In this document: one piece after another, positions 1 through 32,000 of the stretch
Position numbering within the stretch: position 1 is the stretch's first letter
How the letters are laid out: every line of letters begins with the position of its first letter
Assembly (NCBI GenBank): GCA_035553375.1
Contig: DATNCY010000159.1
Span: 34,653 to 66,652 of the forward strand
DNA: 32,000 nt
Reading direction: 5' to 3'
DNA from: Gemmataceae bacterium
GTDB lineage: Bacteria > Planctomycetota > Planctomycetia > Gemmatales > Gemmataceae
Position numbers and translations under genes: made by a program
The notes under the pieces: model-generated
What the model was told of the DNA's origin: nothing
Databases searched by the model: none
What the model saw: only the letters and a program-made list of their open reading frames with translations

Positions 1-18
1 GTGATCTCTTCGCTTCTT

Positions 19-708
19 TCAGTCTTTGGCATGTTTCCGCAACAGGCGCGCGAGGGAGGATCCTCCCGGCAAGCCTCTCTTGCCGTGGCGGAGGGCTGCG
101 TCCGCGGCCAGCCACGTCTCTCCTGGGGCGTCTTCAATCGGGCCTGAAGTCGCTAGAGGCCATCGGCCGGTTCGCCGGTGGTAGGCGTCGGCCCAGGCCA
201 AGATTCGCTCCACGCTCAGCGCGGGAAGGTTGTGGATGTTGCGCACGCCCCGCCTGGTTTCCAGCAAATCCGCCAGGGAACTTCCCCCTGAGAAGCCACG
301 GAGACCATCCCGTAAGGCGGTCTCGACAGCCAACCACGTCTCGCCCGGCGCGTCGGGAATAGACCCGGCGTGTCGGTTGGGCCACGAGCCGCTGCGCTGA
401 TGATAGGCATCAGCCCAGGACAAGATTTGCGCGACCTCAAAAGCAGGGAGCGCTTTGAAGTTGCGGACGCCGCGATGTTCGGCCAAGAGCCGCGCTAAAG
501 AGGAGCCGGATTGCAGGCCGCGTCTACCGTGGAACAAGGCCGCGCTCACGTTGTACCACGTCTCGTCCAGGGGGCCGTCGATTGGTCCCGAGTTGCGCGT
601 GGGCCATGCACCTGTTCGCCGGTGATACTCGTCGGCCCAAGCCAGGATTTGCGAGATGAACAGGGGAGGACGCGGAAGACGAGAGCTTCTGCGCTTTTTC
701 AGAGACAT
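19..708 (-). CDS. Hypothetical protein made of three ~75-aa tandem repeats
   Basis: ORF 19..726 on the minus strand. The codon at 726 is TTG. An ATG at 708 follows a purine-rich GAGAGAGAA stretch, so 708 is preferred. The translation shows three consecutive copies of one module: I-L-x-W-A-D-x-Y-H-x-R-x-G-x-W-P ... G-E-T-W ... G-S-S-L-A-x-L-L ... R-G-V-R-N. I do not recognise a named family. Confidence 0.7.
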   Translation of the reverse strand: MSLKKRRSSRLPRPPLFISQILAWADEYHRRTGAWPTRNSGPIDGPLDETWYNVSAALFHGRRGLQSGSSLARLLAEHRGVRNFKALPAFEVAQILSWADAYHQRSGSWPNRHAGSIPDAPGETWLAVETALRDGLRGFSGGSSLADLLETRRGVRNIHNLPALSVERILAWADAYHRRTGRWPLATSGPIEDAPGETWLAADAALRHGKRGLPGGSSLARLLRKHAKD

Positions 709-777
709 CGATTCTCTCTCGTGCAATTAGTCTGTCCGGATAGTAGGCTCCGACCAGCAGGCCGGGGCTAGGGAAAA

Positions 778-1731
778 TTATTTATCCTCCGTAGCGTCGA
801 AGGTGATTTCCGCGATGGCACTGGACGGAAACAATTTGTAACCGACCGGCACACGGCCAACGAAACCGAGCAGACGCGCCTGTTTGCCCTCGAAGGGAAT
901 CGTTTCCAGCAATGTCAGCGTCTCATCGCCGCCGTCCTTGAGCGTGACCTGCCAGGCCCCCTCCTCCGCGCCGGCGGTGACGATTTTCTTGATTTTACCC
1001 ACATCCAGTTTCAGCGTCTTCTTGAACATGAGCGTTGGCAGCAATTTCTCGCCGCCGTCGGGCAGTCGATACAGCGGCAGCAAATCGACGACCTTGTGCG
1101 TCGTTTTGCTGCTCTTGCTATCGGCGGAGACGACGAGGACGCGGCGACCGTCCGGCGGCGGCGGAGCCGCCTTCGGCGCGGGGAAGCGCACGCCGCGGAT
1201 GCCGTGCGGATAGCCGCCCAGATACTTGATCTCGGCAATGCCCAACTCGCCCTTGTCCACTTCCGCCTCAATCACCAACTTGTTGATTTGTTTATACTTC
1301 GTGGTGCCAATGAGTTTTTCGCCCGCATCCACCGTGACCGTGTTCTCCTCATTATCGTAATCGAGCGCGCGCAGTCGATCGAGAGGGATGAGCGTCAGAA
1401 CGCCCTCGGCGAACAGGCCATCGCCCGTTTCGGCGCGCAGGCTCAGCGCTTCGGGACCAACCGGAGCGATGACTGTGCGTTTGCCCTTGGGGGCGGGCTT
1501 CTTGTCTTTATCGGCGGCATCCTTCGTTTCGGCGGCCTTGGCGGGAGCGAGCCAGGTCAGGCGGCGAACGCCTCCGGTGAACTTCCATGCTTTGAGTTTT
1601 TGCTCTTTGCCGGCCGCGTCGAGGACGAGGAGTGTGCCCGGTTCGGCCGGCTTCGGCGTCGTGTCGGCGGCCACGGCCCATGCGGTCAGGCTGGTGGCGA
1701 ACAGAACGGAAAGGGTTCGATGAGTGTTCAT
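778..1731 (-). CDS. Secreted hypothetical protein (N-terminal signal peptide)
   Basis: ATG start at 1731. The N-terminus MNTHRTLSVLFATSLTAWAVAADT looks like a Sec signal peptide. It is a 317-aa ORF with protein-like composition, and the ORFs overlapping it on the plus strand are Arg/Ser/Ala-rich junk. Function unknown. Confidence 0.75.
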   Translation of the reverse strand: MNTHRTLSVLFATSLTAWAVAADTTPKPAEPGTLLVLDAAGKEQKLKAWKFTGGVRRLTWLAPAKAAETKDAADKDKKPAPKGKRTVIAPVGPEALSLRAETGDGLFAEGVLTLIPLDRLRALDYDNEENTVTVDAGEKLIGTTKYKQINKLVIEAEVDKGELGIAEIKYLGGYPHGIRGVRFPAPKAAPPPPDGRRVLVVSADSKSSKTTHKVVDLLPLYRLPDGGEKLLPTLMFKKTLKLDVGKIKKIVTAGAEEGAWQVTLKDGGDETLTLLETIPFEGKQARLLGFVGRVPVGYKLFPSSAIAEITFDATEDK

Positions 1732-1837
1732 GGATGGATTCCTGGCGGGTGGATCAAAGACCTCGTCTGTGCATGGTGCGGCTTGTGGACGGGAAGATCA
1801 AGCGGAAAACACCCAATTTCCCCAGGAGAGGAGTTTA

Positions 1838-1922
1838 CCCTTGCTGGCGCTGCGGGCTGGCAAGATGGGATTGCCAGCCCGCAGCGCCAGCAAGGGAATC
1901 CCTTGTTGGCGTTGCGGGCTGG
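1838..1922. repeat. REP-like palindromic element, three-arm locus
   Basis: Arm CCCTTGCTGGCGCTGCGGGCTGG lies at 1838-1860. Its exact complement CCAGCCCGCAGCGCCAGCAAGGG lies at 1874-1896. A third arm CCCTTGTTGGCGTTGCGGGCTGG lies at 1900-1922 with two G-to-A changes that give G.U pairs. The locus starts 18 nt downstream of the stop of the 1941..2732 gene. Confidence 0.9.
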
Positions 1923-1940
1923 CCAAAAGGTTCGTGTTTC

Positions 1941-2732
1941 TCAGCCCCTTGTGACAAGCTGAGAGAAAAATGTAGCGAATCCACTGGCTCCGTGGCTGTG
2001 GGCCTGCTGGCGAGCCTTGTCGATCCACCGGACGGCGGCCGGTGGACTGGCCACCGCTGCCAGCGCCGCCGCGGCGAAGCACACGCTCGGCGGTAAGTCC
2101 GCGAGCCGGCCCAGGACATCAAACAGATTGGCGATCGATCCAGTGCGCTGAAGCCGATCCGCCCGCGTCTCCGGACATGCCGCCTCATGCAATTCGAGGC
2201 GAGTGAAAACGAGCGCCCACAGAACGGGCGCGGCAAGCAACTTCAAATAAGGCGGTCCCCACATTCCGCGGCGTGGAGGGCGTCTACTCTCGGATGCCGA
2301 GGCCAGCAGGCGCAGAAAGTCCGTGGCTTCGTCGGCGGCCAAATCCCAGAACCCGGTGAAACCGGCGGCCGGGATAAAAATGAGACCGAGCAACGCGGCC
2401 AGGTCAAATCCATCTTTCTCCGCGCCCTCGCGAGCTTGTTGGTCTGAAGTTCCTAGAGCGTGCGATAAGCCGCGTTTGTGACACTCCAACCGCTCAAGCC
2501 ACTTTTGCAACATCGCTGCTTGCCAACTGAATCGCGTATGGCCACAATGGGGAGACGTTTTAATCTCCTTTCCTCGTTCACCAGGATCGTCTGGATACCT
2601 GGCTCTTCCGCCCTGGGCGAAGGTTCCGGGTTCCAGGGTCCGCAAACAGGACACCAGACAGCGATGCGCCGCTCGCCGCAGAATGTGGCACTGCTCTGGA
2701 GTGAGCAACGTAAAACGTCTGGCATTTTGCAT
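1941..2732 (-). CDS. Hypothetical membrane protein with a Cys/His-rich N-terminal region, divergent from the ECF sigma gene
   Basis: ORF 1941..2939 on the minus strand. The internal ATG at 2732 (MQNARRF...) is preceded by GAGAGGAAAG and avoids overlap with the sigma gene. The N-terminal ~90 aa hold several Cys/His pairs (EQCHILRRAAHRCLVSC, SPHCGH, LECH). Hydrophobic segments follow (LAALLGLIFIPAAGFTGFW, LLAAPVLWALVFTRL). Codon usage resembles neighbouring genes. No family recognised. Confidence 0.55.
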   Translation of the reverse strand: MQNARRFTLLTPEQCHILRRAAHRCLVSCLRTLEPGTFAQGGRARYPDDPGERGKEIKTSPHCGHTRFSWQAAMLQKWLERLECHKRGLSHALGTSDQQAREGAEKDGFDLAALLGLIFIPAAGFTGFWDLAADEATDFLRLLASASESRRPPRRGMWGPPYLKLLAAPVLWALVFTRLELHEAACPETRADRLQRTGSIANLFDVLGRLADLPPSVCFAAAALAAVASPPAAVRWIDKARQQAHSHGASGFATFFSQLVTRG

Positions 2733-2905
2733 GTTCTTTCCTCTCGGCCCCCGCTGATCGGGAGGCCGCGTCCAAGGATAGGGGGTGGACAAAGCTCCCG
2801 TTCGGTCACAACGACAGGGTTTGGCCCCTCTAAAGAGAGGAGTTGCAAAGAGTTTCTGTGACAAACGCACGGCCGGCCAAGGCCAGGGGAAGAAGCGGAG
2901 GAAGT

Positions 2906-3466
2906 ATGGATCGGGAACAACCGATGGGGGACCAAACACGCCACTTCCTGGAGCAACATTTTCCCGGCGCGTATCTCGACGAGTTGAAGGCGTTAGCTCA
3001 CGCCTTGGCCGGCAGGAAAGCCGGCCAGGTCGATCCTTCCGGGCTGGTTGTGAATGCGATGCTCCGGGCCGCCCGCAAGCATCGCCAGCTCGAAGAACTG
3101 GGCAATCTGAAGGCGTGGTTCAAAACCATCCTGGTCCGCGAAGTGATGGCCAAGCTGAAACTGGAATGCTATCGGCGGACGCAAGAACTGGGCGAGGACC
3201 ATTTACGCCAGCTGCCCCAGATACGCGAGCAAGATAACGCGGTGGAACGCGAAGATGAAAAATCCTGGGCCAAGGCGTATCTGGGACAATTGCTGTCGCG
3301 AATGACCGAACAAGACCAGGAGGTAATCTGTCTGAGCCGGCTCAACGAGTTGCCCGACGCCGACGTGGCGGAGTTGCTTGGCATCAGTACGGAAGCGCTC
3401 CGCCAACGACGCAGCCGAGCTTTGCGACGACTGCAAACACTCGCGGAGCAATTCCCCACCGGCTGA
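2906..3466 (+). CDS. ECF-type sigma-70 family RNA polymerase sigma factor
   Basis: ATG at 2906 is preceded by GCGGAGGAAG, a strong SD. The TTG at 2843 is a less likely start. A region-2-like segment is present (DPSGLVVNAMLRAARKH ... NLKAWFKTILVREV). A region-4 HTH is present (LSRLNELPDADVAELLGISTEALRQRRSRALRRLQ). The 186-aa size is typical of ECF sigmas. Confidence 0.85.
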   Translation: MDREQPMGDQTRHFLEQHFPGAYLDELKALAHALAGRKAGQVDPSGLVVNAMLRAARKHRQLEELGNLKAWFKTILVREVMAKLKLECYRRTQELGEDHLRQLPQIREQDNAVEREDEKSWAKAYLGQLLSRMTEQDQEVICLSRLNELPDADVAELLGISTEALRQRRSRALRRLQTLAEQFPTG

Positions 3467-3540
3467 GTAAACGCGCCTCCGGCCTTGCCCGGCGATGCTG
3501 GCAAAGCTGCTCTCCTTAGAGGCACTAACACCATGAATTG

Positions 3541-3589
3541 CCAGCCCGCAGCGCCAACGAGAGAATCCCTTGCTGGCGCGGCGGGCTGG
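3541..3589. repeat. REP-like palindromic element (degenerate copy)
   Basis: CCAGCCCGCAGCGCCAACGAGAG (3541-3563), loop AAT, CCCTTGCTGGCGCGGCGGGCTGG (3567-3589). It lies between the sigma stop and the kinase start. Confidence 0.85.
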
Positions 3590-3634
3590 CCAAAATGTTC
3601 GTGCCCCTTAATCCTCAGCGGAGATTTACCGGCC

Positions 3635-5410
3635 ATGAATGATCCGACGAAGCGCGATCCGGAACCGCCCACGGTCCCTCATCCGCCGCCACTACCGAAT
3701 TCACCTGCAATCGAACCGCCCACGGCTCCGCGTCGATCCAGCGAGGCCGAGGCCAACGGAGTTATGCCCTCGTCGGGCGAGCTTGCCAAGGATCTCGTCC
3801 GTCAGATCGCGAACTCGGAGTCGCTCGCCGGGCGAATGGCGGAGGACGAAGAGGACCAGATTCTTCTCGATTGGCTCAAGCTGCGACCGGGAGGGATACT
3901 GGGGAAGGATGATCGCTGTTTCGAGATCGGCAAACAGATTGGCCGGGGTGGGATGGCCGTCGTCTACGAAGCACGCTGGCAGGGTACCGATCGACGCGCC
4001 GCCATCAAAGTTGTTTTCCGCGTCAAAGTGCGCGAAGCGGGATTGATCCAACTTCTGGAAGAAGTGGCGACCATCGAGAATCTCGATTCCGAGTATGTTC
4101 CACGTATCCACGCCCACGGTCTGGAACCGGACTTCGCCTGGTTCGCCATGGACTATCTCGAAGGCGGCACCCTGCACCAAAAAATTCAAAATGACGCACC
4201 GCTGTCGTGGGAACAAACCAAAACGATTTGCAAAGACATCCTCAAGGGATTGCGTGATCCCCACGCCAAGGGGTTGGTTCACGACGACCTCAAACCGGGC
4301 AATATCATGGCCATCAAGGATGGCAGCAAGTGGAAGGTTCTGGATTGGGGCTTGTCTCGGGCTGTTTGTCCCTGGAGCGGTTCGGCCGTCACCGATGGTC
4401 TCTCTGGAACCTTGCCCTATCTCGCCCCGGAATGCTGGAAGAATCGATCCGAGCATAGCGCGCAGTCCGATTTCTACGCGGTCGGAGTCATGATGGTCGA
4501 AATGCTCACCCGCAAGAACCCATTCGCGGGCCTTTCCATCGGGCAATTAGCGGCCGCTCATCAGAGCGCGAAGTTGGCCGAGGTTCCGGGACTACCGGAT
4601 GAAGCACGTCGAATCGTGGCCAGGGCGACGGCCAAGGAACCAGGCGAGCGCTATCGCAACGCGAACGAATTTCTGGACGATCTCGATGCCAAGGAAGATG
4701 GACCTCGCCGCAAGCCTCGAAGGTGGCCGTGGCTGGCACTCGCCGGGGTCGTAGCGCTGGCCCTGGCCCTGTGGTTCAGCTTCTTTCGTTCAACGCCCCC
4801 GCCTCAATTTCAGGGCGCATTTACCTTGTGGTTGGCCGGGAGAAACGAACAACCATTCCCCAAGGCCCGCGCGGTCGGCGGCCCGAATACCCTGCCCCTC
4901 CAGGCGGGCGACCGTATCGTCTTGCAAGCCAAGCTACGGCAAGGACCGGCGGCGTACTTCTACGTGATCTGGATCGATAGCGAAGGGAAAGCCAAACGGC
5001 TCCATCCTTCCGGATGGAGCGCGGATGCGCTGCCTTCGGTTGATGCGAAACAACAGGACATGCGTTGGCCAACGGAGGGCGGTTCGGCGGCGTTGGCCAA
5101 ATCGACCGATGGATTCGAGTCGGTCTTGTGGTTGGTGCGTGAAAAGCCATTGAGCAAGGTGGAGAATACGCGGATACAAAACTTGCTCGGCGACCTATCG
5201 TGGCGACAACCGCCGGAGTGGAAGGGTAAGGAAATCGCCGTCTGGTGGGAGAATGGGTTACGCACGGAGGACCGCGGCGCTCCCGATCCGAAAACGATCC
5301 GCATCGCCGATGACCCCATCACGCAGACGGAAAAACTCTTGCGCACCCTGAAGGAACGCGGCCTGGTTCAACATTCGTATGCCGTGTGTTACTCGTTTGT
5401 CGGCCAATAG
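3635..5410 (+). CDS. Transmembrane Ser/Thr protein kinase with C-terminal DUF4384-like extracytoplasmic domain
   Basis: The ORF opens with TTG at 3485, but its first 50 codons run through the REP element, so the ATG at 3635 (MNDPTKRD) is preferred. Hanks kinase motifs are present: IGRGGMAVVY, AAIKVV, VHDDLKPGNI, VLDWGLS, GTLPYLAPE. A TM helix follows (WPWLALAGVVALALALWFSFF). The ectodomain contains GDRIVLQAKL...AYFYVIWIDSEGKAKRLHP, which resembles DUF4384. Confidence 0.9.
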   Translation: MNDPTKRDPEPPTVPHPPPLPNSPAIEPPTAPRRSSEAEANGVMPSSGELAKDLVRQIANSESLAGRMAEDEEDQILLDWLKLRPGGILGKDDRCFEIGKQIGRGGMAVVYEARWQGTDRRAAIKVVFRVKVREAGLIQLLEEVATIENLDSEYVPRIHAHGLEPDFAWFAMDYLEGGTLHQKIQNDAPLSWEQTKTICKDILKGLRDPHAKGLVHDDLKPGNIMAIKDGSKWKVLDWGLSRAVCPWSGSAVTDGLSGTLPYLAPECWKNRSEHSAQSDFYAVGVMMVEMLTRKNPFAGLSIGQLAAAHQSAKLAEVPGLPDEARRIVARATAKEPGERYRNANEFLDDLDAKEDGPRRKPRRWPWLALAGVVALALALWFSFFRSTPPPQFQGAFTLWLAGRNEQPFPKARAVGGPNTLPLQAGDRIVLQAKLRQGPAAYFYVIWIDSEGKAKRLHPSGWSADALPSVDAKQQDMRWPTEGGSAALAKSTDGFESVLWLVREKPLSKVENTRIQNLLGDLSWRQPPEWKGKEIAVWWENGLRTEDRGAPDPKTIRIADDPITQTEKLLRTLKERGLVQHSYAVCYSFVGQ

Positions 5411-5446
5411 TCCTACATCGCGTCGTAAGAGACACTAATTTTTTGA

Positions 5447-5497
5447 CCTGCTCGCAGCGCCAGCAAGGGAGTGTCCCTTGCTGGTGCTGCGGGCAGG
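5447..5497. repeat. REP-like palindromic element
   Basis: CCTGCTCGCAGCGCCAGCAAGGG (5447-5469), loop AGTGT, CCCTTGCTGGTGCTGCGGGCAGG (5475-5497). The A-to-T change at arm position 3 is mirrored on the partner arm. It begins 37 nt after the kinase stop. Confidence 0.9.
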
Positions 5498-5533
5498 CAA
5501 TTCATGGTGTTCGTGCCTCGAAGGAAACAGCCC

Positions 5534-8500
5534 ATGAAACGGCATGTCGTGTTGATCGCTTTGATCCTGGTTCTCGCGCGAACGGCGATCACGCCGGCCC
5601 AGCAGGAAATTAAAGACTTCTTTCAAGGGTTAGAGGACAAGGCTGACAGGATACGCAAGTGGGAGAGGGAGGAGCAACAGAAGATCGCCCAGGAAATGCG
5701 CGCGGAGAGCGAACGTCTGCGTCCTTTCTGGCTCATGCTGGAAGCCGAGCAACTGCAAGGAGAGAACCAGTTCCTGCCCGCGATCGAGCGGACGAAAGAG
5801 GCGGCTCGCAAGTACGAAGGCAAACGGGCCGAACAACTCACCTTCGCCGGAGCCGCTGCCTACCGCGAGATTTTGCTGCAACTCGGCCGGTTGTACGCCC
5901 TCATCGGAGAACAGGAGCAAGCACGCCAGGCGGCCTTGCAAGCCTGGAAAATCCACGAAGTGGTGATGGCTTCTTCGCGGCGTGGCCGCCGCGCGGATCA
6001 GCAAGACCGGATGCGAACCGCCCTTGCCGTGGCCCTGGTATTGGTTGCCGCCGACCAGCCCGACGAGGCCGCCGTGTTCGTCCATCGGGCTTTCGATGTG
6101 GGGCGACAAATGCCCGAACCGTTCAATCGGCCCGAACAAAATCCCTTCCTGGTGGAAGCGCTCCTTCTGAAAAGCATGTTGGCCAACAACGCCGGCAACT
6201 ATCCCGCGGCGCTGGTCGCCGGCAAGGAATTGGAGAGGTTGCTCCGCAGACAATATCCGTGCACAACGCATCCCGACGGCGATCCGAAATTGGCGGCGGG
6301 CCTGGCGAATCTGGCGTCGGCCCATGTTGCTTTGGGAGAATTTTTACCGGCCTTGTCCCTGTTAGACGAAGCCGACCGCATTCTCGGCCAACATGATCCC
6401 AAGGGCAAGCCGATTCGAGCCGAAGTGAAACGCATTCTGGGACATTTGTACTTACATCGGGGCGAAGACAAGCAAGCCCAGGACAATATCACGAAAGCGC
6501 GGTTGATGTATGAGGAGCTTTTTCCGGAAAAGTCTTATCCGCGCAGCCACCCTGCGCTGATTCAAGCACTCGCATCCCTGGCGGACTTGCTGAATCACTA
6601 CCATCATCGGGAAACTCTCGACTACGCGAAACTCGCCTGGCAACATTGCCAACGGCGTTATGCCCAACAATCGCACTCTCAAAAGGTCTCCGTTCTGCTC
6701 ACCTACGGCCGCTGCCTGCGCGATGCCGGCCAGCTGGAATCCGCCCGCCGGCGGTTCGCCGAAGCGGTGGACATGGCCAGCGTGCTTGGTGCCGCCAAAC
6801 CCACGGCCGGCGGCGATTCGCTGACAGCCTTGTGTCAGCTTCATCTTGGTAGTTTGCTGGGGCGTCAGGGGCGCTACGACGAGGCTCGCAAACTCTTTCA
6901 AAGCGCTCAGGCGACGTATCAAAAGTTTTTCCCCGATGGACATCCGCATTTGTTCGCGATCGCGGGGTATCAGGGGGTTCTTGCATCACGCCAAGGAGAT
7001 CGAGCGGGAGCGCGCGCGGCTTTCGCCCGCGCGCTCCAGTTGGATCAGAAACAACTCCGGCATTTCGCGCGCACCGTCGCCGAAGTGGAGGTGTTGAGTT
7101 TCACGCAGCCTCGACAACTTGTTTTGCACGGCTATCTGTCCGCCAGTCGCGGCGAGCCGGAACTTGACGAGCAGGCGTTTCGCTGGGTTTGGGCATCCAA
7201 GAACGCCGTGACACGGCTGGCGCAAGCCCGTCGGGCCGCCGTCCGTCTCGCCGGCGATAGGGGAAACCCCGAGGCCAAACGAATCCTGGCGGAGTTGGTC
7301 GATACATGTGCCCGTTTGCGTCAGGGACAAACCACGGTCCACGCCGGCACTTCGCTCCCGACTCTTGTGAAGGAGATGAATCGGCTAGAGTTGGAATTAA
7401 GTCAATTCTGGCCGGAGGCCGAACGGCTCCTCCATGAAGCGGAAAACGATCCCGGCGATCTGGCGGCGCATCTGCCTTCGGGTTCGGCATTCATCGATTT
7501 TGTCCGCTATACCGACCTCGCCGAAGGCCAAGCGTTTCAGCCGCGCTATGTGGCGTTCGTCGCGCTGCCCGGACGGAAGCCGCGCCGAATCGAATTGGAG
7601 TTAGCGCAGCCTATCGACGAGACGGTCAACGCCTGGCGCAAGTCCGTGGATGGGTGGAATCCCCGGATGCCCGACGCGGCGCGGCGGGACTACGAGCAGG
7701 AAAGCGAGACGCTGGCCGCGAAGTTGAGGCGGATTGTTTGGGAACGGATCGCCCCGGTGTTGCCGGCCGAAACGCGATTGCTTATTCTGGCGCCCGACGG
7801 CGATTTGGCCCGCTTCCCTTTCGCCGCGCTGCCGGGAGATCAGGCCCGGACGATTCTGCTTCAAAAATTCTCGATCGCCTACGTTCCGCACGGCCAATTC
7901 TTGTTGGCGCATCTGCATCAGGATAAAGCCCGCCCTCGCCAGTCCGATAGTTTCTTGGCCGTGGGAGGAGTGGCTTATGGCACACCGGGAGCCTTGCCGG
8001 ATCGCGCCTTCAAGGATCTCCCCGGTTCCTTGGGCGTGATCGAACTGGCCAAGCGGTGGCCCACGACGCAAACGACGCATATCCTGCGAGACCGGGAAGC
8101 TACGGTGAATAGGCTTCTTGGCAAGCTGCCGGAAGTCTCGGAAGCCCACCTCTCGACCCACGGTTTTTTTGACGAAAAAGCACTGAACGAGGAACGTGAA
8201 CAACAGACACGGATGATCCGCGATTGGACGCCGCGTTTGGAAACTCCGGTGGGATACATCGGTCTGGGGCACCGATTCCCGCTCAGCTTCGTCGGGCTTG
8301 TCCTCGCCGGAGCGAATGAGCCTAACACGGCCGACGGCGGCATCTTGACCGGAGAAACGCTTTCCCATCTCTCCTTGCCCCGATCTCGGTTGATAGTCCT
8401 TGACGCCTGCGAAACGGGACTGGGCAAATATACCGCCGGAGAAGGGGTGCAAGGACTGCAACGCGCCGTCCATCTGGTGGGTTGTCCGAACGTCATCGCT

Positions 8501-9019
8501 ACCTTGTGGCGCGTCAACGACGCCGCTTCGCAAGCTCTGGCGGAGGAATTTTATCGGCAACTATGGCAGAACAAGCTGCCGACGCTGGAAGCCTTGCGGC
8601 AAGCCCAACTCGCTCTCTACCGCGACCCCGGCCGCGTGTCGCAGAGCGGACAACGACGCGGCATACCACAACGGGAGCCGTTCCCAGACCCGGAAATTCG
8701 CCTGCCGAGCAGCATCCATCCGAACGATAGGAGCCATACGCAGATGTGGGGGGCCGCTTATGTCCACTCCGGTATGGGTGATCCGCTACTGGATCCGGCT
8801 GAACTGTCCGCGTTGGTTGGCCGTCTGGAAGAACAGGAAACGCCTGAGACCGCAACAGCTTCCTCGTTCGGAGTTCTGCCGGCATTGGCACTGGGCGGAC
8901 TGTTGACGTTGGCCGTCTTCGTTGTCATGCTCATTTGGCGGTTGTGGTGTAAACCGGCGGTAGTGGTTGCCGCGCCGAAGGAGCCTGAAGCGATTTCCGA
9001 CTCCGGTTCGGAACAATGA
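5534..9019 (+). CDS. TPR-repeat / CHAT-domain (caspase-like) protein with N-terminal signal peptide and C-terminal TM anchor
   Basis: The GTG at 5471 lies inside the REP. The ATG at 5534 follows AGGAAA and gives MKRHVVLIALILVLARTAITPAQQ, which is signal-like. A long helical TPR-like region follows, with repeated motifs such as LANLASAHVALGEFLPAL and LGHLYLHRGEDKQA. The CHAT core has the His motif EAHLSTHGFF (His codon 8159-8161) and the Cys motif LIVLDACETG (Cys codon 8408-8410), then GVQGLQRAVHLVGCPNVIATLWRVND. The C-terminal hydrophobic helix is LPALALGGLLTLAVFVVMLIW. Confidence 0.9.
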   Translation: MKRHVVLIALILVLARTAITPAQQEIKDFFQGLEDKADRIRKWEREEQQKIAQEMRAESERLRPFWLMLEAEQLQGENQFLPAIERTKEAARKYEGKRAEQLTFAGAAAYREILLQLGRLYALIGEQEQARQAALQAWKIHEVVMASSRRGRRADQQDRMRTALAVALVLVAADQPDEAAVFVHRAFDVGRQMPEPFNRPEQNPFLVEALLLKSMLANNAGNYPAALVAGKELERLLRRQYPCTTHPDGDPKLAAGLANLASAHVALGEFLPALSLLDEADRILGQHDPKGKPIRAEVKRILGHLYLHRGEDKQAQDNITKARLMYEELFPEKSYPRSHPALIQALASLADLLNHYHHRETLDYAKLAWQHCQRRYAQQSHSQKVSVLLTYGRCLRDAGQLESARRRFAEAVDMASVLGAAKPTAGGDSLTALCQLHLGSLLGRQGRYDEARKLFQSAQATYQKFFPDGHPHLFAIAGYQGVLASRQGDRAGARAAFARALQLDQKQLRHFARTVAEVEVLSFTQPRQLVLHGYLSASRGEPELDEQAFRWVWASKNAVTRLAQARRAAVRLAGDRGNPEAKRILAELVDTCARLRQGQTTVHAGTSLPTLVKEMNRLELELSQFWPEAERLLHEAENDPGDLAAHLPSGSAFIDFVRYTDLAEGQAFQPRYVAFVALPGRKPRRIELELAQPIDETVNAWRKSVDGWNPRMPDAARRDYEQESETLAAKLRRIVWERIAPVLPAETRLLILAPDGDLARFPFAALPGDQARTILLQKFSIAYVPHGQFLLAHLHQDKARPRQSDSFLAVGGVAYGTPGALPDRAFKDLPGSLGVIELAKRWPTTQTTHILRDREATVNRLLGKLPEVSEAHLSTHGFFDEKALNEEREQQTRMIRDWTPRLETPVGYIGLGHRFPLSFVGLVLAGANEPNTADGGILTGETLSHLSLPRSRLIVLDACETGLGKYTAGEGVQGLQRAVHLVGCPNVIATLWRVNDAASQALAEEFYRQLWQNKLPTLEALRQAQLALYRDPGRVSQSGQRRGIPQREPFPDPEIRLPSSIHPNDRSHTQMWGAAYVHSGMGDPLLDPAELSALVGRLEEQETPETATASSFGVLPALALGGLLTLAVFVVMLIWRLWCKPAVVVAAPKEPEAISDSGSEQ

Positions 9020-9052
9020 ACTCGCTTACTCCTCCGTTCGAGGAATCTTCCA

Positions 9053-11212
9053 ATGCCCATCTCCATCCGTTGTCCGAAATGCTCCATTATTCTCCGGGTG
9101 GCCGACACTTCGGTTGGCCAGAATGTGCGTTGTCCAAAGTGTCAGGCGGTGATCCATGTCGCCGCGCCCGCATCGCCGGTTCCGCCGGTCGCCATCCCGG
9201 TACGTCCGGCCACGCCTTCCATCCGGGCATCGCAGTCGGCACCTGCTCTATCTCGCCGACCTGCTCCCACTACCGTAGCCAGCGAATCCATCGTGAAGCC
9301 AGCCCGCGGTCGAGGACGACTCATCGGCCTGCTTTCCGCCGGCCTTGGCCTCATCGTGCTGCTTGGGGTTATGGTTTTGTGGTGGGCTGTCTCTCGGCGT
9401 CAGCCGCACGATGTTCGCGGCAATACCGAGAACCCGCAGGCAGCCGTTTCGCGCTCGGGAACGATACCGGAGACCATTCCGAGAGAGAACGCGAGGCCGA
9501 CCGAAAAACCGAAGTTTGAACAGGAGCCGAAGTCGGCGGAGAAGACGTCTGATCCGTCCGGCGGAGAATCGACCTCAACGATGCTGGAGCCGTTGCTGCC
9601 GGTGGAAGCGGCGGCCGACGATCCGCCCGGCGTCAGCGTCCCCCTGTTCTTCGCCCAGTTCCGTTCGCTGAGCAAGCTGCTTGGGGATGCCCAACTACTT
9701 GCCGTCGCTCTGGGCAAGAAACAGGAGCTTGACGACGGTTTGCTGAAAATGAAAAAATCCATCAGCACGGAAGGCATGCAGGGATTCGACGCAGGCAAAC
9801 CGTGGGGCGTCTATGCGCGTGTCCGCGATAAGGGCGACATCGGGACCGTCGTGCTTTTGCTGCCCGTCCGAAAAGAAAATTCGTTCCGCCGTCTGTTACA
9901 AGATCTTGGTTTCCAGGAACAGGCTTCTCGCGGAGACTTAATCTCGTACAAGTTCCCCGATCAGCCCTTGCTGCCGGTGATATTCCCGGTGAAACTCCCC
10001 GAACAATTTTACCTGCGCTTCGCCGGCGATTACGCGCACATTTGCCTCATGGGAGATCCGAATCTGCTGGTAGGCGATAAAATGCTACCGGCCGCATCCT
10101 TATTTGCTCCCGGCCGCGATAAGCTTCTATCCGCAACGCTGCGGATCGATCGGCTGCCCAAACCGTGGTGCGAAGCGTGGATGGCCAAGGCGAAGGAGGG
10201 GAAGGGATTGCTTCCCCAGGCCGATTCGGAGATCGTCCGCACCTATGGCGTCGCATTTGCTGAGAAATTGACTGAGTATGCGACCGACCTCGTGAAAGAA
10301 GGGAGAAACCTCACCTTCGAGATGGAATTGAACCGCAAGAGCGAGAGCATCGCGGTCGATCTGTATTTACAGGGTCAAAAAGGCTCTCGATTATCGGCAA
10401 ACCTCGCTGCTCTGAGTAAAACCCCCAGCCTGTTTGGTTCCCTGGCGCAACCGGATGCCGCCTTCCGTTTTCTGGTCAATGTCCGTTTGCCGTGGGAATT
10501 GCGGCAAATGTTGCCGGCTCTCGTCAACGAGGCGACCCGGCAAACGCTCCGCGATGCGACCGCTGAAGATCGCCGGAAACACGAACCCCTTTTCCGTACC
10601 CTGGGAGAAACCTTCGCGGCCGGCGAACTCGATGGCGTGGTGGTCGTGCGGAGTCGCGGCGAAGGGAAACCGGCATCAGTCGAGGGCGGTTTGAAAGTGC
10701 CCAATGGGGCAGCCCTCGATAAACTCTTCCGCGATCTGGTTGCCGAGCTTCCGGACAAGGCCGTTCGCGATCTGTTTGAGATGGAGGCCGAGGATTTCGG
10801 CGGCGTCAAAGCGCATCGCTTCCGTGCGCAACAGTATTTTACGGACACGCCGCGCAAAGTATTCGGAGACAACCCGTTCTACTACGCCTTTCGCTCGGAC
10901 GCGCTTTTCTATGCGGCGGGAGACAGGAGCAAGCAGACTCTTGCGGATGCTCTGCCGTCGCGGCCCAAGGAATCGCCTCTTGCTCTGCTGACGGTGAATC
11001 TTCGGCAACTCAACCAGTTGCTTCCCCTTCAGAGCGAGGATGCGCCGCTGCCACGCGAGCAGTTCACCAGGGCGCATCCGGGCCGCATCCGTTTGGAACT
11101 TGCCGGCGGTGATTCCTTGCGGTTCCATGTGGGCATCGAACTGGCCGTCCTGCGGTTTCTCATCACTCGATTGGATCAACTTCCTTTCCGGATCGAGACG
11201 AAGCCGCGCTAG
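9053..11212 (+). CDS. Zn-ribbon / single-TM protein with large extracytoplasmic domain of unknown function
   Basis: ATG at 9053 follows GAGGAA and lies 33 nt after the CHAT stop. The N-terminus is MPISIRCPKCSIILRV...VRCPKCQAVIHV, a CxxC...CxxC zinc ribbon. Then come a Pro-rich linker, a TM helix (LIGLLSAGLGLIVLLGVMVLWWAV) and ~590 aa with no recognised domain. Confidence 0.85.
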   Translation: MPISIRCPKCSIILRVADTSVGQNVRCPKCQAVIHVAAPASPVPPVAIPVRPATPSIRASQSAPALSRRPAPTTVASESIVKPARGRGRLIGLLSAGLGLIVLLGVMVLWWAVSRRQPHDVRGNTENPQAAVSRSGTIPETIPRENARPTEKPKFEQEPKSAEKTSDPSGGESTSTMLEPLLPVEAAADDPPGVSVPLFFAQFRSLSKLLGDAQLLAVALGKKQELDDGLLKMKKSISTEGMQGFDAGKPWGVYARVRDKGDIGTVVLLLPVRKENSFRRLLQDLGFQEQASRGDLISYKFPDQPLLPVIFPVKLPEQFYLRFAGDYAHICLMGDPNLLVGDKMLPAASLFAPGRDKLLSATLRIDRLPKPWCEAWMAKAKEGKGLLPQADSEIVRTYGVAFAEKLTEYATDLVKEGRNLTFEMELNRKSESIAVDLYLQGQKGSRLSANLAALSKTPSLFGSLAQPDAAFRFLVNVRLPWELRQMLPALVNEATRQTLRDATAEDRRKHEPLFRTLGETFAAGELDGVVVVRSRGEGKPASVEGGLKVPNGAALDKLFRDLVAELPDKAVRDLFEMEAEDFGGVKAHRFRAQQYFTDTPRKVFGDNPFYYAFRSDALFYAAGDRSKQTLADALPSRPKESPLALLTVNLRQLNQLLPLQSEDAPLPREQFTRAHPGRIRLELAGGDSLRFHVGIELAVLRFLITRLDQLPFRIETKPR

Positions 11213-11226
11213 AGGACAAAACCCTG

Positions 11227-11281
11227 CCAGCCCGCAGCACCAGCAAGGGAATGAATCACCCTTGCTGGCGCTGCGGGCTGG
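11227..11281. repeat. REP-like palindromic element between convergent genes
   Basis: CCAGCCCGCAGCACCAGCAAGGG (11227-11249), 9-nt loop, CCCTTGCTGGCGCTGCGGGCTGG (11259-11281), with one mismatch. It fills the 72-nt gap between two convergent stop codons. Confidence 0.9.
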
Positions 11282-11284
11282 CCA

Positions 11285-12673
11285 TCATGGTTTTTTCAGC
11301 ACCGCTTGTAGGGCGGTTGTCATGGCCTTTTCCGCACCGGGCGCCACCCAACACCAATCGTTCAAATTCGTGTCGCCCTCCTCGAACGCCTTCTCGGTGG
11401 GAATGTAGCCGGGGGCGCATTCGCCGTAACCGGCGACAACGACAAAAGAGTCTGGCCGTAATCGCTGCGCGAGCAACTGATACTCGACGTAGGATTCTGC
11501 CGGCAACAGCAACAACTGCGCAATGCCGAAGTCGAGCAGCGGTACATCGATCTTGTGTCCCGCATCGGCGCGCTTGCGCCAACTCAATCCCAGCGCGGCC
11601 AGGCATTGACCGAACGGTTTCGGATCGTTCGTCAAACGCCGCGTCAGGTCGTCCTTGGTGAAACCACGACTGTTACGCGGTTCGAGGCGCAGCGGCACAC
11701 TGCGGAACGCGATCTGTTTCAGCGGATGGCGTTTGGTCGCTTTCCAGGCGGCAACCATGCCCTGATACATCCGCTCGGCGAGGATGGGGCGGTTCTCGGG
11801 CGCGCCGTCGTTGTACTTGCCGGCGGTGACGTTGCCGCTACATCCGGACAGGTAAATCTGCGCGACCCTGGGTTCGTCCGCGCCCCGACGCTTGCGCGCG
11901 AGGCCCATGAAATCGCTGGAAACCTCGCCCCGACCGTAGTAGCTCATGGGGTGGGTTGCATAGCAAGAGATGGCGAGCAGCGGACGGTCGCCGTCCCAGA
12001 AGCTGAGCGTTTTCAGCCAGGGATCAATGAGACCTTCCGGCTGTTTGCGAACCTCGGCGTCGCGCGTGGCGCTGGTACGGCCGAAGTGTGGCTTGCCATC
12101 CACGCCGAGGTAGCGACGATTCGAGGCGACTTTCTCGACTCGAGCTTGGCCGATGCCGAGATGAGTGAAACGCTGCGGCGTCTTCCGGGCCGCGCGGACG
12201 GCGCGGGCCACGGCTTGCACCGCGCGCTCGTGGAACGCCGGATCGCAAATGCTGGCCTTGGCCTTGTGAGCGCGCAAGATGCGCTCCGCCTCCAGGTCGG
12301 CCACCGGGGCATCGTGCTGATGAACACTGCTGACGAGGACGCGCTCCGGCACGGTATCGGCCGCTTCGGCGAGAACCGTGCGCCAGCGGTCGTAAGCGTC
12401 GTTGCGGATCTCGCACCAATCGACGGCGGCGAGTACGATAGGACGGCCCGCGCCCGCCAATACGAAACCGTGAACAAACAGCGGATCGTTGATTTTTCGC
12501 GCCGGCGCGATGCCGCCGCCCATGAGCGCGTGTCCGAGGGGAACCGTCACCTCGGCCGTGAAGGAGACGAGGTGGAATCCGGCGGGTGGGGCCGACCGTC
12601 CCTCAACGGCGAAACTGCCAAGACAGGCGGCCATGCCACCCAGGGCCGACCGGCGGCTGAGATGTTCGCTCAT
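11285..12673 (-). CDS. Tat-signal exported hypothetical hydrolase-like protein (possibly neutral-ceramidase-like; uncertain)
   Basis: ORF 11285..12808 on the minus strand. The ATG at 12673 follows GAGGA and yields MSEHLSRRSALGGMAACLGSFAV, which carries a twin-arginine motif. It is 462 aa. The functional family is only a weak impression from VTVPLGHALMGGG-type N-terminal motifs. Confidence 0.8.
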   Translation of the reverse strand: MSEHLSRRSALGGMAACLGSFAVEGRSAPPAGFHLVSFTAEVTVPLGHALMGGGIAPARKINDPLFVHGFVLAGAGRPIVLAAVDWCEIRNDAYDRWRTVLAEAADTVPERVLVSSVHQHDAPVADLEAERILRAHKAKASICDPAFHERAVQAVARAVRAARKTPQRFTHLGIGQARVEKVASNRRYLGVDGKPHFGRTSATRDAEVRKQPEGLIDPWLKTLSFWDGDRPLLAISCYATHPMSYYGRGEVSSDFMGLARKRRGADEPRVAQIYLSGCSGNVTAGKYNDGAPENRPILAERMYQGMVAAWKATKRHPLKQIAFRSVPLRLEPRNSRGFTKDDLTRRLTNDPKPFGQCLAALGLSWRKRADAGHKIDVPLLDFGIAQLLLLPAESYVEYQLLAQRLRPDSFVVVAGYGECAPGYIPTEKAFEEGDTNLNDWCWVAPGAEKAMTTALQAVLKKP

Positions 12674-12854
12674 GGTGGAAGTCCTCACGCAACGACAGCA
12701 ATCGTAATGCGGCACGACACCGGGCAACTTACCGAAAGAGAGACCGGCAAGCAAAGGGATTCTTGGAGACACTCGTGAGGCCGTGGGTGGCTGCGCTCGC
12801 TTTCTCACCGGGACGGCGGTAGGCTAAATATCTTCCTCCCCTATCACCGCCGCA

Positions 12855-14612
12855 GTGAGGAACGCCTTGAAAGGTCATTTATTCATCACACCGGGCGACC
12901 TTACGCAATTGAGCGCCCATGCCATCGCTTATTCGGCCAGCAACGCGCTGGGCCGCGACGGTAATCTGTATTCCGCTTTCGCGGCCAATGTGCCGGGTTT
13001 CGCCGAGTGGTACAACCAGCTACGTCCCGGCCAAGGGCAACTCCGCGAGGTCGGCGATGCTTTCTGGATGCCCTTGAAAACAGGCCAGATGCCGCGAGGC
13101 GTGGTCGCCGTCGTCTCGACGGGTGGGCCGGCCACCACCGAGGACAAGGCCGCCATCGCCGTGCGCGCGGCCCTCACTACGGCCGTCCGCGAACTGCGGA
13201 ACACACACGAAAAGCAGAAACATCTGCTCATTGCTTTACCCGCGTTCCGGTTGGGCAAAGGAGGCGATCGCCGACAGCGCTTGCGTTCGGCCCGCGCGCA
13301 GATCAGCGCCGCCCGCGATTTCCTCGCTCACAACGAGGGCGTCGATGTCGCCTTCATTCCGTACACGATCTCGCTCTACCAGATTTTTCTCGAAGCACGC
13401 CGCGAAGTACGCGACAAGCTTTCGTCCGATCCGCCGCGCTATTCCACCTTGGAACAGGCGTTGCTCGCGCGCGAATGCGTCCTGTTCGTCGGCGCCGGCC
13501 TCTCGTCTGGTGCTGGTTTGCCTGACTGGAACAGCCTGGTACAGCGATTAAGCGGCGATCTGGGCATCGAGTGGCAGGATCGACACAATTATCTCGATCT
13601 CGCCCAGTGGTATCGCGAACGCTTCGGTTCGGAGCGACTCGCCGCGGTCATCCGCGACACCTACACGACGACGGCGTATCCGACCCTCGCGCACTACCTG
13701 CTGATGTCGCTGCCGGTTCGCCATGTCATCACGACCAATTACGACGACCTGCTTGAACGCGCTCTGATCGGTCTCAAACGGCATCCCGTCAAGGTTCTGC
13801 ATCAGCAGGATGTGGCCCGCACCGGACAGGATGACGTTTTCGTCGTCAAACTGCACGGCGACGCGGCCCATCCCGATGAGGTCATCCTGACGCGCGACGA
13901 TTACGACGAGTTCTTTCATCGCCGACCGGCGATGGCGCTGCTGCTGGAGGGGTTGCTGCTCAATCAGACGTTCTTTTTCGTCGGCTACGGGCTGCGCGAT
14001 CCGAACTTCCGGCAGATTCAAAGCCGCATCGTGCGCATGCTGCGCGAGGCACAGCGGCCAGCCTTCGCCACGACCTTCGAGGCGTCCGGCGACAACGGTC
14101 CTTATCTCATCGAGCAATGGCGCAACAAGCAGCTGGCTCTTATCAATATCCCCGGCGCGACGCTGGCCGAGCAGCAACACGCATTTCTGCAATTCCTCGA
14201 CAATCTGGCCGATCTGGTAGCGCTCCAGATGCCGCAATTATTTCTCACGCCGGAATTGCAAGTCTCGCCCGAACTGAGGCATCTGCGCAAGCTGCTCCTT
14301 GAGGAAGTCGGAGCCGAGATGGAGACGTTCGCCGAGCGCGACCTATCCGGTTCGACGGCCTGGCAGGATGTACGCTATCTGGCTGAGGTGCTAGAGTTTT
14401 TGACCGCGCACGGTTGGCGACCGGGAACACGCAAGAGCCTTGACTTGTGCCGCTTGTGGGAGCAACTGGCGGCGCACGCGGCGGGGCCGGCCGAGCAGCG
14501 CCGATTGCTCATCGCCGCGCTCGGTGCCGCCGAGGCGTTTGCCGATGTTCAGCGCATTCGGAATAAACTCGCGGAATTGGAACGCCCGATGGAAGGACAG
14601 GCAAATCCTTGA
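12855..14612 (+). CDS. Macro-like domain + SIR2_2 (defence-type sirtuin-like) domain + helical C-terminal domain fusion protein
   Basis: The start is GTG at 12855, or TTG at 12867 which follows GTGAGGAA. Residues 1-185 align by eye to the macro fold: FITPGDLTQLSAHAIAYSASNAL, GVVAVVSTGGP, LLIALPAFRLGKGG, VDVAFIPY. Residues ~200-430 carry the SIR2_2 motifs CVLFVGAGLSSGAGLPDW, VITTNYDDLLE (Asn codon 13737-13739), VVKLHGD (His codon 13854-13856), ILTRDDYDEF and FFFVGYGLRDPNF. The last ~150 aa are helical. Confidence 0.85.
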   Translation: MRNALKGHLFITPGDLTQLSAHAIAYSASNALGRDGNLYSAFAANVPGFAEWYNQLRPGQGQLREVGDAFWMPLKTGQMPRGVVAVVSTGGPATTEDKAAIAVRAALTTAVRELRNTHEKQKHLLIALPAFRLGKGGDRRQRLRSARAQISAARDFLAHNEGVDVAFIPYTISLYQIFLEARREVRDKLSSDPPRYSTLEQALLARECVLFVGAGLSSGAGLPDWNSLVQRLSGDLGIEWQDRHNYLDLAQWYRERFGSERLAAVIRDTYTTTAYPTLAHYLLMSLPVRHVITTNYDDLLERALIGLKRHPVKVLHQQDVARTGQDDVFVVKLHGDAAHPDEVILTRDDYDEFFHRRPAMALLLEGLLLNQTFFFVGYGLRDPNFRQIQSRIVRMLREAQRPAFATTFEASGDNGPYLIEQWRNKQLALINIPGATLAEQQHAFLQFLDNLADLVALQMPQLFLTPELQVSPELRHLRKLLLEEVGAEMETFAERDLSGSTAWQDVRYLAEVLEFLTAHGWRPGTRKSLDLCRLWEQLAAHAAGPAEQRRLLIAALGAAEAFADVQRIRNKLAELERPMEGQANP

Positions 14613-14616
14613 CTTG

Positions 14617-14666
14617 CCAGCCGGCAGCGCCAGCAAGGGAAATCCCTTGCTGGCGCTGCCGGCTGG
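14617..14666. repeat. REP-like palindromic element (perfect 27-bp stem including flanks)
   Basis: CCAGCCGGCAGCGCCAGCAAGGG (14617-14639), loop AAAT, CCCTTGCTGGCGCTGCCGGCTGG (14644-14666). The flanking CTTG/CAAG extend the stem to 14613-14670. The C-to-G variant at arm position 7 is compensated on the partner arm. It starts 4 nt after the SIR2 gene stop. Confidence 0.92.
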
Positions 14667-14781
14667 CAAGACCGCCCGCGAGACGCCGATCCACGCCCTT
14701 GTTGCGCGAGGGGGTGGCTGTTAGACTCAAGCTTCATCCACACCCTCGCCTTATCTATGCCCAGTAGAGGATCCTCCCATC

Positions 14782-17700
14782 ATGGCATGGCCGCTCTCGC
14801 AGGATTACAACGAAGCGCTGCAAAACCCCCAAACCAGTTTTAGCGACCCCGAGTTGCGCCAGGGCCAAGTTGTTACCAACGTCCTCGGTATTCCGCAACC
14901 CTGCTCCGGCAACTTCGCCGATGTCTATGCCGTCGAGTGTGAGGCCAGCAAAACCAAGTGGGCCGTCAAGTGTTTCACTCGGGAGGTCCACGGCCTGCGC
15001 GAACGCTACAGCGAAATCAGCAAGTATTTGCAGCAGGTTCGCTTGCCGTTCACCGTCGATTTTCAGTACCTCGAACAGGGCATTCGCATCGCCGGCCGTT
15101 GGTATCCCATCCTCAAAATGCACTGGGTCGAGGGCTTCACCCTCAATGCCTTCGTTCGCGACATGCTCGACAAGCCGGCCATGCTCGATGCGCTAGGGCA
15201 AATCTGGCTGCGCATGGGCCGGCGTTTGCGTGAGGCGAATCTAGGCCATTGCGATTTGCAACATGGCAATGTTTTGCTGGTGCCCGGCAGCACGGCGCAA
15301 TCGCTGGCCGTCAAGCTGATCGATTACGATGGCATGTGGGTTCCCGCGTTGGCCAAGACGCCATCGGGCGAAGTCGGCCACCCCGCCTATCAGCACCCTC
15401 AACGCTTGCGCGACGGTACTTACAACGCCGAGGTGGATCGCTTTCCTCTGCTGGTCATCGCCACGGCGCTACGCTGTCTGCGCGTCGGCGGCCGGGCGCT
15501 GTGGGAGCGCTACGATACCGGCGATAATATGCTGTTTCGTGAGGTGGACCTACGTGCGCCGGCGGAATCGGCGCTGTTTGCCGAACTACGGCAGATCAAC
15601 GATCCGCTTGCCCGTTCGCTGGTGGAGCAGCTAGTGCAGGCCAGCCAAAAGCCACTCGACCAAACGCCGCTTTTACAAGAGTTGTTCCCCGACGAGAAGC
15701 CGGCCGTGTCCGCGGGGACGCGCGGCAAACCGCAGGCGGCGCGGACCACTGCGGCGGTGACAACCGAGCCGAACGCCTTCCAAGATATTGAAACGACAAG
15801 CACGGGGAAGCGTTCACGCCGCAAAACGAATAGCGCCAAAAGAACCTCTGTCGTCCCGTGGATCGTGGGCGGCGTCGTGGCGGCCTGCATCCTTATCGGA
15901 AGCGGATTGTTCTGGGTGCTGCACTCCAAGAGTGCGCGCGACAAGACTCTTCCCACACCAGACCTCCGGCAAGCGCAAGCGCTCCGCGGCGAACTGGTGA
16001 AAAAGCCCGAAGACAACCTCCCACCGCAACCTGTCGAGAGACCGACGGACAAGAATCCCGAGAACAAGCGTCCCAAGCCGGCGATGGTTCAACTCCTTGA
16101 TGGTCCTCCCGGCGAAGTGCGGCGTTTCGAGGGACACGCGGGCGATGTGATCGACGTTGCCTTCTCGGGTGACGGTAAACGCGCTCTCACGGCCAGCGCG
16201 GACAAGTCGGTGCGCTTGTGGGATGTCGCCAGCGGCGAGACGATCCACATCCTGAATGGCCATACGCAAATGGTCTGGAGCGTCGCCTTTTCTCCCGACG
16301 GCAAACGCGCCGTCTCGGCCGGCTATGACAGCACGGTTCGCGTGTGGGATCTGGACAAAGGCGAGCAACTCCGCGCCATCACCGGCTATCCGGGGGCTGT
16401 TCGCCGAGCCGTGTTCACAGCGGATGGCCGGCAGGTCATCGCGGCGGGGATGGGCAAAAGCGTCCGCCGGTGCGACGCCATGACGGGGGCGGAAGTCAGC
16501 CAGTATGCGGGGAGCCAGGCCGATAACTATTGCTTGGCGTTGGCTCCCAAAGGCGATGTCGTTTTGGCCGGCGAAGGCGATAACATCGTTCATTGCTGGA
16601 ACGTCGCCGATGGACGTGAACTGGATCCCTACAAGGGCAGTATCAGCCATGTGTATGCCCTCGACTGCTCGCATGACGGCCAATTGATCGCGGCGGCTGG
16701 CGGCGATCCGGTTGTACGCATCTGGCGTGCCTCGGATCGCACGTTGCTGCACAGTCTGGCGGGACATAGTGCGCAGGTGAACGCGGTTCGTTTCACGCCG
16801 GATGGCCGGTTGCTGTCGGCCAGCCACGATCAGACGGTTCGCCTGTGGGACATGGCGACGGGACGCGAATTGGCGCGTTTTTACGGACCTGAAGGGTGCA
16901 AAATGCTGAGCGTGGCCGTTTCGCCGGACGGCCGCCATTTCCTATCGGGCGGCTCGGATAAGATGATGCGACTGTGGCGTTTGCCACCTGCGGATGTTTT
17001 GGCGAGCAAACCCGATGATCCTGCCAAGCAGATTCAACCATTCGAGGGACACACGGCCGAGATCAACGGCGTGACCTTCGCGCCCGATGGCCGGCTCGCC
17101 CTGTCCGGCAGTAGCGACGGGATCGTGCGCCTGTGGGATCTGCCGGCCGGCAAAGAAGTGAGACAGTTGACCGGCCACCAGGACAAGGTTCAGAGCGTGG
17201 CCTTCTCGCCGGATGGCCGTTTGGCCCTCACCGGGGCCTTGGATAAGACGGCTCGCATTTGGGATGTGGGCGAGGGGCGAGAATTGTTTTGCTTCCGCGG
17301 GCATAACGACTGGGTCCGCAGCGTCGCCTTTTCGCCGGACGGCAAGCGAGCGCTGACGGCCAGCGGTGGTCCAGGCAACGTGGACTGCACCGTTCGATTG
17401 TGGGATGTTGCCGATGGGAAAGAAATCCAGACCTTGCGCGGCCACAACAAGCCGGTCACGGCCGCCGTCTTTTCTCCGGACGGCCGCCGGGCCATCTCCG
17501 GCAGCGATGATGGAACCGTCCGGCTATGGGATCTGGCCGACGGTCGCGAAGTGCGGAAATACACGGGGCATCTAGGGTTCGTCTATGGTATCGCTGTATC
17601 CGGCGATGGCCGGCTCGCCGCCTCGGTGGGCGATGACAAGACGGTGCGACTCTGGGATCTGCAAGGCGAGAAGGAACTACTTCGCCTGGATGGACACACC

Positions 17701-19362
17701 GATCTGACCATGTGCGCCGCCTTCTCTCCTGACAGTCGCCGCATCCTCTCCGGCAGTCTGGACAAGACGTTGCGACTCTGGGATACGGCGACCGGGCGCG
17801 AATTGGCGTCTTTCAAGGAAAGTCAGGCGGGCGTGAAATGCGTGGCCTTTTCTCCAGACGGTCGCCATGCCTTGTCGGGAGGGCTGGACAAATTAATGCG
17901 ACTGTGGCGATTGCCCTTCGCTCCGCTGATGTTCGGCCGACCAGTCGAAATCAAGACGGAGCCGGCTCCGCCCCCGCCTCCAGTTGCGGCGAAGCTGCCC
18001 GTGCCGGACAAGGATGCTCAGAAGAAGTGGACCGATGACATCCGCGAGAAATATAAGCTCTCCTACGCCTCCAAGGATTCGGCCGACCTCGCCGCCCTTG
18101 CCGATAAGCTGTTTGCCCACGGAATGAAAAAGACTGAGCAATCGGAGGGGCGTTACATTTATCTTGTCGAAGCCTCCGACGTGGCGGCCAAGGCCGCCGA
18201 TCCGGTTCTGAGTCTGCGTGCCGTGGATGAGTTGGGCAAACTCTTCGTCATTGCGGAACTGCCGATGAAGGCCGTCGCGCTCCAGACGGCGGTAAAGGCG
18301 GCGAAGACGCTCAGCGCGAACAAGGCCATTCTCGAATCGGCCCTCCCCCTGCTCGCCGAGGCGATTGAGACAGACGATTACGACGCCGGCGAACGTCTTG
18401 CCAAGACAGCCGAAGCGGCAGGTTATCAGACCCGCGACTCCACCAGGAGAATTCTCTTTCTCGCCAACGAGGTGAAGCGCTTGAAGCGCTTGAAGCCGAA
18501 ATACCCGGCCGTCAAACTGGCTCTCGAAACGCTCGTGAAGGAGCCGAACGATCCCAGGGCGAACGGCATCGTGGGAAGTTTTCGCTGCTTCGACAAAGGC
18601 GACTGGGCGCGAGGATTGCCCCTACTCGCTCTGGGCGATGACGCCAAAATCAAAACCCTTGCCGAGCAAGACTTGGCCGCGCCGCAGACAGCCGACGCGC
18701 GGGCGGCTGTGGGCGATGGCTGGTGGAACCTCGCTCAACCAAGGGCGAAGGGAGCGGTGAAAGCGAACATCCAGCAGCGAGCCTGTTACTGGTATGTGCT
18801 TGCGCTGGCGGATGCAGCGGAGAAAAACCGCGTCCGCTTGGAGAAACGCATTCGGGGATATAATAATGATTATCCAACCGCGGCGTGGGAACACCTGGAC
18901 ATCTCTCAGGCGACCGTGACGCTCGGAGCCTTGCGGCTGGACAAGAAGGCCAAGCAAATCATCACGCGCGAGTCCTATTCGGGGCCGATCGAAGTCACGG
19001 TACTCACCAGCACCGAGAAGAATAATATCCGTCTTTATGGCGGCAAAGGGGCTTATGTAATCTTCAACCACGAAAGCGAGCCGGGAGGGTTGGAGTTGGG
19101 GCGGCCCGATGGCGAGCAGCCATATACAGGCAGCAAGGTCCGCAGCCGATTGCAACCGCCCCTTCGCCCGAAAACCTGGTATCTCTTGAGTTGGCGTATC
19201 TCCGAGGAAGGCATGAGCGCCGGAGTCAATGGGCGCGTGGCCTACTCCGAGGACCACAAGAATAACTTGTCAGGGAAATATCCAATTCACCTCCAGACGT
19301 TTGACTCCGATATTGAAATACTGTCCTTCACGGTTCGGCCCCTCAAGAAGAAATCGAACTGA
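14782..19362 (+). CDS. Atypical protein-kinase-fold domain / TM helix / 14 WD40 repeats (two 7-blade propellers) / large C-terminal domain protein
   Basis: ATG at 14782. The N-terminal kinase-like motifs are GNFADVYAV, KWAVKCF, GHCDLQHGNVLLV and KLIDYDGMW. The TM helix VVPWIVGGVVAACILIGSGLFWVL lies at about nt 15850-15925. Fourteen blades end in VRLWDV-type motifs across about nt 16110-17925. The ~480-aa C-terminal region includes GDWARGLPLLALGDD. Confidence 0.9.
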   Translation: MAWPLSQDYNEALQNPQTSFSDPELRQGQVVTNVLGIPQPCSGNFADVYAVECEASKTKWAVKCFTREVHGLRERYSEISKYLQQVRLPFTVDFQYLEQGIRIAGRWYPILKMHWVEGFTLNAFVRDMLDKPAMLDALGQIWLRMGRRLREANLGHCDLQHGNVLLVPGSTAQSLAVKLIDYDGMWVPALAKTPSGEVGHPAYQHPQRLRDGTYNAEVDRFPLLVIATALRCLRVGGRALWERYDTGDNMLFREVDLRAPAESALFAELRQINDPLARSLVEQLVQASQKPLDQTPLLQELFPDEKPAVSAGTRGKPQAARTTAAVTTEPNAFQDIETTSTGKRSRRKTNSAKRTSVVPWIVGGVVAACILIGSGLFWVLHSKSARDKTLPTPDLRQAQALRGELVKKPEDNLPPQPVERPTDKNPENKRPKPAMVQLLDGPPGEVRRFEGHAGDVIDVAFSGDGKRALTASADKSVRLWDVASGETIHILNGHTQMVWSVAFSPDGKRAVSAGYDSTVRVWDLDKGEQLRAITGYPGAVRRAVFTADGRQVIAAGMGKSVRRCDAMTGAEVSQYAGSQADNYCLALAPKGDVVLAGEGDNIVHCWNVADGRELDPYKGSISHVYALDCSHDGQLIAAAGGDPVVRIWRASDRTLLHSLAGHSAQVNAVRFTPDGRLLSASHDQTVRLWDMATGRELARFYGPEGCKMLSVAVSPDGRHFLSGGSDKMMRLWRLPPADVLASKPDDPAKQIQPFEGHTAEINGVTFAPDGRLALSGSSDGIVRLWDLPAGKEVRQLTGHQDKVQSVAFSPDGRLALTGALDKTARIWDVGEGRELFCFRGHNDWVRSVAFSPDGKRALTASGGPGNVDCTVRLWDVADGKEIQTLRGHNKPVTAAVFSPDGRRAISGSDDGTVRLWDLADGREVRKYTGHLGFVYGIAVSGDGRLAASVGDDKTVRLWDLQGEKELLRLDGHTDLTMCAAFSPDSRRILSGSLDKTLRLWDTATGRELASFKESQAGVKCVAFSPDGRHALSGGLDKLMRLWRLPFAPLMFGRPVEIKTEPAPPPPPVAAKLPVPDKDAQKKWTDDIREKYKLSYASKDSADLAALADKLFAHGMKKTEQSEGRYIYLVEASDVAAKAADPVLSLRAVDELGKLFVIAELPMKAVALQTAVKAAKTLSANKAILESALPLLAEAIETDDYDAGERLAKTAEAAGYQTRDSTRRILFLANEVKRLKRLKPKYPAVKLALETLVKEPNDPRANGIVGSFRCFDKGDWARGLPLLALGDDAKIKTLAEQDLAAPQTADARAAVGDGWWNLAQPRAKGAVKANIQQRACYWYVLALADAAEKNRVRLEKRIRGYNNDYPTAAWEHLDISQATVTLGALRLDKKAKQIITRESYSGPIEVTVLTSTEKNNIRLYGGKGAYVIFNHESEPGGLELGRPDGEQPYTGSKVRSRLQPPLRPKTWYLLSWRISEEGMSAGVNGRVAYSEDHKNNLSGKYPIHLQTFDSDIEILSFTVRPLKKKSN

Positions 19363-19424
19363 GGACAACCGCTGATGCGGCGGGACGCCGGGCGGTGTGG
19401 AAGGAAGCCTTGAAGGAGTGGAAC

Positions 19425-19721
19425 ATGAAAGAATCCCAACAAGTCTTGGAATGGATCAATATGGGACGAGCCGAAGGGCGGGCTGAAGGACGGACTGAAG
19501 GACGGACCGAGGGACGAGCCGAGGGGCGAACCGAGGGGCGAGCCGAGGGCGAAGCGAGTGCCTTGCTGCGCTTGTTGGCCAAGCGGTTCCCGCCGGGAGC
19601 GCCGGTGGATTTGGCCGCGAAGATTCAGCAGACTACGGAACTGGAACATCTGCAAAATTGGTTCGATCTGGCATGGGCAGTCGATTCGCTCGACGCTTTC
19701 CGCCAGGCGGCCTCGCTGTGA
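19425..19721 (+). CDS. Small DUF4351-like protein with expanded GR(A/T)E repeat
   Basis: ATG at 19425 is preceded by GAAGGAG with 6-nt spacing. The GTG at 19395 is the alternative start. The sequence ...EGRAEGRTEGR...EGEASALLRLLAKRFPPGAPVDLAAKIQQTTELEHLQNWFDLAWAVDSLDAFRQAA matches my memory of the DUF4351 C-terminal module of Rpn/YhgA-like PD-(D/E)XK proteins. The nuclease part is absent. Confidence 0.65.
   Translation: MKESQQVLEWINMGRAEGRAEGRTEGRTEGRAEGRTEGRAEGEASALLRLLAKRFPPGAPVDLAAKIQQTTELEHLQNWFDLAWAVDSLDAFRQAASL
19464..19547 (+). repeat. In-frame 12-nt tandem repeat, 7 copies (GGRCGRRCYGAR, encoding GRAE/GRTE)
   Basis: Read directly from the sequence: gga cga gcc gaa / ggg cgg gct gaa / gga cgg act gaa / gga cgg acc gag / gga cga gcc gag / ggg cga acc gag / ggg cga gcc gag. 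Confidence 0.95.
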
Positions 19722-19730
19722 GTGGATGAG

Positions 19731-20783
19731 CTACAATTCGAGATGCTTTCGCGCATACACCAGGCTCTTGCGCACGTTCTCTTCCTCCATGGCGAGTTGT
19801 TCCTTCTGGCTGCGACCGCTGATATGCGGCAGCGCTTGCTTGTGCTTGCGAACCAGCGCCAGCGTGCGGGCGAGAGTGCGGCCGGATACATTCGCGGCAG
19901 TCGCCCAGTATTTGTCGCTCAAACAAGGCACACGCAGCGGATCGCGGGTGATCATCTCCAGGTTGAAGCGGATGTCCGGCCGCGCTTCGCGGAGGAGGCG
20001 AACCATCTTCGGCAGATCGAGGAAGCCCTCGCCTAGCGGCACTTCCGCCAGCAGGAACCCATCCTCATATTCGGCGACGGCCATATCTTTCAGATGCACC
20101 GTGAAGGCGCGCGGAGCAAGTTGCCGTACCACTTCCAGTGGGTCTTCCAGCAGCGCGATGCTGTTGCCGGTATCGACGCATACACCGACATTCCGGCTGT
20201 CCAGACGCTTGAGCAGAGCGAGCAGTTCGCCGGTGCGATAATCCTTGTGATTTTCGATCGCCAACAGCATGTCGTGCTTGGCGACAACCGGCTCGGCCAG
20301 CTTCACCGACTTTTCGGCGCGATCCGCCGCAGCACGAAAATCTTCAATACTGGTGAATTGCTCGTAGCGGCGTCCGCCCATCAGCACGGTGCGCAGAACC
20401 TTTGCCCCGGCATCGCGGGCAGCTCGCGTCTCCGCCGTGAAGCGATCGAGGTCCATGCGATCCTTCGGCAGACGGATCGTGCCTTCCAGGTCCATGCCAT
20501 TGTCTTCGACCTTCTTGCGGAGCTTAGCGAGGTAGTCCTTGTCGCGCAGGCCGATGGCGGTTTGTACGCCGCCAGCCCCTAGCTCGCGACAATGTTCGAC
20601 GAACGCCAGGGGATCGTTGAAGCCGGTTTTGCCGGCGGCGCGGTCGGCCGCTAACCGCAGGGCATAGGAATACTGCACCACGCCCAGACGCTTGCGCTTG
20701 TCCTCGTCGGCCGCGCCGGCCAAGGCTTGCGCGAATGGCAGCGCCGCGGCGGCCGCGAGAAATTGTCGTCGATTACCGATCAT
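19731..20783 (-). CDS. Tat-signal sugar phosphate isomerase/epimerase (xylose isomerase-like TIM barrel)
   Basis: The ATG at 20783 gives MIGNRRQFLAAAAALPFAQALAGA, which carries a Tat motif, and avoids overlap with the upstream stop at 20788. The body shows TIM-barrel family features (LAIENH, GVCVDTGNS). Confidence 0.85.
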   Translation of the reverse strand: MIGNRRQFLAAAAALPFAQALAGAADEDKRKRLGVVQYSYALRLAADRAAGKTGFNDPLAFVEHCRELGAGGVQTAIGLRDKDYLAKLRKKVEDNGMDLEGTIRLPKDRMDLDRFTAETRAARDAGAKVLRTVLMGGRRYEQFTSIEDFRAAADRAEKSVKLAEPVVAKHDMLLAIENHKDYRTGELLALLKRLDSRNVGVCVDTGNSIALLEDPLEVVRQLAPRAFTVHLKDMAVAEYEDGFLLAEVPLGEGFLDLPKMVRLLREARPDIRFNLEMITRDPLRVPCLSDKYWATAANVSGRTLARTLALVRKHKQALPHISGRSQKEQLAMEEENVRKSLVYARKHLEL

Positions 20784-20787
20784 AACT

Positions 20788-22176
20788 TTATCCCACACCC
20801 AGCGCTTTCAACTCCGCGTCCCAGGGAGCGCGGTAGGGTCTCACAAGCAACTTTGCCGCCTCTGCGTCGTCAAGAATAGCTTCTTTATCGGCATCCCAAC
20901 GAATGCGCCGACCCAGACGAAGAGATAGGTTCGCCAAATGACACGCCGTTGCCACGCGATGGCCACTTTCGAGATCGGAAATAGGTTCCTTGCGCGACTT
21001 GATGCAATCGAGAAAGTCGCGCACATGCTGTTTGAACTGCCCTCGGCCATCGCCGCTTTTATCGACGAGAGGCTTCGTCCACAACTGCGGCGGCCTCGTA
21101 TCCTTGACGCCGACCGGCCCGCCAACGGGGTGCGCTCCGGTGAACTGCGGCACCGTGTTCTCCGGCGGAATCTTGCGATCCGCCGTCACCGTGAAGCCGC
21201 TGCGCGAAATGGCCAGGCTGCCCCGCGAACCGAAAAACTCCAGCGGAGCCGCACCAGCCAAACCCTTGCATGCTTCGCGATGCGACCACACCGCCGTCCA
21301 GCTGGGGTACTCGAACAGGGTATCTTGCGTGTCCGGTGTCTCGCCGTTGTCTTGCAGGCAGAAGCGCCCGCCGATGCTCGTCACCGACTTTGGCCCCTTC
21401 ACGCCAAGATACCAGTGAACAATGTCCAGCGCGTGCTGGCCGAGGTTGGTCATCTGCCCGCCGGAATAATCCCAGAACCAGCGAAAATGATAGATGGCAC
21501 GATTCGGGTTGTACTTCCGCAGCGGTGCGGGACCAAGCCACAGATTCCAGTCGAGTTCACGCGGCGGATCGCCATCGGCGGGCCGGCCGTAACCGGGCAT
21601 GATGTTGCGATACGCTTGCATGCGCACGGAGCAAACCTTGCCGATATGCCCGCCGCGAATCAATTCCCTCGCCTTCTGGTAGTGTGTGCCGGAACGCTGC
21701 TGCGTGCCCACCTGCACCACGCGGCGATGACGTTTGGCCACGCCCACCATCCAACGGCCCTCGCGGACAAACAATGTCAGCGGCTTCTCGACATACACGT
21801 CCTTGCCAGCGGCGCAAGCGATCATCGTCATCAGCGCGTGCCAGTGGTCCGGCGTCGAAATCACCACGGCATCGATATGCCGATCTTCCAGCAGTTTGCG
21901 GAAATCGCCGTGCCCACGTACCGAACCACCGATCAACGTCTTCGCTTCATCGAGCCGGCCGCGATGGACCTCGGCGACGCCAAGGATCTCAACGTCGGAC
22001 TGTTCCTTGAAATCGAGAACGTGCCGCTTGCCGATCAACCCATAGCCAATGAAGCCGACGCCGATGCGCTCGTTGGCACCGTAGACGCGCTCATAGCTGG
22101 CGGCGGTGAGAAGCGCGGCCGCCGTGCCCTGCATGAACGTGCGACGACGGAGAGACAATCCCGATGATCCATCCAC
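20788..22176 (-). CDS. Tat-signal Gfo/Idh/MocA family oxidoreductase
   Basis: GTG start at 22176 is preceded by AGGAG. The Tat motif is SLRRRTFMQGTAAALL. The Rossmann N-terminus is IGVGFIGYGLIGKRHVLDF. The 462-aa length is typical of the planctomycete periplasmic paralogues. Confidence 0.9.
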   Translation of the reverse strand: MDGSSGLSLRRRTFMQGTAAALLTAASYERVYGANERIGVGFIGYGLIGKRHVLDFKEQSDVEILGVAEVHRGRLDEAKTLIGGSVRGHGDFRKLLEDRHIDAVVISTPDHWHALMTMIACAAGKDVYVEKPLTLFVREGRWMVGVAKRHRRVVQVGTQQRSGTHYQKARELIRGGHIGKVCSVRMQAYRNIMPGYGRPADGDPPRELDWNLWLGPAPLRKYNPNRAIYHFRWFWDYSGGQMTNLGQHALDIVHWYLGVKGPKSVTSIGGRFCLQDNGETPDTQDTLFEYPSWTAVWSHREACKGLAGAAPLEFFGSRGSLAISRSGFTVTADRKIPPENTVPQFTGAHPVGGPVGVKDTRPPQLWTKPLVDKSGDGRGQFKQHVRDFLDCIKSRKEPISDLESGHRVATACHLANLSLRLGRRIRWDADKEAILDDAEAAKLLVRPYRAPWDAELKALGVG

Positions 22177-22331
22177 GAAGTAGGCTCCTGAATGTCGAGG
22201 AGGACGAAGGATGACTTCATTATGCCAGCGCGGGGAGCGCGGGCCAACGAAAACCTTTTACATGCCTCCGTTCGGGATGCGTGAATGGTTTCTGATAGTT
22301 CGCCCTTTTTCGTAAGATGCGAGGCAAAGAA

Positions 22332-22424
22332 GTAGGTCCAGCTTGCCGAGCTGGACCTGTTGTATCCGCGACCTACTCCGGTGATCCGTGACCGTACAGG
22401 TCCAGCTCGGCAAGCTGGACCTAC
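22332..22424. repeat. Pair of inverted 28-nt hairpin elements in a 439-nt divergent intergenic region
   Basis: GTAGGTCCAGCTTGCCGAGCTGGACCTG lies at 22332-22359. Its exact reverse complement CAGGTCCAGCTCGGCAAGCTGGACCTAC lies at 22397-22424. Each copy is itself a hairpin with a 10-bp stem and a 5-nt loop. The spacer is 37 nt. Confidence 0.9.
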
Positions 22425-22615
22425 TACCAAGCCCGAGCGCTCTACCATCAACAGACTGGCAGAATTCGCGTATGCCTCCCGCCGTCGTCGGCATCGCTTC
22501 ACGGCAAGGCGTGAAGCCGTATCGCCGCGCTCGCCTCAACGGAATACCTTGATCTTGTAGGATAAGGACAGGATGCCGCGACGGAATCGCCCGTGAAACA
22601 TCGGAGGTTGACGCC

Positions 22616-23374
22616 ATGACTCCTCGCACCATCCGCACCTTCGCCGACGCCGAATCGCTGGGCGAGGCGGCCGCACACGAGTTCGTTCGCTGCGCCTGTG
22701 AAGCCGTCGCCGCGCGCGGTCGCTTCGCCGTGGCACTGTCGGGCGGTTCGACGCCGCGCCGTCTCTATCAGCTGTTGGCCGCTGAGCCGTTACGCGCTCA
22801 GGTGGATTGGAGCCGCGTTGAAATCTTCTGGGGCGATGAACGCTGTGTGCCGCCTGAGGATCCCGAATCGAATTATCGCATGGCAAGCGAGGCCATGCTG
22901 GCGCAGCTGCCCATTCCGGCGGAACACATTCATCGCCTGGAGGCAGAGCGCGCGGCGCGCGATTACGAAGCCACCATCGCCCGCGTGTTCGGCGAGACGG
23001 TTGGTGGCGAGCCGCCGGCCTTCGATCTGATTCTGCTGGGCATGGGGCCGGACGGTCACACGGCCTCGCTCTTTCCGCATACGGATGCGTTGCGCGAGAC
23101 GACGCGCTGGGTGGTCGCCAACCACGTTCCGCAGCTAAACACCAATCGCCTGACGTTGACACGGCCGATTCTCAACCGTGCCCGCGAAGTGCTGTTTCTC
23201 GTGGCCGGTGCCGACAAGGCCGAGCGATTGGTCGAGGTGCTTCTCGGTCCTGCCGATCCGCTGCGCCTGCCCTCGCAGTCGATCCAACCGGCCGGGCAAC
23301 TCGTCTGGTTCATCGATCGCGCCGCGGCCGACCGCCTGCCGCCGTCCCTCCTCCGAGAAAATATGCAAGGATAA
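22616..23374 (+). CDS. pgl: 6-phosphogluconolactonase
   Basis: ATG at 22616 lies 8 nt after GGAGG. Motifs seen are FAVALSGGSTPRRLYQLLA, WSRVEIFWGDERCVPPEDPESNY and FDLILLGMGPDGHTASLFP. Confidence 0.9.
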   Translation: MTPRTIRTFADAESLGEAAAHEFVRCACEAVAARGRFAVALSGGSTPRRLYQLLAAEPLRAQVDWSRVEIFWGDERCVPPEDPESNYRMASEAMLAQLPIPAEHIHRLEAERAARDYEATIARVFGETVGGEPPAFDLILLGMGPDGHTASLFPHTDALRETTRWVVANHVPQLNTNRLTLTRPILNRAREVLFLVAGADKAERLVEVLLGPADPLRLPSQSIQPAGQLVWFIDRAAADRLPPSLLRENMQG

Positions 23375-23378
23375 ACGT

Positions 23379-24050
23379 ATGAACGCTCCCGCGATCAAAC
23401 TGGCTCCGTCCATCCTCGCCGCCGACTTCACCCGGCTGGGCGAGCAGGTTCGTGAGGCCGACCAAGCCGGTGCCGACCGTATCCACGTCGATGTCATGGA
23501 TGGCCATTTCGTGCCGAATATCAGCATGGGGCCGTTTATTGTCAAGGCGATACGGCCGGTGACACGCCTGCCATTGGAAGTCCATCTGATGATCGAAGAG
23601 CCGATGCGCTATCTCGATGCCTTCGCCGAAGCCGGTGCCGATTCGTTGCTGGTGCATGTCGAGAACGCGGCCAATTTGCATCGCACCGTGCAGCACATCA
23701 AGGCGCTGGGGAAGAAAGCCGGCGTCGTACTCAACCCCGCCACCTCGCCGGTCGCCATCGCCGAGATTCTGCCCGATGTCGATCTCATCCTGGTGATGAC
23801 GGTCAACCCCGGCTTCGGCGGGCAAAAATTCATTCACAACACGCTCGGCAAGATTCGCCGTTTGCGTCAGATGATCGACCATGCCAAGCTGGATATTGAG
23901 TTGGAAGTGGATGGCGGCATCGACGCGGCGACAACGCCGTTGGTAGCGGAGGCGGGGGCGCGTGTGTTGGTGGCCGGCTCGGCGATCTTCGGCGCGGCGG
24001 AGGGGGTGGAGGCTGCCATGAACAAAATGCGTGCCGTCCTACCAACATGA
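23379..24050 (+). CDS. rpe: Ribulose-phosphate 3-epimerase
   Basis: An internal ATG at 23379 of ORF 23178..24050 gives [24 protein letters not shown]...[17 protein letters not shown]...[13 protein letters not shown]...VDGGI, the classic Rpe motifs. It starts 4 nt after the pgl stop. Confidence 0.92.
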
Positions 24051-26737
24051 CAAGCAAAGAACATGAACGTCTGAACGAAATCCGCGACGATCACAGCGGT
24101 TGGCGTCGCTGGGGGCCCTACGTCAGCGAGCGTGCCTGGGCCACCGTCCGCGAGGACTACAGCGCCGATGGCGACGCCTGGGACTATCTGCCGCACGACC
24201 TCGCCCGCAGCAAGACCTATCGTTGGGGCGAGGACGGTATAGCCGCTATTTGCGATCGCTATCAGCTTCTTTGCTTCGCTCCCGCCTTTTGGAACGAACG
24301 CGATCCCATCCTCAAGGAGCGACTGTTTGGCCTGACCGCCCACGAAGGCAATCACGGCGAAGACGTGAAGGAGTATTACTTCCACGTCGATAACACGCCG
24401 ACGCACTCATACATGAAGTACCTCTACAAGTATCCGCAAGCTGAGTTTCCCTACGATCAACTGGTTGAGGAGAACCGCCAGCGTAACGGCGAAGGATTCG
24501 AGTTTGAACTCCTCGACACCGGCATCTTCGACCAAGATCGCTATTTCGACATCGTCATCGAATACGCCAAGGCGACGCCGGAAGATTACTGCATCCGCAT
24601 TGAGGCATTCAATCGCGGTCCCGAGGCGGCTCCCTTGCACCTGCTGCCGCATCTATGGTTTCGCAATATCTGGGCGCGCGGCCCCAATGCCTGGACATTG
24701 CACCTCACGCCGGAACCGTGCATTCGCCCCGGACCCAGTGGCCCCGGCTTTCTCAGCCTCGTCAGCGATGATTCGGCCGTCGAGACACTGACGAATATCC
24801 CCGTGTCTTACCGGCTCGGACCGCGCATCCTCTACGCTCCACCGGAAGGCCGGCTCCTGTTCACCTTCAACGAAACGAATGGCCCTCGCGTCTACGGTCC
24901 CGGCCATAAAAGTCGCCGTCCCTACGTCAAGGACGCCTTCCATCGCCATATCCTCCAAGGCGAGGATAGCATCAATCCGGATCGAGAAGGAACCAAAGCC
25001 GCTCTTCATTATCGCTTTTCCTCCGTTCCGGCTGGCGGTTCCGTCGTGCTGCGCTTGCGGCTGACGGACAACCAAGCTCTGAATGCGCCACTGGATGAAG
25101 TCGATGCCGTGGTTGCCCAGCGCAAAGCGGAGGCGGACGAGTTTTATGCCGCGATCCATCCGCCCAACGCCAGCGCCGACGAACGCGACATCCAGCGCCG
25201 CGCGCTCGCCGGGTTGTTGTGGAGTAAGCAAAGTTACCTCTTCGACGTGAATGTCTGGCTCAATGGCGATCCCGGTTTGCCGCCTCCGCCGGCGTCGCGC
25301 TTGGACATTCGCAATGAACACTGGCGGCACCTCAACTCGCTGCGCGTCCTGGTCGTCCCGGACAAGTGGGAATATCCCTGGTTCGCCGCCTGGGACTTGG
25401 CCTTTCAATGCGTTCCGCTGGCCCTGATCGATGCTGGGTATGCGAAGGAACAACTCTACTGGCTGCTGTTCGAGCAGTTCCAGCATCCCAATGGCCAGTT
25501 ACCCGCCTATGAATGGGAATTTTCCGACCTTAATCCTCCCGTACATGCCTGGGCGGTTTGGCGCGTCTACAACATGGACAAGATTCGCGGCGGCAAGGGC
25601 GACCGCGTCTTCCTCGAACGCTGTTTCCACAAACTGCTCATCAACTTCGCCTGGTGGGTCAATAAGGTCGATCGCGAGGGCAACAACATCTTCGAGGGCG
25701 GTTTTCTCGGTCTGGACAACATCTCGGTGGTCGATCGCAGCATGCGCTGTGACGATGGTAGCGTGCTGGAGCAGTCCGACGCGACCGGCTACATGGGCAT
25801 GTTCTGCTTGAACCTCATGCGTATTGCCCTGGAGTTGGCCCGCGAAAACTCCGTCTATGAGGCGATGGCCGTCAAGTTTTTCGAGCATTATGCCTACGTC
25901 GCCGCCGCCATGAAGAACATGGGCAAACGCGGCTACCAACTGTGGGACGAAACGGACGGCTTCTTTTATGACGTGCTGCGTTACCCGGATGGCCGTTTTC
26001 GCAAGTTCCGCCTGCGTTCGCTGGTCGGCCTCATTCCCCTGTTCGCCGTCGAGCGTCTTGAAATGCCGTGGATCAAACCGTTTACGGAGTTCAGCGGTGC
26101 CTTTCACTGGTTCCTGCGCAATCGCCCGGAACTGGTGCGCAACGTCGTCCACACGGTCGGCGAGGGCGACCAAACAACCTACGTCCTGACCATCCTTGAT
26201 GCCAACCAGTTGACGCGCATCATGGAACGAGTATTCGATGAAAGCGAGTTCTTATCTCCGTATGGCATCCGCAGTTTGTCGCGGACGCACCTTGAGCATC
26301 CGTTTGAGTTCGATGGTGATGTGGTGGGTTACGAGCCGGCTGAAAGCACGTCGAAGCTCAAGGGCGGCAACTCGAATTGGCGCGGCCCACTATGGTTTCC
26401 GACGACGTTCCTGCTGATTGAATCGCTGCGTAAATTGGGAGCGGCGTTTGGCCCGACTTTTGGCGTGGTCGTGCCGGCGTCGAACGGCGAGCCGATCACC
26501 TTCCCGCAAATGGCCCGCGAGATCGCCGATCGACTCATCCGCATTTTCACTCGTGATGAGCATGGCCATCGCGCCGTCTACGGTGGATCGCTCAAGTTTC
26601 AGGACGATCCGCACTGGCGCGATTTGCTGCTGTTTTACGAATACTTCCACGGCGACAATGGCGCTGGCCTGGGTGCCAGTCATCAAACGGGCTGGACGGC
26701 GTTGGTCGCGTCGTTGATTGACGAATGGCGGAGTTGA
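24047..26737 (+). CDS. GH63-like (MGH1-like / alpha-glucosidase family) glycoside hydrolase
   Basis: The ATG at 24047 overlaps the rpe stop (ATGA). It is 896 aa. The (alpha/alpha)6-barrel type motifs are [49 protein letters not shown] and GFLGLDN. The family assignment is from memory of similar ~890-aa bacterial 'glucosidase' proteins. Confidence 0.8.
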
Positions 26738-26741
26738 TCGT

Positions 26742-27452
26742 TCACTTCAGCAACCCAAGTACGATGTAATCCGTCACCAGGATTTGGCTCGGCAATCCCA
26801 CGACGGCGATGGCCGTCCACAGGTTGATCCCGCCACGGAGTTTGCCAATCAGCAAGTCGTCGATGCGGTCGCCGAGATTAGTTTGCACCTTGGCGAGATC
26901 GACGCCGCCATGCTGGGCATGTTCCTCGCGGAAGCGCGCCAGCGTGAATTTGCCGACGGTATTGGTCAGCCGAATTTGCACGCGACAGCGAAGCCAGCCG
27001 GTCAAACCGCTGCCTGCCGGCGGAGCTTGAACGAGGTGGTGAATGGCGTCGTCGAGACGTTGTTCCGCCTGGGCCAACGGCAAGCGCTCGGCCGTTCGCG
27101 TTGCCCAACCACCGCGCTCGCCATGTGCTTGTTCCGCCGAGACGCCCAACAGTCGGCCAAAGATCAACCGTACCGCCGCACTCCCAAGCTGGTACTTATG
27201 CAGACCGTGAAGCATGGCCACGACTACGGCACGCTTGGCCCCCAACACGATACCGACAACCACGCATTCGATCAGTGCAATCAGTGCAGCTATTACTCCG
27301 TAGACGCCGTTTTGAGCAGACAGCATATAGTACGACGCGAACGCCAGCACCACGCCCAAAAGCAAGAAGAGGAGAAAGGTGAGCAGGAACGAGCGTATCG
27401 CCACCAGCATCAATCCGGCAACATCACCCAGGATTCCTCGCACGTCAACCAT
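26742..27452 (-). CDS. Hypothetical integral membrane protein
   Basis: ATG at 27452. Two or three hydrophobic helices are present (LMLVAIRSFLLTFLLFLLLGVVLAFASYYML, VYGVIAALIALIECVVVGIVLGA). Its composition is more protein-like than the overlapping plus-strand ORF 26718..27461. It is convergent with the GH63-like gene. Confidence 0.7.
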   Translation of the reverse strand: MVDVRGILGDVAGLMLVAIRSFLLTFLLFLLLGVVLAFASYYMLSAQNGVYGVIAALIALIECVVVGIVLGAKRAVVVAMLHGLHKYQLGSAAVRLIFGRLLGVSAEQAHGERGGWATRTAERLPLAQAEQRLDDAIHHLVQAPPAGSGLTGWLRCRVQIRLTNTVGKFTLARFREEHAQHGGVDLAKVQTNLGDRIDDLLIGKLRGGINLWTAIAVVGLPSQILVTDYIVLGLLK

Positions 27453-27563
27453 TGGTATTGATCCGCCGATTGGGAGCGAATAACGATCGTGCTACTGAAG
27501 AGTATTTCGGTGGAGGAGGACAATTATTTGCGCGGATGTTTGCCAGCGACTTTCGCGTGCATA

Positions 27564-27992
27564 TTAAACGGTCCAATCCTCGGTAATCAACCCCGGCACG
27601 CGGCCAAAATCGCGCACGTTGCGCGTCAATACTACCAAGCCGCGCGACAACGCGATGGCGGCGATGCGCAGATCCATTGTTGTTAGGCGCACGCGCTGGG
27701 CGAGCAAGCCACTGAACACCGCCGAGGCCGCCACGTCGAAGGGAAGCACTTGGGCCCCTGCAAAGGCGTTCAACATTCGTCCAAGCATGCCGTAGCCCCG
27801 AACAACCTCGGCGGCGGTTCGGGCGCGAGCCAGGAAGGAATGGCAGCCCAGCGCTTGCTCGTGCAGACTCACCAGGCAAAACGCCAGGTCCGAGGGTTGC
27901 TGCTGCTGGATCCGTGCCGATAGAGCGGCAAACTCCGGTCCTGACTGCCATTGCAGGATACTGATGTGATCCGTGTCCAGGAGATATTTCAC
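27564..27992 (-). CDS. vapC: PIN-domain toxin (VapC-like)
   Basis: The GTG start at 27992 overlaps the upstream stop (GTGA). The N-terminus is MKYLLDTDHISILQ. A later acidic residue context (LTTMDLRIAAIALS, VVLTRNVRDF) is typical of VapC PIN toxins. It is 142 aa. Confidence 0.85.
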   Translation of the reverse strand: MKYLLDTDHISILQWQSGPEFAALSARIQQQQPSDLAFCLVSLHEQALGCHSFLARARTAAEVVRGYGMLGRMLNAFAGAQVLPFDVAASAVFSGLLAQRVRLTTMDLRIAAIALSRGLVVLTRNVRDFGRVPGLITEDWTV

Positions 27993-28201
27993 GAATCGGC
28001 ATCCTCGGGAGGGTAGTCGGCCTGCCGGTAGGCTCGTCCATATTCCAGCATCTCCAAGAAGGCCGGCTCATCTTTCATCGAACCGATAACCTTATCCAGC
28101 CAGTTGGGAGCCGGGGGTGGCGGGCCTAATCGATTCTGGATTTCTTTCACGGCTGCTTCGAGTGCCGCCAGTCGCTGCTCAATCGTTGGTTCCGTGGACA
28201 T
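27989..28201 (-). CDS. Putative antitoxin of the VapC-like toxin
   Basis: ATG at 28201 is preceded by GAGGAGG. The 70-aa ORF overlaps the toxin start by 4 nt. The call rests on its position and size in a classic type II TA layout. The sequence family is not recognised. Confidence 0.65.
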   Translation of the reverse strand: MSTEPTIEQRLAALEAAVKEIQNRLGPPPPAPNWLDKVIGSMKDEPAFLEMLEYGRAYRQADYPPEDADS

Positions 28202-28295
28202 AAGACTGCCTCCTCATTCGTTTGGCCATGAAGACCATCTCACGTCATGCTAACGAGTGCCGGCAAACGCGGCAATCTTGCCCATCGAGCCACAG

Positions 28296-29525
28296 TTATT
28301 TGCGCGGCGCGGGCGTGTTGGGTGGCAGAGGCACTTGCCCGTTCCCAGACACATAGCCAATCAAATCGCGTACTTCGGCCGGACGCAACGGCGTCAGCAA
28401 GCCATCGGGCATCATCGATTGCGGCGAACGCTGGCGTTCCTCAATGTCGGATTTCGGCAGACGCACTACCTCGTTCTGTGTCTGCATTGTCAGCGTCTTG
28501 TCCGACTCCTCCTTAACCAGTCCGCTAATTGTGCGCCCTGACTTCATGGTGAGGACGGTCATTTGATAATCGCGCGCCACGACGGCGCTGGGATCGAGCA
28601 ACTTGGACAGCAGATATTCGGGATTGGCGCGCTGCGAGCCGGTCAAATCGGGGCCGATTTTGCCACCTTCGCCGAACAGCGTGTGGCAGTTAGCGCAGGT
28701 GCGTGCGAACAAGGATCGACCGTGCTTGCGGTCGGCTTTCTTGAGGGCGTCGGCCGGCACCATGGCCTTGTACTTGACCAGCAATGTCGCCTTTTCCGCC
28801 GACGGCGGACGGATCGATCCCCAAACCTTGGTGAGCCGGTCGCTCAGTTTCTTGTCCTTGAAGGCGAGAAGTTGACGAACGGTAAAGGCGGACAGATCGC
28901 GTCGCCGCACGCGGCCTTTCTCCATCGCATCGAGCAGAGCGAGCGCGTAAGCAGGCCGCGAGGCGAGCGTAGCGATGGCGTCTGATTTCTCAGCTTCCGT
29001 GAATCCGGCGTAGTGTTCGAGAATGAGGGCCGGCGTTGCCGCATCGCTGTAGGACGCCAGACCGCGCAGGGCCGAACCGCGCAGCGCGCGATCGGTAACG
29101 AGTTGCCGCAACAGCGGCAGCAGGTCGGGCGGTCGTTTCTCGATCAGCGTTTGTAGGGCGTTACGCCGGGCTGTCGTATCGGCTTTCGGATCGGCCGCAG
29201 TCTTGCGCAGCGCGGCCAGCGCTTGCGGATCGCCGAATAGCACGGACAATTGCAGGACTTTCTCACGAATCTCGGCATTTTTGCTCTCTGCCAACTTGCG
29301 ATACACGGCCGACCAGCCTTCCGGTGCAGCGACGTTTCGGCGTCCCTGTAAGGCTTCGTGCATGCCGCGCAGCACATCGAGTTGCACGGCGGCATCGTTG
29401 GAATCGGCAAGGATGCGCGCCAGGGACACGAGAGGGCGGGAGATTGTCTTCGGCGGGGCGGCCGCCTCTGCGGACACAAGCCCGGATAGGAGCAAACCAG
29501 CGAGCGCCAAGTTTCGGCGAAACAT
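28296..29525 (-). CDS. Secreted HEAT-repeat protein with C-terminal c-type cytochrome (PVC-type heme-binding) domain
   Basis: ATG at 29525 follows GAGGA. The signal peptide is MFRRNLALAGLLLSGLVSAEA. Helical HEAT-like repeats follow. The heme motif CANCH is followed by GEGGKIGPDLTG ... MP, as in the planctomycete/verrucomicrobial heme-binding domain. Confidence 0.85.
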   Translation of the reverse strand: MFRRNLALAGLLLSGLVSAEAAAPPKTISRPLVSLARILADSNDAAVQLDVLRGMHEALQGRRNVAAPEGWSAVYRKLAESKNAEIREKVLQLSVLFGDPQALAALRKTAADPKADTTARRNALQTLIEKRPPDLLPLLRQLVTDRALRGSALRGLASYSDAATPALILEHYAGFTEAEKSDAIATLASRPAYALALLDAMEKGRVRRRDLSAFTVRQLLAFKDKKLSDRLTKVWGSIRPPSAEKATLLVKYKAMVPADALKKADRKHGRSLFARTCANCHTLFGEGGKIGPDLTGSQRANPEYLLSKLLDPSAVVARDYQMTVLTMKSGRTISGLVKEESDKTLTMQTQNEVVRLPKSDIEERQRSPQSMMPDGLLTPLRPAEVRDLIGYVSGNGQVPLPPNTPAPRK

Positions 29526-29591
29526 GCGTTGTCCTCAGAAGGAATCCACAGGAATAAACAGATCGCGAGGAAGCAGCCTGCCTCCAGGCGT

Positions 29592-30134
29592 TTAACCGAC
29601 GATTCTCAACACGATAGCGAGCAGGAGAAAAAAGCCGCTCAAACCCATACCGACGACGCCAAGCGTTTTGGCAAGCTGGAGCCTTTTCCGGGCATCGCGG
29701 TAGTGTTTCCCACCAGGCAGCCGTGACATTTCCTGCTCGGCCTTGCTCATGGCGAGGCGGCCCAGGATAAACCCAATCAGCGGCGCGCAGGACAGGCAAC
29801 AAGCGAGGATGCCGTACACCAATGGCGCGCTGGAAGGAACGATATCATCATCATCGTCGTCGCGCGGCCGTCGCCGCTTCGGGCGTCGTGGACGCTCTTC
29901 TTCCTCAGAGTCGCGTCGCGGCCGCTTGGCGACACGATCTTCGGGGTCGCGTCGTGGCCGCTTCGTCACACGCTTCTCCGGCTCCTCGTCCGCCGCGACT
30001 ACCTCTTCCAACTCGACGGCCGCGTCCGGTACGACGAAGGGCTTCTTGCATGCGGGACAGCGTACCCGCTTGCCGGCGGAGGCATCGCTCACTTTCAGCG
30101 ACTTATGGCATTCCGGGCATTGGATAACGGCCAT
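29592..30134 (-). CDS. Zn-ribbon protein with highly charged repeat linker and C-terminal membrane segments
   Basis: ATG at 30134 follows AAGGAG. The N-terminus MAVIQCPECHKSLKVSDASAGKRVRCPACKKPFVVP is the same ribbon type as in 9053..11212. The linker holds duplicated RV(T/A)KRPRRD(P/S)E and a poly-Asp run. Two C-terminal hydrophobic helices are present. Confidence 0.8.
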   Translation of the reverse strand: MAVIQCPECHKSLKVSDASAGKRVRCPACKKPFVVPDAAVELEEVVAADEEPEKRVTKRPRRDPEDRVAKRPRRDSEEEERPRRPKRRRPRDDDDDDIVPSSAPLVYGILACCLSCAPLIGFILGRLAMSKAEQEMSRLPGGKHYRDARKRLQLAKTLGVVGMGLSGFFLLLAIVLRIVG

Positions 30135-30173
30135 CAGCGATGCTCCTTGTCGTTGTTCTCTCCCTTTGGAGCC

Positions 30174-32000
30174 TCATTCAGCCGCCACGGCGATACGGCG
30201 GGCGATGTATTGACGCACTAGCGGAATCCGGCATTTCGCCAGCAACTTCGCCGCACGATCGGGATTGTTCGGCACCAATTGCTCGATGCCGTACCAAATC
30301 ATCAGCGGTAGATTATCGTCGGTCGCATCCTCCGCATGTCCCGCCAATCCTTCGGCGATGTCCCAGCGCTGCGCCAGCGGCAAACGCTGCAACGCCGACG
30401 CTATCGACAATCGGACGGACGATGACTTGTCACGGCGTGCCATCTCCTCAAGACGCTTCGCGGCATCTTCCGAGATGCGGCGGTCTTCCACGAGGAGACG
30501 CACCACCCAGCCGCGCAGCGCCGCATGCGGGCTGTCCAGCAAGCCTAACAATACTTTCTCATCGAGTGGCCCGATGACGTGCAGCGCCCATAACGCCCGC
30601 AGTTTACGCGGCACTTCGGTTTGTTCATCGAGCATCTTCAGGAGCTGCGAGCGGACGTTCTTGCCGAGTTTGCCAGCGTCGGCACGCTCTTGCAGCAGAC
30701 GGCGCGATTGACGCACCCACCAATCGTTTTTGTGCAGTTGCAGGCGAACGAGTTCCTCATCGCTCTTTGCGGATAGATCGACGTGAACCGCAGCGGGTTT
30801 GCCGAATGTCACCTTGTAGATGCGGCCGCACGGCTCGACGCGGTCGTAATCGTGACACTCGCCGGTGTCGTGCCAATCGCTGACGAAGACGCCGCCGTCG
30901 GGACCATAAAGCAGCGACAAGCCGCGGAACCATGAATCGTGCGCCATCAGGAAATCCTTGCCGTGATGGGCGACGTAGCCGGAACCGTGACGCTCCAGCA
31001 CGTCCTGATTGACACGGCTGCCGTGGAGATTGCACATGAAAATGCGATGGCGATATTCGTCCGGCCAGTTGTCGCCAAGGTAGACCATCGCGCCGGCGTG
31101 TGCGTGACCGCCGCCGGGCGCGTCGTGCGTCCCCTTGCCGCCGCGCGAACCCGTCCAGTTGCCGCCGCCCCAGTGGATGTGGTCGGCGCAACTCGTCATC
31201 AGCGCGTAGCAGTTGGGGTTCAAATCCTGGCCATACATGCGTGTGTAATGCGCGCCGGGCACGACGTGGAATAGGTGCTTGATAACGCAGTTGGTGATGA
31301 ACATTTCGCCGTAGTCGTCGAAATCCAGCCCCCACGGATTCGTCGTACCCCAGGCGAACGCCTCAACGGATTGCTTGACCGGATGATAACGCCAGACGCC
31401 GCAGTTAATGGCGACGCGCTTCTCCTTTGCGGTTCCAGGCCGGCCGATGTGCGAGTTGGACATGATGCCATTGCAGCCGTAGAGCCAGCCATCTGGCCCC
31501 CAGACCAGATTGTTGAAGACGTTATGCTTGGCCTGCAAATCCCAGCCGTCAAGCACCACTTGCGGCGCGCCGGCGGGTTTGTCCTCGCCGGGACGGACAG
31601 GAATGAAGAGCAGATGCGGCGTGGCGCACAGCCAGACACCGCCGAAACCGATGGCAATGCCGGAAAGGTTCGTACCCTTGTCCAAAAAGACCTTGCAAGA
31701 GTCGAAATGTCCTGATCCTTTCTTATCCTCGAAGATGAGGATGCGATCGTGGCCTTGCTTGCCTGCCGGCAGCCAGTTGGGATACGAGTGCGATTCGACC
31801 ACCCATAAGCGACCGCGATCGTCGGTGGTCATGGCGATTGGTTTGACAAGATTGGGTTCGCTGGCGAGCAGCGTGGCGCGGAAGCCTTCGGGCAGCTTGA
31901 TGCGCTCGGCGGAGCGCTGCGGCGACAACGAGGTTTCCTGGGCGGAGGCGAGAGAGACAAAGGGGCAGACGAGAAACGAGACAAGAATCGCGCGCCACAT
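30174..32000 (-). CDS. Secreted PVC-type membrane-bound-dehydrogenase-domain protein (beta-propeller) with C-terminal HEAT repeats
   Basis: The ATG occupies the last three bases of the window (31998-32000), so the N-terminus is apparently complete: MWRAILVSFLVCPFVSLASAQE, a signal peptide. The hallmark IKLPEGFRATLLASEPNLVKPIAMTTDDRGRLWVVE is present. The C-terminal HEAT-like helices include SSSVRLSIASALQRLP. Confidence 0.85.
   Translation of the reverse strand: MWRAILVSFLVCPFVSLASAQETSLSPQRSAERIKLPEGFRATLLASEPNLVKPIAMTTDDRGRLWVVESHSYPNWLPAGKQGHDRILIFEDKKGSGHFDSCKVFLDKGTNLSGIAIGFGGVWLCATPHLLFIPVRPGEDKPAGAPQVVLDGWDLQAKHNVFNNLVWGPDGWLYGCNGIMSNSHIGRPGTAKEKRVAINCGVWRYHPVKQSVEAFAWGTTNPWGLDFDDYGEMFITNCVIKHLFHVVPGAHYTRMYGQDLNPNCYALMTSCADHIHWGGGNWTGSRGGKGTHDAPGGGHAHAGAMVYLGDNWPDEYRHRIFMCNLHGSRVNQDVLERHGSGYVAHHGKDFLMAHDSWFRGLSLLYGPDGGVFVSDWHDTGECHDYDRVEPCGRIYKVTFGKPAAVHVDLSAKSDEELVRLQLHKNDWWVRQSRRLLQERADAGKLGKNVRSQLLKMLDEQTEVPRKLRALWALHVIGPLDEKVLLGLLDSPHAALRGWVVRLLVEDRRISEDAAKRLEEMARRDKSSSVRLSIASALQRLPLAQRWDIAEGLAGHAEDATDDNLPLMIWYGIEQLVPNNPDRAAKLLAKCRIPLVRQYIARRIAVAAE

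Follow-up and report, generated by a model that had tools for sequence, protein, structure and literature searches.

A conserved sigma factor, kinase, TPR-CHAT protease and zinc-ribbon cassette as a candidate envelope-to-cytoplasm signalling unit in Gemmataceae-type planctomycetes

How might an extracytoplasmic signal reach an ECF sigma factor that is followed by no recognisable anti-sigma factor? The question is raised by four co-directional genes in a 32,000-nucleotide stretch of DNA from a Gemmataceae (planctomycete) MAG, referred to here as the window. All on the + strand, they encode an ECF-type sigma factor of 186 aa (2906..3466), a single-pass membrane Hanks Ser/Thr kinase of 591 aa (3635..5410), a caspase-like TPR-CHAT protease of 1161 aa that is predicted to be exported and C-terminally anchored (5534..9019), and a 719-aa protein, here called ZnR, which joins a Zn ribbon, a TM helix, a disordered linker and a large ectodomain in AF2 models (9053..11212). 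NCBI calls the identical ORFs as consecutive proteins HWG43949.1-HWG43952.1, in agreement with the gene positions and the gaps of 168, 123 and 33 nt given in the original prediction. The REP hairpins described in the first two gaps were recovered as well. REP-like palindromic elements lie between the sigma and kinase genes (3540..3590; -41.4 kcal/mol, z -6.4) and between the kinase and CHAT genes (5443..5500; -53.8 kcal/mol, z -9.3), and a third, with two inverted arm matches, closes the cassette (11234..11274) ahead of a gene on the opposite strand. The window has 11 copies of the arm motif of this repeat family, where 0.29 would be expected, and every copy is intergenic.

Divergently upstream of the sigma gene is a conserved gene of 263 aa (1941..2732, - strand) that has no Pfam or NCBIfam match. 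Its homologues occupy the same divergent position in loci L002 and L009; they are 70% and 30% identical to it, respectively, and match each other at E 2e-14. This gene is a possible fifth component or sigma target, and it could also be a regulator of sigma that is not recognised as such. A candidate promoter/operator block, GTCACA-N16-CCTCTA (2805..2832, + strand), is conserved with L002 (9847-9874), and no further copy of it was found; we regard it as a weak lead. In the window, L002 and L009, a TGTGACA motif precedes the sigma ATG by about 35-45 nt.

Identification of the first protein as an ECF sigma factor was confirmed by scores of 57.8 bits against TIGR02937 (sigma70-ECF; cut-off 42.9), through which the two-domain (sigma2 plus sigma4) architecture of group IV is recognised, and 38.7 bits (E 8e-10) against Sigma70_r4_2. 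Pfam Sigma70_r2 gave no match, but region 2 nonetheless aligns to E. coli RpoE. Matches to NCBIfam subfamilies fall far under their cut-offs, as with Sig-70_plancto1 (47.9 vs 183.75). When the window sigma, its homologues and E. coli RpoE are aligned, the sigma2.2 motif of the window protein reads D43-P-S45-G where DAED is expected (Ser45 codon, 3038-3040), and all eight relatives have DPSG, DASG or DTSG replacing DAED/DxxD, with Asp kept at position 1 and Ser at position 3. Position 3 is the ECF43 phospho-position, at which phospho-Thr is found in EcfP (STTA) and EcfK (QATE) (PMC8999054, PMC13147305). Sigma factors that lack the acidic sigma2.2 motif are expected to be inactive alone and to make an anti-sigma factor unnecessary (PMC8999054); the window sigma could keep some basal activity, given its retained Asp43. 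Models for ZAS, RskA and ASD anti-sigma domains matched none of the downstream proteins, as had been claimed for the ZAS and RskA types.

A Hanks kinase gene directly 3′ of the sigma gene, with no co-encoded anti-sigma factor, was found in four loci. This adjacency and the serine in DPSG support the proposal, made from sequence, of an EcfP/PknT-type system, and the protein looks like a kinase-gated, anti-sigma-less ECF sigma factor. The same features are shared with EcfP/PknT of V. parahaemolyticus, EcfK/PknS of X. citri and the planctomycete STK-linked groups ECF59, 61, 62 and 217, in which a transmembrane Hanks kinase gene directly follows sigma and the acidic DAED/DxxD is lost in favour of Ser/Thr at position 3. 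In contrast to these systems, the window sigma retains Asp1 (DPSG, vs STTA/QTTA) and has a sigma2 region too divergent for Pfam Sigma70_r2. It is also accompanied by periplasm-facing CHAT and ZnR partners, which are not reported for these groups in PMC13147305, PMC8999054 or the main text of PMC7826278.

The kinase is of the non-RD type (Pkinase E 3e-41; residues 96-340, nt 3920-4654), and Lys125, HDDLKPGN, DWG and APE motifs are all found. A single TM helix (residues 366-384, nt 4730-4786) is followed by an ectodomain (residues 385-591, nt 4787-5407) that the original prediction likened to DUF4384. The likeness stands in part: the score against PF14326 (18.1 bits) is under the cut-off of 27, but the same segment of the profile, positions 3-45 of 81, is recovered by the ectodomain of a homologous TIR protein in locus L006 (17.9 bits, likewise under the cut-off). 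There a TIR domain takes the place of the kinase, the TM helix and DUF4384-like ectodomain being common to both proteins, and TIR-protein residues 73-418 align with kinase residues 245-588 at 32.6% identity (E 2e-41). The TIR_2 domain matches Thoeris ThsB/ThcB4-type TIR models, and further along its locus lie VWA, TPR_19 and Double-GTPase genes that are conserved in L010/L011; the TIR variant is completely visible in L006, while L010/L011 cover just the downstream part. Sigma is present only beside the kinase version of the cassette. In two orthologues the TM helix and ectodomain of the kinase weakly match an NCBIfam 'anti-sigma factor' model (NF052375), consistent with the kinase taking the place of an anti-sigma factor.

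Topology of the kinase, CHAT and ZnR proteins was assigned from hydropathy and the positive-inside rule only, and the predictions agree with the earlier view that all three place large domains outside the cytoplasmic membrane. The CHAT protein begins with a signal-like N-terminus (residues 1-23, ending PAQ-Q), continues with a TPR region at about residues 109-520 (TPR_12 match) and the CHAT domain (E 4e-49; residues 727-1080, nt 7712-8773), and ends with a C-terminal TM helix (residues 1117-1135, nt 8882-8938) followed by R/K. The N-terminus and the C-terminal helix with its basic residues recur in every homologue, the predicted exported topology thus being conserved. The expected His/Cys dyad is intact, with His876 (STHGF, nt 8159-8161) and Cys959 (LDACETG, nt 8408-8410) invariant in six homologues. 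When this protein was searched against PDB chains by sequence and by profile, the matches were TPR proteins only, with no CHAT-containing chain.

In ZnR, the ribbon (residues 1-37, 9053-9163) is connected to the sole TM helix (residues 90-112, 9320-9388), beyond which a predicted periplasmic linker of ∼85 residues, disordered and P/E/S-rich (residues 113-197, 9389-9643), leads to a folded ectodomain of 510 aa (residues 198-707, 9644-11173; AF2 pLDDT 92.8). Although the ribbon, assigned to the MJ0042/Zn_ribbon_4 type, scores under cut-off with Pfam (20.8-23.3 bits; cut-off 30.3) and TIGR02098, its assignment is upheld by two CxxC knuckles, conserved as CPKC-x17-CPKC in most ZnR-type relatives (the first CxxC is lost in P0027 and P0029), and by a 4-stranded AF2 model with pLDDT of 90-96, the linkers falling below 50. 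In the AlphaFold model the cytoplasmic part consists of a 35-residue beta Zn ribbon and a disordered Pro-rich tail. Elsewhere in the window, an unrelated membrane protein (29592-30134) starts with the same ribbon. No Pfam model matched ZnR, and a structure search gave no match beyond one weak neighbour of the ectodomain, the membrane-interacting lipoprotein TP0453. The ectodomain family has 1299 representatives, mostly signal-peptide-only forms of 540 aa; a paralogue of this kind has none of the cassette genes as neighbours.

Whether the four genes form a functional unit, as originally proposed, can be judged from a gene-neighbourhood survey of about 11 loci, several of them incomplete and several from related lineages. 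The order sigma, kinase, CHAT, ZnR was found in the window, on the P0002 contig, in L003/L004 and in L009, where protein identity is only 26-34% and the genes run into one another, with overlaps of 14 and 4 nt. This synteny, conserved on independent metagenome contigs, argues that the arrangement is more than chance and supports a conserved unit. A 9.3 Mb genome has all four genes intact, with kinase, CHAT and ZnR together and sigma about 300 kb away. L006 has TIR, CHAT and ZnR, and the roughly 20 kb around them contain no sigma gene; the CHAT-ZnR pair is found on three contigs that are truncated upstream. With the CHAT gene immediately 5′ of ZnR in nine of the ten loci that have a visible upstream gene, the CHAT and ZnR proteins are, on gene order, tightly coupled. 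In one case (L013) kinase and ZnR occur without CHAT, so that the protease is not strictly required. We propose that the cassette is a conserved envelope-to-cytoplasm signalling unit of Gemmataceae-type planctomycetes; by synteny and homology, its stable core is three envelope proteins, the output protein, TPR-CHAT and ZnR.

The closest precedent, which the original prediction omitted, is DdvA/DdvS of Myxococcus xanthus (PMC11506125). Both systems encode an ECF-type sigma with a periplasmic TPR-CHAT region (by predicted topology here) that keeps its His/Cys dyad, and in both a protein that crosses the membrane once carries a Zn-binding domain on the cytoplasmic side and a long, flexible linker in the periplasm. 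They also share the logic proposed for them, with CHAT as a periplasmic site-1-type protease. The window differs in that its TPR-CHAT is encoded by a gene of its own and has a predicted signal peptide and C-terminal anchor, no ZAS (HxxxCxxC) is present in the cassette or attached as a ZASD to the TPR-CHAT polypeptide, a Hanks kinase holds the anti-sigma position, and sigma has a degenerate sigma2.2. The published census of DdvA-like proteins comprises Myxococcota and one Comamonas species only (PMC11506125). Type III-E craspase (Cas7-11/Csx29 TPR-CHAT, Csx30, Csx31, RpoE) likewise links a TPR-CHAT protease genetically to an ECF-like sigma and places a DUF4384-type domain on a pathway protein, at the C-terminus of some Csx30 proteins, which are substrates of the CHAT protease Csx29 (bioRxiv 10.1101/2022.08.17.504292); the corresponding match in the window is sub-threshold. 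Unlike craspase, the window has no Cas7-11, crRNA array, Csx30 or Csx31, its protease is predicted to be exported and not cytoplasmic, and its DUF4384-like domain is predicted to be periplasmic and is fused to a kinase or TIR domain. Searches of the window for CRISPR arrays, Rfam RNAs (CRISPR included) and gRAMP-sized ORFs found none, the only ORF of >1200 aa being an STK-WD40 protein, and the suggested independence from CRISPR is borne out. ECF54 and EACC2-caspase systems (ECF sigma, DUF1822) again pair an ECF sigma with a caspase-fold protease as its conserved neighbour, and proteolysis is proposed as the regulatory step (PMC8999054, PMC8195603). Those systems are, in contrast, actinobacterial or cytoplasmic multidomain ones, without a kinase, ZnR or exported topology.

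The explanation that we consider best, at roughly even chances of being correct, is that sigma is phospho-activated by the kinase, and that the kinase (or TIR protein) is in turn governed from the periplasmic side by CHAT and ZnR. The core is three predicted single-pass membrane proteins with large domains facing the periplasm. Owing to the degenerate core-binding motif in sigma2.2, sigma would be inactive by itself; phosphorylation of Ser45 by the kinase would activate it, in the manner of PknT and EcfP. The TPR array of the CHAT protease may serve as a sensor or scaffold, and upon an extracytoplasmic cue the protease would cleave one of its two membrane partners, either in the disordered linker of ZnR or in the juxtamembrane region or ectodomain of the output protein, a choice at which we can only guess. 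Cleavage may then release or cluster the output protein, rendering the kinase or TIR domain active, with ZnR acting as a co-sensor or protease substrate and not as an anti-sigma factor. Removal of the periplasmic domain of PknS allows its autophosphorylation (PMC13147305), and in DdvA the periplasmic TPR-CHAT is proposed as the site-1 protease for a flexible linker beside the membrane (PMC11506125).

The original prediction had instead cast ZnR as an anti-sigma-like membrane protein that CHAT cleaves, with phosphorylation gating sigma. Spelled out as a split DdvA, the Zn ribbon would hold sigma in the cytoplasm until periplasmic CHAT, acting at site 1, clips the flexible linker and intramembrane proteolysis sets sigma free, the kinase providing a second gate. 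The layout of ZnR does resemble the N-terminal half of DdvA, its gene adjoins that of TPR-CHAT, and the type III-E CHAT protease frees an ECF-like sigma (bioRxiv 10.1101/2022.08.17.504292). We nevertheless disfavour this model and consider it improbable, because ZnR persists in the TIR locus, where sigma is absent, and because on the cytoplasmic side it has a CxxC...CxxC beta ribbon without a helical HxxxCxxC ZAS or an ASD match. The unlinked sigma of the 9.3 Mb genome, the first CxxC lost in two relatives, the presence of the same ribbon on an unrelated membrane protein and the degenerate sigma2.2, which suggests that no anti-sigma is needed, all argue in the same direction. Another account, in which sigma and the kinase do no more than set the expression of the genes that follow them and CHAT/ZnR is an envelope protein-processing or lipid-handling machine with no feedback on kinase or sigma, draws on the own-operon regulation that is usual for ECF sigmas (PMC7826278), the mostly free periplasmic, housekeeping contexts of the ZnR ectodomain family, and the weak similarity to TP0453. 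However, the kinase ectodomain stays with CHAT-ZnR even when the kinase is replaced by TIR and sigma is lost, which points to a physical partnership in the periplasm and not to a purely transcriptional link, and makes this account highly improbable.

It is also possible, if somewhat unlikely, that the cassette serves mainly in anti-phage or anti-predator surveillance, the CHAT/ZnR pair detecting an invader protein and the output being NAD+ destruction (TIR) or sigma-driven defence genes (kinase). This reading concerns biological role and is compatible with kinase activation of sigma. It is favoured by the Thoeris-type TIR domain and its conserved neighbours, and by what is encoded 1.6-3.6 kb downstream of the window cassette, namely a SIR2 protein resembling ThsA (E 1e-51) and a giant STK_OB/WD40 protein. 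Elsewhere, DdvA/DdvS controls a CBASS-CRISPR island (PMC11506125), EcfK/PknS responds to amoeba predation (PMC13147305), and the pairing of a caspase with an ECF sigma is a recurring theme in conflict systems (PMC8195603). On the other hand, PADLOC models match none of CHAT, ZnR and sigma, and the kinase matches generic kinase models only; a search of viral contigs found no relatives; and an opposite-strand gene and REP elements separate the cassette from its SIR2 and WD40 neighbours, so that linkage to them may be coincidental.

Returning to kinase-gated sigma under periplasmic control, a broader reading, which we offer as a doubtful speculation, is that of a modular receptor-protease pathway. 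CHAT and its ZnR-tethered partner would sense an extracytoplasmic, possibly invader-derived, protein, and cleavage would set off one of two interchangeable outputs, kinase-sigma or TIR NADase, built on the shared scaffold of a DUF4384-like ectodomain. If this is true, bacteria would possess an equivalent of receptor-kinase/TIR innate-immune signalling in which the driving protease acts outside the cytoplasm. For Gemmataceae-type planctomycetes, this previously undescribed cassette looks like a new route from extracytoplasmic signals to transcription.

The cassette in the window comprises four co-directional genes on the forward strand, encoding an ECF sigma factor (2906-3466, 186 aa), a Hanks-type kinase (STK; 3635-5410, 591 aa), a TPR-CHAT protein (5534-9019, 1161 aa) and a Zn-ribbon (ZnR) protein (9053-11212, 719 aa). 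The coordinates and the intergenic gaps of 168, 123 and 33 nt agree with the original prediction, and an exact-sequence look-up at NCBI retrieved identical, consecutive products (HWG43949.1-HWG43952.1, from a 'Gemmataceae bacterium' MAG) labelled sigma-70 family sigma factor, protein kinase, CHAT domain-containing protein and hypothetical protein, with nothing further. Domain searches bore out the assignments of the first three proteins: the sigma factor matched TIGR02937 (sigma70-ECF) at 57.8 bits, against a cut-off of 42.9, together with Sigma70_r4_2 and with no Pfam region-2 match, the kinase matched Pkinase (E 3e-41), and the protease matched CHAT (E 4e-49) and TPR_12. DUF4384, proposed for the kinase ectodomain, scored below threshold (18 vs 27 bits), although a homologous ectodomain matched the same profile segment; the Zn ribbon of the fourth protein was likewise sub-threshold against Zn_ribbon_4/MJ0042, but is modelled by AlphaFold as a four-stranded ribbon (pLDDT 90-96). 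Neither a CRISPR array nor a gRAMP-sized gene is present within the window, in keeping with a CRISPR-independent module, and no Rfam RNA was found there.

Both enzymes retain their catalytic residues. In the kinase, Lys125, the non-RD catalytic loop HDDLKPGN, DWG and APE are all present, so the protein should be active; a single transmembrane (TM) helix (residues 366-384) is followed by an ectodomain of 207 residues. His876 and Cys959 of the CHAT protein are invariant in six homologues of 33-63% identity. This protein begins with a signal-like segment ending in ...PAQ-Q, and at its other end Arg/Lys come after a hydrophobic helix, features kept in all homologues with visible ends; the TPR-CHAT part is accordingly predicted to be periplasmic, tethered through the C-terminal anchor. 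Membrane topology is a prediction for all of the cassette proteins. PDB chain searches with the CHAT protein, by sequence and by profile, matched TPR proteins only and revealed no homology to DdvA or Csx29.

The hairpins originally reported in the first two gaps proved to be members of a REP-like palindrome family whose arm motif has 11 matches in the window, all between genes, against 0.29 expected. Perfect palindromes with the arm GCAGCGCCAGCAAGGGA lie at 1837-1915, 3548-3582, 5454-5490, 11234-11274 and 14624-14659, and the family is dispersed through nearly all intergenic gaps of this part of the genome. Where REPs are missing, the cassette gaps range from -14 to 75 nt, plus a single gap of 195 nt. 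Comparison of the loci thus indicates that the ancestral unit is a tight operon, the large gaps of the window representing REP insertions. We rejected the hairpins as operon-splitting terminators on the basis of these small gaps in REP-less orthologous operons, their dispersed intergenic distribution and their lack of T-tracts.

Recurrence of the arrangement was judged from context look-ups for ZnR-type and sigma relatives, which yielded few loci, several of them incomplete. The full order sigma-STK-CHAT-ZnR is found on the contig of one protein relative (P0002), at L003/L004, and at L009, whose proteins are 26-34% identical to those of the window and whose genes show overlaps of 14 and 4 nt. 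A 9.3 Mb genome carries STK-CHAT-ZnR, with its sigma gene (80% identical) about 300 kb distant. The L006 locus reads TIR_2-CHAT-ZnR-VWA-TPR_19-DoubleGTPase and has no sigma gene; L010/L011 share its genes 3' of ZnR, three further loci (L007, L008 and L012) hold an incomplete CHAT gene followed by ZnR, and L013 has STK-ZnR without CHAT. The proposed coupling of CHAT to ZnR is supported by their adjacency in the window, the P0002 contig, L003/L004, L009, L006 and the 9.3 Mb genome. In the last of these, RHS-repeat gene fragments lie at both breakpoints of the sigma split (L001, about 3551-4262; L002, 10874-13351) and the region holds many transposases and integrases; a recombination or inversion event is suggested. 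Among GTDB species representatives the module was not found, distant TPR-CHAT genes occurring in other contexts only, and it was not found in viral contigs; hence it looks rare. A profile search with a broad ZnR alignment gave 3 matches and was dominated by Pro-rich words; a narrower alignment retrieved nothing from GTDB genomes, and from metagenomes only one 1-kb contig. Four distant TPR-CHAT genes (26-32% identity), retrieved from GTDB genomes with a CHAT alignment, were rejected as members of the module, tblastn finding no kinase, ZnR or sigma neighbour; for two of them, L014 and L017, Pfam searches of the neighbours agreed with tblastn, and their proteins stop at CHAT without a C-terminal anchor.

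The L006 locus is especially informative about the gene 5' of CHAT. Its TIR_2 protein (440 residues) aligns with residues 245-588 of the window kinase at 32.6% identity (E 2e-41), the TM helix and ectodomain being common to both. This gene therefore encodes one receptor scaffold, whose cytoplasmic part can be a Hanks kinase or a TIR domain. Among the loci examined the sigma factor accompanies the kinase version only, which, together with the shared scaffold, would place sigma downstream of the kinase and make CHAT and ZnR partners of the common ectodomain, not of sigma. The TM helix and ectodomain (residues about 313-458 in the window kinase, 4571-5008) reproducibly match NCBIfam NF052375, 'anti-sigma factor', though below its threshold (30 and 22 bits for the window and L009 kinases, vs a cut-off of 100). 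The match would fit replacement of an anti-sigma factor by the kinase, and suggests that some anti-sigma factors may carry the same ectodomain. Other elements vary around this core: multi-TM VWA, TPR_19 and membrane Double-GTPase-2 genes are conserved 3' of ZnR at L006 (11862-18591) and L010/L011 (2789-8980), are absent from the window, and may be an extension of the TIR-type system; L008 encodes a soluble fusion of kinase-like and TIR_2 domains convergent to its ZnR gene (2895-4292, minus strand); and a second gene for a Hanks kinase lies 3' of ZnR at L009 (9542-10117, plus strand).

In an alignment with its relatives and E. coli RpoE, the core-binding motif of sigma2.2, DxxDxxQE, reads DPSGLVVN in the window sigma factor; the corresponding RpoE sequence is DVPDVVQE. 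All relatives begin the motif with DPSG, DASG or DTSG. ECF43 sigma factors have similarly lost the acidic DAED, and position 3 is a Thr phosphorylated by the cognate kinase (PMC8999054, PMC13147305), as in the motifs STTA of EcfP (PMC8999054) and QATE of EcfK (PMC13147305). Ser45 of the window sigma factor occupies the position of this phospho-Thr, which, with the loss of DAED, supports the suggestion that phosphorylation may gate the sigma factor. STK-linked ECF groups are typically without an anti-sigma factor, and several of them, ECF59, 61, 62 and 217, are planctomycetal (PMC7826278, PMC8999054).

Divergent from the sigma gene lies a gene for a 263-aa protein of no Pfam or NCBIfam family (1941-2732, minus strand), with counterparts at L002 (8995-9549, minus) and L009 (1016-1783, minus); in the 9.3 Mb genome, where kinase-CHAT-ZnR became separated from sigma, this gene is still found with sigma. 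Sigma may control the gene, or its product may be a regulator that has escaped recognition. A block GTCAC[AG]-N16-CCTC[TA]A at 2805-2832 is conserved with L002 (9847-9874), and TGTGACA occurs about 35-45 nt 5' of the sigma start codon in the window (about 2858-2864), L002 and L009. These are candidate promoter or operator elements; since no more copies of the pattern were found in the window or the compared loci, no regulon can be inferred.

In the full-length AlphaFold model of the ZnR protein, disordered Pro-rich sequence connects the ribbon (residues 1-37) to a TM helix (residues 92-114), after which come a disordered, P/E/S-rich periplasmic linker of ~85 residues and a folded ectodomain (residues 198-707). 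Modelled separately with 100 homologues, the ectodomain reached pLDDT 92.8 and pTM 0.91. It has no Pfam match, Foldseek found no real structural match (the best in PDB was TP0453, TM-scores 0.20/0.37), and a comparison with BFVD gave nothing. An exhaustive HMMER search recovered 1299 representative clusters at E<=1e-3, mostly of ~540 aa with a signal peptide alone, the ZnR-plus-TM form being a minority; one signal-peptide-only paralogue, P0031, had none of the cassette neighbours in a context look-up.

The original prediction cast the ZnR protein as an anti-sigma factor cut by CHAT, and its layout does resemble the N-terminal half of DdvA from M. xanthus. This role is nevertheless disfavoured because the protein is kept at L006, where sigma is missing, the 9.3 Mb genome has its gene unlinked from sigma, the cytoplasmic domain forms a beta ribbon without HxxxCxxC or ASD features, and the first CxxC has been lost in some relatives. 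Furthermore, a 52%-identical ribbon of MJ0042 type heads an unrelated 180-aa membrane protein (29592-30134, minus strand), so the ribbon is a generic N-terminal module within this genome. After its ribbon, that protein continues with a highly charged linker and has a hydrophobic region at the C-terminus.

Taking together the composition and conservation of the cassette, its intact catalytic residues, the exchange of outputs and the sigma2.2 motif, we infer a mechanism in which an intrinsically weak sigma factor would be switched on by phosphorylation at Ser45. The periplasmic TPR-CHAT protease would answer an extracytoplasmic cue by cutting a membrane partner, which would be the ZnR protein, within its disordered linker, or the output protein, within its ectodomain or juxtamembrane region, and cleavage would relieve the kinase or TIR domain of inhibition, or cluster it. 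Several precedents support this proposal. M. xanthus DdvA carries a periplasmic TPR-CHAT proposed to cleave a flexible juxtamembrane linker ahead of RseP (PMC11506125); Csx30 proteins, which the CHAT protease Csx29 cleaves, in some cases end in a DUF4384 domain (bioRxiv 10.1101/2022.08.17.504292); and PknS without its periplasmic domain autophosphorylates free of stimulus (PMC13147305).

An immune or conflict role for the cassette is plausible but unproven. It would accord with the alternative TIR output, which matches Thoeris-type TIR models, with the continuation of the TIR locus into VWA and Double-GTPase genes, with the government of a defence island by DdvA/DdvS, and with the pairing of caspases and ECF sigma factors familiar from conflict systems (PMC8195603). 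Shortly 3' of the window cassette lie genes for a ThsA-like SIR2 protein and a giant STK-WD40 protein, which would also accord with such a role, but an opposite-strand gene and REPs set them apart from it, and PADLOC returned no system match. The former (12855-14612, plus strand, 585 aa) has a SIR2_2 domain matching Thoeris ThsA SIR2 models (PADLOC E 1e-51) between unassigned N- and C-terminal regions, with no ThsB-like gene seen beside it; the latter (14782-19362, plus strand, 1526 aa) joins an N-terminal kinase (PADLOC STK_OB, E 1e-77) to >11 WD40 repeats, and a 12/24-nt tandem repeat directly follows its gene (19463-19558).

Each ingredient of the cassette is already known: STK-activated ECF sigma factors, ECF-linked periplasmic TPR-CHAT proteins and the CHAT-controlled sigma release of type III-E systems. 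To our knowledge, DdvA is the sole case of ECF control by a periplasmic caspase-like TPR-CHAT protease, and we know of Hanks-kinase phospho-activation and periplasmic TPR-CHAT control of ECFs only as described apart. In the searchable literature we did not find the combination of a separate, exported, C-anchored TPR-CHAT protein, a ZnR-tethered ectodomain protein, a kinase/TIR receptor scaffold and a DPSG-type sigma factor. The cassette appears to unite the two modes of control in one conserved operon, and the same periplasmic machinery is also tied to a TIR output in place of the kinase. The ZnR ectodomain, for its part, defines a family of periplasmic domains that is large (~1300 representative clusters) and uncharacterised, with a confidently predicted fold and no structural relatives. 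If the proposed mechanism is right, the cassette would offer a tractable system for identifying the cue and the substrate of a periplasmic CHAT protease, would show a route for activating a membrane Hanks kinase from outside and how, in bacteria, transcriptional and NADase outputs can replace each other on one sensor, and would take periplasmic TPR-CHAT signalling beyond Myxococcota into Planctomycetota.

What the first reader, a model, noticed from the sequence alone, without database searches (positions are those of the whole stretch)
12855..14612. Macro-like + SIR2_2 fusion protein: candidate NAD-targeting defence or ADP-ribose signalling effector with an unfamiliar architecture
Seen in the sequence: a single 585-aa ORF joins three parts. 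(i) An N-terminal ~185-aa region aligns by eye along the whole macro-domain fold (GDLTQL-x-AHAIAYSASNAL; VVSTGGP; IALPAFRLGKGG; VDVAFIPY). (ii) A SIR2_2-type domain keeps every motif I associate with catalysis in ThsA/DSR-type NADases (GAGxS Rossmann loop, TTNYD Asn295, KLHGD His334). (iii) A ~150-aa helical tail follows. The macro pocket residues look diverged: the canonical NAAN is YSASN and GGG is RDG. That suggests a ligand-binding module rather than a hydrolase. Established knowledge: SIR2_2 domains are NAD-depleting effectors in Thoeris, DSR1/2, SIR2-HerA and SIR2-pAgo systems. Thoeris ThsA proteins were described as carrying either a SIR2 or a Macro NAD-related domain. Macro domains bind ADP-ribose derivatives. 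SirTM sirtuins pair with macro domains for reversible ADP-ribosylation. Inference: both modules in one polypeptide, with no SLOG, TIR, HerA or Argonaute partner nearby, suggests one of two things. It may be a self-contained sensor-effector, with the macro domain sensing an ADP-ribose-derived signal or product and SIR2 degrading NAD. Or it may be a fused writer/reader for ADP-ribosylation. A weak sigma70-like promoter (TTCTCA-N17-TAAATA, 12802-12830) and a perfect REP hairpin right after the stop suggest an independent transcription unit.
Basis: partly seen in the sequence, partly recalled or inferred. Interest (0 to 1): 0.85.

Follow-up and report, generated by a model that had tools for sequence, protein, structure and literature searches.

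The report
Macro–SIR2 fusion: probable ligand-gated NADase
This planctomycete gene really does join an ADP-ribose-binding macro domain to a Thoeris-type NAD-destroying SIR2 enzyme; it belongs to a conserved, uncharacterised family that probably switches NAD destruction on in response to an ADP-ribose-like molecule, but its role in phage defence is not shown.

Summary
The ORF is real, though it probably starts at TTG 12867 and gives 581 aa. It has over 120 full-length homologues. Residues 1-190 form a divergent macro fold: Foldseek matches YmdB at E 1.5e-9 and the family profile matches PDB macro domains at about 2e-4, but Pfam's Macro model does not hit. Residues about 199-460 form a ThsA-type SIR2_2 domain (PADLOC ThsA1 1e-51) with the GAGxS loop, Asn295 and His334 conserved. 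Residues 472-576 form a helical domain with no relatives. The macro keeps the adenine-binding Asp15 and the glycine-rich loop but lacks the MacroD catalytic Asn and Asp. This macro subfamily occurs only fused to, or split directly next to, SIR2_2. One variant adds an ADP-ribosylglycohydrolase domain. No TIR, SLOG or other conserved partner lies nearby. Contexts are mostly ordinary chromosomal ones, with vertical co-inheritance in one Gemmataceae subclade and a patchy spread across phyla. The best reading is a stand-alone NADase gated by an ADP-ribose-type ligand (confidence about 0.45). NADase activity, the ligand and a defence role are all inferred. A Macro+SIRim fusion has already been noted in eukaryotes, so this is a new variant of a known kind.

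The parts
12855..14612 (+). Macro-SIR2_2-helical gene. The ORF runs from GTG 12855 (585 aa); the likelier start is TTG 12867 (581 aa). The stop codon is at 14610-14612.
   Evidence: The ORF is listed. Over 120 full-length homologues were found. P0001 (JGI gene call, 100% identical) starts at the TTG. Homologue N-termini read MxGHLF.
12876..13424 (+). Divergent macro domain (aa about 8-190). Asp15 (GD motif) and the Gly134/Gly136 loop are conserved. The MacroD catalytic Asn and Asp are replaced by Ser29 and Leu38.
   Evidence: The AF2 model has pLDDT 90.8. Foldseek matches YmdB at 1.5e-9 with TM 0.68/0.75, plus macroH2A1.1, OiMacroD and MacroD2. The family profile against PDB gives YmdB 2e-4 and Af1521 6e-4, with the alignment shown. 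Conservation across 70 diverse members is. There is no Pfam Macro hit at E<=1.
13449..14234 (+). ThsA-type SIR2_2 (SIRim) NAD-binding/NADase domain (aa about 199-460). It has the GAGLS loop (G213, G215, S217), TTNYD with Asn295 (codon 13737-13739) and His334 (codon 13854-13856). It has no Cys4 zinc module.
   Evidence: Pfam PF13289 scores 1.2e-30. PADLOC ThsA1 scores 1.3e-51 over aa 199-406. PDB alignments to 7uxt and 6lhx place N295 on BcThsA N112 and H334 on H152. Foldseek matches ThsA, DSR2 and KomC. The motif residues are at least 94% conserved in the deep alignment. Only one Cys (C208) lies in the domain.
14268..14582 (+). Family-specific C-terminal helical domain (aa about 472-576) with the H-G-W-R-P motif (G520, W521, P523). 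It is the least conserved part of the protein.
   Evidence: The helices are in the full-length AF2 model. The domain profile gives no significant PDB or Pfam match. Only L464 and G520 are at least 90% conserved across the deep family. The domain is retained in the ARH-extended variant P0187.
14613..14670 (.). REP-like perfect palindrome (28-nt arms, 2-nt loop) that begins one base after the stop codon. It may act as a transcript end or stabiliser.
   Evidence: The inverted repeat was found. Its core sequence gives 10 matches in the window against 0 expected by chance.

Best explanation
The gene encodes a stand-alone, cytoplasmic, three-domain enzyme that most likely acts as a ligand-gated NAD+ glycohydrolase.

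The central domain is a ThsA-type SIR2_2 (SIRim) catalytic module. It is expected to cleave NAD+ into ADP-ribose and nicotinamide.

The N-terminal macro domain has lost the MacroD hydrolase residues but keeps the adenine-binding and phosphate-binding elements. It most likely binds an ADP-ribose-containing small molecule. That molecule could be a signal made elsewhere in the cell, an infection-derived ADP-ribosyl product, or the enzyme's own product ADPR. Binding would control SIR2 activity by allostery or oligomerisation. In this scheme the macro plays the part that SLOG plays in type I ThsA and that the macro domain plays in type II ThsA.

The C-terminal helical domain would mediate assembly or a second input.

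The expected outcome is NAD+ depletion and growth arrest, either as abortive infection or as a stress response.

Shown here: the domain identities, conservation of the catalytic and pocket residues, the obligate macro-SIR2_2 linkage, and the absence of a conserved partner gene.

Inferred: NADase activity, ligand identity, the direction of regulation, and the biological role.
For: - The SIR2 domain is closest to ThsA NADases: PADLOC ThsA1 1.3e-51, and SeThsA/BcThsA by sequence and fold. The residues equivalent to BcThsA N112 and H152, and the GAGxS loop, are conserved at 96-99% across 70 members that go down to about 25% identity.
- The macro fold is confirmed. G14, D15, G134 and G136 are at least 90% conserved across the same deep set. 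Tyr170 is invariant among the closer homologues in A1. The positions of the YmdB catalytic Asn25 and Asp35 are Ser29 and Leu38. This pattern suggests a binder and not a hydrolase.
- The macro subfamily is found only with SIR2_2. All 17 genuine long hits tested, from an exhaustive search of 1.84 billion representatives, carry SIR2_2. The one 'macro-only' protein examined is a split form with a SIR2_2 gene directly downstream.
- The AF2 full-length model has pTM 0.93, which indicates a fixed arrangement between the domains.
- There is precedent for each element. The type II Thoeris macro binds ADPR, IAD or His-ADPR and oligomerises on binding (PMC11204291; bioRxiv 10.64898/2025.12.03.692087). 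ThsA SIR2 is activated by ligand-induced assembly.
- No TIR, SLOG or other conserved neighbour was found (and the eleven context calls).
Against: - No biochemical data exist for any family member.
- No signal-producing partner is found nearby, so the ligand source is unknown.
- Contexts are mostly housekeeping-like. They include Cpn10/RRF, DprA, EF-G/HisA and ExbBD.
- The gene has diverged in step with the syntenic ExbBD genes in one Gemmataceae subclade, and its GC content matches the flanks. This is not the usual picture for a defence-island gene.
- No full-length PADLOC model matches.
- The most variable part is the C-terminal domain. That would fit a sensor located there and not in the macro domain.
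- The ARH-fused variant fits ADP-ribosyl processing at least as well as signal sensing.
Confidence: 0.45

Rival explanations
1. The trigger is sensed by the C-terminal domain, as in DSR2. In this model the variable C-terminal helical domain recognises a protein trigger such as a phage structural protein and switches on the SIR2 NADase. The macro domain only handles the product ADPR or a related metabolite, for feedback, auto-inhibition or assembly. It does not sense an external signal.
For: - The C-terminal domain is the least conserved region; only L464 and G520 reach 90% in the deep alignment. It has no known relatives. Both features are typical of target-recognition modules.
- The DSR2 SIR2 domain is a strong structural match.
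- The gene stands alone with no signal generator nearby.
- ADPR is the enzyme's own expected product. The EcThsA macro aggregates on binding ADPR (PMC11204291).
Against: - The C-terminal domain is only about 105 aa, far smaller than the DSR1/DSR2 sensor regions.
- It keeps an invariant GW(R)P motif even in distant members, which points to a structural or assembly role.
- No phage partner or trigger is known.
Confidence: 0.2
2. The protein is an ADP-ribosylation writer with a built-in reader or eraser, on the logic of SirTM-macro or DarT-DarG. In this model the SIR2 domain transfers ADP-ribose onto a protein, a nucleic acid or itself. The macro domain (and the ARH domain in the longer variant) reads or removes the modification.
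For: - The variant P0187 adds a complete ADP-ribosylglycohydrolase domain (PF03747, 2.5e-53) after the same three domains. ARH and macro domains are the classical erasers.
- The macro is obligately linked to SIR2.
- JGI names several homologues 'O-acetyl-ADP-ribose deacetylase'.
- SauMacro, the SirTM-linked macro, is among the structural matches.
Against: - The SIR2 domain is of the SIR2_2/ThsA type. No SirTM structure appears among the PDB sequence hits even at E<=10.
- The characterised close relatives (ThsA, DSR2, KomC) are NADases.
- The macro lacks the MacroD catalytic Asn and Asp.
- The ARH variant is a single cluster among 146 hits.
Confidence: 0.2
3. The protein has a housekeeping role in NAD or sirtuin metabolism. 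In this model it is a deacylase-type sirtuin coupled to a macro domain that binds or deacetylates O-acetyl-ADP-ribose. Alternatively, it is a regulated NAD-turnover enzyme unrelated to conflict.
For: - Neighbours are ordinary chromosomal genes in most contexts.
- The gene is co-inherited with ExbBD at similar divergence: 60-62% against 58-64%.
- Its GC content matches the flanks.
- The best macro match is YmdB, an OAADPr deacetylase.
Against: - There is no Cys4 zinc module; only one Cys lies in the domain.
- CobB/deacylase NCBIfam models score far below their cut-offs.
- The YmdB catalytic residues are not conserved.
- The distribution is patchy. It covers Gemmataceae MAGs, other Planctomycetota, Polyangiales, Armatimonadota and Uabimicrobium.
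- The gene is absent downstream of ExbD2 in 33 of 33 informative related contigs.
- Some distant members sit beside integrases, a PDDEXK nuclease or STAND NTPases.
Confidence: 0.1

Closest known systems
Type I Thoeris effector ThsA (SIR2-SLOG; BcThsA 6LHX/8BTO, SeThsA 7UXT)
   Same: The SIR2 domain is the closest sequence and structural relative (PADLOC ThsA1 1.3e-51; PDB 2e-33; Foldseek 1.5e-16). It has the same catalytic Asn/His and Rossmann loop. The presumed logic is also the same: a nucleotide-sensing domain gates an NADase.
   Different: There is no SLOG domain; only positions 13-222 of the 478-position model match. The sensor-like domain is an N-terminal macro, whereas SLOG in ThsA is C-terminal. 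No adjacent TIR (ThsB) gene is present. An extra C-terminal helical domain is present.
Type II Thoeris effector ThsA (TM-Macro; senses His-ADPR/ADPR/IAD)
   Same: A hydrolase-inactive macro domain is used as the ligand-binding module of an effector (PMC11204291; bioRxiv 10.64898/2025.12.03.692087).
   Different: The output here is a SIR2 NADase, whereas type II ThsA uses a membrane-disrupting TM domain. The macro starts at about residue 8, so there is no room for TM helices. No PADLOC model hits the N-terminal region at E<=1. No TIR gene is nearby.
Eukaryotic SIRim clade C proteins (SIRim + Macro fusion; Bonhomme et al., bioRxiv 10.1101/2024.09.18.613514)
   Same: The same pair of domains sits in one polypeptide. 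That clade is reported to branch with ThsA-like prokaryotic sirims, as does the SIR2 domain here.
   Different: Those proteins are eukaryotic. I do not know their domain order or macro subtype. No sequence was available, so the relationship was not tested. The function of those proteins is also unknown.
SirTM-macro operons (Rack et al. 2015) and DarT-DarG
   Same: They pair an NAD-consuming enzyme with a macro domain.
   Different: SirTM is a different sirtuin class and was not detected here. The macro domains in those systems are active erasers encoded as separate proteins. Here the catalytic residues are lost and the domains are fused.
Other defence SIR2 NADases: DSR1/DSR2, SIR2-HerA, SPARSA, KomC (Kongming)
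   Same: They share the SIR2_2 catalytic core, with strong Foldseek and profile matches to DSR2 and KomC. They are single-protein or nucleotide-activated NAD depleters.
   Different: This protein lacks their sensor or partner modules. NCBIfam Dsr2 scores 61.6 against a cut-off of 1400. No HerA, pAgo or KomA/B gene is nearby.

Membership tests
Pfam SIR2_2 (PF13289) / SIRim | Match to the family model above the gathering score | tested here: met
   The match scores 106.9 bits against a cut-off of 24.5, E 1.2e-30, over aa 290-421.
Pfam SIR2_2 (PF13289) / SIRim | Catalytic Asn and His and the GxGxS NAD loop are present; the Cys4 zinc module of canonical sirtuins is absent | tested here: met
   N295 and H334 align with BcThsA N112 and H152. 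These residues are 97-99% conserved in the deep alignment. Only Cys208 lies in the domain.
Macro domain superfamily | Macro fold (mixed beta-sheet sandwiched between helices) | tested here: met
   The AF2 N-terminal model (pLDDT 90.8) matches YmdB, TTHA0132, macroH2A1.1, OiMacroD and MacroD2 in Foldseek at E 1.5e-9 to 4e-8 and TM about 0.7.
Macro domain superfamily | Match to Pfam Macro (PF01661) | tested here: not met
   Neither the window protein nor any of the 25 N-terminal family members hits it at E<=1. Detection needs the family profile against PDB (YmdB 2e-4, Af1521 6e-4).
Macro domain superfamily | ADP-ribose pocket elements: the Asp that binds adenine N6 and the glycine-rich phosphate loop | tested here: inconclusive
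   D15 aligns with YmdB D11. G134 and G136 lie in the loop that aligns with the YmdB ISTG loop. G14, D15, G134 and G136 are at least 90% conserved. The pocket geometry and ligand binding were not examined.
MacroD-type hydrolases (YmdB/MacroD1) | Catalytic Asn and Asp (YmdB N25 and D35) | tested here: not met
   The aligned positions are Ser29 and Leu38.
Type I Thoeris ThsA | C-terminal SLOG domain that binds gcADPR | tested here: not met
   Only the SIR2 half of the ThsA1 model matches (positions 13-222 of 478). The C-terminal region has no SLOG or other hit.
Type I/II Thoeris system | Adjacent TIR-domain gene (thsB) | tested here: not met
   No TIR appears among the Pfam or PADLOC hits of the window genes. 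None appears in the Pfam-annotated neighbourhoods, up to +/-10 kb, of 11 homologues. No conserved neighbour cluster was found.
Type II Thoeris ThsA | N-terminal transmembrane domain plus ThsA-type macro | tested here: not met
   The macro fold starts at about residue 8. No PADLOC model hits the N-terminal region. No dedicated TM predictor was run.
DSR1 / DSR2 | Full-length match to the equivalog model (protein of about 1000-1250 aa with a large C-terminal sensor region) | tested here: not met
   NCBIfam Dsr2 scores 61.6 bits and Dsr1 17.8 bits, against cut-offs of 1400. Only the SIR2 part matches.
SirTM-macro system | Class M (SirTM) sirtuin | tested here: not met
   No SirTM chain appears among the PDB sequence hits at E<=10, using either the single sequence or the profile. 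The domain is SIR2_2.
Canonical sirtuin deacylases (CobB) | Match to deacylase models; zinc-binding Cys4 | tested here: not met
   The CobB and PRK00481 models score 11-18 bits against cut-offs of 221-395. There is no Cys tetrad.
Eukaryotic SIRim clade C (SIRim+Macro) | Phylogenetic placement with clade C; same macro subtype and domain order | not tested
Only the paper's description is known to me.

The most novel reading that the evidence does not exclude
The most novel reading not excluded is a self-contained, single-protein NAD-depletion switch. In it, an obligately fused, hydrolase-dead macro domain reads an ADP-ribose-derived molecule and gates a ThsA-type SIR2 through assembly. The molecule could be a TIR signal made elsewhere in the genome, a product of phage ADP-ribosyltransferases, or the enzyme's own ADPR acting as cooperative feedback. 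In addition, this Planctomycetota/Myxococcota family would be the bacterial counterpart, and possibly the source, of the eukaryotic clade C Macro-SIRim proteins.
Probability: 0.25. Interest if true: 0.75.

Novelty: new variant of a known kind. Interest (0 to 1): 0.55.

Why it matters
SIR2_2 (SIRim) NADases are effectors in several phage-defence systems, and macro domains are now known to receive signals in type II Thoeris. This family combines the two in one protein without any adjacent signal generator. The linkage is strict: the macro subtype is never found away from SIR2_2. If the macro domain gates the NADase, the family would define a new sensor-effector pairing. It would also provide a simple single-gene system for asking which ADP-ribose-derived molecule is sensed. 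The family may further give a bacterial model for the uncharacterised eukaryotic Macro-SIRim proteins. The contrary result would also be useful. If the gene proves to be a stably inherited, non-defence NAD regulator in large-genome soil bacteria, that would caution against reading every SIR2_2 protein as immunity.

Tried and rejected
- Synteny with the window. None of the window's neighbours lies next to homologues, even those at 81-84% identity. The TPR-CHAT, kinase and kinase-WD40 genes are therefore not partners.
- WD40 and kinase neighbours. WD40 genes occur in 7 of 33 Macro-SIR2 loci (554 kb) and in 4 of 20 control planctomycete loci (183 kb). That is no enrichment. The kinase counts (5 against 0) are too small to mean anything.
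- All-against-all clustering of neighbour ORFs found no conserved partner. It found only sub-clade synteny: ExbB-ExbD-ExbD, a methyltransferase, a GT2 gene and a Lactamase_B-like gene.
- A clean insertion/deletion test at the ExbD locus failed, because the downstream genes differ between contigs.
- The C-terminal domain has no PDB or Pfam relatives. Weak SUKH-3 and Hfq_1 hits (E at least 0.01) are treated as noise.
- A word-based search with the macro profile returned only fragments of the same family.
- Three long hits in the exhaustive search (P0263, P0267, P0278) are Ig-like, GEVED or beta-propeller repeat proteins. They are false positives.
- Viral contigs hold only SIR2-only relatives, with no full-length member.
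- The literature search found no paper using the terms 'Macro-SIR2' or 'SIR2-Macro'.
- I could not inspect model coordinates, so the orientation of the macro pocket relative to the SIR2 site is unknown.
Full report
**1. The observation**

The ORF at 12855..14612 on the + strand exists as described, and all quoted motifs are in its translation. It is a genuine gene. A search of 5.8 billion proteins returned more than 120 full-length homologues at 51-83% identity, most from Gemmataceae MAGs or soil metagenomes. An alignment of 68 of them is conserved along its whole length, with a mean column identity of 57%.

The most likely start is TTG at 12867, not GTG at 12855. This start gives the N-terminus M-K-G-H-L-F shared by homologues, coincides with the JGI gene call for the identical protein P0001, and lies 5 nt downstream of a GAGGA.

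The gene's GC content (0.61-0.64) matches its flanks.

**2. Domain identities**

*SIR2 domain.* Pfam SIR2_2 matches aa 290-421 at E 1.2e-30. The best PADLOC model is ThsA1 (E 1.3e-51, aa 199-406), but it matches only the SIR2 half of that model. The best solved relatives by sequence are SeThsA 7UXT (2e-33), BcThsA and EcThsA, followed by DSR2 and KomC. The full-length AF2 model (pLDDT 90.9, pTM 0.93) finds the same proteins by Foldseek. In the HMMER alignment, Asn295 and His334 fall on BcThsA N112 and H152. There is no Cys4 zinc module, and the CobB-type models score far below their cut-offs.

*Macro domain.* Pfam's Macro model does not hit the window protein or any of 25 family members at E<=1. 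A profile of the N-terminal 192 residues, searched against all PDB sequences, finds only macro domains as significant hits. E. coli YmdB matches end to end at 2e-4, Af1521 at 6e-4, and PARP14 macro and macroH2A1.1 match more weakly. An AF2 model of the domain alone (pLDDT 90.8) gives Foldseek hits to YmdB, TTHA0132, macroH2A1.1, OiMacroD, MacroD2 and SauMacro at E 1.5e-9 to 4e-8 and TM about 0.7. Several JGI annotations of homologues also call them O-acetyl-ADP-ribose deacetylase.

In the YmdB alignment, Asp15 matches the adenine-binding Asp11. The MacroD catalytic Asn25 and Asp35 correspond to Ser29 and Leu38.

*C-terminal domain.* Residues about 472-576 form a helical bundle in the model. 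It has no PDB or Pfam relatives.

**3. The family**

An exhaustive HMMER search of 1.84 billion representative proteins with the macro profile found only 146 hits at E<=1e-3. Nearly all are proteins of 510-730 aa with the macro at the N-terminus, or fragments of such proteins. All 17 genuine long hits that I scanned carry SIR2_2. Three others were repeat-protein false positives. A 181-aa 'macro-only' protein proved to be a split form with a SIR2_2 gene immediately downstream in two assemblies. This macro subtype is therefore obligately linked to SIR2_2.

Across 70 members that go down to about 25% identity, the residues conserved at 90% or more fall into three groups:
- the macro GD motif (G14, D15), the G134/G136 loop, D164 and R182;
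- the SIR2 NAD loop (G213, G215, S217), TTNYD (N295, D297), K332, H334, G335 and the F375-G377-D382 motif;
- in the tail, only L464 and G520.

Both the macro pocket and the SIR2 active site are thus under long-term constraint, and the tail evolves fastest.

One variant, P0187 (949 aa), keeps all three domains and adds a complete ADP-ribosylglycohydrolase domain (sequence). It sits beside a PDDEXK-type nuclease and a phage-type integrase.

**4. Distribution and context**

Full-length members occur in Gemmataceae/Gemmatales MAGs (53-84% identity), other Planctomycetota (about 47%), Polyangiales/Myxococcales (42-48%) and Armatimonadota (40-42%). A 597-aa member also occurs in the complete genome of Ca. 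Uabimicrobium amorphum. Viral contigs carry only SIR2-only relatives.

None of the window's neighbours is found beside homologues, even those at 81-84% identity. These neighbours are a Ser/Thr kinase, a TPR-CHAT protein, a zinc-ribbon protein, an unknown TAT-signal protein and a kinase-WD40 protein. Clustering of all neighbour ORFs across 29 loci found no conserved partner.

Pfam-annotated neighbourhoods of eleven homologues contain no TIR, SLOG, HerA or Argonaute gene. Most neighbours are ordinary, including Cpn10/RRF/PyrH, DprA, EF-G/HisA, ExbBD, MFS transporters and glycosyltransferases. A few contexts include integrases or IS elements, a nuclease, or STAND NTPases. WD40 neighbours are no more frequent than in control planctomycete loci.

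Within one Gemmataceae subclade the gene follows ExbB-ExbD-ExbD. There it has diverged about as much as those genes, 60-62% against 58-64%, which indicates co-inheritance. Yet in 33 of 33 related metagenome contigs that carry a similar ExbD2 and have at least 700 bp of downstream sequence, the gene is not at that position. One shorter contig has it.

The overall picture is a stand-alone accessory gene. It is stably kept in some lineages and patchy across phyla, without the signature of a classical defence island.

**5. Mechanism**

The best-supported reading is a ligand-gated NADase. A ThsA-type SIR2 is controlled by a hydrolase-dead, ADPR-type-binding macro domain. This is a recombination of the effector of type I Thoeris with the kind of sensor used in type II Thoeris. 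There, macro domains bind ADPR, IAD or His-ADPR and oligomerise (PMC11204291; bioRxiv 10.64898/2025.12.03.692087).

What is shown is the domain identity, the residue conservation, the obligate fusion and the lack of a partner gene. NADase activity, the ligand and the biological role are inferred. I put this reading at about 0.45.

Three rivals remain:
- a DSR2-like model in which the variable C-terminal domain is the sensor and the macro handles the product ADPR (0.2);
- an ADP-ribosyl writer with a reader or eraser, supported by the ARH-fused variant but weakened by the ThsA-type SIR2 and the lost macro catalytic residues (0.2);
- a housekeeping role in NAD or OAADPr metabolism, supported by context but weakened by the missing zinc module, the missing catalytic residues and the patchy distribution (0.1).

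**6. Comparison with what is known, and novelty**

The protein is not a ThsA of either type. It has no SLOG domain, no TM domain and no adjacent TIR gene. It is also not DSR1/DSR2, SirTM or CobB; the membership table gives the tests.

The fusion itself is not unprecedented. Bonhomme et al. describe eukaryotic SIRim clade C, found in 83 species, as a SIRim fused to a Macro domain that branches with ThsA-like bacterial sirims. A published sirtuin tree labels some SIR2_2 members with an extra Macro domain. I found no paper that characterises a bacterial Macro-SIR2 protein.

I therefore rate it a new variant of a known kind, of moderate interest (0.55). It would become more interesting if the macro-gating or the link to the eukaryotic clade were demonstrated.

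**7. Minor points**

The proposed promoter is not supported by the scanner. The hairpin after the stop codon is a perfect 28-nt palindrome and belongs to a REP-like family that recurs in intergenic regions of the window.

Noticed in passing
window 1838-1919, 3567-3586, 5450-5494, 11230-11278, 14613-14670: A REP-like palindromic element with the core GCC[C/G]GCAGCGCCAGCAAGGG gives 10 matches, at four palindromic intergenic sites plus a single copy at 3567-3586, against 0 expected by chance. In spurious ORFs it translates to motifs such as LAGAAG and PAGSASKG.
   Followed up: partly
window 14782-19362 (+): The gene directly downstream encodes a 1526-aa kinase-WD40 protein. Its N-terminal 305 aa match the PADLOC 'STK_OB' kinase model at E 1.3e-77, and at least 11 WD40 repeats follow. 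It is not conserved next to Macro-SIR2 homologues.
   Followed up: partly
window 3485-11212 (+): Upstream lies a run of signalling or conflict-type genes: a 641-aa Ser/Thr kinase, a 1182-aa TPR-CHAT (caspase-like) protein and a 719-aa zinc-ribbon protein. None is linked to the Macro-SIR2 family in other genomes.
   Followed up: partly
L085 260-3109 (protein P0187): A four-domain variant, Macro-SIR2_2-helical-ADP-ribosylglycohydrolase (949 aa), lies next to a PDDEXK_5 nuclease and a phage-type integrase.
   Followed up: partly
L249 4001-5754 and L250 3400-5153: A split form of the family occurs in two independent assemblies. A 181-aa macro-only gene is followed at once, or with overlap, by a SIR2_2 gene. 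It may be a frameshift or pseudogene, or a genuine two-gene version.
   Followed up: no
L025 9584-11377 (Ca. Uabimicrobium amorphum chromosome) and L026: A 597-aa family member occurs in a cultured planctomycete that has a complete genome. An insertion sits in the macro domain, and the GD motif reads AD. The gene is divergently adjacent to a 1306-aa kinase-TPR gene.
   Followed up: no
window 11285-12808 (-): The divergent upstream gene encodes a 507-aa protein with a twin-arginine-like signal (SRRSALGG...). It has no Pfam or PADLOC hit.
   Followed up: no
window 19722-19896 versus L001 14415-14590: This is the only similarity found between the window's flanks and the flanks of the 81%-identical homologue's locus (L001). 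It covers about 55 aa at 71-76% identity and corresponds to the C-terminal end of the xylose-isomerase-like TIM-barrel gene. Its meaning is unclear.
   Followed up: no
window 22616-24050 (+): The listed ORFs for 6-phosphogluconolactonase and ribulose-phosphate 3-epimerase overlap by about 200 nt. The epimerase Pfam match starts at residue 74, so its true start is probably further downstream.
   Followed up: no
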